Sequence record: MK250017.1 | Reading direction: 5' to 3' (one strand) | Length of the DNA: 64,000 nucleotides | In this document: positions 1 through 64,000 of the stretch, one piece after another | How positions within the stretch are numbered: the stretch's first letter is position 1 | Layout: each line of letters opens with the position of its first letter | Notes under the pieces: model-generated | The model's input: the letters and a program-made list of their open reading frames with translations, nothing else | Told to the model about the DNA's origin: nothing | Databases searched by the model: none | Program-made: the position numbers and the translations under genes

Positions 1-25
1 TCATTTTTTTGATATAATAATATAT

Positions 26-81
26 GAGAGTCATAACAGCAAATTTAGTTCTATTGTTTATTGGGATAACATAAGACTCTT
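26..81 (+). ncRNA. mini tRNA-like RNA 1 (closing stem + ACAGCAAATT + Pro-UGG-like anticodon arm)
   Basis: GAGAGTC(26-32) pairs with GACTCTT(75-81). ACAGCAAATT at 36-45. Arm TGTTT/ATTGGGA/TAACA at 55-71. TATAAT at 13-18 upstream. Confidence 0.55.
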
Positions 82-98
82 GAATCAATTATATTAGG

Positions 99-158
99 GG
101 AGATATTACAGCAAATTATTATTTAGGATCATACTTTTAATATGAAATTCTTGTCTCC
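99..158 (+). ncRNA. mini tRNA-like RNA 2 (closing stem + ACAGCAAATT + Lys-UUU anticodon arm)
   Basis: GGAGATA(99-105) pairs with TGTCTCC(152-158). ACAGCAAATT at 108-117. Perfect arm TCATA/CTTTTAA/TATGA at 129-145. Confidence 0.6.
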
Positions 159-167
159 TGTTTATTT

Positions 168-247
168 GGGTAAATGCCTGAGTGGTCGAAGGGAATGGTC
201 TGCAAAACCATTATTATACGTCGTGTGTTCGAATCACACTTTACCCT
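168..247 (+). tRNA. tRNA-Cys(GCA), 11-nt variable region, CCA not encoded
   Basis: Acceptor GGGTAAA/TTTACCC, anticodon arm ATGGT-CTGCAAA-ACCAT (GCA at 202-204), T arm GTGTG-TTCGAAT-CACAC, U73 discriminator. Confidence 0.9.
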
Positions 248-576
248 CTAATATAAAATATTTCCGTGGTATACAGCACGTAAAAAGAGGTTGACTTGTA
301 TATTCTATAGACCTACTGTATAATAATATATATGATGTACATGTGAAACACCATGTTCTATTAAGAGTTTAATAAAACTGTGGTTGTTATTAAATTGCAC
401 TGATATTAGATGCATAATATATGATGAATATAATGACGGTACTGTGAAATGACTATTATTTTTAGTTGCTTGGAAACGGCGTACGAAGTTTTTATAATAG
501 TGGAAGTAATGATAAAACAGTTAAATGTAAATCTTTCTGAGACAATGGGGACAACTTGTAGTAAGAGAGTATTTTT

Positions 577-680
577 GTTGATATAGTTTAATGGGAAAAC
601 ACCCAAATCCCAGGGATAAGAGATAATACTTTGAAATAGGTATTAGAAGATTTTAGATGGTTCGATTCCATTTATCAACT
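577..680 (+). ncRNA. tRNA-like RNA with expanded central domain
   Basis: Acceptor GTTGATA/TATCAAC, D arm GTTT-AATGGGA-AAAC, T arm GATGG-TTCGATT-CCATT. 54 nt lie between D and T arms and there is no canonical anticodon arm. Confidence 0.6.
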
Positions 681-689
681 CAAATTAAT

Positions 690-811
690 GAAGTGTGTAG
701 TTTAATTGGTAAAATATCCTTTGAATAGGACTGTGCGCAGATAGAACATAATGTTAGTCATATTAATCGCATTATTGATAATGATGTTGGTTCGATTCCA
801 ACGACACTTCC
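690..811 (+). ncRNA. tRNA-like RNA with expanded multi-hairpin central domain
   Basis: GAAGTGT(690-696) pairs with ACACTTC(804-810). D arm GTTT-AATTGGTA-AAAT, T arm GTTGG-TTCGATT-CCAAC. About 69 nt central insert. Confidence 0.6.
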
Positions 812-1096
812 TAATAAATAAAAAGATCTCGGTAATTAGATAAAACATTATATGAGTGAAGCAACTCACCATAACTGCAGATAAATGAGTGAGGGACATA
901 AGAGTGTATGAAGAAAGATGGACTATGGACACCACCATATAATTGCGTTTTCAATAATAGTAAAGTAAACTTTAGTATAAGTTCCATTAACGCTAAAATA
1001 GAAACATTGTTATTGAAGTCTACTATGCGTGCGATGGTTGAATGAAACCATTGTAGTTCTAAGGCATTGTAAAACGTTTTATTTATTAATTTTTAT

Positions 1097-1170
1097 GGCG
1101 AGATAGCTTAGTTGGTCAGAGCGCAGGATTCATATCCCTGAGGTCGTGTGTTCAAATCACACTTTCGCTA
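1097..1170 (+). tRNA. tRNA with CAT anticodon (elongator Met most likely; Ile2 not excluded)
   Basis: Acceptor GGCGAGA/TTTCGCT, D arm GCTT-AGTTGGTCA-GAGC, anticodon loop TTCATAT (CAT at 1131-1133), T arm GTGTG-TTCAAAT-CACAC, A73. Confidence 0.88.
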
Positions 1171-1198
1171 CTATTATTTTTTGATTGTTTATTTTTAT

Positions 1199-1233
1199 AA
1201 GAGGTATATCATTTTTTGGTATATCTCTTTTTT
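1199..1233 (+). terminator. intrinsic terminator after RNA cluster
   Basis: AAGAGGTATATC/GGTATATCTCTT hairpin followed by a T run. Confidence 0.75.
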
Positions 1234-1250
1234 ATTTAGGAAATAATGTG

Positions 1251-1258
1251 TATCTTTG
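1251..1258 (+). promoter_or_regulatory. Bacteroidota-type -7 promoter element (early)
   Basis: TATCTTTG matches TAnnTTTG, within a context TTTAGGAAATAATGTGTATCTTTGAATTGT shared with four other sites. Confidence 0.7.
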
Positions 1259-1285
1259 AATTGTTATTAATAAAATAGTAATAAA

Positions 1286-1765
1286 ATGAAGAAATATAAA
1301 GTATATCAACTTCGTAGAGAAAACGAAAATATAATTGATGATTATCATGAATCATATGATGCAAAAATGAAAGTTATTGCATCATATGAGATTTCATCTG
1401 ATAGAAATGATCCTGTTATTATATCAGAAGATATATGGCAAATGTGTAATGTTCATTGTTGGGATCATACATGGTCTGATGGACAAGTTGTTAAACGAGA
1501 TGATATTACATTAACACCTACATCTGATTTTGATGGATTTGTTAATAGTGATATTGTAGTTGAAACTGTAAATGGATTATATCTAGCAGAATCATGTGGA
1601 TTTATGAAGGTGGATTCATTGAATTATGCTATGCATAGAATTACTGTAAGATTTCCATTTATCTCTTATTATGATATAAGAAATAAAGAGGATTTTAATG
1701 AAGATTTACTTCGTGATATTCGTAATGAAATTCAGAAAGAATATCAGAAGAGAATTGAAGAGTAA
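1286..1765 (+). CDS. YodL-like domain protein
   Basis: N-terminal KVYQL and C-terminal SDIVV...LYLAESCGF resemble the YodL pattern. TAG-free, TAA stop. Confidence 0.5.
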   Translation: MKKYKVYQLRRENENIIDDYHESYDAKMKVIASYEISSDRNDPVIISEDIWQMCNVHCWDHTWSDGQVVKRDDITLTPTSDFDGFVNSDIVVETVNGLYLAESCGFMKVDSLNYAMHRITVRFPFISYYDIRNKEDFNEDLLRDIRNEIQKEYQKRIEE

Positions 1766-1803
1766 TAATAAACAAATATAAACAATTAAAAAGTAATATA
1801 ATT

Positions 1804-2508
1804 ATGGAAAAGTTTAGATCATTTATTAAAAAGCATTTGGTTATTAGTATTATCATTAGTGTAATTATTTACCCATTATTAATTATTTGGCCTATTGTCT
1901 ATTTTGATAAAATAGTAAAACATAAAAAACTATTATATTTGGGAATATTATTATTTTTTATTTTTATTATATCTGGTATTAAAAGTGTAAAAAATAATAC
2001 ATCTACTGAGTATGATTATGATGCATGTGAACATTATGCAAATATTCTCATTAATAATACAAAAAATGATAATGGTTCCTTTAGCAATATTGATGAAACT
2101 AAATATGAATTATATAGAGATTCTTTACAAGTATCATTTAATAAGTTAAGTGATAATGATAAGGTTGTGATGTTTGATAATTATTTAGAGACAAGTGATA
2201 CGGCTAAATATGCTTTTTGTAGTAATGTAAATATTGGAGAAATTCCATTAAATAAAAATCCATATGATTATGATTCATGGCTGAATGCATGTAGAGAATA
2301 TATTTACAATATATTATCTGCACATCATTTTGATACAGATGAAGCAGATATTACACTTACTGCTCCAGTAAGATTGAGAGTATGGGAACCAAATTATGTA
2401 ATTAGAGGTACAGTAAAATATAAGAACTTATTTAATGCTACAGTAACAAATGAAGTTGCATTTTTATTTAATAGACATGGAGATATGTTAAAGAAAGAAA
2501 TATATTAA
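1804..2508 (+). CDS. membrane-anchored hypothetical protein
   Basis: Two N-terminal hydrophobic segments followed by a soluble domain; 234 aa, TAA stop. Confidence 0.75.
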   Translation: MEKFRSFIKKHLVISIIISVIIYPLLIIWPIVYFDKIVKHKKLLYLGILLFFIFIISGIKSVKNNTSTEYDYDACEHYANILINNTKNDNGSFSNIDETKYELYRDSLQVSFNKLSDNDKVVMFDNYLETSDTAKYAFCSNVNIGEIPLNKNPYDYDSWLNACREYIYNILSAHHFDTDEADITLTAPVRLRVWEPNYVIRGTVKYKNLFNATVTNEVAFLFNRHGDMLKKEIY

Positions 2509-2557
2509 TTTTTTGAAGTTTTTTCCTAGAATATTTTTTTATTTGGAATAAAACATG

Positions 2558-2565
2558 TATCTTTG
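2558..2565 (+). promoter_or_regulatory. Bacteroidota-type -7 promoter element (early)
   Basis: TATCTTTG 46 nt upstream of ATG 2612. Confidence 0.7.
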
Positions 2566-2611
2566 TAATGTAAATAATAAACAAATAATAAACAATTAAA
2601 AAATAAAGATT

Positions 2612-3058
2612 ATGAATACAACAGTTAAGATTTCTCCAGCACAGGTTTTCCCAGTAGCAAATAAGATTCGTGCAGCAAAGCACATCTCTATGAAGGAAGC
2701 ATACGCAGAAGCAAAGGCGCAGCTTATTGCAGAAGCAGAGAATGCAGTGAAGGCTGCAGAGACAGTAGTAGAAACACCTACTAATGTAGTTGAGACACCA
2801 GCTAATATGAAGTTGCATACAGAGTTGGTAGAGAAGATGAAGAACGGAAACGTTAAGTTTGTATTCTTCAATAACAAGGGTAAGAAGATTACAACTACCG
2901 GTACTCTTGATATGTCAAAGGTTCCTACAAACCGTGATGTTCAGGGTCGTAAGACTGCAAAGGATGAGAATACTCAGGTATTCTATGATGTTCGACATGG
3001 TGTATACCGCTCTTATCAGAAGGATAAGTTGGTAGAGATTATTTCAAAGAAGAAGTAA
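2612..3058 (+). CDS. WYL_2/DUF2693-like SH3 beta-barrel protein
   Basis: C-terminal VKFVFFNNKGKKITTTGTL...VFYDVRHGVYRSY pattern. Codon usage (AAG, GAG) differs from neighbouring genes. Confidence 0.7.
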   Translation: MNTTVKISPAQVFPVANKIRAAKHISMKEAYAEAKAQLIAEAENAVKAAETVVETPTNVVETPANMKLHTELVEKMKNGNVKFVFFNNKGKKITTTGTLDMSKVPTNRDVQGRKTAKDENTQVFYDVRHGVYRSYQKDKLVEIISKKK

Positions 3059-3079
3059 AATGTCTTATATATGTTAAAG

Positions 3080-3121
3080 AATAATGGTGAGTTTCTTGTA
3101 AGTAGACAATTCACCATTATT
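3080..3121 (+). terminator. hairpin, probable terminator
   Basis: AATAATGGTGAGTT/AATTCACCATTATT, weak U tail. Confidence 0.55.
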
Positions 3122-3463
3122 CTTATATAATATATAAATCAATTCGAATAAATATAGAAGTGATTTTATTTAATATGTGAATTGATAATTTGTGAAACAT
3201 GTGTCTGACGGAAAGCACATGTATTTTTCGTGCAATGTTCAATTTTAATTAATTTTAATTTTGATAGGTTAAAGGAGTAAACCTATAAGCGCGGAATAAT
3301 AAAGTCGTATTGAAAATCAAATTTTGATTCCATAAAAGTTGGAATATGGTTTTTGAAGGCTAAGATGAAGTTATAAAGAATTTAACATATTATATATGTG
3401 ATATATGTATATGTTATTTCTTTTTCATCGAATAATAAAAAATAACATAGAAACAATTAATTT

Positions 3464-4063
3464 ATGAAGAAAAAAGTGATATTAAAGAAAATTTTATTAT
3501 TTACGCTATTGTTTTTATTACCTTTCATATCAATAAATGCTGCAACTATTGATAGTAATAATAATGCGTATGAAGAAGTAAATGCAAAGACAACAGTAGT
3601 TAAACATACAAAGTCTAGTATTGAAAATTCGTTAGTTGATGAGGCTAGAACATATATCAAGTCGTTATATCCTGGCTGTCCAGATATAATTCCTAGTTAT
3701 ATTGTAAAAGCAGGTTTAGCAAATAATATTGATATTTGTTTTATGCTTGCTCAAACACAGTTAGAAACTACCTTTGGCAAGGCAGGTGTAGGAAGAACGT
3801 GTTCAAGACGTTCATTATTTGGTATCGAGAAAAGATACTATAAAACATATAAAGAAGCAATTAATGCGTATGTAGACGTATTGACTTCAAATTATTTAGT
3901 AAAGGGCCGTACAGAACAACATTTGTTAAATAATTATGTTAATAAAAACGGTCATCGTTATGCTGGTAATCCTAAGTATGAATATTATCTTAAGAAACAT
4001 TATAATACAATTGCATCTACAACAAAAATAAAGCAATTGCAACGCCAGTACAAGAGATTATAA
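3464..4063 (+). CDS. GH73 glucosaminidase-family peptidoglycan hydrolase with signal peptide
   Basis: Basic plus hydrophobic N-terminus; AQTQLETTFG (catalytic Glu motif) and RYAGNPKY (YATD-like). Confidence 0.8.
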   Translation: MKKKVILKKILLFTLLFLLPFISINAATIDSNNNAYEEVNAKTTVVKHTKSSIENSLVDEARTYIKSLYPGCPDIIPSYIVKAGLANNIDICFMLAQTQLETTFGKAGVGRTCSRRSLFGIEKRYYKTYKEAINAYVDVLTSNYLVKGRTEQHLLNNYVNKNGHRYAGNPKYEYYLKKHYNTIASTTKIKQLQRQYKRL

Positions 4064-4126
4064 TTTTGAGTAATCTCAAATCTTCTCGCAAATCAATTTA
4101 TATACATATTAAATATTAGTTATATT

Positions 4127-4165
4127 AAGGGGATCCATGTTACGTTTACATGGATCCCCTTTTTT
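4127..4165 (+). terminator. intrinsic terminator
   Basis: 14-bp perfect stem AAGGGGATCCATGT/ACATGGATCCCCTT followed by T run. Confidence 0.9.
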
Positions 4166-4166
4166 G

Positions 4167-4173
4167 ATAAATA
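4167..4173 (+). promoter_or_regulatory. T4-like late promoter core ATAAATA
   Basis: The same heptamer lies 24-30 nt before the ATG of nine TAG-containing genes. Confidence 0.65.
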
Positions 4174-4197
4174 TAATAAAGAATTTTTATTAAACAT

Positions 4198-5574
4198 ATG
4201 GCTTTATATTTAAACAATGCACAATATGGCTCAAGTAATCAATCTTCTCAAGATACACTAATACATAGTTATAATAAATCTTTTTTTTCAGATTATAATC
4301 ATGCAAAGACGGTGTTATTATAGAAAGTTATGAAACCAGGTGAAGTAACATTTGCTTATTATTATGATTCAGAAGTACCTTATGGATAGAATGTTATTTT
4401 TGCAGTTGGACCATTATCTGATGCAGGCTGTAATACTATATTTAAAAATGCTGATGATATTGACAGTGTAAAAGACGTATTAGATGAAACTATTGCAGAT
4501 ATAAATGCAAGTGTATCTAATATGGAAACTAAAGTTGATGGAATCATTGAAGAATGCAAAACACCTTTATTAACAAAAATAGAAAAAAACATCAATGATA
4601 TAGTTGATATAAAAAGAGATATATCTACAATTAAATCTGATATAGTTAATACTAATGATACATTAACAAGTAAGATTAATCAAGTAAATAATCAATTAAC
4701 TGCATAGATGTCTCAAGATAAAACAAACCTTATTAATAAGATTAATGATACGTCAAATGATATAGTTAAATATATTGATAATACATCTAATGCTATTATT
4801 AATTATATTAATAGATCAGTTTCTCTTGCAGTAGGAAATGTAACTACTGATTATACATAGAAAAATGATGATACATCAATGACATTGGGTAATGCAATTT
4901 CTACATTAAAATTAAATTTAGAATAGTCTATTTCTGATTTATCTGGTAAACATGATGGAGATATTACCGGTTTATAGAGAATAATTGATGAAGCAAAAGG
5001 TAAAGTAACAGAAAATACAACGACATTATCACAGTATATACAATAGAATAATAGTTTTGTAAGAAAGTTAAATACAAGTATTAATAATGTAAATAATGCA
5101 TTAGATGAACGTATTACTAATCTCAGATAGGATTTTGAAACATTGGAAATACCTAAAAAAATTCATGACTTATCAACAAGGATTGCTACTGTAACAACTC
5201 AATCAAATGTAGATCATGAAAAACTTAAGGCTATTGATAATTTAGAAAGTAGATTATCCAAATGTGAAGGTCGATATGAAAAACATTTCGAGATGGATAT
5301 GGTTCAGTTAAATGGAAATATAAAAGATATAAATACATCTATTTCAAATATTATTAAAAGTATTGACAATATTAAGATAAAAACTGGTACCAGTGAAGGA
5401 ACTGTATAGGATAAGTTTGATAATATAAGTAGTCAACTTTTTAATATAAGTGAACGTTTATCAAAGATAGATTCATCTATTAATGCACTTGAAACAAAAT
5501 TTGCTGGAAATGAAACATATCATAATGAATTGTTAAATGAATTATCTTCATATAAAAATTCATTAGATTATTAA
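4198..5574 (+). CDS. fibre paralogue A (code 15, 458 aa): shared N-domain + coiled coil
   Basis: Frame 1 is open from ATG 4198 to TAA 5572 with 9 TAG and no TAA/TGA. It joins track ORFs 4522 and 5143. Contains KPGEVTFAYYYD. Confidence 0.85.
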
Positions 5575-5598
5575 TAAAAATTAAAAATATATTATATT

Positions 5599-8154
5599 AT
5601 GGAATATAAAAGTCCGTTATTAAATTAGATAATTTCTATATTAGACAAACGTTCTGAAGCTGGTGAAAAAAGAATTAAGAAGACAGAAGATTATGTTAAG
5701 AGTTATGATACATCTATTACTCGTCATATAAACAAATAGGTTGAAGAACTTAATACATCTATAAAAACAGCAACAGATAAAGTAATAGGAGATTTAAATA
5801 CAAGTATTAATAATACTGTTGATACCATATCACATGATATTTTGAGTGTTTCAACAAACCTTAAAACCGCCATTGAATAGATTTACTATAATATTAATAC
5901 ATCTATTAATGGCGGTAAAACTGATACATCTATATATCTTATTGGTTTAAAAAATGAATTAGAAAGAAAGATAAATGATGTTGACTAGAAGTATAAAATT
6001 GCTGATAGTTAGTTATCAAGTACGTTAAGTTAGAATATAAAAGATGTATCAACTAAATTAACACAGAAAGTTAATATAATTGATACAAAATATGATACAA
6101 GTATTTCTAACTTATCATAGAAGCATGATAGTTCATTTATATAGGTTACTAATTTAATTTCTAGTTAGGGAACTTCAATTGGTAATAAAATTACAAGAGA
6201 TATTAGTACAGCTAAATAGGAATTAAATTCTAATATATCTACCATATAGAGTAATTTAAATGGTAAAATTGATAATACAAATACTTCTATTAATTTATAG
6301 TTTGATAGAGTTGCTAGAAAATTAGAACATTAGAATACTTCAATAGATGATATATCAATACGCTTAAATACGACGTCAAGAGCAATAGTAAAAGCATTAA
6401 ATACATCAGCTAATGATTTATATAATATTACAGATGATATATCTACAAAATTAAAAAGTACAATAGAAGGTGTAAAAATAGATATAACAGGAAAATATGA
6501 TGCAGAGATTAGAAAGTTAAATACATCTATTAGAAATTTAGATCTTGATACTACTAACTCATTAAGTACATTAAATACATCTGTAACAACATTAGAAACA
6601 AATTAGAAAAAATTAAATACATCATTAGCTAGTTTACGAGAATCATTTGATAAATTAGTTGATACTGAAGATGTTAATGGTGTTATAGATACATTCAGAG
6701 AAGTTGAAGATTTTTTATCTAATATATCAGATGAAAAAACATTAACTGGTATGTTATCTGAGTTAAAAACTGGAATAGATTCACACATTGATGCAAGTAT
6801 TAAAGATATATCAAATGCAATTGATAATGTTAAAGAAGAAATAGGAACAAATATTAATAATAGAGTTAATGCGTTAGAAACAACAATTAATACAACTGTA
6901 AATACAAAACTTACAGAAATTAATTCATCTATTAATGATATTAGTACACGTTTAAAATAGTCAATAACCGATCAATAGACATATGTATCTACAGAAATTG
7001 GTAAAATAAATTCATCAATAAAAGATTTAAATACAACAATTAAATAGAATGTTGATACATCTTTAAAAGCAATTCAATCTAAATTAGATTCATCATTAAA
7101 AACAGTTTCAGATTCATTAACTTCAACAACAAGTAGAGTTGCAAAATTAGAATTAAATAACGTAACTGCTGCAAAGGTAACAACAGGTACAAATACAAAA
7201 TTATGGAATGATACAACTGACAGTATAAATGAAGATTCATATGTTATTAACAAATAGGTATTAACAACTAAAGAAAATAATATTGAAAAAACATATGAAT
7301 AGAAATTAGTAAACAGTAATATTATAAAAGAAATTAATAAATCTGAAAAAGCAGTTGCATCTAATTTATTAACTGTTAATAATAATATTGCTTCTATTAA
7401 TACAAAATTAAGTAATATTAATTCAAGTATTGGTAATATATTAAATTCTTCATATATAAACAAGAAGAATAAGTATACAACAAACGGATTTAGTACAATA
7501 GGTGGTTGTTTAGATTTTATTATTAATGATATGTATTATACTGCACCTGCAGCTGTAAATGTAACATATACAGTAACACCTACATCATTTATTAGAGGTA
7601 AGAATACAAGTGTTACATTTAAATATACAGTTAATAATTATCCTAATAATATATAGAGTATTACATATAATGGTGCTACAAAAACAGAAAGAACATTTAC
7701 AGAAACAATTACAGTAAGTAATTCGGTATCAAGAGCATTATCTGTAGTTTCTAACTATGTTGACAGTAAGGATGCTAGACCAACATCATTTAATAAAACA
7801 TTAACAGTATATGCTAATTTAGAATTATATGTTTGGACATCAACATCAACATCATTTAATAAAGCATATACATCTGCTAATATGCCAGTTGGATATACTA
7901 CATATACATATAATTCTGGTAATTATAGTATAAATGTAAATAATGGTACTGCAGCAAAATATATATTCTTTGTTTCAGATAAGAATTTAGTTGAATCAAA
8001 ATTCTTTGTATATGAACATGGTGGTGCACCAACATTAGGTGGTGGTATTACAAATTTAGGAACAATAACAATATAGAAGTATGATGTTGCATAGACATAT
8101 TACTTATATAGATCTAATAATGTCCTTAATGGTAATTGGGACATTAAATTTTAA
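5599..8154 (+). CDS. fibre-like protein B (code 15, 851 aa): coiled coil + Thr-rich beta (Ig-like) C-terminus
   Basis: Frame 1 is open except for TAG. IDTFREVEDFL at 6685. Joins track ORFs 6751 and 7882. Confidence 0.85.
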
Positions 8155-8156
8155 CA

Positions 8157-8163
8157 ATAAATA
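8157..8163 (+). promoter_or_regulatory. late promoter core ATAAATA
   Basis: About 25 nt before ATG 8189. Confidence 0.6.
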
Positions 8164-8188
8164 ATAAAACTAATTAGTATAATTTTAT

Positions 8189-11100
8189 ATGGCTATAAAA
8201 CTTCCAGATACGCTGAGAACTGCAAATGATACATATGCTATTGCAGTCTCAGAAGAAATAAAAGGTGGTATTCGTGGAGTTTAGACAGTAGAAGATTTGA
8301 GTAGAATAAATAATGCTTTGATTTCTAATGGTATGTTAGTATGGGTAGAAAAATCAAAGAGTTATTACAAATATACAAATGGAACATGGTCTATATTATC
8401 TGCTTCTGCTTCTGGAACTCCATTACTTACAACTGCATAGATAACAGCATTAAAAAATCAAGGAGTTTTACCTGATAATTACATTTGGATACGTTCAAAA
8501 GATGATATTGATTTAGAATAGGAAGGTGTTGTAAATAAAACATATACAACTTCAAAGAATGGTAGTTATGTTGATATATTATTTCAAGCAATAAGATAGT
8601 TACAAACAGAAGTTGCTAAAATGAGAAATACATTTAAATATGGAATGTATTCTTGTACAAATAAAGAAATGGCAGTTTCTAATGTTGTTAATGAAATGGT
8701 TGCAACACCGGCAGAAGAACCTTTATGGGCGATAGAAGAAGATGGATTATCTTATGTGTATGCTGTAGAGTTTAAAGATGGATATAACAAAGAGGACCCT
8801 TCAAAATCTACATTTTCTATAATATCTGAAATTAACGGTTTAATTTAGAATGTTAATGGTACTTACTATGATATTTCTAGTACAGATAAAAGGAAAGTAT
8901 ATTTTACACATAAGAGTTCAGAACCAATTGATGAAGAAGATATAGAAGATATTAATATATTTAAAGACAGTAACGGAAATCTTCCGAACAGTGTAAGTAT
9001 GATGGAAGGTATGAGTGATCCAAAACAATTTATTTATATGACAATAACCAATAAAAAAGACAAAGGAAAGTCTTATTTATTGGATTTCTCTGTACTTATA
9101 GAACCGAAAAGAGACGTGTCCATATCCTTAGACGCGTAGCGTTCTCCAATAGATAATATTAATTTCACAAATTTAATGACTAATTATGTAGAAACTGTTA
9201 ATGTAATGTTATTACTTAATCGTAAAATGGTTAAAGAAACAACAGAAGGTGACAAGAAAACATATACATGGTATGGAAATAATTATTTATATGTATCTAT
9301 TAGTGATTATTATACAAATGATGTAATTATAGAGGGATATTATAATAAGACTGATGGAAAACTTTATAAAAATATATAGGATTTAGGAGATCAATATTAT
9401 TTCAGTAAAGTATATTTTGGTATGTTAAAATTAAATAAATTTAATGTATATTCAAGATATTAGGATTTTACTAAATTTATTGGAGAAACTGATAAAGTTG
9501 TTAAACCTAATATACCTAATGATAGTGATTATAGATATAAGGTTGCACATATTACAATACGTTCTGTTTCAGATGAAGCAGAACTAAGAGAAATAAAACA
9601 ATACCTTCCAAATAATGAATTAATATGGGAAGAAAAAAATAGTGTTTTATGGATAAAATCAAACGATAAAGTAGTACAGATTGGAGGTACTAGTAATTCA
9701 AATAATAATGGAAATCAAAATAATAATAAAGATAGTATGACACAAGAAGAATTAATAAAAGCCCTTAAGGAAATGGGTATTGTTTATGATTCAAATAATG
9801 GATTAGAATTAGAATAGGCAAAAGTTGAGGATATTACTTTTATTAATTCTAATTTAGCTGACAAATATGTTTATTCAATAGATTCAGAAGGTAATTTACA
9901 TTCAACAATTGTTCCTAAAGTTTCACTTGAATCAAGAGTTGCTAATAAAAATTTATATGAAACATCTAAACCAGGATCTACTTTTACACCAAGAGGATTT
10001 GTTGCAAATTTAGTATGTGGTGAAAAAAATGAACAATTAGGAATTGATAATAATTTAAGTGCAAGTACAACAGGTTCAATATTAAATGAATCAGACCGTA
10101 TTCATATATCTTAGTTCTATGCACCATTATCAACAGATATTGCAGAAGGAAAAATAGGATGTTCTCATGCATTCATAGAATTAACTAATACATCTACTTT
10201 TGATTTTTAGTTAGATGGATGTTATTTACATTTCTTCAGTCTTAGTGATACAGGTGTTACAACATATTATAATTTACCATTAAAAGGTGTAATTCCCGCA
10301 GGTAATACTTTCTTAATCAGAGGTAAAAAATATGCAGATTATAAGAATTCAAATGTATTCATAAAAGTAAGTACATTTGATATGGAATGGTTCAGTGAAA
10401 AAAATGAACTTATTGATTTAACTGTAAATACAACATATAATGGATATGCATTAGCATTAACATATGGTAATACTGTTGTTGATAATGGTGTAGAAACAGA
10501 AATTTCACCTGTTACAACATTAGCAAAAATAGATATGGATAACTCTTACAAATATAGAGATAATTATATCGATGGTATTATATATTCATTTAAAGTTGCA
10601 AATATTCCAAATACATATAGAACATGGGCAATATTTAATTCCGGATATAATGTATTATCTAACAGTTTATTCAGAGAAACTTTCTTACTTGATCCTGCTA
10701 AACAAGGATTTTAGGCACTTTGCTCTAATAAGAAGGATTCATCAAGAGCTCGTCATGAGAAGAATACAGACTTTACTTTGTTATCTCTTGCTAATGAGTT
10801 TATTGAATTCCCTAAATCTGATTCAGTAAAAGCAGTTTCCGATTATTCTCCAAGAGCATCATTTGAGCATAAAACAGTTATTACTGAAAAGAGTAATATC
10901 GATTTAAATAAGCCAAATATGATAACTTGTGCATTTGGTATTAATATGTTAACAACACGTTGTTTCAACTGGATTTCTGGAGGTATTTTTGATGAATTTA
11001 TTTGGGTTAGAAAGAAAGGAAGTAATACAGCATGGAAAGATTGTGCAAGATATGAATCATATACAAGTTCAAAATGTAGTGTTGTAACTGAGCGTTCTAC

Positions 11101-12892
11101 AAGTGAAATTACAAAGAAAACATTTAATGAAAGTGAAACAGCATAGAAAGAAGCAAAAACATATATTTATGACAGAATAACAGGAATATTCCCTGGTACA
11201 ACAACACAATATACTGCGCATAAAGTTATTATTAATTTACCAACACCTTCATCTGGTACATCAGAATATGAATATTGTGTAGGTCGTGCTTTACTTGATG
11301 GAAGTCCTGATCCTGCACACAGTAATGTAAATGAACTTTATACATTTACTATGTATTCATCAGCATATGTTCCACGTATTTATCAGACATCAGACCAATA
11401 GGGATTCCATTGGATTGAATATCAGGTTTGGGCAGGTGCTGCTAAAAAGTTAAATGAATATATTGATTCTACAAAGGGAACACAATATATGCCTGTATTA
11501 GTAAATACTGGTGATATGACACAATCTGGTTCCCGTATTTCAGAATGGTTTGATTATTATGAAGCTGGTAAATGTTTATTCAATCATCTTGAATAGATGA
11601 ATGTTGTCGGTAATAATGACTTGGCTAATATAGATCCTACATTATTAGGAAATGGTGATGACTCTGGTAAATCTAATTCATTCTATTTCCATGTATTCTA
11701 TTGTTATGAAGTAGATAATTTTGGTAATACTGCATATCCTATAGTTAATAAGAAATATATTCCATCTTTATATTATTTCGGAACAAATGATTACAGATTT
11801 ATTATGATTAATTCTGAAATTACTACTAAATGTTGTAGTGACTGGTTCGGTATTAGTAATTATAATATATACACTGGTTATACTATTGGTTCAACTGGTA
11901 ATACGTATAAAACAGATAATACATGGACACCAATTTATGATAGATTATTTGCAATCATGAATAGCTTTACTGGTAAACAATTTATTACTGCAGTTCATGA
12001 AATGCCATTTACTGTTATTACTAAGGCAAATATTAAGTATGATACAAAAATAATTGCTGCACAACGTAGTGCATCTGGTACATCATTAGTTGGTTCTCAC
12101 ATGAATTCAATAACAGCTGAAGATACTGGATATGGATTTAACTGGTTCTCACGTTTACTTGAATATTTTGCAAGTAAAAGTAAAACTAAGTTATGTATTG
12201 GTGGTCATAAACATACATATGCTATGACATTCCCTATTAGAGAAAATTATACATATACAAATAATGGTGTATCTGTAGATTCAAAGACAACTCCAATGCC
12301 TATGTCTGCTACACTTAATAACGCAATTGAAAAATCTGTAAAATGGACAAAGAAATATACATATAATGCTGAAACATGTACATTTACAGAAAGTACTTCT
12401 GGTACAAATGTTGTAAATACAAGTAAATTACCATATATACCAACAGATGTAAAATCTATGACATATAAAGGTTCTACAAGTATTGCACAGGCAGCAAAAG
12501 CAGCAAATGGTTTCTTACCATATCAGTATTTAAATACATTGAATACAACAAATGCAATTACATATTTAATGTGTCAGGCAACTGGTTATAAGTATTCATC
12601 AAATAAGGAATTACCTGCATACACACAGGCATTCTCTGAACTTATACCACAGACAACAGAAGCTGAAAAACCTGCAAATACATAGAAATTCCCAATGTTT
12701 ATAGATATTGTATTGAATAATACAACTATTTCTTATAAATTAATAAGTGTTGCTAATGTATTTGATAGTGCATATTTATTTACACCACTTACATATGGAA
12801 AAGCAGATAGTGAATTAAAATATATGAAGATCAATGCCGGAACTTTATATGGAAGTTGGCAATCAAATTCAACGAATTTAAAAACACTTTAA
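8189..12892 (+). CDS. 1567-aa (code 15) protein: fibre-type N-terminus, lamin-tail-like domain, FN3-like domain and calcineurin-like/purple-acid metallophosphoesterase
   Basis: Frame 2 is open except for TAG. Motifs SHAFIELTN..GVIPAGNTFLIRG (LTD-like), TSDQ[TAG]GF, NTGDMTQ, VGNND, VHEMPF and GGHKH. Confidence 0.85.
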
Positions 12893-12919
12893 TAAAAATT
12901 ATTACTCTAATATAATAAT

Positions 12920-15900
12920 ATGAAATATAATGGAACTGATAATATTATAACTGATAATGATATTCTTGTTACTTCCGGAAGTGGAAGTAACAAGGATCTT
13001 CATACAGTTATTGAAGAACAACAATATGATATTGACACCTTGAAATCTAACGTTAAGTGGATTTATAAGTATGGTGGTGTTGGAAGCGGCTCTGGTGGTT
13101 CAGGAAGTGGATCTGGTTCCAGTGGTAAATGGTCATTTGATGTAAATATTAATGACATACCATTGAATATCAATTCAACAATGGATTTATCAAAGAACTT
13201 GGTTGGTGATATAGCTCCTGTTACAGTATCAGTAACAATTAAGAATCCTTCTGTAGGTGGTTATCAATTTAAATTGCAATATGGTTATGACGATGGATTA
13301 TTTTAGACATATCCAACATTCTTAAATACAGAGAATTCATGTTCTGCAACATTTAACCTTAAAATTTCTAAGAACTCACAATTAGTTATAAAGGTTACAG
13401 ATATTGATAATAATTATAAGCAATCTACTTTTAAATACTTTATTTATGGTCTCGATTATTCATTAACACCAATGACATATAATAATAGCGGTAATTTATA
13501 TGAACTTAAAGATACTGACTATAAACCTAGTTTATTTCCACAAGGTGTTATTTATAGATTAAAGATTAATAACTTTGGTGGATTCCAAATTAATTATAAC
13601 GTAACTAATACAATAAGTTATAAAATTATATCTATTAATGAACAGGATTATACAAAATATAATACTGATAAAAATGCAGGTTCATACTATGATGCAACAG
13701 ATAACAGTGGATATTTATCAAATAGTGATACTACTATAACATTAGATTATTTAATCACTAATACTACATTAAAAGATGAACTTAACTTTGGTTCTCAAAC
13801 ATTTATTGCGAATATCAATAACTTAAATAATGGTTAGATTATACATAATGAAGTATTATAGGAATACTCAATTGTACCAGATACTAATCAATATGTTATT
13901 TGTTTGACGGAATCTATTAATGGTAAAGTTTATACAGATAAAACCGGAATTACTACAGAAGATGCAGAAGCTAACGCTTTTTATGCAGGTGATTATATTT
14001 CATTTAAATTAAGACCATTTAACTTCGCATCTGATAGTATTACAATTAACTATACTTTAATTAATGAAGATAATGGTATTAATACATCAAGTACTATTAA
14101 CTTAAAAGCAGGACGCTATACATCTCAAACGTTTAACATATATACCGGTTGGAATAAATTAATACTTAATAATGATATTGTAAAATACTATTATGGTAAA
14201 AAAGTATCTGCAGATGTAAAATGGTATAATAGAGATGGTAATGATAACTCTAAATATAATGATGTTGATGTATCATATGTACGTTTTTATGATAGTATAT
14301 CTGAAAACATGAAAAATGATCCATATTTTAAATAGTTATATGTTAATAATTATTTAGAGTTAACAAGAGATATAAATGCAGCAGATAAAGTTATAGATTT
14401 ATATAAGAATAAAACTATTAATATTAACAATTTAAATGATACCCATTTTGCATTTGGTATACAATTATCTGCATCTAATGATACAAATGATGTATTGTTT
14501 GAATTAAAAGATAATGCTCATGATACATTATTTTAGATAACATAGAGTTCTATTATATGTAATAAATTCACAAAAGATAATGATATTAAAGTTTATATTC
14601 CAAAGGAAAATAATTATGTACCATCAGATTTAAGTAAATATCACTTAGTAGATATTCATATTAAAAAACTTGAACCATATACATTAACAAAAACAGTAAA
14701 TAACACTTCCTCTGTTGATATGCAATATTATTTAAATGATTTAAAAGATGATATTGATGTTAATACATCAACAAAAGGAAAACAATATGTTATTGAAGTA
14801 TATATTGATGGTATTACAGAAGGTGTAACTAACTAGTATGTTGTAACATTCCCAAATATTTAGTATATATATTTAAAAAATGTAAATGTTTCATATACTT
14901 TATTTGAACTTGGTAAATTTAAAAATAATAAATTTAGTTTTAACGACATTGATGCATGTATATATTACTATACATATAAATATGTAATAACTAAAGGTAC
15001 AGGAGTATCTGAAAAAAATATTAGTTTAATATCACAATTATCAACATTAGACTATAATGCAACTGAAAATAAAAATGATTTAGCGAAATAGCTTGTATTA
15101 CGAAAGCATAATCAATTATGTTTATCTAAAGACTATGTAAGCTATTTGAAAGCATACTTATAGATACCTATATATATAATTAATGTTGCACATACTCGTG
15201 AAAATGATAATACTGTTTCTATTTTCCAGTGGTTAAATGCAACATATAAAGAAACAGATAATATTGAATCATGGCCAATACAAACAACTAGTGTTAATGG
15301 AAAACATAAAACTGGTATTACATATGTTGCACCAGATATGAAAGATGGTGTTGAAATAGAATTCCCAGATGATGATGCATATACACAGGCATTATTTAAA
15401 TTAGATATTCAGGGTTCATCAACACGAGAAAACCATGGTAAAAACTTAGATTTGAGTTTAGTAAATAAAGATACTGTTACAAATACAAAGTTATTATATT
15501 CACCAAACTTTAATGAAAATGATAGTGATACATATTTACCAGAATCCAAATTTACATTAAAAGCCGATATTGTCGACTCTGGACACTCTAATAATACTGT
15601 AATGGGTAAATTCATTAATAAAAATACATAGAAGTTTAATACAGGTTCAGAAGGTCAATATAAGAATTATATTAAAAACTGTCTTGAAGGCTTCCCATGT
15701 GTTGTTATATTAAATGTAGACTATGAAATTGCTGGTTCAACATCAGAATATTATTTCTTAGGTATATATAATTTCAACTTAGGTCGTGGTTCATATTCTA
15801 ACTTAGGATATGTAAATAATTCTATATTTAACGCAAAATTGGAATCTGTTTCAAACAATAAACCTTTCTTATTCTTTAAAACTACTACAGATGAATATGA

Positions 15901-18900
15901 GTTAAGAACTGATTTTGGTTGTGCCGAAATTACAGGTAATGACCCTAAATTTGATTTCTCTCAATGGGATGATACTATATTATATCCATTTGAAAATGAG
16001 TCTGGTAACTCATATATGTGGGATGATATTGTTACAAGTCAGGAAGGTGCATTTAAACTTGCATTGAAATATTTTGTAAGAGATATTGCTATTACAGGTG
16101 GTTATATATTTGATTATTTAGGTAAAGGAGCAATAGACCATGAGACATGGGATCAGAACAAATGGGGTTATATCGGATGTGTACCAGATGTTAGTAGACA
16201 ATATAGTAGAAATTCATAGGATCTTAATCATGCATCATATAATCCAAATATTAAAGTACCTGATAAAGGTCCTAAATGGGAACAAATTTTCCAACGTACA
16301 ATGTAGGATGGTTATGAATATAATGGTAATACATCATATTCTAGATTAGATTATACATCTGCTGTTGAATATTATACTATTTGTATGGCGTTCGGTTTGG
16401 TTGACTCTGTATAGAAAAACTTAAACGTAAAAACATGGACATTAAATAAAAAGAATCTTAAAGAAACAGATCCGGATGAAAAAGAATTAACACGTTCTAA
16501 ATTCTATGTTTCATTCTATGATATGGATACATGTTTAGGTATTAATAATAACTCAAAGGATACTACAACATTCTGTTTTTCTGATTATTGGCAATCATCT
16601 GAAACTGAATAGAATGATATACATGTACTTACATCTATTAATTAGTATAGAGACTATTTTACAAATATTGATCCTATTACAGGTAAGGAAAATGGTGAAA
16701 TTGGTTATGATATACCTTCTTCATTCTTATTTGGTGTTGCTAAGTATGGAACAGAAGTATTCAATACTGATGAACAATTAAGTTTGGATTATTTGGAATA
16801 CCCAACACCTACATTATTATGGATACGATATAGAGCTAGTAATACAGCAGCATATGATAAACCTGGTACAGGTTCATTACAAAGTGCTGAGTATTTTATG
16901 AATACTTATTATAAAAAACACTTGGAAGGTGTTAATGAACTGGTATTTAATTTAAATTATAAGGCAAAATATCTTGTATATAATATATAGGAGGATTGGA
17001 CATTTGATCCTAATAATAAAGATAAATTTATTGGCACATATACTATTAGTAATAAATCTGAATACGACAGTAAATTCCATGGTGATATAGAAAAATTCAG
17101 AGGTAGATCAATATATCGTGTATATGATTGGTTAAATTCACGATTACATATATTGGATGCATATTTCAATTTATATGATGGATATGAACTTTTATCTGTA
17201 ACTGATGTAGAAAAAGAACATCAGCTAGTTAAAAATGAGAATAATATGTAGCTTGTACAATTACGATTAACAGATCCAAGAGTTAATGTTTTAGCAAAAT
17301 TATTAAATTCTGCTAAAGATATAAACATTAAAGATCAGATCTTTAAATCTGGTGGTGATAGTGATCCAAAAATTGATTTCCCTACAACACCAATTACACT
17401 TCAAGTTAAAGCATAGAATTATTCACCTATTATGTTTGATGTTGGTGGTACAATTAAAGCTAAATATTTGTTGAGATCTTCTGCTAATACGTATTAGATA
17501 ACATTTAGTGGTTCTGGTAATATCGCATTTGCATTATACGGTTCTAATTAGATAACATATATGAGTAATATTACATGGTATACACCTACAAGTATGATAA
17601 TTAAATCAGATAACCTTACAACTATATATGGTAATAATCCAAACTATAATGTCGCTATTTCAAAAATAGAATCACCTGCATTGCAAAGTATTGATTTAAC
17701 AGGATCTAGATATTCAGGTTCATTATCATTAACAGAATCAAGTAAATATGTAAACTTATCAACAATTAATATATCAAATTCATAGATAAACTTAACTGCT
17801 ACTGAAATTAATGTACAGTCAATTAATGTAACAAATGTATATGCTACAAACTGTGATATATCAAAATGTAGTAAATTAAAAACATTAAAATTAAATGGTT
17901 TAACATTATCTAACCAACTTACATTAACTGTTAATTATGCAAGTAATGTTTTATTTAATGAAATTGAAACAAAATATTTTACAGTAACAAGTTCTGTTGT
18001 AAACCAAAATAATACATTAGTTATTGATGGTTCAAAAAATAAATTCCAGACACTTAAGGAATTAACAATATCTGGTTTTGCAAAAGTAAAAATTTTCAAT
18101 TGTCCAAAATTAGAGAGAATTAATATTTCCGAAATTATTTCTGGTGATGCTACAAAAGATATATATTTAACTGAATTAGCAGTAATTAATTGTAGTACGG
18201 ATAAAACTGTTACAACATTTACAGTAAAATCAAATACATAGAAAACAATAGATTTACATTCGTTCAGTAAATTAGCTCGCGTATGTTTTTATGGTACATA
18301 GAATTTTGAATAGGTTATTTTACCAGAAACATTGGGATTATATGGAAGTGAATTTGGTAATTGTAAATCATTGAAATATGTAGATATTCATACAAATGCA
18401 GGTTCAAAAGCAAGTAAAATTATAATAAAAGGATACAGTCAATATAGATTATATTGTAATGAAAAGAGTTCGAGTGACGTCGGATTTAATACATATCTCG
18501 TACCAAATGTAGGATGTTTTTATAATTGTTATGAATTTAAAATGGAGCGATCTATTAATGATAATTCTATAACACCTATAAGAGTTGATTCTTCAGTAAC
18601 TTCATTAACCTGGTTATTTGGACTTGATGCTAAACATAAAAATATAGACTTAACTAAAATTGCTAATTTTATAGATAATATTCCAGATAATAATAATATA
18701 ACAGATATTAGTTATTTCTGTATGTTATAGACTGGTATTCAATTAACAAAAGAATAGTTTATAGCTGACGGACCAGATAAAGCAACATTACATTTAGGAA
18801 AGTTTGCAAGATGTAACAGCATAACTAGTGCATTCTATTGTGATAATATTTACATTAATAGATGGATTTGGTACAACAGTTCAAAATCACAAGTATTTAA

Positions 18901-21526
18901 ATCACCAACAATTAAATGGTTATTTGGACTCAACAAATCACTGAATATCTACATGACAATTGATTGTTTATATCCGATTATAAATAAAATTGAAGGTTTA
19001 TTTGTATATGCAGAATATATATGTGAAATTAGTCCTATATATTCGGGAAAGTCTTAGACATTTAATATATATACAATTCTTACTGAATAGAAAAAGAAAG
19101 AAGCTGCATGGGTAAATAGAGATACTTATACAAAACAATATACATTTAATGGTACAATAGGTGAAATAATAGAAAATACACCAGTTCCTGCACGTGCATT
19201 GTTTGTATAGGAAAATACAACAAGTCATACAGTTGATGCAGAAGATAATAAAAATGCCATTTATCCAATATCCATGACTAAATTTGAGGCAATAACATTA
19301 AATAAAGGGGTTATATGGAATTTATATGGATTATTTAGTAAAAAATGGAATCTTAGTGTTATTGATTATTTCCAACATAATAAAGAATTCACTAATCCTA
19401 TAGAATATGAAGATTTATTTAATACTGCATTTATACCAGAAAAATTAATTAATATTGGTTCAAGTTTAAACACTTCATTCCCTACATCTGTTGATTATGA
19501 TAGATTTTTAGATTTCAAAAAATTAATTGATAATTATGATGATGCTGCTCCATTGTATGCATTGTTTAATAGACGTAATGGAGATGATACGACTAACGCT
19601 GCTGGATTAGCTTTTACAAAACATATTTCATCAGATCTATTTAAAGAATGGATGGTAAAAATATTTAAAGCTAGTAATTCACACGGTGTTATTAATTTAT
19701 TTAGAAATTGTAATATATTTGTTAGTGAAGCAGAAGCAAAAAATAATTGTAATTTTAGTGTTAAAAATATATTTGAAAGTTGTGGTGAACCAGAAGAAAT
19801 AATAAACACAAAAATTCATAATATATTTAGTTTATTCAATAATATGCATGCATATGTAAAAGGAGCAGAAATAAAGGACACAAATATACAATATATGAAA
19901 TTTGGTACCGATTTATTTACATATCTTCCTAATATAACTGTGGTTGCATATGCATTTTATAATAATTATTGGTATAATGCTATACCATTTAATATGTTTA
20001 ATAAACGATATAAATGTGATGATGATTATGTTTATTTGGAAGTAAATCAAGATGGTAAAATAGCAACAGAAGCTGATACAAAAAAAATACGTAAACGTAT
20101 AAAATATGTAGCATATGATTATAAATAGGATATAAGTTATATTTCTTGTTGCTTCTCAAATTTACATTTTGATCCACTCACCACATCAAATAGATATAAT
20201 ACAAATAGTGATATTATTAAAGAAGCAGGTATAAATTATTACCAATTTGTAAATGAAGATAATTCTGTTATAAATGAAGATGAAAAGTTCTACTTATCTG
20301 AACCTATTACAGTTAAATTAGAAAAAACTGGTGCAGCTAGTAAAACCATTCATCCATCATATGAATATATAGATACATTAAATCTAAATGGAGTATTTTA
20401 TGAAGGTGACTTTAAAAAAGCAGGAACAGCAGATGGTATTGTAACAAATAGCACATCAGGAGTACAACGAATGAATAATATCATGTCAGAATCAATGTCT
20501 AATTATACAAATAGTCTTATTGTTGCACCTGATTTATTGTATGGTTGTACAAGTTCATGTACAATGACGGATTTCTTATCATAGACGAACGTTAATACAA
20601 ATATGTTATGTGGTATTTTACCTAAACATTTTTATAAGAACATAAAAACATTAAGTAACGGAACATATGCAGTATTTACCAATTGCATTGTAATACCAAA
20701 TTATATAGGTACATATGTAGATTATAATTCAGATGGAACAAGTAAATTACGTTACAACGTATATTCATTTATTCCTGAAGAATTTACAACATCTGATATG
20801 ACTAATTTATAGGATATGTTTAGATTCAAAATACATTGGCCAAAACAGGGTCAAATGGAATATGGTTGTCAAACATATGATTTCTATGTATTATCAACTT
20901 GTAAATCATTTGATTCTAATATTACATCATTAGAAAATGCATTCCCTGTAAGTTTAATTAATAATATGTAGTCATATAATAATGTTCCAATTGATTATAA
21001 TACATCAAATAGATCAATTCACTTTAATTTACAATGTACATATTTAGAAGAAGATTACACAGAAAATAAGAAATCAGAGATATTTGGTAATTTGAATTAT
21101 AATAATTTAAAATATTTAAAAACATTCAGTACTGGTTTAAATATGGAAATATTTACAAAATTAAATGTAAGTAATTTAATAAATCATATTAATATATTAT
21201 ATGGTTATTTTGGAAATATATTTAATCAATCATACAGTGTATCAAATATGATATTAACTGAAAATAAATATTGTATTTCATTAGTTGCTAATTCAGTATA
21301 TCAGGCACATTAGTTATCTTGTAATATAGTATTCCCTATATGCAGTAATACTAGTGAAATAACAAAACGATTATTAAATTTTACAAATATACCAGCAGGT
21401 GCGAAATTTAATACATTAATTGATATGTTTGTTTCAGAAACTAATAGATCATTCTATGAAAATATGTATGATTCATTCTTCGTATTTACAAATCAAACAA
21501 GACCTCAATATTCAACATTTGAATAA
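12920..21526 (+). CDS. 2868-aa (code 15) CotH-kinase-family protein with C-terminal LRR-like repeats
   Basis: Frame 2 is open except for TAG and joins 11 track ORFs. Motifs IQGSST..HGKN, TLKADIVDSGHSNN, LGIYNFN, DSV[TAG]KN, FYDMDTCLG, WLNSRLHILD. LRR-like LxxLxL repeats from about 17600. Confidence 0.82.
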
Positions 21527-21532
21527 TACAAT

Positions 21533-21573
21533 GAAGAGAGATACAACTGAGATTTGTATCTCTCTTCTTTTTT
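21533..21573 (+). terminator. intrinsic terminator
   Basis: GAAGAGAGATACAA/TTGTATCTCTCTTC followed by T6. Confidence 0.9.
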
Positions 21574-21574
21574 A

Positions 21575-21581
21575 ATAAATA
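21575..21581 (+). promoter_or_regulatory. late promoter core ATAAATA
   Basis: ATAAATATAAAAAG 24 nt before ATG 21606. Confidence 0.7.
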
Positions 21582-21605
21582 TAAAAAGAATTTTAATGAA
21601 TATAA

Positions 21606-24600
21606 ATGGATAAGAAATGTTCTCAACTCATTATAGGTCAATCAATAATTCATAGTTTTAACCCTAAACCGTTTAAAAATATGGATACTGCTATTTATGC
21701 TCTTAATAACAAAGAATTAAGAGCTGGAGAAATTGCTATAGCATATTATAATGACCCTACTGAAACAAGAGGAATTGGAGCTATTGTAGCAACGGGTAAT
21801 ATTCTACCTGGAGGAAATCAAATATTCAAGAATACAGCATATACAGATAAACTTATAAAAAACGTTAAAGAATTAATCGAATCTAATTCAGTTGATATAA
21901 GTGTAATAGAAGAAAACGTAAATAATAATATTGCAGATATTGCTGTTTTAAAAACATAGTTAAAAAAATTAACAGCAGATACAAATAATAATAATTCTTC
22001 AATAGATGATAAATTAAAAGAAATCAATATCATTATTGATAATATGAAAAAGGATGTTTCAAATATTATCGATAATATTAATAAAATTGTTGCTGATGCT
22101 TCAAAATCTATTGTTGATACAGCAGCTTCTGTTTCCAAAGATTATTTAGCAGCAGATACTTCATTAAAAAACTATGTTGATAATGAAAACATAAAAATTA
22201 ATCAAAAAATTGATAATATTTCATCAAATTTTGATACAAAAGTCGAGGAAATTAGTACCAAAATAAATTCCAATACAAGTATACTTGAAAATACAATAAA
22301 TAATAATTCATCATTAATTTATAATGATATTTCAAAGTTAGATGATAAAGTAAATTCTTATAATACAAGTTTAAATACATCTTTAGCATTTAATGTTTCT
22401 ACACTTAATTCTCGTATCGATGATAATAAAAATTATGTTGATATACGTGAATCTCTTATTAGAAAATATGTTGATTCTAAAGATGATCAAATAAACTGGA
22501 ATATTAATGATACATCAAAACATATTCATTATCGTATTGATGAAGAAGTTCATAAACTTAATGATAGAATAACGCAGGAACATATTGATATGAATAGAGT
22601 TATTGCTGATAATAAAACAGAAGCAAAGCGCTATGCAGATCAAATGTTAACAGAAGCAAAATCATATACAGATGAAGTAGAAGAATATACTAAAGCTTCT
22701 ATTAAACAAGCAGAACTTGATTCAAAGAAATATACAGATGATGAAATATCAAATTTAGATAATGAATTATCAGAATCTATTCATAATACAAGTTTATATG
22801 CAAAAGAATGTTATGATGATGTAAAAAAACATCTTAAATTACAAAATGCTTCATTAATTACATATGTAAATGATGAAATCAGAATGTGTGATGAGCGTGT
22901 TACTGATAGAGTAAATAGCGTTAAAACATTAGTAGATTCTACAAAAACTCAGTTGAATACGTCTATTAATAAAGTATATGAAAATGCATTAAAATATACT
23001 AATGACACTAAGAGTGAGATATTAAAACATATATTAATTAATGATATTAAAGTAAGAGAAGATTTTGCAAAAGCTGATGCTGCATTAGATAAAAAAATTG
23101 ATGATACTTCTAAATTATTAGGTGATTATGTTGATAATACGTCAAATGCTATTGTTGACCATATTAAAGATACATCAAAGTTAATATGGAATTATGTTGA
23201 TAATACATCTAATGATATTGTTTCATATATTAATAATACATCTAATGATATTGTAAAATATATTGATAATACATCTGATGCTATTGTTGCATATATAGAT
23301 AAACAAGATAATGCATAGAAAGATTATACAGATGCAAAGAAAACAGAAATAATTAATTTTGTTGAAGACCTTTCTAATAATTTTAAAACTTATATTGATA
23401 CCAGAGATAATGCAACATTAAGTGATGCAAAGATTTATACAAATGGAGAAATTCAAAAAGTTAATAATACAATAACAACACTTGATGAAAAAGTAGAAGA
23501 TTATAATAGAAATACACATGAATTAATTACAAATGTTTCAAATGGAATTATCAATGATTATAAAACAGAAATTAAAAATATAATTGATGATGTTTCAAGA
23601 AATGATACATGGTTATATAATCATATTGAGAAATATAATACAGATCTTTCTGGTAAAATTGATACTAATAATCAAACAGTAACAAAATTACTCAATGATG
23701 TTTCTGATGGACTTTATCAAAAAATTGAGGATACTTCAGATTATTTGGAAGGCGTTATTACTGCATTAGAAACAAAACATAATGATGAAGTAAAGATAAC
23801 AAATACTTCTATTATGAATTTTGTTAATTCTTATAATTCAAGTACTGCTACTGCTATTAATGCTCTTAATACAAGTATTAATGATTATTGGAAAAATATA
23901 ACAGATACAATTAATACAAATTTAGGAAATGTAAGTACAGGTGTTTTAGGAAAGATTAATACTATATAGAAAGATTTATCTACATATATTTAGACAGCTG
24001 AAAGCACATTAAATTCATTATATAAAAATGCAGATTCCAGTCTTCTTGGATATATAAATGATCAAGATACAAAACTTCAAAATAATATTGATGATATTTC
24101 TACAAAGATTGTTAATAAGTTTAATACTAAATGTGAAGAATTAAGTAATTTAATTAACACTACCACAACTAATTTAAATTCATCAATTAATAGTGTTCAT
24201 GATACATTATTCCAGAAAATAGAAAATACATCTACAGAAATTGTTGATGCATTAAATACATCAATATCTAATATTAATATTAAATTAGGTTAGGATAAAT
24301 CAGAATTAATAGGAAAAATTGATGATATTTCCACAAAGATTGTTAATGCGTTAAATGTTTCAATTAATGATATTAATAAGTTGCTTAAACAGAAAGATGT
24401 AGAGTTAGATAACAAGATTGATACTACATATACCAAAATTATTGGAGAGATGAATGCATCTGATGGTATTTTAAATAAACGTATAACCGATCTTGAAACA
24501 AAACATGTTAATGAATTAAAGCAAAAAGAAAAAGATCTTACAACATTAATTACTAACACAAAAACAGAATTATCTGATCAACATACAAGAGATAGAGATG

Positions 24601-26219
24601 CTATTATTACAAAGTATGATAAATTAACATCTGATAATACTACAGCAATTAATAATGTTAGAAAAGATTTTGAAACTGCAGATGAAGCAATCCATACAAA
24701 ATATGATAAGTTATGTAAAGATAATAAAGATGAATTAACAGGAATAATTAAAGATATTTCCACAAAGATTGTTAATGCATTTAATACTTCTATTAGTAAT
24801 GTATATGATGAATTAAAGCAAGCAGATAGTGATTTAGATATTAAATATAAAGGAATTACAGATGATATTATTACAGATTTTAATACATCAATTGGTAAAG
24901 TATACAATGAATTAAAGCAAACAGATAGTGATTTATTAAAGAAAATTAATGACGCAAGTAGTTTAATTCCAAAAGCATAGGACAGTGCTGTTACAACATA
25001 TGAAGCGTTGAAATATGTATGGAGTGACGGTAATAATGCTTCTGATAAATGTGTTGTTGGTGCAGGATAGACTAATGTTGTTTTAAAAGATAATAAGGTT
25101 CAATTTGTTTTAGGAGCATGGAATAATGGAACAACAAAACTTCGTTATACTGAAATTCCAGAAACAACTACAGCACATAATGGTCTTTTATCTATTGGTT
25201 CTAAATAGAAATATGATAATTATGCAAATGATATTCAAACTATTAATCAAACTATTACTGAAGTTAAATAGAATTTAAGTGCAGAAACATAGACACGTGA
25301 GACTGAAGATCATAAGTTACAAACTAGTATTGATACAATTAATAATACTACAATACCTAATTTACATACAACTATTACAACAGAAGTTAGTACTAAATAT
25401 GATCCACAAATTAATACAATTAACGGTAAGATAACTAGTGAATCTACTACATTACAAGGTAATATAGATAATCTTAAAACAACATTACAAACTGATTATG
25501 ACACTAAATTAAGTGAATTGAATACTTCTATTAATAATAAAGTATATAAAGTATTAGATGGTAGAATTACCAGAGAAATAGATACTGTAAATACAAATTA
25601 TAAAGCAGAAGATTCTCGCTTACAGGGTGAAATAGATAAGATTAATAATACTACTATTGATAAAAAAGTTAATGATCTTAAAACTACATTAGAAGGTAAA
25701 TATGATCCAGAAATAAGTACAATCAAACAAACAATTTCTGATAATCAGTCTGATATTATTGATAATAAGTTACCAAGTTTAAAGACTTCTATTGAAACAG
25801 ATTATAATAAGAAAATAAATGATGAAACAAATGCACGTAAGGAAATAGATTCATTGTTAAAAACTGATATTGATTTATTAAAAGGGAAAGTTAATACCAT
25901 AAATAATCTTATCGGAACAGTAGATAAAGATAATAATAAAAATATTATCGAGATGTTTAAAGATGTAAATCAATCTATTACAGATATTAAACAATCTATT
26001 GCTTAGTTAGATACTCGTATAACATCACTGGAAGCAACAGGTTCAACACATCCAGATATTGAAAATAGAATTAAAGTTCTTGAATCTAAATATGATTAGA
26101 TAACAACAATGTCTAGTGATATTACTGATATTAAAGCAAAACTTAATAATATCAATGCTGATCACGAAAACTTATATAATGGTGTAAAAACTTATAATGA
26201 ATCATTAAACTATGATTAA
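21606..26219 (+). CDS. fibre paralogue E (code 15, 1537 aa): shared N-domain + hendecad coiled coil
   Basis: Frame 3 is open except for TAG. RAGEIAIAYYND, DNTSNDIVKYI 11-mer repeats, IPETTTAHNGLLS motif. Confidence 0.87.
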
Positions 26220-26228
26220 ATAAATATA

Positions 26229-26262
26229 ATGGTGATATAGAAATGAAAAGCTATATCACCAT
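26229..26262 (+). terminator. hairpin terminator
   Basis: ATGGTGATATAG/CTATATCACCAT. Confidence 0.75.
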
Positions 26263-26275
26263 TTATTGTTTTTAG

Positions 26276-26282
26276 ATAAATA
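26276..26282 (+). promoter_or_regulatory. late promoter core ATAAATA
   Basis: 24 nt before ATG 26307. Confidence 0.7.
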
Positions 26283-26306
26283 TAAAAAATATAGATTTTA
26301 ATATAT

Positions 26307-27971
26307 ATGAATGTTTATGATTTACCTCCTCGTAGACCAGGAGTAAACACATGTCACCCATGTCCACCTCCACCACCAATGCCTCCACATTGTGGTCCTC
26401 ATCATGGTCCATGTCATGATCCATTCCATGATCATTGTTGTGAACCTCCACATCATTGTCATCCACCATATTAGATAATTAATCATTATAATAAAGTATG
26501 TTTTAAAAATTATGATGAAGCAGTTAGTAAATTAAAAGTAAAGAATTTACTTCCTGGTGAAATGGCATTTGCTTATTATTTTGATAAAACAGCAGATTAT
26601 GGAATTAATGCTATTGCTGCAGTTGGCTCAATTAAATTAGGTGGAACTAATATTATCTATGATAATGCAGATAAAGTTCAACAACTTATGGATAAATTAT
26701 AGGATACAGTTTTTGCAAATAATGAGAAATTTGATTCTATCAAAACCAAATTAGATATGTTGGATGATATTTCAACAAAATTAGATAATATTATTAAAAA
26801 TGATTCATCTAATTCATCCACTATTACTAGTTCACTTGATGGTATTAAAAAAGATATAGAAAATCTTAAAGATTCTGATACTTCTATATTCGAAAGACTT
26901 GATACTATTGATTCTCAAGTAAACCAGATTGGCGAATATTTAGAAACTCATGAAGAATTTGCGCAGGCATTGGATGCATCTGTAAAGAAACTTCGTGATG
27001 ATGTAGATAATCTTGGACTTGATGGAAAACTTAATGAGTTAGATTAGAAGATTGAACAAACAAAGCAAGACATCCTTACATAGGCTACAGCAGATCATGC
27101 TAAACTTAAATCAGACTTTGAAAAGCAAATCAATGATTTATCTACTAATTACTCAAGTAGTCTTGACGATCTTAAAGTTGCAATCACTGCAGAAATTGAA
27201 GCTGCAACAACGCCTATAAAAAATGATATTTATGATTTATAGGTAAAAGACGGTGTATTAGATAAGAAAATTGATGATACAAAAGTTGAAACTGTTACAG
27301 AATCTAAACAATATACAGATCAAAAAATTGAAGCTACAATACAGGATATTAATACTTCATTAACAAAAATGAAGAATGATATTCATGATTTATCAGATCT
27401 TATTACTGAATCAACAACTAATGCAACTAATGCACATCAAGAATTAAAAACTTATATTGATGGAATTAAAGCAAATATTACCAGTGAAAATACAACATTT
27501 AAAGGTGAGGTTACTGCAGAACTTAATTCTCAAAAGCAATATTTGAAAGATTCCATAGAAGGATTTAAGAGTGAATATACTGCATCAACAAATGATTCTA
27601 TATAGAGAGAATGCGGAAAAGTATAGACAAAACTTGAAGAGTTTATTAATACAGCAAATACAAAACATTCTGCAATTGAAGCAAAAATTTTAACGATTAA
27701 CCAAAATTTTGATACATATAAAACAGAAGTAAACGGTAAAGTTGATAATAAGATTGCTAAGTTAAATACAGATATGAGAAACTATCTTGATAAAGCAATT
27801 TCTTAGGATAGAATTCATTATGATGCAATATATGCACGTAAAGATGAAATGCATAAACAAATAAGTGGTGGTAAAGGTATTGTTATTGAAAATGGAGTAG
27901 CAAACCTTACTATTGATGATAATGGTATTTTAACAATTGGTGGTAAACGTTATCAGTTAACACAGATTTAA
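26307..27971 (+). CDS. fibre paralogue F (code 15, 554 aa) with Pro/His/Cys-rich leader
   Basis: Frame 3 is open from ATG 26307 to TAA 27969 except for TAG. Contains LLPGEMAFAYYFD. Confidence 0.85.
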
Positions 27972-27994
27972 TATTTTATTAAATAAACAATTAT

Positions 27995-28031
27995 AAAGAG
28001 ACTATTTTTCGCGAATAGTCTCTTTCTTTTT
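27995..28031 (+). terminator. intrinsic terminator
   Basis: AAAGAGACTATT/AATAGTCTCTTT followed by T run. Confidence 0.85.
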
Positions 28032-28035
28032 AATA

Positions 28036-28042
28036 ATAAATA
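28036..28042 (+). promoter_or_regulatory. late promoter core ATAAATA
   Basis: ATAAATATAAAAAG 28 nt before ATG 28071. Confidence 0.7.
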
Positions 28043-28070
28043 TAAAAAGAAATTTTAAACAAATATAAAC

Positions 28071-31000
28071 ATGGCAGGATTTATGGATAATAACAAATAT
28101 GGTCATCATAATGTTCCACCTGTTGGCCTTAATGGATTTAATAAGATATGTTTCACTGATTAGAAAGAAGCAGAAAATATGTTGTTAAATAAGGCATTGT
28201 TACCAGGTTAGCTTACATTTGCATACTATTATGATAATGATTCAGCTAATGGTGTTAATGTCATGGCAGCAGTAGGTACATTAAAAGGTGAGAAAGACAA
28301 TCATATTTTTGTTAGTTATGAAACTATAAATTAGTTAATTGACTCTATAGATGATTCATTAGATGATTATGATACTAGCTTAATATATATTCGTAAGGAA
28401 GTTATGAATAAACTTTCTGTTTTAGAAGATGAATAGACTAAATTATCAAATAAGGTTGATAACATCTTACCAGATATGCAACCAAAGTTTGATGAAATAT
28501 ATACAAAGTTAGAATCATTAGAATCAGCAGGAAAAGAATATACTGATACAAAAGTTAATGAATTAACTGAATATGTTAATTCTTCTGTAATGGAAAAGAT
28601 TAATAATTATGAAGGCACAATGTCTGATATGATATTAGATGCATCTTCTAAATTAGATAACATGCAGAAGGAATTTGAATCAAAAGCGAAAGAAATTCTT
28701 AACAGAAGTGAAGATGTATATAATACTCTTGATGTTTCTCTTCGTAATTATGTTGATAATGAAATGTTGGGAATGCAACAGTTTGTTCATTCTGAAACAA
28801 CACAAGCAGTTATTGACATGAATGCAAAATATGCTGTTTTGAAAAAAGCAGTTGCATCTATAAATGCGTCAGTTAATGATGTAGATATTAAACATAACAA
28901 AAAGGAAACAGAATTAAATAGAACTATTGTTGAAACAGCAACACAATTAACAGAAGATTTATAGGTTGCTAATGTTTCACTTATTAATTATATTAATCAA
29001 TAGTCAGAATTATTTAATAAGAGAATCGATAAGAAGATTGATGAACTTGAATTTAATGTAAAATCTAAAAATATTGATTTAACAAATACAGTAGAAGAAT
29101 ATCAGCATAATATTAAAAATGATATTGCTGTATTCAATACATCTATGAGAACTTTTGTTAAATCAAGTCTTGCCACAGTTTAGACAGATGTAAATTCAAA
29201 GTATTCAGAATTAAAAACATATGTTACATCAAATGATGCATCTTTATTAAATTATGTTAATGCACTTGAAGTTGCATAGAAGACATATATCAATAAGCAT
29301 GATTCTGAAATTAAATCTTGGATTGCAACTGCTAATACTTCTTTATTTAATATTGTACGTTCAACTGATAGTAAGTTAAAGGATGATATTGATGCAATGG
29401 ATTCACGTCATCAGGCAATGTATCGTTCAGTAGAATCAAGACTCGATAATCTTATTGATGATATTTCAACAGATCTTAATATCCTTGTTAATGAATATAA
29501 TAAGGAAATTAAAAACTTTACACGTAAACATGTAAGCGATCTTGAAAATCAACTTAAAGTTCAAAATGTAAGTCTTGTAAATTATATTGACGATAAAGCA
29601 TAGGAAGGTGTTAATGAAACTCGTTTACTCAATGCATCTCTTCGCACACAATTAAAGAATACTGTAAATTTACTTAATACAAGTATTAACAATTCAATTC
29701 AATATACAGACGATGAGATTTCTAATTTAAAGACATATGTTGATAATGAAAATTCATCTATTATAACTTATGTTGATAATCAAGATTCAAAAGTTAAGTT
29801 ATATGCTGAATTAAAAGATAAAGAAGTAAAAAATTATATTGATGAATTAGAAGAACAACTTAAGAAATATTCTAATGAAGGTGATTCTTCCGTTGTTAAT
29901 TATATTAAATTAACAAAAGAGAATATTGAAGAATTTGTTAAAAAGCAGGATGAAGATACATTAAAGAAAGCATATATTCATGATGATGAAATCAGAAATA
30001 ATATGATTGCAGACTATAATGCATTTGTTCGTAAGCAAAAAGATATTGATGCATCTTTATTAAATTATGTTAAAAATACAGATACTTCATTATTTAATTA
30101 TATTAAGAATAGAGATGAACAAATAAAGAGATGGATTGCTATTGGTGATACGTCAATTTATAATTATTTCAAGTCTATTAATACATCATTATTTAATTAT
30201 GTAACAAAGAAAGATACTGATTTACAGAATACTATTGTAAATACAGGTACAAAGTTACAAAATGATATGGAAGTATTCAAGACAAATGTTAATTCAAAGA
30301 TTGATTCTGCGAATATTAATCTTGATAATAAGATGAATTCTTATAATACTTCAATGATGTCTTATATACAGTCTAATGATGTTTCTATTATAAGCGCTGT
30401 TAACAGTAAAGATCATGATCTTGAAACAAAATTGAATAATGAAATTTCTAAAGTAAAAACACAATTAGAAACACAGGATTCATCAATTTTGAATTATGTA
30501 TTAAATGCTGATTCATCTATTAAGAATAATATTGCTATTATTAACGATACAATTAATAATGAACTTAAAATTGATATTAAGAAACTTAATACAAAAGTTG
30601 ATGTAACAGAATCTTCTATTGTTAATTATATCAATACTAATGATCATAAATTAGGTTCTTATATTGATACAGAAATTACTAAGGCTGCAAATAATTGTAA
30701 AGCAAATGATTCATCTGTTGTTAATTTTATTAAGAAGGAAGATTCATCTATTGTTAATTATGTTAATGGTACAGTTAAGTAGGATTTACTTAATATGATT
30801 AATGATACAAATACATCAATTATTAATTATGTTGCTGCGAATTCTTCATTATTTAATTATATAACAAATAATGATACATTACTTAAAGCACTTATTGAAA
30901 GTAAAGATGGTTCTATTCTTAATTCATTAACATCTGCAGATGCTTCAATTATTAATTTAATAGAAAAATACAATACAGAATTAACAAATAAAATTAATTC

Positions 31001-34000
31001 AAATGATTCTTCTATTAATTCCAAGGTTGATAAGTTCAATGCTTCTACATTTAGTCATTTTACATTACAAGATGCGAATATTCAAGCTAAATCAGATTTA
31101 GCAGATACATCTATTGTAAGCTATGTAGACTCACAACTTTCTGGATTTAATACAAGTATTAATCAATCAGTTTCAAATATTAATAATAAGATTGATTCTG
31201 TAAAGAATGATCTTGAAAATACTATAGAAACAAATAATACTTCTATTGTTAATTATGTTAAAGCACATGATGCTGATATTGAAAACATGATTACAACAAA
31301 TAAGGAAGTTTATAACTATATTAATACACAAGATACATCTATTGTTAATTTTATTAAGAAACAAGATTCAGAACTTGATAATAAAATTGATATTGTAAAC
31401 AGTAACCTTAATAATAAATTAGATACACAGAATGCAGAAATACGTCAGGAAGTTATCGATAAGACAAATGAGGTTTATTATACATTATCAAATAAGATAA
31501 CAGATTTAAGTAATACTGTACATGATAATGATACTTCTATTCTTAATTATGTTAAAGCATCTGATACTGATTTAAACAATAATTTATTACAGTTAGATAC
31601 TAAACTTCATAATGAATTAGATAATAATAAGACAGAATTAAATAATACTATTAATTCAGCTATTACAGATTATGAAAATAAGAGAACTGATTTTGAAACT
31701 AATGTTAATAATGCTATAAGTGAATTTAAAACAGATGTTTCAACAAAATTCTCTTCATTCAATACAAAGCTTCATAATGAAATGAATGAATTAATATCTA
31801 ATGTTAATACAAGCATTAATGTTACAAATTCATCTACTATTAATTATCTTGAAAATGAAATTTCTAAAATTGATAATAAAGTCAATAATTAGAATTCTTC
31901 ATTATCAGTTGCATTTGAAAATTATAAAACTGAAACAGATACAATTCTTAATAATAAATTAGAAACAGTTAAATCAGATCTTGATAATACAATAAAAGAT
32001 AAATTCACTGAAGTTGATATTACTCTTGATAAAGCAAAGACTGAATTAATTGCAACTAATGAAATATTTAAGAATGAGATTAATAATGAGATTACTAATT
32101 TAAATACTGAAGTTGATAATAAATTAAATGATTTCAAATCATATGTTGATTCAGAAAATATCAGTCAGGATATTAAAAACGAAACACGTTATAATACTTT
32201 AAAGAATGATATTTCAACATTAGATAATCAAGTAAATACTCGTATTACTACACATGAGAAATTATGTGTAGCTGATATTGAAAATGCAAAAATTGAAATC
32301 AATAATAAGGTTAATACTGTTAATTCATCATTAGTAAGTTATATTGATAAGAATGATACTGAGATTAAACAGGAATTTGCAAATAGATTAGCTGATTTAA
32401 CAAATTATGTTAATACACAAGATGCCACATTAGATAGAAAGATTGATAAAGTTAATCATGATTTAACTGAAACAATTACAGATGTAGATTTACGTGCAAC
32501 TACCGGTATTAATAATCTTAGAACTGATATGAATTATGAGATAGATAGATTAGATAATAAGATCGATGCTACTGAAAGAAGTATTAGAACTGATTTTGAA
32601 ACTGCAGATAATGCATTACGAGAAGAAATAACAAAGGTAAATCATGATATTCGTCAGGATATGAATTCTCGCGATGATGATTTACAATAGCAAATAACTG
32701 ATGTTAGCAAAGATCTTAAACAATTTGTTGTTGATTCATCTAATATGATTACAAAACATATTGCTAATGTTTCTTCTGATATTCATGATGTTATTTCTGA
32801 TACATCTGCATTAATTTGGGGTTATATTGATAATACATCTGATGCAATTGTTAATTATGTTAAATTATTTGATACATCACTTAAAAATTATTCTGATATA
32901 GAAGATAATAAATTAAAATTAAGAATTGAAAATGTTTCTTCTAAATTGATAGATGTAAGTAATGCATTAGATAAACTCATGGGTACTGGTGATGTTACTA
33001 CAGCTATAGATACATTTAAAGAAATTGAAGAATTCTTAAAAACATACAGTAATAAAGATTCATTATCAGCATTATTAAAAACTAATTCAGATACTGATAA
33101 AGCATATGCAGATTCAATTTTAAAACGTTTTAAAGAATATATTGAGAATTATATATTAGACGGTTCTACTGATATTATCAATAAGATATATAATACATCA
33201 AATGATATTGTTCACTTTATTTAGGATGTTTCAAATAAATTTAAGTCTTATATTGATATTCAAGACGGTAAATTAGATGGAAAAATTACAGTATTAAGAA
33301 CAGATCTTGATACTACAAATAGTAATATTACTGATTTAAAAGAATATGTTGATAATCAGGATGCAGCAATAAACAGAAAGATTACAACTTTATCAAATAC
33401 AGTAGATCAAAATAAGACAGATATTAATCAGAAAGTTGATTTATTGAAAGATTATGTTAATAATGATGTTTCTAATAAGATTGTTGCATATGTTAATAAT
33501 GTTTCAAATAACATTGTTAAATATATTGATAATACATCTAATAAAATTGTTACATATGTAAATAATGTTTCTAATAAGATTGTAACTAAATTTGACACAG
33601 AAGTTGGAAGATTAGATACTCGTATTGATAATACCTCTGACTATATTGTTCATTATTTAAATGATACATCAGATGCTATTGTTGAATATATCAAAACAAG
33701 ATCAAATACGCTTAACACTAAAATTGATAATGTTTCAGATTATATTGTTCATCAATTTAATGATGTTTCAGACGGTTTATATAAATTAATAACACTTAAG
33801 TATAATAATTTATCATCTTCTATTGGAGACACGATTAAGAAACATAATGAAGATATTTAGAATATTCAACGATATGTTAATCAATAGATTGCAGATACAA
33901 CTGATACATTAAGACAAGAAATTAAAGTTGTATAGGATAATGTAACTGAAGTAGATAGAAAATATAATGAAAAGTTTGTTACTTTATATAATAAAGATCT

Positions 34001-36167
34001 TAAAGATGTTAATTCTTCTATCAGTAAGTTAAGACAAGATTTCGTTCAGGCTGATTATGATTCTAGTACATAGATTTATAATTATCTTAATGGTGACTTT
34101 AAAAATAGCATTACTAATAATATAAATAGTGTTAATAAAAAATTAACAGATTATATTAGAGATAATAATAAAGCTGTATCAGATCTTAATACTAAAGTTG
34201 ATAAAGTGAAGTCTGATATAATGACTCATGTTAATGCTAGTTATATTGAAGTTACTGGTAAAATTGATTCAGTTAATACAACATTAAAAAAAGATATTAA
34301 TACAAAATATACTACATTAGATGGTAAGATTGACGGTGTTAATACAACATTATCAGAATCTATTACAACTAAATATAATACATTAAATGATAGAATTACT
34401 TCTGTTAATAATACATTAACAAAGAGTATTGAAACAACAAATACTACTTTACAAGGTAATATTGATTCTGTTAATAATACTCTTATTAAACGTATTGATT
34501 CATATAATTCATCTTTAGCTAATTATACTGATGCAGAATCTACTAAATTATCAACTGCAATTAATAATGTAAATTCTAAATTAACCTAGAAAATAACATC
34601 AGAAATTTCTAAAACAAATCAATCTGTTAAAGATCTTTAGACATATGTAGATACTACATACTGGCAAAAGATTACAAATCATGTTGATACAAAAACATCT
34701 GAGTTATCAGAATAGATTAAAACATTAGAAAAAAATGTTAATAATAAGTTAAATGATAATTTTGTAAGTAATGATGACCTTAATTCATTTGAATCAAAAA
34801 TTAAACGTTATGTAGACGTTCAGGATAAGTTGTATGATGGTTCTGTAAATGATTTATCAACAAGATTATCAACTACTAATACAAATCTTAAAAATCTTAA
34901 GGATCAATTTACAGCATTAACATCAGAAAATGTAGACGGTACTATTAATACATATAAGGAAGTAGAAAAATTCTTAAAGAATATTAATGATACAACAACA
35001 TTAGTTTAGTTATTAGCAACTAATAAACAAGAAGCTATTGATGCTGCTAATCAATATACAAATACAAGTATTAATAACTTTAAGAATAATTATATTACAC
35101 CATAGTTTAATTCATATAATAGTAAATTTGATGCTATTGACGGAAGTGTAAATAATATTGAATCTAAAGTTACAAAATTAACATAGCAATCAAATACTTA
35201 TTTAACTGCTATTACTGCTGCAACAACAACAGCATTAGGTGGTATTAAATTAGGTTATGTTGATTCTGAAAAGAATGTTGCTGTAAGACTTTCGGAACAG
35301 AAAGCATATGTTACTCTTACAGATACTGCTATTAAGAAAGCACTTGGTTTCACACCAGCTGCACAAAATGCAAATGGAGAAGCATATACATTAACTGTTG
35401 CAAGTGATATTAAATTAGGTGGCATTAAAACAGGATATACTCCAACAGGTGCAAATGCAAGTAAGCAATTACCCGTTTCTGTTGATACAAACGGTGCCGC
35501 TTATGTAACACTTACAAATTCAGCTGTAACTGGAGCATATTCATATACATTACCAACTGCAAATCAATCTGAACTTGGTGGTATTAAAACAGGTTATAGA
35601 GATAATGGTAATAACATACATGTAAAGGTTGATGGTACAGGAAATGCATATGTAACACTTACTGAAACAGCAGTTAAAGGTGGATATAGTTATACATTAC
35701 CAACTGCAGGTACTTCTACACTTGGTGGTATTTGTACAGGATTTAGTAATACTGGTTCAAAAGTAAAAGTTGATATGAGTAGTAATAATGCTTATGTCGA
35801 GATTACAAAAGCTGCAATTACAAATGCGTTAGGTTATACTCCATCTCAACCAGTAACAGATGGAAATGGAAATCCAGTAGCTTATGTATTACCAACTGCA
35901 ACTGGAAGTGTATTAGGTGGTATTAAAACCGGCTATACTTTATCAAAGAGTGGTACAACATTAAATGTACCTGTTAAAGTTGATGAACATGGTAATGCAT
36001 ATGTAAGTATAACATTAGCTGATTTAGAAGGTATAGGTACAATAACAACAAATAATATTGCTGGAAATGTTACTACTATAATATAGTCTGATGAAGCATG
36101 GGTTACAAAACAATATTATGAAGGATTAACAGATAAAGGTAGTAAGACTTATTACATTTATGAATAA
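28071..36167 (+). CDS. fibre paralogue G (code 15, 2698 aa): shared N-domain, very long coiled coil, C-terminal LGGIKxGY repeats
   Basis: Frame 3 is open except for TAG. LLPG[TAG]LTFAYYYD, five LGGI(K/C)xG(Y/F) repeats at 35235-35930, C-terminal WVTKQYYEGLTDKGSKTYYIYE. Confidence 0.87.
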
Positions 36168-36190
36168 TAATTCATTAATATTAAATAATA

Positions 36191-36225
36191 AAAGAGGTAT
36201 AGAAATCAAAATTCTATACCTCTTT
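36191..36225. terminator. bidirectional terminator between convergent genes
   Basis: AAAGAGGTATAGAA/TTCTATACCTCTTT. Confidence 0.85.
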
Positions 36226-36229
36226 ATTT

Positions 36230-36577
36230 TTATTCTGTTTTTTTATTTCTTGTTCTTCTTGTTTTCTTTGGTTTATTAATACCAAAGTCTTTTTCTATTT
36301 CATCTATAAAAGAATCTATTGATACTAATGCAGCAGGATCATCAATAAAAGGATCCAATTCTAACAGAAACTGTGCGAAATCGTTTCTATCTCGAAGAAA
36401 TGCATTTAATCCTCTTCCTGAATCATAAACAAACTGAATTATAATATAACCGTCTGGATCATTAATAAAACTAAAACCAATTGTTTGCTTTATATCAACA
36501 AATGTTTGCCCAACTCTTATAAATGATTTTAATTTTCTGTTTTTGAAAAATTCTTCATTTAATTCTAAATTATCCAT
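36230..36577 (-). CDS. hypothetical protein
   Basis: 115-aa ORF directly downstream of the exonuclease; TAA stop, TAG-free. Confidence 0.75.
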   Translation of the reverse strand: MDNLELNEEFFKNRKLKSFIRVGQTFVDIKQTIGFSFINDPDGYIIIQFVYDSGRGLNAFLRDRNDFAQFLLELDPFIDDPAALVSIDSFIDEIEKDFGINKPKKTRRTRNKKTE

Positions 36578-36579
36578 AA

Positions 36580-37779
36580 TTATTCAAATAATGCATTTGC
36601 TGTTTTTACTGTTCCATCTGTATTGATGTACTTATCCATTCCCTTAAAGATTTCTGCTTCAATTGCTTTCTTCTTATCATATCCTTCATATTGTGTACCC
36701 TTAAGCAATACTTGTGATTTAAGATTCCAAAAGCTTTCAGATGGAATATCACCAATCATATAATCCAATGATTCTTTATAATCTTGTATATATTCAGGAA
36801 ATAGTTTACTATTAAGTTCTACTAATACACGTTGACGCATTAATCGCTCACTGAAATCAATATCATTTATATCACGTTTACATACCTTCTCAAATACTGG
36901 TTTCAATTTATATTCAGAATCTACCAAATCCTGTACAGTGTTGATACCGATTATTTCACGTACTTTCTTTTCCTTACCAGGAGTAATTCTTACTTTACGT
37001 CCATCTTTATACCAATTATAAAATGAAGGAACACAATCTCCATCATCACCACAGAAAATTTTATCAAGAACAACATCATTAGGATTCTGTACAGATAATT
37101 CCATTATTGTATTTGCCTGAAGTAATTGTTTAATGTATGTTTTTGACATATCTTCATTTTCAAAGAAAATATCAAAATTTGAATCCGCCGTATTGTACCA
37201 TGTTTCAAATGATTCAGGAACATAAATATGTCTTTTACTTCCTTTTCCTTTACCTGTTGTATTATAGACAATACAATATTGATGTGTTATAGGATTAAAA
37301 TCAATAAGCTATCTAATATCAGCATCTGCACTTACTATAATAACATTATAATTTGGATATTTCTCAAAAACAATTTCTTTACACATTGCTGCAATATCAT
37401 CTGCTTCACAATGTTCAACTTTAGCAACATGCATAGAATTTTTTGATAAGATCTTAAGAAGATCATCAGAACACTGAAATATATTATCCCAATTAATTGA
37501 CTCTGATTTCTTTCTATTTGATTTATATCCAGGATTTAAATCATCTCCTGGTAATACATCTTTACGCCATGCATGCTGTGAATCTGTTGCGATAATTACA
37601 TTTGTTGGCTTAAATATGTTAAGAATTGAACATACATCCGTTGTAAATTTATACATAAATGAACGTACATCTTCAATTCTATTATAACCATTAACCTAAC
37701 CATACAGACTATTCATAAATAATGATCTGAATAAAAGGTTAGACCAATCCAATACCAATAATACTTTTTTACTTTCCAT
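36580..37779 (-). CDS. 5'-3' exonuclease / T4 RNase H-like flap nuclease (code 15, 399 aa)
   Basis: ATG 37779; motifs LVLDWSNL, WRK..PGYKSNRK, EADD, SADADIR[TAG]L, CGDDGDCVP. Joins track ORFs 37309-37656 and 36580-37149. Confidence 0.88.
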
Positions 37780-37862
37780 TTCTCTAAAATACGAAACTCG
37801 TTTTATTTTATATAATTATTTATTAGTATTGTTTAGATAAAGTCATTTTTATATAAGCAGTA

Positions 37863-39185
37863 TTATTGTTCAATGATCTTATACCAATATAAATTATAAT
37901 TTGATTTCTGTTGTTCAACTTTATTTGTAAATCCTTTTACAGCTAATGCATAAGATGCTTTAATAGTCAATTCAAATATAGGAGTCTTATAAGATGATAA
38001 ATTTGCTATGTTTTCTGATTCTATATTTGTAATATTAGTATCTTGAGTAATTATATGTGTTTCTTTTTGGTTTAATTTTTTCCCTTCATCTGTATTATAT
38101 AATATAGGAATATTCTTAGATGAAAAATTGTCATGATTTGAACCGGTAACAACATCTATTATTTGCTGTTTATCTGAATTATTATCATTTTCTTCATCTT
38201 TAACAGTTATCTAAACATTATAGAAAGGAACTATAAAAACAGAATCTGCATATGATGCTAGATCGTCTTCTTTAATTTCTTGTCCATATATATTTGATAT
38301 AAGAGATGTAAGTTGTTTTTTAAAGTCTTCTGTTAATTTTATATCAAAAATAGATTCCCATTTAATTAAACAACCTAATTTCTAATATAACATTATATCA
38401 CATAATTTTAATGGTTGCTAATCATTTATAACATATTGATCTGTTTTTGATTTTAATTTGTCATCATTTATAAACAATGTAGGCATATATTTATTATTGA
38501 AATAAACCTTTCTACAATAATCCAAATTTCCACTAGAGATAACAATATATAATTTACCAGACAGCAACTCCTAAACAGTCGGCACATATGTTCCATCATA
38601 TTCTACCGTTTCTGTTCTATCTTCTATTTCTTTATTTTTCTGTTCTTTATCATAATTAATATATTCATATCCTATTGGCATTATAGAATAACTGTTTTCA
38701 CTACTATTATCAAAAAAATATAATCCTTTATAGTCATCCTATGCTATATATGAATCATTTAATGCCTTTAAATATTCATATCCATATTCTACAAAAATAT
38801 CCTCCAATGATGCTTCATTTGCATTAGTCGCGAATACAGGATTAAGTACACATCCAGCAAACTGCATTGCATTATATGTTTTACTTTTATTATTGGGATC
38901 TTTATATTTTTGAAAATACGTATAATCATAATAATTGTCATTTAATTCATTATTATCAAAATATGTTTCATTTTCTTTAACAATATATTCTTCTGCATTT
39001 ATATCATGTCTATATGTACCATAATTTCGATAAAAATCATTATTTACTTGATGTTCATCTGATGCAATATCAGCAACTTTTTTATTTTCAATATCATATG
39101 ATAATCTATCATAACGTGAAAAATCAAATATATTAGTATATGTCCTTAATATTTTCTCATATTCATTATTAACAATATCTGCCAT
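37863..39185 (-). CDS. hypothetical late protein (code 15, 440 aa)
   Basis: Track ORF 38739-39185 extends through 5 TAG to TAA 37863. Late promoter core at 39214-39220. Confidence 0.8.
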
Positions 39186-39213
39186 ATTTATATGTACGTA
39201 TAAATATTTATAA

Positions 39214-39253
39214 TATTTATTAAATGTATATTAACTATTTAAACAAATAAATA
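39214..39253. promoter_or_regulatory. back-to-back late promoter cores
   Basis: TATTTAT at 39214-39220 (minus strand, 28 nt from ATG 39185) and ATAAATA at 39247-39253 (plus strand, 30 nt from ATG 39284). Confidence 0.6.
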
Positions 39254-39283
39254 TTTAAATCAATTTTAATACAATTTTATTAA

Positions 39284-41173
39284 ATGGAAACAACAAAAGA
39301 TAGTAATAAACTTACAATATATAAAGGTAAATCAGAAGAATATGCATTTATTCCTTTAGATGTTTCTGAAAAAACTTATTATAACTTTACTAATGGTATT
39401 ATTTATAATGATGGTAGTACATATATTAAAAATATAACGGCTGATACATCACTATATAATTTTATTAAAGCTAAAATCATGGATGCTTCTGCAATTAGAG
39501 ATCCTGATACTATAAGTATAACTAATGGAACATATAATATAAACGGATATTTAAGTAATAATATGTTAACACATAACATAAAATTATATTATATTGAAAA
39601 TTTTAAATATACATTGGATGCATCACAATATACTAAAGGTGATGATGAAAATACAAACGTAGTAAATAGAGGAACTACTTATATGTTTACTATTATACCT
39701 AAATTAACAAGAGACGTCTCTGTACTTGAAGCATCTCAAAAGCCCGTTGAACCAGGAGGAGGATCTGGTTCTGGTGGAGGTGATACAAGTTCTGGTGAAA
39801 CAGAAGATCCAAATAAAAAATATGATATTGTATTTAGTGTTGATGGAAATCAAACATTATCATTAACACGAATTGGGACAACAAATAATTATAAATTAGG
39901 TGGAACTTTAGTTATTAAATATGAGTAGTCGGATAAATCTATTAAAAATGATATTGGAACAATTAGTACTATTACAAATAATAATAGTATTTATACATTT
40001 GTAATATATTTAGGTTCAGTTTCACAACCTTGTGTGATATAGAGAATTGATGGATATAATACAACATCAAAGTTATGGGAAGGTAAAATTAATATAAATT
40101 TAGATGAAATGATACCTCAAATTACATATACGTTATTAAGTCCCGGTAGTACAATAAGTTGTGAGTTACGTATGAACATATCCAAAGATGTACCTATTTT
40201 TTCAAAGCATGGTTCTCGATTAAATTCATATATTGTAGAGAATGGGAATAGTTATGGTAAGGATAATTTTGGTTTATATAAGTTTAAGTTAAACACTATT
40301 TCTGTTCCAAAAGCAGGTACAGCAAAAGCATATTTCTTATAGTCTTTAATAGGATAGTATGGAACCTGGGACCAAACTGCATTAAATGTAATGAAAGTTA
40401 ATAATATGTTTGGTTCGAGAACTAGTGGTATTTTTATTATTGTATCAGATGGCAAATATCTAAATTACGCTAATATTTCTAGTAGGATTACGTCAAGCGT
40501 ACCAAATTATTTAGTTGGTGATTTTAAATTAGCATCAACTGGTCATAATAGTATATTCACATCTCCGCTTAATAATAATAATACCACTGTTGTGCTAGAT
40601 GGTCCTCCGATATTTTTGTATGATGAAAGTAATAAGCAAACAAAAATAGACAAAACAAATGGTTATGAAACTGATAATAATATATTTGATGAAACATATT
40701 TTAAACATAAGTCAGGAAATAAATTCCCTGTTCCTGCTAGTACAGAACGTAAAAAAAATATTATTAACTTAAATAACTATAAATATCTTATGTATGAAAA
40801 GAGTTCTTCAAAACCGAATCATTATTGTGGTAAACAACTTACTAATGCAGATTTAAGTGCATATGAAGGAAAAACATTTAATGTTGTATATGAAGTATGG
40901 ACATATAAAATAAATTCAGATTTTTAGCCTTCTATAAATACACCCATAAAAAATAAAGATGGTGAACATATATTAACATCTGTAAGTCCATCATATAATT
41001 TAAACTAGAAAATTGATAGAATTGATTGGGAAACAGGAGGAGGTGGAGGAACAACCATCAAACCAGTAAATACTACATATACTGCAACAGTAACACAGTA
41101 TAAATTATATAGTTTTAAATTATCAAAAACAGATTCAACAACAGGTGTATATGAATATACATTTACAGATTAA
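39284..41173 (+). CDS. hypothetical late (likely virion) protein (code 15, 629 aa)
   Basis: Frame 2 is open except for TAG to TAA 41171. Gly/Ser linker; Thr/Tyr-rich beta composition. Confidence 0.8.
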
Positions 41174-41178
41174 ATATA

Positions 41179-41216
41179 AAAGAGAGATAGAACTTAACAA
41201 TATTCTATCTCTCTTT
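41179..41216. terminator. bidirectional terminator
   Basis: AAAGAGAGATAGAA/TTCTATCTCTCTTT between convergent genes. Confidence 0.85.
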
Positions 41217-41220
41217 ATTT

Positions 41221-43068
41221 TTATGAAAATATTATATATTTAATTTTTATAGGAATTTCATTAGGATTATACACTAATAAACTCTATAATAAGTTTTTAA
41301 CTTTTAATTGTTTATCATCATCTTTACCAATTATCATATATCCATCTCCAATTCTTAACCATAAATCATTTGATGATAAGTATTCCATATACTTATATAA
41401 ACCTATTACACATTCTACTGACGTATCATCATGTGAATCAACAAATTTTACATTTGTTTTATTAGGATTATTTTCCCATAAATCATTATCTTCTGAATTT
41501 CTATTTGCATCTATATACATATCAGGATCATGATATTTTATAGGCTCATCATCAAAAACTCTTTTTTCTTGTGTTGCAGGTAATCTATAAAACTCATCAT
41601 TTATATTCCAATCTGTGTCATATGCAGGTATATATAAATTATCAAAACTGTTTGTAAAACCATCATTTGATGAAATATCATTTAATGGTAAATTATCATA
41701 ATCTTCTATATAAGCACGTTTCTCTTCTGGTATAAGTGCATTTATCTATACAGTAGCTAATGCTTTTTCAAATAATGTTGCTTTCTTTTTTGATATAATA
41801 TTACCTTCATAGTAATTACTTAATCTATTAATTGATACAGGAACACAAACTTCAAGCTAATCTGCTACATGATTTACCCATAATACATTTGAATCATATT
41901 CTTCATCATTTGGCCAATTAGGAATTAATACAATACCACGCATTGCCCCATTAGGATATTTTACATTTCCTATACGTCTGTTTAAATCTTCATAACAATT
42001 AGACGGTCCAACTGAATTCATCATTTTAAATATAAATTCTTTAATGGCATCTAATACTTTAACTATATCATATATATTATACAATGATAAAGGTCTTGTA
42101 AAATATTTCTAATAAATCTAAGGATATTTTTGTATTATAATATCATTGAATTTCTTTGAAAATATTAAAACACCATTCTATTCAAAACATGGTAAGAAAA
42201 ATCTTTTGATAACATCTATTTCATAAACAAATGTATTAAAATCATCTGTTATAGTATCACTCAATTTTAAAAACTCTCTGTATATATCACAATTAATTTT
42301 ATAATTATTAAGTTTAGAATTATCTGTTTTATCTCCTACCAATCTAGGTTTATATTTTTCTAATAAACTTATAATGAAATCTTTTGTAATAACAGGTTCA
42401 ACAAATGGAGAATCTTCAAATTCACCAATATCTCCCTTATTATTTTCATCATTTCTTAATATAGGAATAATCTTAACATTCCTTACTATAAAATCATATC
42501 CTTCTTCCGTACTTTGAAAGTTTATATAGTCTATTTGCTTGTTAGAACTCTCTGTATCGTCATAACTTTTAATAGATATAGAAACAGGCACCTTCAACTT
42601 ATTTAATTGATTCTGAACCAAATTTACAAATGTTCCGTATGTTTCTCTCACTGTCTCACTCTCTACATGAACATTACAAATCTTATTATTTTGTTTATAT
42701 AAAATATCAAATCCTATATTACAATAACTTTCATAATCTTCTATAGATGAAATAATATCGCTTATTAAGAAAAACTGTGATTTATATGTTTCTCCGTATT
42801 CATTACCCTGTAAAAGATATGCGGAATGTGGTTGAAGTATTTTAGTTTCTACTGTATACTAAGTTATACCGGCAGCATGTATAGTCGATAAATCAATAGA
42901 TGCAAGAATATTTCCATTTGAATCTGTTATTTGTCCTTCTGAACCAGATATATCAAATGAGGTATCTTTTTCATTTATTGTTGATGTACATGCATAACCA
43001 GAATTTGCTACATTATTATTTTTTGAATATAATTGATAAAATAAATTTTTATTCTTTGTTGTTGCCAT
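41221..43068 (-). CDS. hypothetical late protein (code 15, 615 aa)
   Basis: ATG 43068 to TAA 41221 with 7 TAG, joining four track ORFs. ATAAATATAAAAAG promoter at 43093-43099. Confidence 0.82.
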
Positions 43069-43102
43069 TTCTGGAATATAATTCACTTTTTATATTTATT
43101 AA

Positions 43103-43137
43103 AAAATGGAATCTATAACAATAATAGATTCCATTTT
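43103..43137 (-). terminator. intrinsic terminator
   Basis: AAAATGGAATCTAT/ATAGATTCCATTTT with T run on the minus strand. Confidence 0.8.
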
Positions 43138-43159
43138 ATTAACTATGTAAGTTTTATAA

Positions 43160-46100
43160 TTAAGCGTTTCTGAAGAAACCATCGATAGTCTTATTCTTAA
43201 AAATAAATGTAACTCTACCTTGTGTAGGTATATTATTACCATAATAATTATGATTTGTCTAACCTGGATGTAATGGATGTTGAATACCTTTTTGCTGAGG
43301 AACAACTCTGTTACCAGCTGTATGAGCAGGTTGCTATACATTATTATGTTGTTGAGTATTAGCAGGCGTACCTGTATTAGTTGTAATAAGATCTAATAAT
43401 TCTCTAATACCATCAAATCTATTAAGAATTGCATTCTCATCAAGTCTATCAAATGAATTCTTCATTCTATCAACTGCTACTGCAATATTATTAATCTTAT
43501 TAGCAAATTGCTATAATGCATTATTACGTGCTTTTTCCTTATTAATAATTTCATCATCTAATGATTTTAATGCTCTACGTGCAGCTTCAAGTTTAGTTGT
43601 ATATATTTTAACTTTACTTGTAGTAACTTGTATCTATGCAGTAAATGTTTTTAACCTTGCAGTATATGTACGCATAGAACCGGAAGTAACATTCATATTT
43701 CTATTAATTTCTGGAGATGTTAATCTCTTTATATTATTAATAAACATATTTATATGAATTCCTAACTGTTTCTGGCGTTGCATTTCTCTTGACAGATAAA
43801 TCATTTTCTTTGCAATCTCTAAATAAAGATCCATAAATTGTGATGTTCTCCTAAAATCAATACGATCAGAAGCTTTTGAAACACCTACCATCTGTCGTTG
43901 CATTTTTGTTAATACATTACCAAAATTAGTAACTGTTGTAATAGGCTTAACTTTAGTATTAAATGATAATTGATTTATTATTTTCCTATATACACAAACA
44001 ACTTTATATACAGAAACTACAAATTTCTGTGCAATATCAGCAGATGGTTTTGAGGTTTCAAATATTTTACCACTTATACTAAAATATGTAGCTAACTATG
44101 TTAATACAGATGTAAACTTAGATGCAACTTCATTTCCTTGCGATAAAACTTTACCCTTATCATCTGTCATTGCTGTTATTATTCTCTTAAGATTATCTAC
44201 AGATGTTTTAATTGTTTTCATTACAGCATTGACTACTTTAGCGGTTGATTGAATTTTATTATATTTTTCCATATTTTCTTTTTTAGAAAGATTATTAGAA
44301 ATAATAGTAATAAAATCAACAAATGCATTTGCAATGTTTTGAGATATTGTTCTTATGAATTTAGATTGTAAACATAAATAATCCTTTGACTATGCAGTAG
44401 TTCCCTTTTTATTAGATGTTAATGATAAGAAAGGTTTTAATGTATTTGAAAAATCTTTTACTGCTTTCATAATAGGATTAATAGTATTCTTTATAATATC
44501 TGCAATACTTTCCGCTTTCTCTATAAAACCTTCATTTGCAAAACTCTTTACAAGGTAATTTATAAATTCTACAAACATCCTACCTACTTCTCTTGCAGCG
44601 TTAGTAAATGCACCACGTTTTAATTTCTTCGTTATCGGTATTAATTTACCATCTTTATCTTTAACATAATGATCTACATATACACCTGTTGCTAATTTAA
44701 GAATTGCATCAACATACTGACCAACTCCTTCCATAACAGGTCCAATAGAACTACCTATTGCATTTAATGCATCTTCCGTTTTATTCCCCCAGAATGAACC
44801 ATGTCGTTCAAATACTGTTACTAATTGATCTACAAAATAAGAAAATGTTGTAGCAACAGAAATTGCTGCCATTATAAAATCAATTGGTGTCACTTTAGCA
44901 AGATGTGGTACAGTATAATTACCATCTTTATCTTTCATATAATAATCTGTATATGTACCCGTTGCTAATTTCATAATAGCATCAACAAATTTACCTACAC
45001 CTTCCATAATAGGCATAATAGAATCTTTCATTGCATCCATTGCCCATATCATATTAGGTTGTAATTGATTAAAAGATTTTCCTAACTAAACAATGAAATC
45101 ACCAAAACGTTCTGAAACAAATGTTGCAGATGTAGAAAATATAGAAGGATCTACCTATTCATATTCAGGTTTACCATTTTTATCATAACCTGTTACAATC
45201 TACATAGTAGAAACTTTAATTACTGTATCAACAAATTTTGATACTGCATCCATAACAGGTTCCATTACCTAACCAACAGTTGATATAGCAAACATTGCTT
45301 TAAATGACATCTTATCAAATGCATCACTTAACGACTATAAGAATATATTAAACTGAGATGAAATTGCAGTTGCTGCCTTACTAAAATCGGTAGCAGTTAC
45401 TTTTCTAAATATAGGTTTCTTATTATTATCATAACCAATTATATATGTACCTGTTGCAACTTTCATCACAATATCGACAAAAGTACTAACCTATTTCATA
45501 ATAGGATCCATTACCTACATTAATAATGATATTCCTAATATTGATAATGCATCAAGTTTTTTAAAACCATCACTTAAACCTGTTAAAAATTCTGTAAATC
45601 CTTTTGTAACAGCAGAAGCCGCATCTGCAAATACAGTTGCAGGCAAATGTTCATACATAGGTTTACCATTATCATCATAGCCTGCAATATAATTCATTGT
45701 TGCAACTTTCATAATAATATCAATGTAATCAGATATTGTTGTTAATATAGGACGTAATGCCATCGAAATTATTAATGCCATTGCAGTTCCGTCAAAATCG
45801 CTAAATGCTTTAACAATTGCTTGCATTGAACCAAGAACACTATTAACATCATCTTTTGATTTGCCTAACATTATTTCTGAAAATGTTTGAATCATCTTTG
45901 AATCACAAATCTCTGTTATATATTTCATCTACATAACAGTTAATGTTAATACACCAAATACTGCCATAATAATAGGAGCAAATGCGCCAGCGGCAATTGC
46001 CTATGCCATTTGTATAGGGTTCGGTGCAGCAGCTTTTATAACATCATACATTACTTCATATAATGCTACCGCTGTTTTACCAGTCTCCCTCATTTTCTAT

Positions 46101-49100
46101 TCATTCATTACCATAACAAGTGATAATGCTTTCATAAATAATACCATAACGCCTGATACAACTGTCATAATACCACCTATTACAGTTAATACTGCACCAC
46201 CAGCAATAATTAAAGGAAGTAATGGTGTTAACGCACCTATAGCAGTAAATACAGTTCCCATTATCGCGAATAATCCAATCATTGTTGCAGCACCTAAAAA
46301 TACAGCACCACCTTTGTTCAAATCATCAACTTTCTTCGCTTCATATGCAAATAATAACAAAGTTGCGCCAGTAATATCCATTAATACTCCTATCGCTGTC
46401 ATAACAATACCGCCGATAATAGTATCTGGTAAGAATTGTTCTAACTTAGAAATACCAAACATTACTGCACCCATTAATGCTAATGTTCCTATCATTGTAG
46501 CAGCACCTAAGAATACTGCACCGCCTTTATTTAATTCATCTATCTTCTTTGCTTCATAAGCAAATAATAAACATGCTGTTCCTGTAGCTAACATAACAAC
46601 TGCAACAGCTGTCATAATAACTGCACCAATTGCTAATTCAACCGCAAACTTATCAGCAAATTTTCCTATCAAGAATAATACGGCACCAAATATTGCAATA
46701 ATACCTAACACAACACCTGCACCAATCAATGCTTCAGGCCACATTTTACCTATAGGAATCAATATATCTTTAGTAATTAAGGAAATTCCCAATAAGATAA
46801 ATGCCATAGCTGCAGTTGCTAATATAGCGTATCCTGCTTTTTTACCATCAACTTTAGATAATATATATGTACCAAATATAAGAGCTGCGATAATGAATAA
46901 TGTTATACCCATACCTATACCAGCTTCTTTACCATTCTAACCAATTGGTATTAATAAATCTTTTGTAATTAAAGCAATACCCATATAGATAACAGCTAAT
47001 ACAACAGTTGCTGCTAAACTCCATAATGCATGTTTACCATTAATTTTTGATAACATATATACACCAAATATTAATCCTGCAACAATAAACATTGTTGCTA
47101 TTGCACCTATCATTATATCACCAAAATTCTAACCAATCGGAACCAATATATCTTTAGATATTAATGCAATACCCATATAGATAACAGCAAGAATCGCAGT
47201 TGCTGCTAATCCCCATAATGCACGTTTACCATTTACCTTATTTAATAATTGAACACCATATATTAAACCACCTATTATAACAAGCGTTATAATTGCACCA
47301 CCTATTACATCATCTGCTTTTTTACCTATAGGTATTAATAATGCTAATGATATAATTGAAACTAATGCAAAAATTAATGATATTTTTAATAAATTAGATG
47401 CACCTTGCTCTATATCTTTATTTGCTTTAGCTATATATTTAACTGCAAAAATACCCAATGCTATAACTAATGAAACAACAAGTCCACCTGTCATAACATC
47501 TCCTAAACTATTACCTATTGGTGCTAATAAAGTTGCAGATACCAAAGCAATTATAGCAAATACTCCTGCAATCTTTAACATTGCATTTGTTGATGCGTTA
47601 AGATTTTTAGAATCTATAGAAGATAATTTATTCACAAGATAAACTGAACCTGCAACAAATAATGTCAATATTCCTAATGATGCTATAATTGTTTTAACAC
47701 TATTATTCTTTACCGTTAATGCTAATAATAATAAAGACACAGACAATGACATTACCATTAAACCAATACCAGTTAATACACCTTGAGCATATTTTAAACT
47801 TTTATCAAGTTTCTGATCTGATAAATCTTTTATTAAATTCTTAAATCCATTTACAGCAAATCTTAATATTAATAAACTGACTACTACTGTACCAATACCA
47901 ACTAATTTAGTTACTAATGATAATGCTATTAATATACCACCAATAGTTCCTATTGATATTGATAACATTCTTATAATATCACATGAATTTTTTACATCTT
48001 TTTTACTTAAATCTGTTACTAAATCTGTTACTGTAGTTTTCATGAATTTAATTAAATAACGAACAACAAGTACAGATTCAACTATTGTTTTAAATGATGT
48101 AACTTTTATAGTTAATGCAATGAATATAACACCTAATAATAATGAGCGCATTGCATCATCCCATGCTTTAAAAAAAACAGATATAGCATTAACTTGTTTT
48201 ACATCCCATTTTTGAGATAATATAGTATTAAAGAAATCAACCAATTTCTTTGCACGTTTTTCAGTTAATGAACTTACAGTAAATATAAAGTTTAATATCT
48301 GTACTTTTTTAATATCAAATAACGCGTTTAATATTGCAAGCATACTATTGACTGTATTCTCTACTCGCTTACCGCTTGGTATTTCGTTAATAAATGTAGA
48401 AAAGAAATTTGCAAGTATTTTTGCTGTAAATCCATTTAATGTTTTAGCTAATTTAAAAACAGAGAATTTCTGATCTGGATCTGCAAGTTTTACAAGTGGA
48501 TCTAATATACCGCCTAAATACTTTATACTTTCATCTACTTTTAAATCACCTTTAAGATATTTAGAAATTGACTTAATAAACTATCCTAATTGTCTACCTA
48601 ATAACCAGCCTCTAATTGGATTTAAACTGATTTTCATTTTAAATACATTAGAATCAACTAATTTAGATATACCACCCATTAAATCTCCTATTGGTTTAAT
48701 AAGCTTTTCTATATCTTTCTATTTAGGATTTGCTTTACTGATAGAATTAATTAATGTGGTAATAAATTTACCCATTCGCTTTGCTGATTTTACGTCTAAT
48801 TTGTTTATATTCTTCTATAGTGTAATCATATCTATAGCAACTAATGTAGACATTGTTTCAACAACAGCTTTTATAATACCAACACTTTTACCTACCTATT
48901 TAGAATTCTATAATGTTAGTCCCTAAATAAAATCAACAATATTCTTTGCACCTTCTGCATTTATTTCAGTCATCTTATTAATAGCTTTCAAGAAACTATC
49001 AATATTATCAAATGTATCATTATCGACTTTAAGACTTGATAAAACAGTATTTACATTTCCTATAGATGTGGCAACTTTATTTAATACGTCATTATCTATT

Positions 49101-49324
49101 GATTCCATTGCAACCAGACCTTTTGACAGTTTCTCTAACTATTCTCCGACTGTTGCTGCTGATTCATCTTTAGCTGTCTCAACAATACCCTATAACAAAC
49201 TTACTATAGTACTATCAGCTTTCTATTCAAGAGTTTCTTTCTTTTTCTCTTCATGCTGATTTACCATAGTATCAAGAATGTTAAAAATACCATTAAGTGC
49301 TTCTTCAGAAGACATTTGTGCCAT
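43160..49324 (-). CDS. tape-measure-like protein with multi-helix hydrophobic region (code 15, 2054 aa)
   Basis: Single frame open except for TAG, joining six track ORFs. Long Ala/Gly/Ile/Leu-rich helical repeats. Confidence 0.7.
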
Positions 49325-49346
49325 ATCGTTTTAAATCGTTTAATTT

Positions 49347-49712
49347 TTATTTAGATGTTGTTTTCTTTTTCTATACAACATATTGGTTATGTTTTATCTA
49401 TTTAACAGTATATATAATACCTGTTGTTTTATCATATAATGTTGAATATTCATATACATTATTATCATCACCATCTTTAATAGGTGTTTTTATCCATTTA
49501 TTATATCCAGGTAATTTATCTGCTTTTGTTAATGAATCTAATTGTAAAATATCTAATGTATCATTTTTCATTGTTTTTACTGATTTAATAGAAACGGAAT
49601 ATGTAGAATCATTTGATTTATTGTTTCCTGTATTCTATTTTAAATCACAAGAATTAAATGAAAAAGTAAGGCTTAATAAAGAGCCTAATAAAATATACTT
49701 CAAACTTTTCAT
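49347..49712 (-). CDS. lipoprotein (code 15, 121 aa), absent from ORF track
   Basis: MKSLKYILLGSLLSLTFSFNS-C22 lipobox-type signal, 3 in-frame TAG, TAA at 49347. Late promoter core at 49748-49754. Confidence 0.75.
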
Positions 49713-49820
49713 AATTATTTAAATATTATTAGTTAAAATATTTAATATATTTATTAGTTATAAATAGACAATATCAATGTTTATAACTATAATAAATTAA
49801 GTAAAATTATATATTCATAT

Positions 49821-50327
49821 ATGGGAAGAAAAAAGAAAGACAATAATGAAGATGTTGAAAAAATAAAAACACCTAAAGCTATTGGTCCATATGATATTAT
49901 TTCTATGATGTGTACTAATTTTGAAGGATTCAATAAATTATCTGATACGATATTAGATAAAAATTTCTTTTTAATTAATAGAGTATTTAGTATTAAATAT
50001 CCTTTACAAGGTGCATTATTTAATAAGAATACAATTAATACAGCAGGTGTAATTAAATCATGGGCAATGTTTATATCAAGTAAAGAAGGATATGGACGTG
50101 TGCCTTATTTTGTTTATACAAAAGGTGCAAAAAAATCTGCTAGCACATCATCAAAGACTGATAAAATAGATAAAGAATTAATTAAGGAATATTGTAAACG
50201 TTATAAAATTAATCTCAAAGATTTTGAGACATTAAAATCTTTATATTATGATGAACTTATAGCAGATGTTAAACGATATGAAAAATTAATTTCAATTAAA
50301 GAACAAGAAAAAAATATTTCAAAATAA
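49821..50327 (+). CDS. putative clamp-loader small subunit (T4 gp62-like)
   Basis: KNFFLINRVFS and IKEYCKRYKINLKD resemble T4 gp62 segments. Confidence 0.5.
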   Translation: MGRKKKDNNEDVEKIKTPKAIGPYDIISMMCTNFEGFNKLSDTILDKNFFLINRVFSIKYPLQGALFNKNTINTAGVIKSWAMFISSKEGYGRVPYFVYTKGAKKSASTSSKTDKIDKELIKEYCKRYKINLKDFETLKSLYYDELIADVKRYEKLISIKEQEKNISK

Positions 50328-50343
50328 ATCATAATAAACAAAA

Positions 50344-50973
50344 ATGATGAAAATATACCCAGAAAAATTAGTGAAGTCAATACAAACAATAATTGACTCA
50401 GGTAAAGTAGAAATTTCTACATTCAATTCATATGATGAATTTATTCCAGAAATTAATTCATGTGAAATTCATATAAAGTTTACAAAGAATTCAAAGGGAG
50501 ATCGTGAACCTATTATTATGGTTAATAATAGTGATATTACATCCCAATTCATCAATAGTTGGCGAACATCTGCTCCAGGTAAATTTATGTGTAAAGATTA
50601 TCGTAAAGATAAAAAAGATTTTATTGGTAATACTTTATACCATGTAGTTAAATTTACATTAGATGGTGTTAAGATGCAAATGATGGTAAGGCTTCTTACT
50701 GAAATTACAGAAGATTGTACAGAATCTGATAGAAAAGAACTTATTAATGAATATGGCGATTTATCTATCAGTGGTAAGATCTTTTCTATTATTAAGATAA
50801 TGCCTGATGATGGTAGAAATGGATGGAATTGTTGGGATCGTTATAAATCACGTGATAATAATTACATTATTAATCTATATGAAACAAATTCAGCTTATAT
50901 TGATGAAGCAAACGATGACAATGACAATAATGAATGTGATGAAGATTCAAATGAATCTGAACCATTGTTTTAA
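50344..50973 (+). CDS. hypothetical protein
   Basis: 209-aa ORF with acidic C-terminus, TAA stop. Confidence 0.75.
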   Translation: MMKIYPEKLVKSIQTIIDSGKVEISTFNSYDEFIPEINSCEIHIKFTKNSKGDREPIIMVNNSDITSQFINSWRTSAPGKFMCKDYRKDKKDFIGNTLYHVVKFTLDGVKMQMMVRLLTEITEDCTESDRKELINEYGDLSISGKIFSIIKIMPDDGRNGWNCWDRYKSRDNNYIINLYETNSAYIDEANDDNDNNECDEDSNESEPLF

Positions 50974-50975
50974 TA

Positions 50976-52031
50976 ATGATTAAGGATATAACACAAATAG
51001 GAAATAAACCTGTTAGTTTTATAAAGGAATTTATTAATAATTGTACGATAGAAGAAAAAATAGATACTCATTATGTCATTGTTGAGATAACATCTAAACA
51101 AACTATAACAATTAAAAAAGCAACAGGAAAAGTCGTTGATAGAGTTGACATGATACTTAATAGTATGTGGAGTCAACTTGTAACTGATTGGAATTTTATT
51201 AAACTTGCAAATCAAGATTTATTTAAAGAACATGTAGGTTATAATATATCAATGTTTTACTTCCCTAGTAATAAACCTTTATTAACAGAATATCCTAATA
51301 ATATTAAATATCTTATAGATAGAATTACATATAATGATGAAAATATTAATCCTGATTCATTTATTAATAAAATCAGATTAAAAGACAAGTTTAATATATC
51401 GATTAAACATAATTTAAAAAAATTATTAACTAATGATAATATAATAAATCTTATTAAAAATATTAATGGTGATACAAAACTTAATTATGATTATAAGAAT
51501 TTATTTTATGAGTTAATAGATAAATCTGACATATTAGCAAAAGAACCTGAAGGATATATATTTAAATGGAAGAAAAATCTTTATCAACTTATATTTAATA
51601 ACAGAGAACGTATAAATCCAGAGAAAACACAATATGAATATTTGTTATGTGATTTTGTTTCTTACTGTAAAAGTATAAAATATCAAGATAAGATTCATCA
51701 TAGTTATGTAAAAACAGTATGTGCATTATTTAATGATTATATAATAAATTGGGAAGAACAGAATCATAATATTGAAAATAATATAGATATAAATAGTATT
51801 CAATCACCAACATTAGGAACATCATTTGATATGGGATATGAATATATACCTGATATTATAACAATGAATTTATGTAAATCCAATGAATTATATAAAAGTA
51901 TATTTAAAGTATTATTGGCAAATCTCAGAAGAGGTAAAGATAATAGTAAATGTATATACATGAATAAGAAGCAAGTTGATGATTGGAATATTATAATGAA
52001 AAATATTAAGGTAAGAACTTTAACAATTTAA
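50976..52031 (+). CDS. RNA/DNA-ligase-like nucleotidyltransferase-fold protein, variant motif I
   Basis: TIEEKIDT (KxDG-like) and KEPEGYIF (motif IV-like). Confidence 0.4.
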   Translation: MIKDITQIGNKPVSFIKEFINNCTIEEKIDTHYVIVEITSKQTITIKKATGKVVDRVDMILNSMWSQLVTDWNFIKLANQDLFKEHVGYNISMFYFPSNKPLLTEYPNNIKYLIDRITYNDENINPDSFINKIRLKDKFNISIKHNLKKLLTNDNIINLIKNINGDTKLNYDYKNLFYELIDKSDILAKEPEGYIFKWKKNLYQLIFNNRERINPEKTQYEYLLCDFVSYCKSIKYQDKIHHSYVKTVCALFNDYIINWEEQNHNIENNIDINSIQSPTLGTSFDMGYEYIPDIITMNLCKSNELYKSIFKVLLANLRRGKDNSKCIYMNKKQVDDWNIIMKNIKVRTLTI

Positions 52032-52071
52032 GTATTTAATAAATATATAAAGTTAAATGCTAAATTAGGTT

Positions 52072-52338
52072 ATGACTAGAATTATTTATAATATTACAAG
52101 TACGCATGTAAATCCAGAAATTCCTGGTGACAATATATAGATATGTAATGAAAAACCAGTTAAAGTTGAGAAAATTCCTGGTTGGATGCATATAGATCCT
52201 ATTAATACATAGATAGATTTAGAATCAGTTGCATATCAATTATCTGATTATAAATTTACGCCTGGATTTACTGTAACAGTAGATGATTTACTTCATCCTA
52301 AACCATTAGATTATGAAGCAACACCTAAATTTAAATAA
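52072..52338 (+). CDS. small hypothetical late protein (code 15, 88 aa), absent from ORF track
   Basis: ATG 52072, two TAG, TAA 52336. ATAAATA at 52039-52045; terminator follows. Confidence 0.7.
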
Positions 52339-52343
52339 TAAGA

Positions 52344-52376
52344 AAAGAGGAATAACATCGCTTGTTATTCCTCTTT
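52344..52376. terminator. bidirectional terminator
   Basis: AAAGAGGAATAACA/TGTTATTCCTCTTT. Confidence 0.85.
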
Positions 52377-52380
52377 ATTT

Positions 52381-52662
52381 TTATAGTGACAAATTTATAT
52401 TCATTAAATCGAATAATTTATTTAATTGATCTGTTGTTTGAACTTCTACTGAAGCAACAGTTTCCATATCATCATTTTGAATAATACAATTCCAATCTCT
52501 ACCAATCATATTGGTATGACCATTATTAATTGTTATTGTAAATGTATGATTAATAGGACCTACTGTTTTTGTGAAAACATCCATAGATTCAAAATCACCA
52601 AATCCACTATCATAATCATATTCAAAATTATGAAAGATTAATAAATCTTTTGTTATATCCAT
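52381..52662 (-). CDS. hypothetical protein
   Basis: 93-aa ORF within a tightly packed minus-strand operon. Confidence 0.7.
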   Translation of the reverse strand: MDITKDLLIFHNFEYDYDSGFGDFESMDVFTKTVGPINHTFTITINNGHTNMIGRDWNCIIQNDDMETVASVEVQTTDQLNKLFDLMNINLSL

Positions 52663-52680
52663 TTTAAAATATATTTTTAA

Positions 52681-53532
52681 TTAAATATCTTCTTCATATG
52701 TATCATCATCCTCATCATCATGACTTGTTAATTTATCATATGAATCCATAATAGCTTGTAATACTTTTTTCCCTTCTGTAATATATTGTTCATCATAATG
52801 CCAGGATTGACCAGCATTTCTTGAATTACAAAAAGTTCCATTCAATAAAGCTAATGTATTAATAAAAGAACACCACTCTATTGTAGCATCTGCAAATACA
52901 TCCCAATTTACTACAGAATTATTATAAAATCCCATAGATCTTGGTAATGTAGATAACAAATTCCATGTATACATATTTGGCATATAATCATGATATTTGT
53001 CATCTTGTAAATCTGCTTCAATCTTAACACGATCATTTACATTATAATCAAATATATTATCATATGTACCTATTTTATGAAGAATTTCTTTCATTATATC
53101 AATGTCATATGTCATTGCTTTATATATTGAATACTTCTCATATATAACAGTATATTCATTCTGTTCAGTAGGTGCATATCGAGCTTTACTTATTGTATCT
53201 AATTTTGTAAATAAATCTTTAACTGCATCTGGTTGTTCATCATATTTTTTATACTTATTCCAGTTATATAAAATAATTTCTGTAATTTTGATGAAATCCA
53301 TATTAAGTTTACCTTTAAGTATTCTTGTAGTTTCATCTTCATCGTAATCATCAAATACACCATAATCACCCATAGAACCTATAACAGGAATATGCATAGG
53401 AATTAATGGACTTTCCAAATAACAAGGAATATTTGAAATATTCTTATTTTTCTTACAAATAATAGCTACAGTTGTTTCACCTCGTTTTATAGGAACTCGT
53501 GAAAAAAATCCGGATACACAAAAATCACCCAT
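52681..53532 (-). CDS. hypothetical phage protein
   Basis: 283 aa; MGDFCVSG..PI...PVIGSMGDYG N-terminus. Confidence 0.75.
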   Translation of the reverse strand: MGDFCVSGFFSRVPIKRGETTVAIICKKNKNISNIPCYLESPLIPMHIPVIGSMGDYGVFDDYDEDETTRILKGKLNMDFIKITEIILYNWNKYKKYDEQPDAVKDLFTKLDTISKARYAPTEQNEYTVIYEKYSIYKAMTYDIDIMKEILHKIGTYDNIFDYNVNDRVKIEADLQDDKYHDYMPNMYTWNLLSTLPRSMGFYNNSVVNWDVFADATIEWCSFINTLALLNGTFCNSRNAGQSWHYDEQYITEGKKVLQAIMDSYDKLTSHDDEDDDTYEEDI

Positions 53533-53533
53533 T

Positions 53534-54028
53534 TTATCCTATGTTTTTAATATAATTATTTAAAATATCAGTCCATTTTTCATTATCTGCAATATTACAG
53601 ATATATCGTATTGCACCAGAAAAACAATTTTCTAATGTATTAAAAGATAAATAAGATTCGCCTTCATTAACATGTTTTTCCCATAGCTGATTTGCAACAG
53701 TGCTTACAGGAATAATAACATATGACCATTCCTTATTTTCTTTACTATATGTTGGTTGAATGATAAAACCCATATATTTTTCAAACCAATCAATAACTTC
53801 AAAAACAGTAGGTGCTGGAATCCAATTTGCAGATGGATAAGTAATACCCCAATCAGAATTATGTGGTTCCAAATCTCCTGTATGCCATACACGTTCAGCA
53901 GTTGGGTTTTTAGGATCTCCTTTAACTGCTTTAATACCTACAGGTGCCTTTAAATATAAATCTTCAGTATATTCATCAAAACCTAAGTTATTAAGAATTA
54001 CTGATAAATTAAAATCAACATGTTTCAT
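53534..54028 (-). CDS. hypothetical protein
   Basis: 164-aa ORF abutting its neighbours. Confidence 0.75.
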   Translation of the reverse strand: MKHVDFNLSVILNNLGFDEYTEDLYLKAPVGIKAVKGDPKNPTAERVWHTGDLEPHNSDWGITYPSANWIPAPTVFEVIDWFEKYMGFIIQPTYSKENKEWSYVIIPVSTVANQLWEKHVNEGESYLSFNTLENCFSGAIRYICNIADNEKWTDILNNYIKNIG

Positions 54029-54033
54029 TATCT

Positions 54034-54462
54034 TTATAATTTAATATCATCTGAATTTAATAATGTATTTCTCTTATTATCAACAAGAATAAACCGTGCA
54101 TTAATATATAACAGTTCATTCTTTAATTTTTGAACATCTTTTTTAGATGTATTTTCAAATATAATAAATTTATATGACGAAAAATATTCTAATAGTTCTT
54201 CAAAAATATTTCTTAATTGTAACATATCACCAAAACGTTCAAAATTATTATAATAACGTTCATGCGGAATCGGTTTATTATTACAAATATTTTCTACCAA
54301 TTCTATAATTTCATCACATTTTTCAAATAACCTTAATATATCATCTTCTTTATCATTATTATGATATTCTGGTTTCTTTGAATATAAATTCCACATATGA
54401 CTAAATATATAGCGATATATAGAAAATCTATTATTATAAAACGTTAAATCAATTCTTTCCAT
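54034..54462 (-). CDS. hypothetical protein
   Basis: 142-aa ORF downstream of an early promoter. Confidence 0.75.
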   Translation of the reverse strand: MERIDLTFYNNRFSIYRYIFSHMWNLYSKKPEYHNNDKEDDILRLFEKCDEIIELVENICNNKPIPHERYYNNFERFGDMLQLRNIFEELLEYFSSYKFIIFENTSKKDVQKLKNELLYINARFILVDNKRNTLLNSDDIKL

Positions 54463-54480
54463 TTATATATTTTATTAATA

Positions 54481-54488
54481 CAAAGATA
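54481..54488 (-). promoter_or_regulatory. Bacteroidota-type -7 promoter element (early)
   Basis: Minus strand reads AAATGTGTATCTTTGTATT. Confidence 0.7.
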
Positions 54489-54513
54489 CACATTTATTTT
54501 TAAATATAAAAAT

Positions 54514-54954
54514 TTAACGTGCACGCATTACTTCAAAATATTGTTCAATTAACTTATTAATTAAAAGTTCATATGTAAATCCATAAGGATTACCTGGTCC
54601 GAATACTTTCATATCTGTTGGTGATATAGCATATTGTAATTTCGTATCACCTTTTTTTACTTTATCAATATTATTTTCTGTTAGCGGAACATCACTTATA
54701 TAACTAAATAATCGTATAATATAAGATTTAAATACAGGAGATAAAAAAATCTTCGCATATAGATATGGTGTAGATGGTGAATTTAATTTATATACATATG
54801 TTTTGCCTGCCCAGTCATCATATGTAAATAACCATTGTAAAGGATATACATCTTCAAATTCTGGTAATATATCTATATTCGAAACTGATTTGGTTACAAT
54901 TTCTGGATCTAATTTTGGTTTACCTTTATTTAATAGTTTATCTATTATTTTCAT
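54514..54954 (-). CDS. hypothetical protein
   Basis: 146-aa ORF. Confidence 0.75.
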   Translation of the reverse strand: MKIIDKLLNKGKPKLDPEIVTKSVSNIDILPEFEDVYPLQWLFTYDDWAGKTYVYKLNSPSTPYLYAKIFLSPVFKSYIIRLFSYISDVPLTENNIDKVKKGDTKLQYAISPTDMKVFGPGNPYGFTYELLINKLIEQYFEVMRAR

Positions 54955-54958
54955 ATAA

Positions 54959-55621
54959 TTATTCTATAATTTTTAAATCATCTGGTATATAACAATCACT
55001 ACCTAAATATTTGATATATTCTTTAACTGGTTTCTTTACTTTTTTCCAATATGGTAATTTATCATCTTTACTTTGATAATAGATATAACTATCAAAATAT
55101 GTTATTTCCTCTATTTTACCATCATGTTCAACTTTACATGCTTTATAATTATCTTCATCGAAATAGCTTGCAAGATCCATCCATACCAATAAATCTTCTA
55201 ATATCATTATTGAAAATGGCATAGTAATATATGTTGTATTCGTTGTTTTCTTTTCGTATATAATATTCCCATTATTATCTTTCAATACTGTTAATCCTTT
55301 ATAATCACCAGTAATTTGCCAATTCGGATTATCAATAAAATATTGTAATAGAAATTCTAATGGTTTTCTTTCTTCGGGAATTATAGAATAATCTATTGAT
55401 AAATTATATTCACCAAACTTTAAATTATCTGCTATGCATTGTCTTACATCAATTACTAAACGTTTTCTTTGTTCTTTATTAAAATTATCAAATTCATATT
55501 TTGCTATATTTAATGCATGTTGGTGTGCAGCAATAGTATGTCTACCTATTGCATATCTATATGACATCCATACTAAATCTTCATGATATGCATTTAAATA
55601 TTCGTCTTTCTATTTTTTCAT
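54959..55621 (-). CDS. hypothetical protein (code 15, 220 aa; TAG at codon 4)
   Basis: ATG 55621 MKK[TAG]KDEYLNAYHEDLVW is in frame with track ORF MSYRYAIGRH. Confidence 0.7.
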
Positions 55622-55631
55622 ATAAAATAAA

Positions 55632-55669
55632 AAAGTCTGTTTATATTTTATACAATATAAACAGACTTT
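55632..55669 (-). terminator. intrinsic terminator after clpP
   Basis: AAAGTCTGTTTATATT/AATATAAACAGACTTT. Confidence 0.8.
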
Positions 55670-55676
55670 AGTTTTA

Positions 55677-56366
55677 TTATTTACTAGTTAATATCTTATC
55701 AATCATACCTTTTGTTCCGTATGATTTAGCCTCTTCTGAACTCATCCAAAAATCTCTATCAGCATCTTTCTTAATTCGTGAAAGTGTTTGTCCTGAATGT
55801 GTAGATATAATATCATATAATTCATTCTTAAGTCTATTAACTTCTTTGCATGTAATCTCAATATCACTAGCTTGTGTATGTGGTCCTGTAGACGACATTG
55901 GTTGATGGATCATCACACGTGAATGTTTCAATGCGCATCGCTTTCCTTCTGCGCCTGCACATAACAAGATACTCGCCATACTTGCCGCCATTCCAGCACA
56001 AATAGTTGAAACATCTGGTCGTATAAGTTGCATAGTATCATAAATCTCAAGTCCTGAATAAACATCACCACCTGGAGAATTTATATACAGATATATATCT
56101 TCCTTTTTATCTGTTGTGTCAAGATATAACAGTTGAGATGCAATAATATTTGCACTATCTGGTGTTACTGGATTACCAAGAAAAATAATTCTATCCATCA
56201 TTAATCTTGAAAAAACATCCATCTGTGAAACATTCAGTTGACGCTCTTCAAGAATTGTAGGATTCTGATAACCATTATAAACACCAGATTTATTAATATA
56301 ATCATGTAAGTATAAACTACTTACACCATTTGAAATCATAAACTTTTCAAAATCTGTTTTTACCAT
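55677..56366 (-). CDS. clpP: ATP-dependent Clp protease proteolytic subunit
   Basis: DVFSRLMMDRIIFLG, YINSPGG, GMAASMAS (Ser), MIHQP (His), DRDFWM (Asp). Confidence 0.95.
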   Translation of the reverse strand: MVKTDFEKFMISNGVSSLYLHDYINKSGVYNGYQNPTILEERQLNVSQMDVFSRLMMDRIIFLGNPVTPDSANIIASQLLYLDTTDKKEDIYLYINSPGGDVYSGLEIYDTMQLIRPDVSTICAGMAASMASILLCAGAEGKRCALKHSRVMIHQPMSSTGPHTQASDIEITCKEVNRLKNELYDIISTHSGQTLSRIKKDADRDFWMSSEEAKSYGTKGMIDKILTSK

Positions 56367-56857
56367 ATATTTTTATATTTCTTTCTATAACAATTTTTCA
56401 ATAATGATGTTACGTGAATATTAGGATAATCACAATGATTATTAGGATTTGTTTCTGTATATATATCAGGATAAGAATCTAATATAAATTTAACAACACC
56501 TTGTGACCTTGAAATTCCTGCTGAACAATGAACATAAATATCTTTACCTAAATTTCTTTCTATGAAATTAAATAATTCATATGCTTGTTCATCTGATAAC
56601 CCTTTAATTGATTTAGCATATTCAGCTTCCTCTTCTGAAATATCATTTCCATATGCATATGTTAAATCATAATCAGTAATATCATAGAAATCTAAATTAA
56701 TAACATTTTCTGCTGAATTAAATATATGATATTCATCTGAAACATTTGGTTCACATATAGAAATTATAGCTACATTATTTGGTAAAGTACGATTATTCCA
56801 ATTATTCTTTTCCATTAATTTTTTAAATCCATTAAAGGATTCACACCATATCTTCAT
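56360..56857 (-). CDS. protein-tyrosine/dual-specificity phosphatase family protein
   Basis: VHCSAGISRS = CX5R signature. Confidence 0.85.
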   Translation of the reverse strand: MKIWCESFNGFKKLMEKNNWNNRTLPNNVAIISICEPNVSDEYHIFNSAENVINLDFYDITDYDLTYAYGNDISEEEAEYAKSIKGLSDEQAYELFNFIERNLGKDIYVHCSAGISRSQGVVKFILDSYPDIYTETNPNNHCDYPNIHVTSLLKNCYRKKYKNIW

Positions 56858-57461
56858 ACTCTTTTATTTGTTTTTCAATTAACGTACATTCATCCTGATA
56901 TTTCTTTACAGTTTCTAATATATTATTAATCTGCTTTTTCTTTTTATCTAATTTCTGATTCAAATGTCTAATAATAAGTTTTTTAATATCTACATAATCA
57001 GCAAAAATATTTAAAACTGCATTTCTAAATTGAATTGCACGCTGTGAAATTTCAGATATTTTTGTGTCTGTAATATCACAACAAAATATATATGGTAACT
57101 TTTCATTTAATTCATCACATGTTGACATAAATTTAGATATGCAACATGCTAATGCTAAATGTAATATAGAAGGTTCATATATTTTTGGTCCATTATCATC
57201 TTTATTTGAATCATCTATAATATCATCAAAGAAATCATTAAGTGGATAAAAAATATCTAAACATAAATCTTCTGAATCATATATATAATCTCCTAATGTT
57301 ATATTATAATCCATATAATAATCAGGAATATTTGTTAATATATCACAGTTATAACTACCAAATATATCTAATAAAATTTTTGGATACCTTTCAGTTCCTT
57401 CTGTTTTACATAAATCGGAAAACTGTTTATATAAAGTTTTTAAATCATCATAACTTACCAT
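56841..57461 (-). CDS. hypothetical protein
   Basis: 206 aa; the only TGA stop among the genes called here. Confidence 0.75.
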   Translation of the reverse strand: MVSYDDLKTLYKQFSDLCKTEGTERYPKILLDIFGSYNCDILTNIPDYYMDYNITLGDYIYDSEDLCLDIFYPLNDFFDDIIDDSNKDDNGPKIYEPSILHLALACCISKFMSTCDELNEKLPYIFCCDITDTKISEISQRAIQFRNAVLNIFADYVDIKKLIIRHLNQKLDKKKKQINNILETVKKYQDECTLIEKQIKEYEDMV

Positions 57462-57464
57462 AAT

Positions 57465-58160
57465 TTACTTCAATTTATCTTTAAGATTAATTAATGTATT
57501 ATTTACATTTATTGTAAAATTAAAAATTGCATCTTTTGCACATTTATTAATATAATTATACAAATCAGTTTTTGTAATAAAATCCATAGATTCTTCTGAA
57601 TTCATCCATGACTTTGTAATAACTGCATCATGATTGTTTATAAATTTATATTCAATATGATCCCAATTATCACCACATAATCTAAATTCATCATAATTTA
57701 TCCACACTCTATTCATTTTAATATCTACTGACTTTAACATGATATATGTTTCATCAAAATCAAAATAGTTATCATCATATGAATTATCACCTTGTGTTAT
57801 ATTCTGATAAAAAATACAGTTAACATCTCTTATTACTTTACCAGTATCAATATAATTATGAAGAATATAATCTCTTAATTCTATATTGTACTTTGATGAA
57901 AAATCAGTAACAGGACATTCATTTGCAATATACTCTAAGCGATATAATGGTATATATCTAATATCTTCATTATTTACATTCAAATAACGTCGTTTTACTA
58001 GTTTAAATGTATATGTATTTTTACCTATCTGAATTGTTACTTCTTCTTTTGCACAAAAATCTTGATATGTATGTAATTTATTAAGTAGTAACTTTATATA
58101 ATTAGTTACCATTTCATTTCCAAGATTATCTATAGGAATTTCATAATATTCGTATTTCAT
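57465..58160 (-). CDS. hypothetical protein
   Basis: 231-aa ORF. Confidence 0.75.
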   Translation of the reverse strand: MKYEYYEIPIDNLGNEMVTNYIKLLLNKLHTYQDFCAKEEVTIQIGKNTYTFKLVKRRYLNVNNEDIRYIPLYRLEYIANECPVTDFSSKYNIELRDYILHNYIDTGKVIRDVNCIFYQNITQGDNSYDDNYFDFDETYIMLKSVDIKMNRVWINYDEFRLCGDNWDHIEYKFINNHDAVITKSWMNSEESMDFITKTDLYNYINKCAKDAIFNFTINVNNTLINLKDKLK

Positions 58161-58216
58161 ATAACTAACTTAATTTAATAATTAAACAAAAGTAAAGATT
58201 AAGCATCCGCAAATGC

Positions 58217-58423
58217 TTAATCTTTACTTGTTATTTGATGAACTGATAGCAATAGTCGTGAAACTGCCATCAAACACATTGCATGAATATATGTAATCTT
58301 TGGAAGACCAAAAACAAATGGCATTACATAATTCCAGCAAATCATAAAAAAGATTGCACCAATTATAATACAAATAATTGAAATAATTACCATTCCTATA
58401 AGTTCAAAAAAATGTTCATTCAT
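58217..58423 (-). CDS. small membrane protein
   Basis: 68 aa with two hydrophobic segments. Confidence 0.7.
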   Translation of the reverse strand: MNEHFFELIGMVIISIICIIIGAIFFMICWNYVMPFVFGLPKITYIHAMCLMAVSRLLLSVHQITSKD

Positions 58424-58539
58424 ATTACTTATTATTTTTAATTATTATTTGTTTTGTTACTTAATAAACAATATAAAATAGAGGATATAATTTCTCTTTT
58501 ATATCGTTTTTTAGCATATCTACCTTTTGATTTAACTAA

Positions 58540-58706
58540 GGTCTCTTGTTTCATTTTTCTCATTGTTGTAATAATGTTTTTATAAATAAAAACCTATGTT
58601 TCTTGTTTCACAGACACGCTACTTTTTAGTATAGTTAAATTATTTAACTTCTTTCATCCATAGTTGGTATCTCCGCAAGCGTAAATTCGGGTAAATTCAT
58701 CCCTAT
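58540..58706 (-). ncRNA. putative TnpB omegaRNA scaffold / right end
   Basis: Minus strand: GGG-ATGAATTTA-CCC, ACGCT...AGCGT helix, AGTTAAAT-A-ATTTAACT, GTTTTTAT-TT-ATAAAAAC immediately 3' of tnpB. Confidence 0.65.
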
Positions 58707-58722
58707 TTATATTTTATATTAA

Positions 58723-59856
58723 TTAAATATTTAATTGTCTTAATCCTTCTACTAAAATATTCTAAGCAGCATTATAATCTCTATCAATTAAAGATTTACA
58801 ATGTGGACATATCCATTCTCTTTCACTTAATTTTAAATCTTTATAAATATAACCACAATTATGACATGTTTTAGATGATGGATAGAATCTATCTATAACT
58901 ATTAACTACCTTCCATACCACTTACATTTATATTCTAACTAACGTCTAAATTCAAATAAACTTAGTTCCTATATAGATTTAGCTAATTTATGATTCTATA
59001 ATATACCTTTCACATTCAAATCTTCAATACAGATAACTTGGTTTTCGTTAACTAGTTTTGAAGTGATTTGATGCAAATAATTCTGTCTCTAATTCTTTAT
59101 CTTTTCATGAACTTTAGATAATTTAATTCTTAATTTATTTCTATTGTTACTTCCCTTTTGTTTCTTACTTAACTAACGTTGTAATTTTTTTAATTTCTTT
59201 TCTTGATTTTTATAAAAATGTTTATTTTCATATCTATTTCCATTTGAATCTACAATAAAATCTTTTATTCCTAAATCTAAACCTATTACTGTATCTAAAT
59301 ATTCTTTCTATTGTATTTTACAATCTATGAGAATTGATAAGTAATATTTTCTTGTAGTTGTTTTTACTAATGTTATAGACTAAATATATTTCTAATTATG
59401 ATTTAAATATATCTCATTTTTCCTTGAGCATTTAAATAATATATTCTTTAACTATTTTATTAAAGTTATTCTATTACCTTTTATTTTATCATGTTTATAT
59501 TTAAATATAGTATTTGAAAATTTACAAGTCTATTTTTTATCTTTTTTTGATTTAAATTTAGGATAACCTTTATTAAATTTAAAAAAATTATTATATGCAA
59601 CCATTAAATCATTTAATGACTACTATAAACATACAGAATATACATCATTTAAAAATAAATATTCATCCTGTTTCTTTAAATTAGTAAGATATTTACCTAA
59701 TTGAGATAAAGAACATGTTTGCTTATTCTATTCATACTACATTTTCTTATAATCTAATAATTTATTATATATAAGTCTACAACAACCTAATTGTTTAGAA
59801 ATAAAATCCTCCTAAACATTATCTGGATATATTCTTATTTTAATTGCTTTTAACAT
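58723..59856 (-). CDS. tnpB: RNA-guided endonuclease TnpB (code 15, 377 aa, 17 in-frame TAG), absent from ORF track
   Basis: [30 protein letters not shown] (D 59275), IEDLNVKG (E 59023), CHNC..CPHC zinc finger, DRDYNAA (D 58777). Confidence 0.93.
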
Positions 59857-60007
59857 AATATAATAAAAAATCGTTTATATTTTAATTTGTATAAATTTGA
59901 CGGGTTGATACAAATTATTAATATAAACGATCTATAAATATCTTTAATTATATATTATATTCAAAATTATAAAAATAGTTTAATTCAACCCGTCAAAGTT
60001 TTAAACT

Positions 60008-60033
60008 NNNNNNNNNNNNNNNNNNNNNNNNNN
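60008..60033. other. assembly gap (26 N)
   Basis: Run of N in the sequence. Confidence 1.
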
Positions 60034-60054
60034 ATTTTTGAAATAATGTAAATA

Positions 60055-60267
60055 TTAAAAATTATTGTAATAATTTATTAAATCAGCTTTCATTTCTTTA
60101 CGAAACTGAGTATCTCTCTTTCTATTTCTAATTACTCGATCTTCTGCAATTTCACAATTATAACGTCTCCATTTATTTAAAATAGAACGTTTATACTTAG
60201 GTTTAATTTTACCTTTATTGTCATGCATATAATCATACGCAGCTTGCTCTTTAAAATTATTACTCAT
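60055..60267 (-). CDS. small basic hypothetical protein
   Basis: 70-aa ORF, TAA stop. Confidence 0.6.
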   Translation of the reverse strand: MSNNFKEQAAYDYMHDNKGKIKPKYKRSILNKWRRYNCEIAEDRVIRNRKRDTQFRKEMKADLINYYNNF

Positions 60268-60299
60268 TGTATCTTAAATATAATTTTAGTAATGTCAGA

Positions 60300-61200
60300 A
60301 AAAGAAAAAATTAAACTTCATAAATTTGCGTTTCAAAAATTTGCTGCTACTTACCAAATCTACAAATATGAAGTTTAATCATTTGTATTAATCTATACTG
60401 CAGAAAAATTATTATAGTATAAGTTTCATTGCAATTGAACTTTACAACTATAGTGATAATCCACTTATACCTTCTTTTACTCTAAAGACTTTTATATGCA
60501 ACTTCGACATATGTAATTTATCTACATACCGTTTACATTAAAGTTACTTTATTTCATCATGCTTTTATAACCATATTCACAACCCTCTGTATATCACCGA
60601 TTCATTTCTTTTCATATAGAAATCAGGGTCTTTAAGCCTCACTGTTATTGGCTATAACTATTATCCTCAAGCACTACCAGATAAAGTCTTTTTGTTTTTA
60701 TGGTGCATCTCTCATGCCTCCTTTTATCATAAAACAAACAAAACTAGTAAGACAAATAACGTTTCTTACAACTCCTACGAATTTAACTCCAAAATTAAGA
60801 TACATCTCTTAATATTAAGTTGGACACTTAAATTAAGTGGATAAAGTTGTACGACTTGAAAATATAATCACCAAAAGAATAATAATATTTTCTCAGACTT
60901 TATCATAAACGATTCACTAAATTCTTTTATGGAACTTATTTCTAATTAAATGAGGACTCATTTAAAATAGGTTCTCCCGAAACATGCGGTTTATCCATAC
61001 TCATTTAAAACTTTAAATAAGCGTTGTTTATAGCACTCATCAGAATTTATTATGTATTAACATTTATAACACATCATTTGTATTTAATTATTCTATATAA
61101 CTTATATAGATATAAACACAAATTGTTTAATAATCTAATAAACAAAATTATTAATATTATGTTATCTTAATGTTAATTAAGAAAAAATTTCAAAGAACAC
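60300..61200 (-). ncRNA. candidate large structured non-coding RNA
   Basis: About 0.9 kb without a long ORF, many helices, lying directly downstream of an early promoter at 61220-61227. Confidence 0.55.
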
Positions 61201-61219
61201 TTTGTTTTTAATAACAATA

Positions 61220-61227
61220 CAAAGATA
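61220..61227 (-). promoter_or_regulatory. Bacteroidota-type -7 promoter element (early)
   Basis: Minus strand reads AATAATGTGTATCTTTGTATTGT and points into non-coding DNA. Confidence 0.7.
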
Positions 61228-61276
61228 CACATTATTTTTGAATTAAAAAAATATATTGAAGAAAAAATTAATATTT

Positions 61277-62104
61277 TTATTGAACCCATGCAGATGCATA
61301 TCCATTTTCTACTTTTATAATAAGGACTTCACCATTCAACCATGTATGTTCAAGATCATAACCTTCATCTTCACTTTGCATATCTTTATACTTAGTAAGA
61401 ATAAAGTTTGTAATCTCTTCAATACTTCCCTTATGATATTCAGATGTATTCAATAATTTCAAATAATCAACATACTCTCTTGCATTCTTCATACAAGAAT
61501 CAATATCCTTAAAACATGTAGTATCTATATATTCATTATTTCTATTAATAATAGATGCAACAACACCATTAGCTAACAATTTAGAGATATTAGTAATATC
61601 CTCAAGTTTTTCGAGTTTTTCAAATTCATATTTTAACATATGTTCTGAATCACTATCTCTATAACGTTTAATATTAAGAGTTACTGAATTCCACGTATCT
61701 ACCCATGTTTTAATTGCATCTTCAATATATCCACCAAAATCATTATCACCAAATTCAAAGGTAATCATGAAACTCTTATCAATAATATTATTATCACTAA
61801 GTTCATATGGATCACCTTTAAATTTATGTCCTTGATATAAACCATCCAAATAAGCAGTTGATATAAGATTATTAATATCTGACATTAAAGAAGGCATGAA
61901 TGTTTCTTTTTTATCTTCTGATATATCATCAAGTACAATAGATGTATCAATAATAGCTTCTATATGCTTCTTGTTATCTTTGATATATTGATTTGCAAAA
62001 TCAACAAACTTCTTTCCGTATACATCAATATTCATCTTATTTACACCCTCTGCTAAAGTTTCATTAAGATTTTCTAATTCTTTCTTTATATCTACTTTTT
62101 CCAT
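61277..62104 (-). CDS. hypothetical protein
   Basis: 275-aa acidic ORF. Confidence 0.75.
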   Translation of the reverse strand: MEKVDIKKELENLNETLAEGVNKMNIDVYGKKFVDFANQYIKDNKKHIEAIIDTSIVLDDISEDKKETFMPSLMSDINNLISTAYLDGLYQGHKFKGDPYELSDNNIIDKSFMITFEFGDNDFGGYIEDAIKTWVDTWNSVTLNIKRYRDSDSEHMLKYEFEKLEKLEDITNISKLLANGVVASIINRNNEYIDTTCFKDIDSCMKNAREYVDYLKLLNTSEYHKGSIEEITNFILTKYKDMQSEDEGYDLEHTWLNGEVLIIKVENGYASAWVQ

Positions 62105-62123
62105 AATAAATTTTATTTAAATA

Positions 62124-63059
62124 TTACATTGATCCATCATTTGGCTGCAAACACATAATACCATGTTCTCTCCACATTTTTACTACTTTTGAAGAATCTT
62201 CCAAAACAAATAATACATTATAATATGGTTCAATAAATGTTTTATATAGGTTATACTTACAATCTGGACCCTTTGTAAAATTCTTGTATGGTCTCATCAT
62301 AACCATATCTACATCACCATCCAAATTATTTTTTAACCATGTTTCAGTTGCTTTTCGTATATCAGGTGTATCTTCTCTACCTGTTAAAATAATAACTTTT
62401 ACATTATCATCTTTAATATACTTATTAACTAACTTACAAATTTGTTCACATGGTACATCATTTGTCATTGTATCAGAAGCGCCATTACCATAAAATGGTC
62501 TACCTTGTAAATTAAAACAAAGTGTTGCATCCATATCTACAAGAATACAATCTTTCTTATCCTTATCATATGGAACAAAACTGTTATATTGCTTCTTATT
62601 AAGCTCTGTTGCTATAAAATTTCTATATTGTCTATATGTTCTCTTAATAACAGATTCTCCAATTGGATTTGTTCTCATTGAATCTCGCCTAATACACTCT
62701 TCAACTGAAACATCAAAGAAATCTTTAAATACAAGTTCATATTGATATTTAGTATGTGTATTATTATAATTATCAATTCTATCCTGCATTTCTTTCCAAC
62801 CCTTTGGATTAAGGTTCATATTATCCATAATAATATTTAAACCGTTTTCCATTGATGATTTAAAAAATGCATCTGTCATTTCTTTAATAATGTTTAATTT
62901 TTCTCTTTCCTCTACCCAATACTGTCCAAACATATTTCTAAGAGAATCCCAATTAATTCTAATTCGTTCTGTTGGTTTTTCCTTTGCCCATTGTTCTGCA
63001 TAAGTTGACTTTCCAGAAGCTTGAATTCCCCTTGTTAATATAATTTCTCTTTTTTCCAT
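62124..63059 (-). CDS. pseT: polynucleotide 5'-kinase/3'-phosphatase (T4 PseT-like)
   Basis: RGIQASGKST P-loop followed by a HAD domain with LVDMDATL and TGR. Confidence 0.88.
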   Translation of the reverse strand: MEKREIILTRGIQASGKSTYAEQWAKEKPTERIRINWDSLRNMFGQYWVEEREKLNIIKEMTDAFFKSSMENGLNIIMDNMNLNPKGWKEMQDRIDNYNNTHTKYQYELVFKDFFDVSVEECIRRDSMRTNPIGESVIKRTYRQYRNFIATELNKKQYNSFVPYDKDKKDCILVDMDATLCFNLQGRPFYGNGASDTMTNDVPCEQICKLVNKYIKDDNVKVIILTGREDTPDIRKATETWLKNNLDGDVDMVMMRPYKNFTKGPDCKYNLYKTFIEPYYNVLFVLEDSSKVVKMWREHGIMCLQPNDGSM

Positions 63060-63086
63060 TATTCTTTTCTAATTTTATTTACAATA

Positions 63087-63094
63087 CAAAGATA
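63087..63094 (-). promoter_or_regulatory. Bacteroidota-type -7 promoter element (early)
   Basis: Minus strand reads TTTAGGAAAAATATATGTATCTTTGTATTGT. Confidence 0.7.
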
Positions 63095-63144
63095 CATATA
63101 TTTTTCCTAAATAAAAAATATAAATCTAATTATTTTCCTAAAAA

Positions 63145-63357
63145 TTATTCATTATCCATAGACATTCCTATAGTTGCATTTCTCATACAATCTAAATAAC
63201 CTTTCATATATAATGATTTCATATGTTCATGTAACTTCTTTAATTTATCCGGTATGTCTGTTTTTATATCTTCTGAAATTTTATCATCACCAAATAAAGA
63301 TATAAGTGAAACTCTTGATTTATGATCAGCAATATTTTTTAATTTTTCTATATTCAT
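63145..63357 (-). CDS. hypothetical protein
   Basis: 70-aa ORF. Confidence 0.7.
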   Translation of the reverse strand: MNIEKLKNIADHKSRVSLISLFGDDKISEDIKTDIPDKLKKLHEHMKSLYMKGYLDCMRNATIGMSMDNE

Positions 63358-63368
63358 ATTTTAAATTA

Positions 63369-63977
63369 TTATAAGTTAGACAAGACTAAACCTAAACAAT
63401 ATTCGTTATTAATATCACAAATAAATTTACTAAGTTTACCTTTTAATATTTCAGCGTTTATTTCAAATTCTTCTAATATCTCTTTTTCTTTCTTTATAGT
63501 ATTAATATCAGTTTCTTTCAAATAACTATAAGTATCTTTAGTTTTAAAATTAATATTAGATATTGTATCATTTCTGATAGAATTTATAATTAACATTACA
63601 GATAACTCATATGTATCTTCATTTAATGCTGAACCATGATAACCACATATACCTTTATTTTTCAGTTCAAAAAATACAGGTCCATAACAGTATTTTCCTT
63701 CATGTACAATAGTTCCCAATGATTTCAAACCAAATGTCTTACATATATTAAACTTCTTATCAAGATAATCATTAAATAATTTATTAATAAACATCATCTG
63801 ATATGAAATAAATGTATCAGCATTTAATTCTAATTTAAAATGTGTCTTATCTAAAATATCATACATTAAATCTTGTATATTCATATTACCTAATTCTTCT
63901 TTATATAAAGATGATAAACACATATATAATCTATGTAATGTTTCTTTAATATCATAATTAATATGAACATTTTTCAA
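63369..63977 (-). CDS. hypothetical protein
   Basis: 202-aa ORF. Confidence 0.75.
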   Translation of the reverse strand: MKNVHINYDIKETLHRLYMCLSSLYKEELGNMNIQDLMYDILDKTHFKLELNADTFISYQMMFINKLFNDYLDKKFNICKTFGLKSLGTIVHEGKYCYGPVFFELKNKGICGYHGSALNEDTYELSVMLIINSIRNDTISNINFKTKDTYSYLKETDINTIKKEKEILEEFEINAEILKGKLSKFICDINNEYCLGLVLSNL

Positions 63978-64000
63978 TTTATCTTCATAATAATTTAAAA

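What the first reader, a model, noticed from the sequence alone, without database searches (positions are those of the whole stretch)
8189..21526. Adjacent giant late proteins carry a metallophosphatase and a CotH-type kinase
Seen: a 27-nt-spaced gene pair under one late promoter and one terminator. The first has a fibre-like N-terminus, an LTD-like domain, an FN3-like domain and all five calcineurin-like motifs in variant form (DxQ, GD, GNND, H, GHxH). The second has CotH-family motifs (KN, DxxxKN, YDMD) followed by about 1300 aa of LRR-like solenoid. Known: CotH is an atypical extracellular protein kinase, and purple-acid phosphatases share this FN3-plus-catalytic layout. Inference: an opposing writer/eraser pair displayed on or delivered by the virion, possibly modifying surface phosphates, receptors or other virion proteins. 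It is invisible under code 11.
Basis: partly seen in the sequence, partly recalled or inferred. Interest (0 to 1): 0.68.

Follow-up and report, generated by a model that had tools for sequence, protein, structure and literature searches.

The report
Paired phosphatase and CotH-kinase phage fibre genes
Two adjacent giant late genes of the Prevotella megaphage Lak-A1 carry a purple-acid-phosphatase-like domain and a CotH-type kinase domain, and the same gene pair sits side by side in more than a hundred other gut phages including crAss-like phages, where it has been annotated but never studied.

Summary
The window is Prevotella phage Lak-A1, which is published as using TAG=Gln. Under code 15 the two ORFs are real: 8189-12892 (1567 aa) and 12920-21526 (2868 aa), 27 nt apart.

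**Domain calls.**
- Both domain calls hold up.
- An AlphaFold model of gene 1's C-terminal part matches plant purple acid phosphatases over both domains (VIA Z 21.8).
- The central part of gene 2 matches Bacillus CotH kinase (Z 18.0; next hit 8.9).
- Every proposed catalytic residue is invariant across about 70 distinct loci at 24-99% identity.

**Co-conservation.**
- The pair is almost always found together, in fixed order and spacing: 70 of 71 phosphatase-seeded loci and 56 of 57 CotH-seeded loci.
- It occurs in phage contigs of 92-554 kb.

**Prior knowledge.** crAss-like phages cr7_1 and crAss002 already carry GenBank labels "phosphatase" plus "CotH kinase/internalin". The Lak copy is therefore a new member of a known but unstudied kind.

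- The transcription unit probably starts two genes upstream, at a motif at 4166.
- The 1300-aa LRR solenoid is only partly supported.

**Function.** Most likely these are virion fibre proteins with variable binding regions around conserved enzymatic cores. A writer/eraser relationship on one substrate is untested.

The parts
4127..4179 (+). Hairpin terminator of the preceding unit (4127-4161), followed by the motif GATAAATATAATAA (4166-4179), a candidate late promoter for the four-gene unit that contains the pair
   Evidence: Terminator scan. The motif has five exact copies in the window, each just upstream of the start of a TAG-containing gene. Allowing one mismatch there are 15 matches against 6.7 expected, and 0 of 100 shuffles reach 15.
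4198..8154 (+). Two coiled-coil genes (4198-5574, 458 aa; 5599-8154, 851 aa) upstream of the pair, with no terminator in between; probably co-transcribed with it
   Evidence: Code-15 ORFs. Pfam gives only helical-repeat hits. No + strand terminator lies between 4161 and 21533.
8189..12892 (+). Gene 1 (P0001, 1567 aa, 16 TAG=Q): fibre-like N-terminal half, LTD-like domain, FN3-like sandwich, metallophosphoesterase
   Evidence: It is 39% identical over about 1180 aa to cr7_1 gp20 'phosphatase' and 30% identical to crAss002 gp19.
10100..10372 (+). LTD-like (lamin tail domain) beta-sandwich, aa 638-728
   Evidence: Pfam PF00932, E 0.0024, 18.6 bits, below the cut-off. Equivalent sub-threshold hits occur in homologues.
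10880..11356 (+). FN3-like beta-sandwich, aa about 898-1056, equivalent to the N-terminal domain of plant purple acid phosphatases
   Evidence: Model pLDDT 89.6. The VIA alignment to 6ofd_A starts at model residue 19 and covers 393 of 426 residues.
11357..12889 (+). Binuclear metallophosphoesterase domain with motifs SDQQG (11390-11404), GDMTQ (11510-11524), GNND (11609-11620), H1270 (11996-11998) and GHKH (12203-12214)
   Evidence: Foldseek E 3.5e-12 to purple acid phytase/phosphatase. VIA Z 21.8. The motif residues are invariant in 72 distinct loci. Homologues pass the Pfam Metallophos cut-off.
12893..12919 (+). 27-nt spacer between the two genes
   Evidence: Sequence.
12920..21526 (+). Gene 2 (P0002, 2868 aa, 35 TAG=Q): conserved N-terminus with a Gly/Ser linker (aa 1-70), variable beta-rich region, CotH core, LRR-like stretch and a long variable C-terminal region
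   Evidence: There are 286 cluster representatives, nearly all giants of 2400-4000 aa.
15287..17209 (+). CotH-type atypical kinase core, aa 790-1430. It holds the catalytic loop DSVQKN (16403-16420), YDMD (16517-16528), and the N-lobe residues K841/N842 and K881/D883
   Evidence: Model pLDDT 79.6. Foldseek top hit 5jd9, probability 0.95. VIA 5jda_A Z 18.0 with 330 of 359 residues aligned; the next hit is 8.9. Motif residues are invariant in 65-68 loci. Pfam CotH is sub-threshold in 2 of 16 homologue fragments.
17597..18469 (+). LRR-like stretch, aa about 1560-1850
   Evidence: It aligns to the part of crAss002 gp20 that holds a Pfam LRR_4 hit of 27.5 bits against a cut-off of 27. P0002 itself has no Pfam LRR hit.
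21533..21567 (+). Intrinsic terminator hairpin (14-bp stem followed by a T run) that closes the unit

Best explanation
The two genes are one conserved, phage-restricted module. They are expressed late, within a four-gene unit running from about 4166 to 21567.

**What each gene encodes.** Each encodes a giant fibre-like protein built around an enzymatic core.
- Gene 1 ends in a purple-acid-phosphatase-like two-domain metallophosphoesterase. It sits behind an LTD-like sandwich and a long N-terminal shaft.
- Gene 2 carries a CotH-type kinase core. It lies between a variable beta-rich N-terminal region and an LRR-like plus long variable C-terminal region.

**Most likely function.** Both proteins are probably mounted on the virion as host-surface-interacting appendages.
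- The variable flanks would do the binding and set specificity.
- The conserved cores would act on phosphate-bearing structures.
- The phosphoesterase would hydrolyse phosphomono- or phosphodiester groups of envelope glycans or lipids.
- The CotH domain would transfer phosphate from ATP, either onto virion or fibre proteins while still in the ATP-rich cell or onto surface targets.

**Shown here:** the ORFs and genetic code, both folds, invariant active-site residues, strict pairing, restriction to phages, and the pattern of conserved cores with variable flanks.

**Inferred:** virion location, catalytic activity, the substrates, and any functional coupling between the two enzymes.
For: - Identity and code.
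- Phosphoesterase fold: model pLDDT 89.6, pTM 0.92. Purple acid phosphatases and phytases are top by Foldseek (E 1e-11 to 1e-12) and by VIA (Z 21.8, rmsd 3.4, 393/426; then GpdQ 17.0 and PhoD 15.1).
- CotH fold: model pLDDT 79.6. 5jda_A scores Z 18.0 against 8.9 for the next hit, and every following hit is an atypical kinase.
- Kinase-like order of elements in the model: helix, then D1162...N1167, then a strand, then a strand, then D1201-M-D1203. The family consensus spacing from D to DMD is 23 residues, equal to the D228-D251 spacing of B. subtilis CotH. Both of those residues abolish activity when mutated (PMC7821199).
- Active-site invariance over 65-72 distinct loci at 24-99% identity. Gln1112 is Tyr in 2 loci, which is the purple-acid-phosphatase ligand.
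- Pairing: 70/71 and 56/57 loci, same strand, 2.0-3.3 kb apart. Divergences of the two genes correlate, rho 0.84.
- Phage-restricted: among 185,579 species genomes there are only 10 loci. All are in metagenome bins or fragmentary draft assemblies and none is on a finished chromosome; several sit on phage-sized contigs.
- Tail context in crAss-like phages.
- Within the Lak lineage the two cores are conserved islands (61-99%), while the flanks of P0002 fall to 30-60%.
- Fibre-type N-terminal motif: Pfam Collagen_trimer is above its cut-off in homologue P0097.
- RNA-library contigs from animal guts cover parts of gene 1, and one spans the junction between the genes. This is weak evidence.
Against: - There is no direct evidence that either protein is in a virion. 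PHROGs gives no tail-fibre family for either.
- The neighbouring Lak genes are unannotatable coiled-coil giants, not recognisable baseplate or tail genes.
- P0001 and P0002 themselves miss the Pfam Metallophos and CotH models. The best CotH score among homologues is 19.5 bits against a cut-off of 23.8.
- The phosphoesterase has Asn for the motif III histidine and Gln for the motif I His / motif II Tyr ligand. From my own knowledge, substitutions at the motif III histidine strongly reduce rate in lambda phosphatase, calcineurin and Mre11.
- A kinase outside the cell has little ATP available.
- Residue-level superposition on 5JDA or 1KBP could not be done, because model coordinates are not exposed.
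Confidence: 0.55

Rival explanations
1. Writer/eraser pair. The CotH kinase and the phosphatase act in opposition on the same substrate, either a host surface receptor or a virion protein, and so set a reversible phosphorylation state.
For: Both active sites are conserved. The genes are almost never found apart, and they diverge in step.
Against: Both genes lie in one transcription unit and are made at the same time, so opposing action on one substrate would be futile without separation in space. Purple-acid-phosphatase-like, GpdQ-like and PhoD-like enzymes are mostly broad phosphomono- or diesterases rather than protein phosphatases. No substrate is known. Tight gene linkage is equally expected for two subunits of one fibre.
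Confidence: 0.15
2. Assembly enzymes inside the cell. As in spore-coat assembly, the CotH domain phosphorylates structural proteins, for example the neighbouring Ser/Thr-rich coiled-coil giants, in the infected cell before lysis. The enzymes need not act on the host surface at all.
For: CotH patterns the Bacillus spore coat by polyphosphorylating coat proteins (PMC7821199). ATP is available only inside the cell. The pair is embedded among five paralogous coiled-coil giants with 14-24% Ser+Thr.
Against: The pair also occurs in crAss-like phages of about 92-105 kb. Whether those carry the Lak coiled-coil giants was not tested, and the two annotated crAss loci list none. Sizes of 1567 and 2868 aa, with variable flanks and an LRR-like region, fit binding proteins better than soluble enzymes.
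Confidence: 0.15
3. Catalytically inert adhesin modules. The two folds are kept as binding scaffolds, as CotH proteins of Mucorales act as host-cell-binding invasins (my own knowledge), and have no enzymatic role.
For: The phosphoesterase motifs are non-canonical (DxQ, GNND). Neither protein reaches the Pfam family thresholds.
Against: Every metal-ligand and catalytic-loop position is invariant across 65-72 loci down to 24% identity, while the surrounding sequence has diverged. That pattern is what selection on an active site produces.
Confidence: 0.1

Closest known systems
crAss-like phage gene pairs: cr7_1 gp20/gp21 'phosphatase' + gp22 'spore coat protein-like (CotH kinase/internalin)', and crAss002 gp19 'phosphatase' + gp20 'transferase/internalin LRR'. 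The unannotated pair gp82 + gp83 of Bacteroides phage SJC03 belongs with them.
   Same: Same two genes in the same order and orientation, with the same domain layout. Identity to cr7_1 is 37-39%, and to crAss002 and SJC03 23-30%. cr7_1 also uses TAG=Q.
   Different: The Lak proteins are longer: 1567 aa against 1117-1174 for gene 1, and 2868 aa against 2497-2657 for gene 2. They sit in a 540-kb megaphage among coiled-coil giants rather than in a podovirus tail module. The Lak GenBank records carry no annotation. None of these proteins has been studied experimentally in the literature I could search.
Plant purple acid phosphatases and phytases (kidney bean PAP 6ofd/1kbp, wheat PAPhy 6git)
   Same: Two-domain layout of an FN3-like sandwich followed by a binuclear metallophosphoesterase. 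VIA Z 21.8 and 18.9 over both domains. The motif pattern is of the DxG / GDxx[Y] / GN.. / H / GHxH type, and Tyr occupies the ligand position in 2 homologous loci.
   Different: Gln replaces the Fe(III)-binding Tyr, so the protein would not be 'purple'. Asn replaces the motif III His. There are large insertions and a C-terminal extension. The domain is fused behind about 900 aa of fibre and LTD-like sequence. Sequence identity is only 10-15%.
Bacillus CotH spore-coat kinase (5JD9/5JDA; Pfam PF08757)
   Same: Atypical kinase fold: Z 18.0 with 330 of 359 residues aligned. The pattern of catalytic Asp, +5 Asn and metal-binding Asp is conserved, with the same 23-residue spacing in the family consensus.
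   Different: The core is about 640 aa with insertions, against about 360 aa. It is embedded in a protein of nearly 2900 aa. It scores below the Pfam threshold. The substrate is unknown and the context is not sporulation.
Phosphodiesterase activities on phage tail appendages of Gram-positive phages: teichoic-acid-degrading phi29 gp12 and GDPD domains in staphylococcal phage tail proteins (from my own knowledge, not tested here)
   Same: They share the idea of a virion-borne enzyme that cuts phosphodiester-linked surface polymers during adsorption.
   Different: The folds differ (beta-helix or GDPD, not calcineurin-like), the hosts differ, and none has a paired kinase.

Membership tests
Calcineurin-like metallophosphoesterase superfamily (Pfam PF00149) | Beta-sandwich phosphoesterase fold with the motifs at the strand ends | tested here: met
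   VIA Z 21.8 to 6ofd_A, with 39 chains at Z >= 8, nearly all of them metallophosphoesterases. Foldseek E 3.5e-12. All five motifs follow beta-strands in the model.
Calcineurin-like metallophosphoesterase superfamily (Pfam PF00149) | Canonical motifs DxH / GDxxDR / GNH[DE] / H / GHxH | tested here: inconclusive
   D, GD, GN-D, H and GHxH are present and invariant. The motif I His is Gln and the motif III His is Asn in all 72 loci. Six of the seven ligand positions are standard.
Calcineurin-like metallophosphoesterase superfamily (Pfam PF00149) | Score above the Pfam gathering cut-off of 21.5 bits | tested here: inconclusive
   P0001 has no hit at E <= 1. Homologues pass: crAss002 gp19 30.3 bits, SJC03 gp82 32.6, P0033 25.5, P0045 25.1, P0097 23.1, P0018 22.2. 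Homology of P0001 to these is E 3e-83 or better.
Purple acid phosphatase (narrow sense) | Tyr ligand of Fe(III) in GDxxY | tested here: not met
   Gln1112 (or TAG=Q) occupies the position in 70 of 72 loci; Tyr appears in only 2. The protein is PAP-like in architecture but is not a true PAP.
Purple acid phosphatase (narrow sense) | N-terminal FN3-like domain followed by the catalytic domain | tested here: met
   Alignments to 6ofd_A, 6git_A and 3zk4_A span model residues 1-19 through 688 and cover both domains.
CotH kinase family (Pfam PF08757) | CotH-type atypical protein-kinase-like fold | tested here: met
   5jda_A Z 18.0, rmsd 4.0, 330/359 aligned; the next hit is 8.9. Foldseek top hit 5jd9, probability 0.95, E 0.057.
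CotH kinase family (Pfam PF08757) | Catalytic Asp and metal-binding Asp (D228 and D251 of B. subtilis CotH) | tested here: inconclusive
   The candidates D1162 (with N1167 at +5) and D1201 are invariant in 65-66 loci. They sit in the expected loops of the model, and the family consensus has the same 23-residue spacing. A residue-by-residue superposition could not be obtained.
CotH kinase family (Pfam PF08757) | Score above the Pfam gathering cut-off of 23.8 bits | tested here: not met
   P0002 has no hit. The best homologue fragment, P0227, scores 19.5 bits at E 7.6e-4. The PF08757 search of the nearest Lak record found nothing.
CotH kinase / metallophosphoesterase | Enzymatic activity (phosphotransfer; metal-dependent hydrolysis) | not testable with these tools
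   This needs recombinant domains and assays.
Leucine-rich repeat proteins | Tandem LRR units recognised by a profile | tested here: not met
   No Pfam LRR hit in P0002 or in three close giants. The canonical core pattern is not enriched. Only the homologue crAss002 gp20 just passes LRR_4, at 27.5 bits against a cut-off of 27.
Lamin tail domain (PF00932) | Score above the cut-off of 34.3 bits | tested here: not met
   18.6 bits in P0001 and 21-27 bits in homologues, always at the equivalent position. 'LTD-like' is the most that can be said.
Phage tail fibre / tail spike | Presence in the virion, attached to the tail | not testable with these tools
   The evidence is indirect only: tail-region context in crAss-like phages, no PHROGs tail-fibre hit, and an analogous CotH-bearing giant seen in a VLP metaproteome whose orthology is unverified.

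The most novel reading that the evidence does not exclude
Many of the most abundant gut phages, from crAss-like podoviruses to Lak megaphages, may carry on their fibres a coupled phospho-transfer system: a CotH kinase plus a Gln/Asn-variant purple-acid-type phosphoesterase. It would rewrite phosphate groups on the Bacteroidales or Prevotella envelope, or on the virion itself, as part of adsorption or host-range control. The module would be exchanged horizontally between unrelated phage lineages that share hosts.
Probability: 0.15. Interest if true: 0.8.

Novelty: new member of a known kind. Interest (0 to 1): 0.5.

Why it matters
- The pair is one of the few recognisable enzymatic features in the structural region of Lak megaphages.
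- The same module occurs in very abundant crAss-like phages. One 90%-identity cluster of the CotH giant has 8,556 member sequences.
- If the proteins are fibres, the module marks the host-recognition apparatus. It also links Lak phages to crAss-like phages: the cr7_1 pair is 37-39% identical, and two related 101-kb contigs are binned with Segatella copri.
- Extracellular or virion-borne CotH kinases are unstudied, and cultured carriers exist (crAss002, SJC03, DAC16-23). The question can therefore be tested directly.
- The family supplies an internal check of TAG=Gln. Invariant active-site glutamines are TAG codons in 6-14 loci.

Tried and rejected
**Searches that found nothing**
- Direct Pfam, PHROGs and PDB sequence searches of both proteins gave nothing useful.
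- Profile searches of PDB sequences with alignments A1 and A3, and phmmer with P0227, gave no CotH or phosphatase hit. No residue-level alignment to a solved structure was therefore obtained.
- The PF08757 search of the nearest Lak record found nothing, and the window's own assembly is not held.
- Both the profile search and the phmmer search of 1.84 billion representatives returned only phage giants and their fragments, no canonical short CotH proteins.

**LRR claim**
- A canonical LRR pattern scan showed no enrichment.

**Virion evidence**
- Peptides of the CotH-bearing structural protein in PMC9523058 were not found in my homologue set, so that proteomic evidence cannot be transferred.

**Literature**
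- Searches found no study of this pair.
- The crAss002 paper does not mention gp19 or gp20.

I did not resend or trim it.
- Complex prediction was not used, because it takes code-11 proteins and no contact surface could be proposed.

**Weak similarity**
- The P0001 N-terminus aligns only weakly (17-23%) to the shared N-terminal domain of the coiled-coil neighbours, so no common anchor is claimed.

Full report
**Identity and genetic code**

The stretch 8189-21526 is 100% identical to four records of Prevotella phage Lak-A1. It is 77-79% identical at the DNA level to Lak-A2 and Lak-B1 to B9. None of these records carries annotation.

Lak phages are published as reading TAG as glutamine. They encode a CTA suppressor tRNA and release factor 2, and their TAG-rich regions hold the structural genes (PMC6784885). 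Using code 15 is therefore justified by the genome itself.

Under code 11 the region breaks into ORFs of 110-362 aa. Under code 15 it gives two ORFs separated by 27 nt:
- 8189-12892 (P0001, 1567 aa, 16 TAG)
- 12920-21526 (P0002, 2868 aa, 35 TAG)

**Transcription unit**

On the + strand between 3900 and 22500 there are only two terminator-like hairpins, at 4127-4161 and 21533-21567.

No recurring motif precedes 8189 or 12920. The 14-mer RATAAATATAAWAA occurs exactly at 4166, 21574, 26275 and 28035 on the + strand and at 43087 on the - strand. Each of the four + strand copies lies 18-22 nt before the ATG of a TAG-containing gene, and the three downstream of gene 2 directly follow a hairpin. Allowing one mismatch there are 15 matches against 6.7 expected, and none of 100 shuffles reaches 15.

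The pair is therefore more likely the distal half of a four-gene late unit, 4198-21526, that begins with two coiled-coil genes. This is inference from sequence.

RNA-library contigs from animal gut samples cover parts of gene 1, and one spans 12681-13098. Contigs cannot prove a single transcript, and DNA carry-over is possible.

**Gene 1: the phosphoesterase**

Direct Pfam, PHROGs and PDB sequence searches of P0001 gave only a weak LTD hit, at aa 638-728, 18.6 bits against a cut-off of 34.3.

Homologues are abundant. At least 1278 proteins have E <= 0.001, most of them 1400-1600 aa long. Several pass the Pfam Metallophos cut-off of 21.5 bits:
- crAss002 gp19, 30.3 bits
- SJC03 gp82, 32.6 bits
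- four metagenomic homologues, 22-25.5 bits

An AlphaFold2 model of aa 880-1567, built on 77 sequences, reached pLDDT 89.6 and pTM 0.92.
- Foldseek ranks purple acid phytases and phosphatases first (E 3.5e-12 to 4e-10, probability 1.0), then PhoD.
- VIA-align against 48,161 chains gives kidney bean purple acid phosphatase at Z 21.8 (rmsd 3.4, 393 of 426 residues, both domains).
- Below it come wheat phytase 18.9, GpdQ 17.0, pig PAP 16.5, Rv0805 16.3 and PhoD 15.1.

The five motifs are SDQQG (1068-1072), GDMTQ (1108-1112), GNND (1141-1144), H1270 and GHKH (1339-1342). Each sits at the end of a beta-strand.

Across 72 distinct IMG/VR loci at 24-99% identity, conservation is as follows:
- D1069, G1072, G1108, D1109 and the G-N-N-D motif are invariant.
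- H1270 is His in 71 of 72 loci.
- GHKH is conserved in all 70 loci where it is covered.
- The three glutamines are either Gln or a TAG codon (14, 6 and 8 loci). This is an independent check of TAG=Gln.
- Q1112 is Tyr in two loci, which is exactly the Fe(III) ligand of purple acid phosphatases.

The domain is therefore PAP-like in architecture. It is not a true PAP, because Tyr is replaced by Gln. It also lacks the motif III histidine.

Whether it is active, and on what substrate, cannot be told from sequence. Invariance of all ligand positions argues for a working metal site.

**Gene 2: the CotH core**

Sequence searches of P0002 gave nothing.

tblastn of aa 701-1500 against annotated phages found several relatives:
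- cr7_1 and cr124_1, at 37% identity and E 5e-103, annotated 'spore coat protein-like; similar to spore coat protein/internalin/CotH kinase'
- crAss002 gp20
- IAS virus
- several other crAss-like phages
- the B. thetaiotaomicron phages SJC03 and DAC16-23

phmmer against 1.84 billion cluster representatives found 286 hits. Nearly all are giants of 2400-4000 aa with the match at about residues 750-1400.

A model of aa 790-1430, built on 35 sequences, reached pLDDT 79.6 and pTM 0.86.
- Foldseek's only credible hits are B. cereus CotH 5jd9 and 5jda (probability 0.95 and 0.92, E 0.057). The next hit has probability 0.02.
- VIA-align gives 5jda_A at Z 18.0 (rmsd 4.0, 330 of 359 residues). CtkA follows at 8.9, then PI4K2A, HipA and Fam20, all atypical kinases.
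- Two of 16 homologue fragments give sub-threshold Pfam CotH hits, the best at 19.5 bits against a cut-off of 23.8.

K841, K881 and D883 are invariant in 68 loci, and N842 in 67 of 68. D1162, K1166, N1167, D1201, D1203 and N1210 are conserved in all 65-66 loci where the site is covered.

In the model the order of elements is helix, then D1162...N1167, then a strand, then a strand, then D1201-M-D1203. This is the catalytic-loop and metal-binding-loop order of protein kinases, which I state from my own knowledge of PKA numbering.

The family consensus spacing from the catalytic Asp to the first Asp of DMD is 23 residues. That equals the D228-D251 spacing of B. subtilis CotH, where D228Q and D251A abolish activity (PMC7821199). 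Lak-A1 has a 16-residue insertion there.

I could not obtain a residue-level superposition, so this equivalence is a strong inference and not a demonstration.

**LRR claim**

P0002 and three close giants have no Pfam LRR hit. A canonical LRR core pattern is not enriched: 4 seen against 4.4 expected.

BLASTP aligns P0002 aa 831-1737 to crAss002 gp20 aa 792-1621. That stretch overlaps the region where gp20 just passes LRR_4, at 27.5 bits against a cut-off of 27. By eye, aa ~1560-1850 read as irregular LRRs.

The remaining ~1000 C-terminal residues are untested. I did not resend it.

**Co-conservation**

| Seed | Loci tested | With the partner gene | Notes |
|---|---|---|---|
| Phosphoesterase (IMG/VR) | 71 with at least 4.5 kb downstream | 70 | CotH core on the same strand, 2.0-3.3 kb after the match. 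The remaining locus has two copies. |
| CotH core (IMG/VR) | 57 with at least 5 kb upstream | 56 | Exception is L134, a 3526-aa giant in standard code. |

- The two seed sets largely overlap, so these are not independent counts.
- Divergence of the two genes from the Lak-A1 copies is correlated: Spearman 0.84, or 0.80 without the Lak-like loci. Shared ancestry contributes to this figure.
- Carrier contigs range from 92 kb (crAss-like) through 140-410 kb to 554 kb.
- Among one genome for each of 185,579 prokaryote species only 10 loci were found. All are in metagenome bins or fragmentary draft assemblies and none is on a finished chromosome; several sit on phage-sized contigs, including two 101-kb contigs binned as Segatella copri.
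- The module is therefore phage-restricted and moves between, or is retained by, very different phage lineages.

**What it probably is**

In cr7_1 and crAss002 the pair lies in the structural and tail region. A Crassvirales review lists phosphatase domains among tail-spike annotations (PMC10136315).

Homologues of gene 1 carry an N-terminal motif that passes Pfam Collagen_trimer, at 28.2 bits against a cut-off of 23.8. P0001 has the matching stretch at aa 47-67.

Within the Lak lineage (A2, B2, B3) the pattern is as follows:
- The phosphoesterase domain is 74-99% identical.
- The CotH core is 48-84% identical.
- P0002 flanks fall to 30-60%.
- P0001 aa 200-300 fall to 28-65%.

Conserved enzymatic islands inside variable binding regions is the pattern expected of host-interaction fibres.

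A CotH-bearing giant of another code-15 phage was detected with 21 peptides in a particle-enriched faecal metaproteome (PMC9523058, supplement 5). Its peptides are absent from my homologue set, so orthology is unverified.

I therefore favour virion fibre proteins with enzymatic cores, at confidence 0.55 for the whole picture. The rivals and their confidences are:
- the writer/eraser relation, 0.15
- a spore-coat-like role inside the cell during assembly, 0.15
- inert adhesin scaffolds, 0.1

**Novelty**

The domain content of this pair was already written into the GenBank records of crAss-like phages. Benler et al. note that CotH kinase domains in phages 'are currently unstudied' (PMC8008677).

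New here are:
- the Lak copies
- the near-obligate pairing across more than 100 loci
- the PAP-type architecture with an invariant Gln/Asn-variant site
- the conserved kinase catalytic residues

This makes the Lak pair a new member of a known, uncharacterised kind.

**Limits**

- Read laying was given 5301 letters.
- Steps not done:
  - models of the remaining domains
  - complex prediction, because the tool takes code-11 proteins

Noticed in passing
window 4166-4179, 21574-21587, 26275-26288, 28035-28048 (+); 43087-43100 (-): The exact motif RATAAATATAAWAA lies just upstream of the start of TAG-containing genes (18-22 nt before the ATG for the four + strand copies). The three copies downstream of gene 2 directly follow a hairpin terminator. 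It is a candidate Lak late promoter or regulatory element.
   Followed up: partly
window 4198-5574, 5599-8154, 21606-26219, 26307-27971, 28071-36167 (+): Five giant coiled-coil proteins flank the pair and are paralogous by BLASTP. Four of them share an N-terminal domain (LLPGE..FAYY.D....GIN.I.AVG). Pfam and PHROGs see only helical-repeat or tape-measure-like similarity. With the pair they form a 32-kb block of seven large late genes.
   Followed up: partly
window 26307-26480 (+): The 554-aa coiled-coil protein begins with a Pro/His/Cys-rich stretch that looks like a metal-binding or low-complexity segment.
   Followed up: no
window 58723-59856 (-): A transposase-like gene (phrog_506, E 2e-121) carries 17 in-frame TAG codons. 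A mobile-element gene has therefore been recoded to the phage's late code.
   Followed up: no
window 43160-49324 (-): A 2054-aa ORF with 27 TAG codons has no PHROGs match. It is another unexplained giant late protein.
   Followed up: no
IMG/VR loci L004-L140, at the columns of P0001 Q1070, Q1071 and Q1112: The invariant active-site glutamines of the phosphoesterase are TAG codons in 14, 6 and 8 other loci. This is independent comparative support for TAG=Gln in these phages.
   Followed up: yes
L001 1780-5133 and 5344-5940 (cr7_1, NC_055895): The cr7_1 'phosphatase' is annotated as two CDS (gp20 and gp21) with a 210-nt gap, although tblastn sees the domain as continuous. This may be a frameshift, an assembly error or a mis-annotation.
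   Followed up: no
L036 / L102 / L103 (IMGVR_UViG_3300031994_000435, 28 kb): One contig carries two copies of the CotH giant, one on each side of the phosphoesterase gene.
   Followed up: no
L134 7247-17827 (IMGVR_UViG_3300031994_000006, 208 kb): This is the only CotH-giant locus without a phosphoesterase neighbour within 10 kb. The protein is 3526 aa, is read in the standard code, and has an opposite-strand gene upstream.
   Followed up: partly
L142, L145 (JAJWOH010000001.1, JAJXAL010000002.1): Two crAss-sized 101-kb contigs carrying the pair (44% identity to Lak-A1) are binned as Segatella copri MAGs. This hints at the same host genus as the Lak phages.
   Followed up: no
window 168-248 and 1097-1171 (+): tRNA-Cys(GCA) and tRNA-Met(CAT) genes are present. 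No suppressor tRNA lies in this window.
   Followed up: no

Follow-up and report, generated by a model that had tools for sequence, protein, structure and literature searches.

The tnpB gene on the minus strand of the 64,000-nucleotide stretch analysed here (the window, from record MK250017.1) is unreadable in the standard code and can be translated only with the amber-suppressor decoding of the Lak phage that carries it. We judge it likely that the gene belongs to an IS200/IS605-type insertion sequence that has tnpB as its one gene and is non-autonomous, similar to the IS1341 group, and that its dependence on the phage code is a by-product of long residence in Lak genomes. An earlier note, made from the sequence alone, had read the same gene as a long-resident or domesticated nuclease that is locked to late infection by its TAG codons; most of its description of the gene holds, and we part from it mainly over what the TAG codons and their setting mean.

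The Lak-A1 genome and the reading of TAG

Apart from a run of 26 N at 60008-60033, a masked stretch or gap that was left unfilled, the window agrees at every position with the genome of Prevotella phage Lak-A1 (MK250015; 100% identity), and the positions of the tRNAs and of tnpB place it at 110678-174677 of that genome. The reading of TAG as glutamine is justified by the genome itself, because 12 of the window's long ORFs, the largest of 2868 amino acids, are open solely when TAG is read through, Lak-A1 has two clean tRNA(CUA) genes, and TAG swaps with CAA and CAG within the same alignment columns of the TnpB family. A CTA suppressor tRNA and RF2 have been reported for Lak phages (Devoto 2019, PMC6784885).

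Read in this way, the tnpB coding sequence runs over 58723-59856 on the minus strand (a strand the earlier note had left unstated) and comprises 377 codons with a TAA stop. Its glutamines are encoded by 17 in-frame TAG, 10 CAA and 2 CAG codons, the first TAG being codon 15, exactly as had been counted before. The frame is broken by TAG alone, with no TAA, TGA or frameshift in the 377 codons, and for 13 of these 17 TAG codons CAA or CAG stands at the same position in one or more homologous copies. The forward-strand frame over the same interval is riddled with stops. With table 11 no ORF of 60 or more amino acids is found anywhere within 58423-60055, which bears out the description of the gene as invisible under code 11; standard decoding halts at codon 15 and the phage tRNA(CUA) is required to pass it, so that the claim of translation only in the phage's code is also sound. 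The gene carries two marks of a code-15 'late' gene, namely in-frame TAG at columns where its relatives have glutamine and a CUA suppressor tRNA in the same genome.

The TnpB protein

In profile searches the product matches the NCBIfam guided_TnpB model (NF040570) over residues 5-368 with 333.3 bits (cut-off 100), and the match of PHROG 506 to TnpB has an E value of 4e-122. The IS200/IS605-type TnpB model (NF038281) gives 380.9 bits, which is below its own cut-off of 425, and the IS607-type model gives 194 bits, well under the IS200-type score. The alignment with ISDra2 TnpB, whose structure is solved (PDB 8EXA, 8BF8, 8H1J), extends from end to end (residues 3-372, E 2e-61) and pairs D194, E278 and D360 with D191, E278 and D361 of the ISDra2 enzyme. 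This RuvC triad is kept in all 13 Lak copies that were compared. The two CxxC pairs, C331/C334 and C350/C353, form a zinc ribbon between RuvC-II and RuvC-III that is intact in all copies. The D-E-D triad and zinc finger that the earlier note had seen are thus both present, and the comparisons argue strongly that the gene product is a full-length, catalytically complete TnpB.

The Lak protein resembles ISDra2 TnpB in its domain order, in the D-E-D triad and in the zinc ribbon; the putative Lak RNA, like that of ISDra2, would be encoded at the 3' end and reach the right end of the element. They differ in that the Lak TnpB has 17 TAG-coded glutamines, no Y1 tnpA partner and a megaphage as host, and in that the conserved core of the Lak RNA lies entirely downstream of the stop codon.

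The omegaRNA-like region, the predicted guide and the structured ends

Downstream of tnpB, on the same strand, is an omegaRNA-like scaffold whose conserved core of 110 nt (58599-58708) has a predicted 5' hairpin and a long stem enclosing a variable hairpin. Among 11 copies the core is conserved above the level of the coding sequence, and the pairing of the internal hairpin is kept across at least six different stem sequences, that is, by covariation. Lak-B1 and Lak-B7 have a solo omegaRNA-like copy without tnpB, and it starts exactly at the start of the core. The core is followed by a right-end tail (58569-58598, minus strand) that contains a hairpin at 58577-58594 (GGTTTTTAT..ATAAAAAC) and then ATTATTAC, its end being set by comparison with the empty site; at other loci this hairpin has a conserved stem and a variable loop. 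The conserved, structured core, the terminal hairpin and the solo copy are in keeping with the intact omegaRNA-like region of the earlier note. Parts of the stretch occur in 12 RNA-library runs, four of which were compared with it, all of them as contigs, so that transcription, ends and strand cannot be read from them.

By analogy with known TnpB systems, the guide would be the flank next to the right end, and we take its first 20 nt (58549-58568, minus strand; AACAATGAGAAAAATGAAAC) as the predicted guide. The empty site of Lak-C1 has TTAC followed by a perfect match to this guide; the Lak-A2 site differs from it by a 3-nt insertion and one mismatch immediately after TTAC. A fixed internal guide was considered and rejected, since the sequence just past the scaffold (CAYAGGTTTTT) is found once in Lak-A1, within the element itself.

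The left end of the element, ~210 nt at 59857-60066 on the minus strand, is also structured. It has a predicted 24-bp hairpin at 59868-59933, in which 7 of the 24 pairs show compensatory changes, and a long-range pairing of the arm at 59986-59996 with that at 59897-59907, for which seven sequence versions show compensation. Neither the 3' RNA nor the left end matched an Rfam family, whether the gathering threshold or a limit of E 5 was applied, a RAGATH-30 hit (E 2.5) having been dismissed as noise. The element is not an IStron by these searches, which matched neither Intron_gpI nor any other ribozyme, and its left end is only ~210 nt long.

An insertion that is present or absent in near-identical genomes

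Lak-A2 and Lak-C1 match the window on both sides of the element at 96-100% identity and skip ~1.5 kb. From these flank alignments and the comparison of the junctions, and assuming a cut 3' of TTAC, the whole mobile element would extend over 58569-60066 (~1.5 kb, minus strand). On the gene strand the filled junctions read ...AAATTATTAC / element ... CATTATTAC / AACAATGAG..., and the empty site of Lak-C1 reads ...AAATTATTACAACAATGAG...; because ATTATTACAA is found at both junctions, the borders could be shifted by as much as 10 nt. In three other samples, contigs match the window up to 58575 and then continue into the sequence past the element, and they represent independent empty sites. A first megablast search had put the left border at 60006/60007, a position we rejected as an artefact of the run of 26 N that follows it; the border given by the empty site is ~60 nt further out. 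The insertion also touches a small ORF on the minus strand (60055-60267, 70 amino acids), whose final codons and stop are supplied by the element; at the empty site this ORF is 8 codons longer.

Beside the left end is TTAC (60067-60070, minus strand), a candidate for both the insertion target and the TAM. A copy at 392 kb in Lak-A2 is likewise preceded by TTTAC and the remaining loci are less clear, so that TTAC as the TAM is a candidate supported by one clean and one fair junction.

As the earlier note had proposed, tnpB copies were counted in related genomes: each of the five complete Lak genomes has 3-4 TnpB loci, with 7-17 TAG per copy. One TnpB copy of Lak-B1 is absent from Lak-B7, although the two genomes are otherwise 98-99% identical. 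Copies at the window's own locus from other samples have an open frame with 15-17 TAG, and more than 120 proteins with 80-97% identity are on record, many of them on contigs of ~550 kb. The family therefore shows the mobility expected of IS200/IS605 elements, with several loci and with filled and empty alleles. Its end features point both ways: TTAC is found here, TTTAC at one other locus, and hairpins at both ends, yet 10 nt are common to both junctions. A flanking duplication of 55 nt occurs at another TnpB copy. Classical IS200/IS605 transposition leaves neither a 10-nt junction repeat nor a 55-nt flanking duplication. The data do not support target-site duplication as the rule, for over 9 loci the similarity of an element's own left flank to its right tail (mean 11.8) is no higher than that of cross-locus pairs (mean 10.7; p=0.31).

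The corresponding site is empty in Lak-A2 and Lak-C1, and we conclude from this that the element is mobile and not domesticated. The suggestion of a domesticated gene finds no support, given the presence/absence polymorphism between near-identical genomes and a multi-locus family with intact ends.

Mobilisation of the element

Neither the element nor the window contains a tnpA of any sort, and a search of the five complete Lak genomes with the Y1 (HUH) tnpA model (NF033573), which did match control genomes, gave no hit. With no Y1 TnpA in the element or in the genome, the element is non-autonomous at best. The earlier statement that there is no tnpA is right for the element, for the window and, in the five Lak genomes, for the Y1 type, but it does not extend to the whole of Lak-A1, which has a TAG-coded IS607-type serine tnpA ~125 kb from tnpB and beyond the window. 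Such a gene is present in Lak-A1, Lak-C1 and Lak-B7 (156-169 bits against a cut-off of 110, with 5-7 in-frame TAG).

We regard it as possible, though only as a tentative alternative, that this serine transposase of Lak's own moves the element in trans, in place of homing by TnpB alone or of a Y1 TnpA from the host. Beyond the presence of the enzyme in three genomes, the proposal draws on two features of the sequence. The 14-mer with which TnpB copies elsewhere open their left end recurs 25-27 nt upstream of the serine tnpA and of its partner ORF, and the short identical cores at both junctions would suit integration by a recombinase. Yet the shared 14-mer could be a promoter, and the junction repeats are, overall, not above the cross-locus controls (p=0.31). 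The TnpB protein itself scores as the IS200 type (381 bits) over the IS607 type (194 bits), and Lak-A2 and Lak-B1 have TnpB elements but no IS607-type tnpA was found in either. Trans mobilisation by the serine TnpA is one candidate route of movement and homing stimulated by TnpB another.

The partner ORF belongs to a multi-copy family of 449 amino acids that the serine tnpA adjoins. Its members have 8-15 TAG and RuvC-like motifs in the order seen in TnpB; NCBIfam, PHROGs and PDB sequence searches gave no match for the family, and when its profile was compared locally with that of TnpB the similarity was weak (E 1e-4, probability 28%).

TAG usage, selection and genomic setting

The earlier note had called the gene the densest user of TAG in the window. 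Per codon this is correct, since tnpB has 4.5 TAG per 100 codons against 0.5-2.6 in the other large recoded genes of the window and 3.2 in an ORF of 93 codons; as a share of glutamine codons it is not, the value of 0.59 being exceeded by the 0.88 of the gene at 5599-8154. Among the 472 ORFs of Lak-A1, only two have a higher TAG density than tnpB, which is 3rd on this measure; it is 13th of 98 for the share of TAG and 5th for glutamine content. Its high density is mainly due to its richness in glutamine (7.7%, against 3.2% in late genes), part of which comes from TAG codons that have replaced other residues, for example His, Ser or Leu in relatives.

From base composition, the expected share of TAG among glutamine codons is 0.426. 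The observed share of 0.586 in tnpB does not differ significantly from this value (p=0.059) and is nominally above that of the window's recoded (late) genes when these are pooled (0.365; p=0.013), which may reflect a mild enrichment. Across the TnpB family the share varies from 0.30 to 0.61 with a mean of ~0.45. Two separate lineages have reached 17 TAG. Accumulation of TAG is not inevitable for a Lak TnpB, since these genomes also carry another clade of TnpB, in which there is one TAG at most (0-1). The comparison of TAG fraction and dN/dS that had been proposed as a check thus does not support an adaptive excess of TAG, and one half of what the note itself held would refute it, a TAG fraction no higher than the AT-driven expectation, was in essence found.

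Comparisons between copies give dN/dS values of 0.11-0.23 at dS 0.5-0.86, and tnpB is under purifying selection. In the lineage of the window's locus, synonymous changes equal or exceed non-synonymous ones.

The gene lies among genes that do not use TAG: the 20 flanking ORFs have no TAG among 91 glutamine codons. One of the neighbours of tnpB resembles a head-maturation or Clp-type protease. Upstream of the element and co-oriented with it, at 61220-61231 on the minus strand, is the promoter-like 12-mer TGTGTATCTTTG, which holds the Bacteroidetes -7 box TAnnTTTG and marks TAG-free transcription units. It occurs 53 times in Lak-A1 (~4.5 expected), and the co-oriented ORFs downstream of it are TAG-free in 40 of 40 cases, compared with 271 of 472 genome-wide (p 7e-11). 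The motif supports transcription of the TAG-free block from host-type promoters, that is, as an 'early' block, in agreement with the placement that the earlier note had given the gene. We conclude, however, that this setting is incidental and not a design, because the insertion is recent, the other TnpB copy of Lak-A1 (8 TAG) is at the border of a TAG-using block, and one neighbour is protease-like.

These observations bear directly on the idea that the density of TAG was selected, so that a resident or domesticated nuclease is made late and serves as a weapon against co-infecting genomes. With 17 TAG, the first at codon 15, leaky expression in the standard code is practically impossible; the unit around the gene is TAG-free and follows a promoter-like motif of host type, and both the nominal enrichment over the pooled late genes and the two lineages that arrived at 17 TAG could be taken to point the same way. 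We nevertheless consider such selection unlikely. For a lock, one TAG near the start would do as much as 17; the share does not exceed the expectation from composition, which the family mean equals, and the second Lak-A1 copy has fewer than half as many TAG and a different setting. The insertion is recent and polymorphic, which makes its neighbourhood incidental, and where it inserted determines its predicted guide, which is also the case for selfish TnpB elements.

It is still less probable, and we think very much so, that the protein is a domesticated, nuclease-independent TnpB of the TldR-like sort, which regulates under RNA guidance from one fixed locus: the lack of a tnpA within the element and the conserved RNA partner would fit, but no copy has lost the RuvC triad or the zinc ribbon, the insertion is polymorphic at this locus, its family occupies several others, and the predicted guide equals the local flank. 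That the TAG codons are real stops in the decaying relic of a transposase is scarcely credible, for although table 11 breaks the frame 17 times and one related Lak-B1 copy is truly broken (its frame contains a TAA, and TAG replaces a conserved Trp), here TAG is the sole interruption, relatives have CAA or CAG at most of its positions, dN/dS, at about 0.15-0.2, is far from 1, the catalytic residues are intact and the frame is open in independent samples.

Discussion

A tnpB-only insertion sequence that has long resided in Lak phages accounts best for these data, and we suggest the following course for it. The family would have evolved for a long time within a genome of 26% GC in which TAG is glutamine, its glutamine codons drifting to the mutational equilibrium of ~43% TAG, and extra TAG codons would have displaced other residues to give a glutamine-rich protein. 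Because TAG accumulated during this residence, TnpB can be made solely where the phage tRNA(CUA) decodes TAG, and this dependence probably delays it to the recoded phase of infection. There, the most likely action of TnpB with its RNA is to cut, in a co-infecting relative, the allele without the element (TTAC and the flank that follows), and recombinational repair may then copy the element into the cut allele, which would amount to homing or retention. Moves to new loci would be rare and would depend on help in trans. Homing between co-infecting Lak phages is thus the most likely function of the TnpB element; the earlier note had raised the same role, and the empty site of Lak-C1, with TTAC and its perfect match to the predicted guide, makes it plausible.

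Among known elements, the IS1341 group, the tnpB-only members of IS200/IS605 with their non-autonomous derivatives, offers a close likeness. In common with these, the Lak element has tnpB as its one ORF, flanked by a structured left end and by a right end, there are several diverged copies per genome, and a solo copy of the right end and omegaRNA exists. It differs from them in residing in a stop-reassigned phage lineage and in having an unusually elaborate, covarying left end. The insertion directly 3' of TTAC and the subterminal hairpins recall IS608 of Helicobacter; IS608, however, has a Y1 TnpA for insertion, none of which was found in the five Lak genomes, and the 10 nt that the Lak junctions have in common exceed the 4 that are needed.

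RNA-guided nucleases with in-frame TAG have been described from archaea, where TnpB and IscB genes contain TAG for pyrrolysine (bioRxiv 10.1101/2024.09.30.615893). As in Lak, these genes are split or missed by standard annotation. There, however, TAG is rare and pyrrolysine belongs to the cell's own code, whereas in the Lak gene TAG is glutamine, makes up 59% of glutamine codons and is decoded by the phage-supplied suppressor alone. The stop-recoded late genes of Lak and crAss-like phages (Devoto 2019, PMC6784885; Borges et al., preprint 10.1101/2021.08.26.457843) offer a second parallel, for in them too TAG ties translation to the code switch, and the share of TAG is similar. Those that have been described are structural, lysis and replication genes, and the main texts searched on recoded Lak and crAss-like phages (PMC6784885; 10.1101/2021.08.26.457843) make no mention of transposable-element genes. 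TnpB is common in phages (PMC12607003); for Lak and other phages with recoded stops, our searches of the literature gave no paper that deals with TnpB or transposases. As a purely functional analogy, the homing endonuclease genes of T4-like phages cut the allele that lacks the nuclease gene in a co-infecting relative and are then copied by recombination. In Lak the choice of target would be set by RNA and not by protein, the homing itself being our inference.

A broader reading is that Lak hosts its own set of phage-code transposable elements, comprising the TnpB elements, the IS607-type serine transposase and the 449-residue ORF family, and that these spread from one co-infecting megaphage to another by RNA-guided homing, with the code acting both as a timer and as a containment barrier. 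We hold this to be doubtful. Were it true, the nucleases would be made after the switch of code and would be kept out of bacteria that use the standard code.

A selfish element nested in a phage has here adopted the private code of that phage, and its nuclease is untranslatable elsewhere. Surveys of TnpB diversity will undercount such nucleases, because standard-code annotation splits or misses them. Near-identical Lak genomes with and without the element provide a natural test of RNA-guided homing between co-infecting phages, and because one genome can hold both a TAG-rich and a TAG-free clade of TnpB, the relation between recoding and the timing of expression can be approached there. The dependence on the code confines the element to code-15 phages. 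In a search of bacterial genomes, which finds close relatives only, the nearest bacterial copies were 42% identical and came from a Paludibacteraceae MAG; the same search gave one copy with 65% identity, located on a 2-kb contig and itself using in-frame TAG.

Additional TnpB copies and element remnants

A second TnpB clade (L002, L016, L017, L020 and L021, e.g. Lak-A1 292461-293723), 49-51% identical, occurs in the same genomes as the TAG-rich TnpB. Its members use 0-1 TAG among 16-20 Gln codons and have a GC content of 27-28%, compared with 20-21% in the TAG-rich TnpB. Either this clade entered the genomes recently or its gene is required before the code switch. The reading frame of the copy at Lak-B1 230749-231879 (L014) is interrupted by a TAA, and a conserved Trp position holds a TAG; this broken copy is missing from the corresponding locus (L103) of Lak-B7, a genome that is otherwise 98-99% identical. 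The absence from Lak-B7, together with the broken frame, indicates an insertion/absence polymorphism with an already dead gene. An omegaRNA-like right end with 90% identity to that of the window stands alone at Lak-B1 185600-185721 (L038) and likewise in Lak-B7; tnpB was not found adjoining it, and it could be the source of a second guide in trans.

A TnpB with 65% identity to that of the window and with many in-frame TAG codons lies on a 2-kb contig (JALFMW010000168.1, L061) deposited as part of a Clostridium sp. MAG; the contig is probably a mis-binned piece of a recoded phage. Within the omegaRNA-like core, 39 nt (window 58654-58692) recur at high depth in contigs from a pig metatranscriptome and from other runs, where their flanks are unrelated; the core motif seems to be common to elements outside Lak.

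Insertion sites

The TnpB copy on the IMG/VR contig 3300014937_000006 (L044) lies between direct repeats of 55 nt (91% identity) that duplicate the 3' end of the gene upstream, a feature that classical IS200/IS605 insertion does not predict. The empty site of Lak-A2 (L037, ~92307-92320) departs from that of Lak-C1 (L039) immediately after TTAC, in the TAM-proximal part of the predicted target, where 3 nt are inserted and one position is mismatched. This allele may be resistant to cleavage, or the difference may be a scar left by repair.

Beyond the window, Lak-A1 carries a gene for an IS607-family serine transposase (43752-44357), followed by a 449-aa ORF (44409-45758; both within L076:3752-5758). 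The transposase gene, also found in Lak-C1 and Lak-B7, has 5-7 in-frame TAG codons and the 449-aa ORF has 10. The latter shows RuvC-like motifs (LDLNPN, IEDLN and LPD...IGRRG), lacks a zinc ribbon and belongs to a family with one to five copies per Lak genome. No match to this family was found in NCBIfam, PHROGs or a PDB sequence search; local profile comparison with TnpB gave an E-value of 1e-4 and a probability of 28%.

Promoter-like motif, TAG usage and tRNAs

The 12-mer TGTGTATCTTTG, which contains the Bacteroidetes -7 box TAnnTTTG, matches the window at 1247 (+) and at 54481, 61220 and 63087 (all -), and has 53 matches across the Lak-A1 genome against ~4.5 expected. All 40 of the 40 co-oriented ORFs downstream of it in Lak-A1 are TAG-free (Fisher p 7e-11), and the motif looks like a marker of standard-code, possibly early, transcription units. 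One match precedes a stretch of ~950 nt (window 60268-61219, -) in which no ORF of at least 60 aa is present under either code. With 79% conservation between the Lak-A and Lak-B clades and a folding z-score of -2.7 (20 shuffles), this stretch may be a long leader or non-coding RNA.

An 851-aa ORF at window 5599-8154 (+), for which there is no PHROG match, has TAG as 22 of its 25 Gln codons, a share (0.88) far exceeding the 0.43 expected. Two intron-containing tRNA-like genes (window 577-681 and 691-811, both +) were assigned by ARAGORN, run with introns on Lak-A1, to Ile(aat) and Asn(gtt). The tRNA cluster to which they belong also includes Cys and Met, and Rfam places a tRNA at 577-680. Further Lak-A1 tRNA genes lie beyond the window at c225329-225401, c226234-226308 and c290204-290276. 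In this genome, a 256-aa ORF with 11 TAG codons lies between two tRNA(CUA) genes, and a tRNA with the anticodon UUA, a possible reader of TAA, is also present.

What the first reader, a model, noticed from the sequence alone, without database searches (positions are those of the whole stretch)
60300..61227. Early promoter fires into ~0.9 kb of highly structured non-coding DNA: candidate large ncRNA
Seen: no long ORF and GC above the local spacer level. A TAnnTTTG promoter at 61220-61227 has no gene start nearby. Helices include a 12-bp TTAAACTTCATA/TATGAAGTTTAA (60311/60367), 60421-60442, a long-range 9-bp AAAGACTTT/AAAGTCTTT (60484/60683) closing about 200 nt, GTAAGA/TCTTAC (60747/60764), TTAAGA/TCTTAA (60795/60807) and TTAAATGAG/CTCATTTAA (60946-60965). 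Known: phages carry large ornate RNAs (ROOL, GOLLD) of unknown function. Inference: a member of such a class or a new one; I cannot assign it by eye.
Basis: partly seen in the sequence, partly recalled or inferred. Interest (0 to 1): 0.66.

Follow-up and report, generated by a model that had tools for sequence, protein, structure and literature searches.

The report
Large structured RNA in Lak megaphage
A gene-free stretch of about 0.9 kb in a Prevotella Lak megaphage encodes a conserved, folded and very abundant RNA that matches no known RNA family, so it is a new large phage RNA whose job is still unknown.

Summary
The window is Prevotella phage Lak-A1, a roughly 540-kb genome that reads TAG as glutamine. 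The stretch 60297-61213 has no conserved ORF under table 11, TAG=Q or TGA=W.

- **Transcription signals (minus strand).** Its three other copies in the window sit 11-20 nt before start codons. The stretch ends in a covarying hairpin followed by a U-tract.
- **Conservation.** Six lineages keep the core at 82-92% identity. The neighbouring 275-aa protein keeps only about 36%.
- **Structure.** The RNAalifold consensus energy is -101 kcal/mol against -64±5.5 for phylogeny-preserving column shuffles. It has 24 compensatory pairs against 3.9±2.4. Variable peripheral hairpins are rebuilt with other sequences. G-U pairs favour the minus strand.
- **Expression.** In four metatranscriptome runs from three studies, contigs on the stretch carry about 6 to over 100 times the k-mer depth of contigs on flanking genes. 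Devoto et al. had already noted highly expressed intergenic regions in Lak phages.
- **Family.** No Rfam family matches (GOLLD, ROOL, OLE, introns). There is no second copy in the 416-kb related record and no hit in 151 Bacteroidales genomes.

Verdict: a real, new family of large structured phage RNA. The function is inferred only.

The parts
60297..61213 (-). Proposed primary transcript of the RNA gene. The 5' end is inferred a few nt downstream of the -7 box. The 3' end is inferred at the U-tract.
   Evidence: Promoter element; hairpin plus U-tract; no conserved ORF; RNA-library contigs cover 60344-61139.
61212..61233 (-). Lak promoter element AATGTGTATCTTTGTATTGTTA, with the Bacteroidetes-type -7 box TATCTTTG at 61227-61220.
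   Evidence: It has 4 copies in the window against 0.01 expected, and the other three lie 11-20 nt upstream of ORF starts at 1286, 54462 and 63059. The surrounding ~75 nt recur at 33 places in G001. It is invariant in all lineages.
61063..61211 (-). Variable AT-rich 5' leader. Some A-type strains carry a different, longer block here, and L077 carries a shorter one.
   Evidence: Alignment A2 columns 45-255. Summed contig depth in RNA runs is lower here than over the core.
60915..61054 (-). Domain D1: a closing helix around a multi-helix junction. It includes the hairpins at 60999-61022 and 60946-60965.
   Evidence: 46 pairs with 99.2% of cells paired. 7 pairs show compensatory change (1 of 500 shuffles reaches this; slid controls give 0-2). 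Model R1 scores 155-177 bits in all lineages.
60840..60904 (-). Variable hairpin V2, closed by GAUAAAG/CUUUAUC.
   Evidence: It folds in every lineage at lengths of about 49 to 116 nt with different apical sequence. Closing pair 417:530 is GC, GU or AU.
60790..60839 (-).
   Evidence: Pair 532:544 changes AU to GC. V3 is a 7-bp hairpin in A-type and a 10-bp hairpin of unrelated sequence in B-type, L050, L053 and L056.
60738..60778 (-). Hairpin containing GUAAGA/UCUUAC.
   Evidence: Pair 601:623 is GC in 8 sequences and CG in 7. Outer pairs change between GU, AU and GC.
60549..60737 (-). Domain D4, the most conserved core. A closing helix surrounds five nested helices (four branches, one with two inner hairpins), including the AAAGGAGG hairpin at 60702-60724.
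   Evidence: 45 pairs are 100% paired, but 41 never vary. Substitutions avoid the predicted stems: 5 of 90 paired columns vary against 25 of 93 unpaired (p=1e-4). Model R2 scores 217-240 bits. This region has the highest contig depth in RNA run X10.
60487..60548 (-). Variable hairpin V4.
   Evidence: Pairs 847:863 and 848:862 are compensatory. L077 reduces it to an 8-bp hairpin, and L069 carries a different sequence.
60417..60470 (-). Domain D6: an outer helix GUAUAAGU/ACUUAUAC with an inner hairpin and a 28-nt invariant block.
   Evidence: Pair 906:959 changes GC to AU and pair 911:954 changes AU to UA. The invariant block is seen.
60398..60403 (-). Invariant palindrome CUGCAG inside an otherwise variable segment.
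   Evidence: Alignment A2 columns 975-980 are invariant while the flanks vary. Its role is unexplained.
60297..60378 (-). Terminal 68-nt hairpin (60311-60378) with an invariant 11-nt apical loop (60344-60354), followed by a U-tract (60297-60310). It looks like an intrinsic terminator.
   Evidence: Six pairs show compensatory change and none is mispaired (one has alignment gaps in two sequences). A U-run follows in all lineages. The simple terminator scan misses it because its loop is too long for the scan. RNA-library contigs of X3 and X8 end at 60344, and X3 has adaptor letters abutting that end.
60055..60267 (-). Downstream neighbour: a small basic 70-aa protein of unknown family. It is syntenic with the RNA in all lineages that have the RNA.
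   Evidence: No Pfam or PHROG match. No separate promoter element lies between the hairpin and its ATG.

Best explanation
The stretch is a gene for a large non-coding RNA of the Lak megaphage, read from the window's minus strand.

Shown:
- It lies behind a phage promoter element that elsewhere drives protein genes.
- It has no conserved reading frame.
- Its core is more conserved than the neighbouring 275-aa gene.
- Its helices are maintained by compensatory and wobble changes.
- Its peripheral hairpins vary in length and sequence around an invariant core.
- In RNA libraries from three studies, the assembled pieces on it carry far higher depth than pieces on flanking genes.

Inferred:
- The primary transcript runs from about 61213 to the U-tract near 60300.
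- A shorter, more abundant species of about 60344-61075 may be produced by processing.

Inferred by analogy only: it acts in trans during infection as a stable folded RNA. It could be a scaffold, an RNA-protein particle (possibly with the adjacent small basic protein), or a self-assembling RNA like GOLLD and ROOL. It is less likely to be a message or a simple regulator.

It belongs to no described RNA family.
For: Identity: the stretch is 100% identical to Lak-A1, and it is held by Lak-A2, C1 and B1-B9.

Code: TAG=Q opens a 377-aa TnpB next door, as published. No ORF appears in the stretch under any tested code. The longest open stretch, on the plus strand, has no start codon and is broken by a 2-nt indel in B-type genomes.

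Promoter.

Conservation: the core is 82-85% identical in B-type genomes, L050, L053 and L056, and 92% in L077. Individual blocks reach 85-97%, against 47-75% per 60-nt bin in the adjacent gene. That gene's protein is about 36% identical.

Structure: 171 pairs, 21 of them compensatory. Against 60 column shuffles within identical variation patterns, energy is -101.3 versus -64.1±5.5, and compensatory pairs number 24 versus 3.9±2.4 with a maximum of 13. Domain D1 has 7 compensatory pairs, reached by 1 of 500 shuffles. An unguided scan for covarying stacks recovers mostly the same helices. The variable hairpins refold in each lineage.

Strand: energy is -101.3 on the minus strand against -75.3 on the plus strand, and there are 301 versus 187 G-U cells.

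Expression: contig depth over 60433-61097 against contigs on the flanking genes at 61348-63026 is:
- X3: 17 against 0-0.5
- X8: 36-42 against 0-3
- X10: 437-3500 against 15-42
- X14: 132-290 against 10-12

Devoto et al. report highly expressed large intergenic regions in Lak-A1 and A2 metatranscriptomes.
Against: - Only about six independent lineages are available, all within 18% divergence. The most conserved domain (D4) has almost no varying pairs, so its helices are unproven.
- The RNA evidence is from assembled contigs, not reads. It shows no strand, no true ends and no proper quantification. Only one sample shows a discrete end, at 60344.
- That end lies in the apical loop of the terminal hairpin, which does not fit a simple terminator.
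- In runs X10 and X14, contigs bridge the RNA and the downstream gene, so read-through or co-transcription occurs.
- More distant relatives carry the flanking genes without this stretch beside them (L046, L075, L078).
- The function is untested.
Confidence: 0.82

Rival explanations
1. It is a very long structured 5' leader that regulates the downstream small genes (the 70-aa and 68-aa proteins) in cis, with the terminal hairpin plus U-tract acting as an attenuator.
For: No promoter element lies between the hairpin and the ATG at 60267, which is only about 30 nt downstream. The next promoter-like copy in relatives lies downstream of the two small genes, about 25 nt before the 230-aa gene that follows them. 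RNA-library contigs in X10 (60102-60471) and X14 (60184-60492) span the boundary.
Against: A conserved multi-domain core of about 700 nt is far larger than known leaders. In X3, depth drops about 8-fold between the contigs that meet at 60338/60344 (17.3 to 2.1). In X10, the core reaches up to 3500 against 129 for the contig over the gene. In L046, the homologous small gene sits 39 nt behind another gene with no such leader.
Confidence: 0.1
2. It is a highly diverged member of a known large RNA family (GOLLD, ROOL, OLE, a group I/II intron, or a TnpB omega RNA) that the models fail to detect.
For: It resembles these in being phage-borne, large, ornate and abundant. A TnpB gene lies 0.4 kb away in this genome.
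Against: No Rfam match appears even at E up to 10 on this genome, or at E up to 5 on four divergent homologues. The nearest tRNA genes are 59 kb away. The TnpB element is an insertion private to A1-type genomes, whereas the RNA is present in genomes without it. There are no flanking exons.
Confidence: 0.04
3. It is a DNA-level element (replication origin or packaging site), or a decayed or unconventionally coded gene.
For: It is AT-rich, has many inverted repeats and has no ORF.
Against: There are no tandem repeats or iterons. The GC skew does not turn here; the skew peak is near 35 kb. The pairing is strand-asymmetric with many G-U pairs. The RNA is abundant. Conservation exceeds that of the adjacent 275-aa gene, and indels are not multiples of three.
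Confidence: 0.03

Closest known systems
GOLLD RNA (Rfam RF01998) and ROOL RNA (RF03087)
   Same: Large (about 0.6-0.8 kb), multi-domain, phage- or prophage-borne and highly expressed, with no known biochemical function. Each has a conserved core with variable peripheral hairpins. Both are reported to form RNA-only homo-oligomers (bioRxiv 10.1101/2024.12.08.627333, seen).
   Different: No covariance-model match. The host here is Bacteroidota, not Firmicutes or lake bacteria. It is not next to tRNA genes. Oligomerisation is untested here.
'Highly expressed large intergenic regions' of Lak phages (Devoto et al., bioRxiv 10.1101/356790)
   Same: Same genomes (Lak-A1/A2) and the same kind of observation: regions up to about 1.5 kb without genes, among the most highly expressed parts of the genome.
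   Different: That work gives no coordinates in the text I could read, no structure, no strand, no family and no comparison across lineages. I could not verify that this particular region is among those shown in their Figure S8.
OLE RNA (RF01071) and raiA motif RNA
   Same: Large or abundant structured bacterial RNAs of unclear function. OLE works with small partner proteins encoded next to it (from my own knowledge).
   Different: No model match. Those are chromosomal in Firmicutes, not phage-borne.
TnpB omega RNA
   Same: A structured RNA near a tnpB gene.
   Different: An omega RNA overlaps the 3' end of tnpB. This RNA lies beyond the 5' side of tnpB, is separated from it by another gene, and exists in genomes that lack the element.

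Membership tests
GOLLD (RF01998) | Match to the family covariance model | tested here: not met
   No match at gathering score or at E up to 10. None in four divergent homologues at E up to 5.
ROOL (RF03087) | Match to the family covariance model | tested here: not met
GOLLD/ROOL | Frequent adjacency to tRNA genes in phages or prophages | tested here: not met
   The window's only tRNA genes are at 168-1171, about 59 kb away. The genome is a phage.
GOLLD/ROOL | RNA-only homo-oligomeric assembly | not testable with these tools
   This needs in vitro transcription plus SEC-MALS or cryo-EM. An invariant palindrome CUGCAG at 60398-60403 is only a lead.
OLE, HEARO, RNase P, tmRNA, 6S, group I and group II introns | Match to the Rfam models | tested here: not met
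   ARAGORN finds no tmRNA.
TnpB omega RNA | Overlaps the 3' end of tnpB and the element's right end, and travels with the element | tested here: not met
   tnpB is at 58723..59856(-), so its 3' end faces away from the RNA. The element (58576-60060) is absent from Lak-A2, C1, B-type genomes, L050, L053, L056 and L077, all of which keep the RNA.
Structured non-coding RNA (generic) | Conserved secondary structure supported by covariation above a phylogeny-aware null | tested here: met
   The result is weak for domain D4.
Structured non-coding RNA (generic) | No conserved reading frame | tested here: met
   Indels of 1-2 nt lie inside conserved blocks. The mini-ORF behind the GGAGG motif loses its ATG in L077.
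Structured non-coding RNA (generic) | Transcript detected, with defined strand and ends | tested here: inconclusive
   The stretch is present at high depth in contigs of four RNA libraries. Strand and ends cannot be read from contigs. One sample shows an end at 60344.
Bacteroidetes-type promoter | A -7 box TAnnTTTG, recurring upstream of genes | tested here: met
   Activity and timing ('early') were not tested.

The most novel reading that the evidence does not exclude
This RNA founds a new class of megaphage-specific ornate RNA. It would either self-assemble, for example through the invariant CUGCAG palindrome and the invariant 11-nt terminal loop, or form a particle with the adjacent conserved basic 70-aa protein. 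It would be made in large amounts to remodel the infected Prevotella cell. On this reading it is an RNA machine or compartment component rather than a regulator.
Probability: 0.25. Interest if true: 0.88.

Novelty: new variant of a known kind. Interest (0 to 1): 0.72.

Why it matters
Large ornate RNAs are rare, and almost all of them have turned out to do something unusual: ribozymes, RNA cages, membrane-linked particles. Lak phages are among the largest known phages and are common in the guts of people and animals that carry Prevotella. Their highly expressed gene-free regions have been an open observation since 2018.

This work fixes one of those regions as a defined RNA gene. It gives the strand, the promoter, a domain map, two covariance models and six lineages. 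That makes the question directly testable by mapping existing strand-specific reads, transcribing the RNA in vitro, probing it and imaging it. It also gives a search handle for other megaphages.

Tried and rejected
- **Rfam.** Gathering and permissive thresholds on the window and on four homologous loci gave nothing relevant.
- **Other codes.** TGA=W gives no ORF. TAA=Q opens frames everywhere, as expected in 25% GC DNA, and is not shown by the genome.
- **Single-sequence folding.** The z-scores are weak and similar on both strands, so they are not informative. A test using the single-sequence MFE pairs was swamped by spurious A-U pairs.
- **Search for more distant homologues.**
  - Two 17-mer scans of IMG/VR and one 18-mer scan of JGI metagenomes gave only A-type and B-type copies.
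  - Model R1 found one copy in the 416-kb record G001.
  - R1 and R2 found nothing in loci of more distant relatives.
  - R2 found nothing in 151 sampled Bacteroidales genomes. That is 'not found in those searched', not 'absent'.
  - The ENA records of the distant relatives could not be searched whole.
- **The 70-aa neighbour.** It has no Pfam or PHROG family. The AlphaFold model has pLDDT 70 and is just two helices, so I made no fold search.
- **Origin-like features.** There are no tandem repeats or iterons.
- **Literature.** I found no paper naming a Lak RNA family.
- **Masked letters.** I did not look up the masked N stretch at 60009-60033, and I kept it out of the reads call.

Full report
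**What the window is.** The stretch 60040-61280 is 100% identical to Prevotella phage Lak-A1 (MK250015-18). It is 99.8% identical to Lak-A2 and 99.3% to Lak-C1, and about 79.7% to the nine baboon Lak-B genomes. The window's own assembly is not held; the nearest record is a 416-kb IMG/VR fragment, G001. Lak phages are published as using code 15, TAG=Gln. The window shows this itself: reading TAG as Q opens a 377-aa TnpB/OrfB_IS605 gene at 58723..59856(-) with 17 in-frame TAG codons.

**Checking the observation.**
- No ORF of 60 aa or more lies in 60268-61276 under table 11, TAG=Q or TGA=W.
- With TAG=Q, 59857-61276 is the largest part of the window not covered by an ORF of 80 aa or more.
- The promoter box is TATCTTTG on the minus strand at 61227-61220. 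The octamer alone would occur by chance, but it is embedded in a 22-nt element found four times in the window against 0.01 expected.
- The other three copies end 11-20 nt before the start codons of ORFs at 1286(+), 54462(-) and 63059(-, a polynucleotide kinase-phosphatase). The surrounding ~75 nt recur 33 times in G001.
- So this is a genuine phage promoter type, and here it faces 945 nt without a start codon. All three other copies drive TAG-free genes. That fits expression before the code switch but does not prove it.

**Conservation.** A pairwise alignment with Lak-B3 shows a mosaic.
- 60415-60497 is 97% identical, 60543-60785 is 85-92%, and 60892-61060 is about 90%.
- These blocks are separated by short stretches full of substitutions and indels.
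- The adjacent 275-aa gene (61277..62104) shows only 47-75% per 60-nt bin, and its protein is about 36% identical.

I used homologues of the two flanking proteins to fetch further lineages from public assemblies. This gave L050/L051, L053, L056/L057 and L077, plus several A-type strain variants from a metagenome scan. Over the aligned core, identity to the window is 92% for L077 and 82-85% for the others. Three more distant relatives carry a homologue of a flanking gene but not this stretch beside it (L046, L075, L078).

**Not coding.** The longest stop-free stretch is on the plus strand (60542-60844, 100 codons with TAG read through). It has no start until its last third, translates to low-complexity sequence, and is interrupted by a 2-nt indel in B-type, L050, L053 and L056. 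Indels of 1 and 2 nt occur inside conserved blocks. The 13-codon frame behind the AAAGGAGG motif loses its ATG in L077.

**Structure.** RNAalifold on 15 sequences (A2, in window minus-strand sense) gives 171 pairs. 21 of them show compensatory double changes, and there are almost no broken cells.

RNAalifold itself favours compatible columns, so I repeated the same pipeline on 60 null alignments. In each, columns were permuted only among columns with the identical pattern of variation across sequences. This keeps the phylogeny, conservation and gaps.

| Measure | Observed | Null |
|---|---|---|
| Consensus energy (kcal/mol) | -101.3 | -64.1±5.5 (z -6.7) |
| Pairs with compensatory change | 24 | 3.9±2.4 (max 13) |
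| Broken cells | 7 | 16±4 |

Further support:
- An unguided scan for stacks of at least 5 fully compatible column pairs with covariation recovers mainly the same helices at the top of the list.
- On the tool's own counts, domain D1 (60915-61054) has 46 pairs, 99.2% paired, and 7 compensatory pairs. Only 1 of 500 shuffles reaches that, and slid controls give 0-2.
- Domain D4 (60549-60737) is 100% paired, but 41 of 45 pairs never vary. Its helices are therefore compatible, not proven. Its substitutions avoid the predicted stems: 5 of 90 paired columns vary against 25 of 93 unpaired.
- Three peripheral hairpins (V2, V3, V4) fold in every lineage with different sequences and lengths. V2, for example, ranges from 49 to 116 nt.

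A conserved core with variable peripheral hairpins is the usual anatomy of large structured RNAs.

- 60311/60367, 60747/60764 and 60946-60965 are supported by compensatory changes.
- 60795/60807 is supported by hairpin replacement.
- 60421-60442 conflicts with the covarying helix 60417-24/60463-70.
- The long-range 60484/60683 pairing is broken in B-type genomes.

**Strand.** The promoter orientation, the U-tract after the terminal hairpin and the pairing statistics all point to the minus strand. The energy is -101.3 on the minus strand against -75.3 on the plus strand, and there are 301 against 187 G-U cells. Many one-sided A-U/G-U/G-C changes would be C-A mismatches on the other strand.

**Expression.** Devoto et al. 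state that Lak genomes have non-coding regions up to about 1.5 kb. [quoted passage not shown] They assign no RNA class.

Independently, 18 public runs hold the stretch, and four are on record as RNA libraries from three studies. Laying their Logan contigs on 60034-64000 (3,967 letters, N stretch excluded) gave the depths below. Columns give depth bins over the RNA core (60433-61097) and contigs over the flanking genes (61348-63026).

| Run | RNA core | Flanking genes |
|---|---|---|
| X3 | 17 | 0-0.5 |
| X8 | 36-42 | 0-3 |
| X10 | 437-3500 | 15-42 |
| X14 | 132-290 | 10-12 |

DNA carry-over would be even across a phage genome, so the excess is RNA.

Contigs cannot give strand, ends or true levels. 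One observation bears on the ends: the X3 and X8 contigs (same sample) both begin at 60344, and X3 has adaptor letters abutting that position. This suggests a real molecule end. The position is the 3' edge of the invariant 11-nt apical loop of the terminal hairpin. Depth is also lower over the variable 5' leader (61098-61230). A processed species of about 60344-61075 is therefore possible. Contigs in X10 and X14 bridge into the downstream gene, so some read-through exists.

**What it is not.**
- Rfam 15 gives only the three tRNA matches at the far end of the window at gathering score. At E up to 10 it gives nothing meaningful in 58500-61400, and it gives nothing on the homologous loci of four lineages. 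That excludes detectable membership of GOLLD, ROOL, OLE, HEARO, RNase P, tmRNA, 6S and group I/II introns.
- It is not the TnpB omega RNA. The TnpB element (58576-60060) is an insertion private to A1-type genomes, and its 3' end faces away from the stretch.
- It is not origin-like. There are no iterons or tandem repeats, and the GC skew does not turn here.
- Models R1 and R2 find one copy in G001 and none in 151 sampled Bacteroidales genomes.

**Mechanism.**
- Shown: promoter type, absence of a frame, conserved fold and abundance.
- Inferred: a primary transcript from about 61213 to the U-tract at about 60300, ended by a 68-nt covarying hairpin. That hairpin's invariant loop suggests it is more than a terminator.
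- Inferred by analogy only: a stable trans-acting RNA made in bulk during infection. It could be a scaffold or particle, perhaps with the conserved basic 70-aa protein encoded directly downstream. That protein is syntenic in every lineage with the RNA and has no known family. Alternatively it could be a self-assembling RNA like GOLLD and ROOL. The invariant CUGCAG palindrome in a variable segment is a lead for intermolecular pairing.
- The main rival is a giant cis-acting leader for the two small downstream genes, which have no promoter element of their own.

**Limits.** About six lineages with at most 18% divergence are available. The RNA evidence comes from contigs only. No experiment was possible. 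The masked N stretch at 60009-60033 was neither filled nor looked up.

Noticed in passing
window 58576-60060 (tnpB 58723..59856, minus strand): This is an IS605-family TnpB element whose gene has 17 in-frame TAG codons, so it is adapted to the phage's TAG=Gln code. It is an insertion present only in Lak-A1-type copies. It replaces the last ~10 codons of the 70-aa protein. The nearest relatives in species genomes are 65% identical (a 2-kb contig of a 'Clostridium sp.' MAG, possibly a misbinned phage piece) and 42% identical (a Paludibacteraceae MAG). The masked N stretch at 60009-60033 lies in its left end and was not looked up.
   Followed up: partly
window 577-680 (+): Rfam calls a 104-nt tRNA here (38.9 bits) that ARAGORN does not report. 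It is probably one of the intron-bearing tRNAs that Devoto et al. mention for Lak phages.
   Followed up: no
window 62124-63059 (-): This is a polynucleotide kinase-phosphatase (kinase plus HAD phosphatase, T4 Pnk-like). It lies two genes upstream of the RNA, behind the same promoter element. It is 81% identical in B-type genomes. The 275-aa protein between it and the RNA evolves very fast (about 36% identity).
   Followed up: partly
window 61070-61166; loci L069, L070, L072: Some otherwise 96-98% identical A-type strains carry a different and longer block in the RNA's 5' leader. RNA-library and DNA contigs often stop at this boundary.
   Followed up: partly
window 60370-60630; loci L048, L049, L052, L054, L055, L058, L059: Many public metagenome contigs end inside the RNA gene, 100-330 nt upstream of the 70-aa gene. 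The likely cause is assembly-graph bubbles, where invariant blocks flank strain-variable hairpins.
   Followed up: no
window 60344-60354 and 60398-60403 (-): The terminal hairpin has an invariant 11-nt apical loop, GUAAGUAGCAG. An invariant palindrome CUGCAG sits in a variable segment nearby. The GCAG of the loop could pair with the CUGC of the palindrome. Contigs from one RNA sample end exactly at 60344.
   Followed up: partly
locus L046 (ENA scaffold, 169 kb), L075, L078: These are more distant Lak-like phages. They encode homologues of the 70-aa or 275-aa proteins in different gene neighbourhoods, without the RNA at those places. Whether the RNA lies elsewhere in those genomes could not be searched.
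   Followed up: partly
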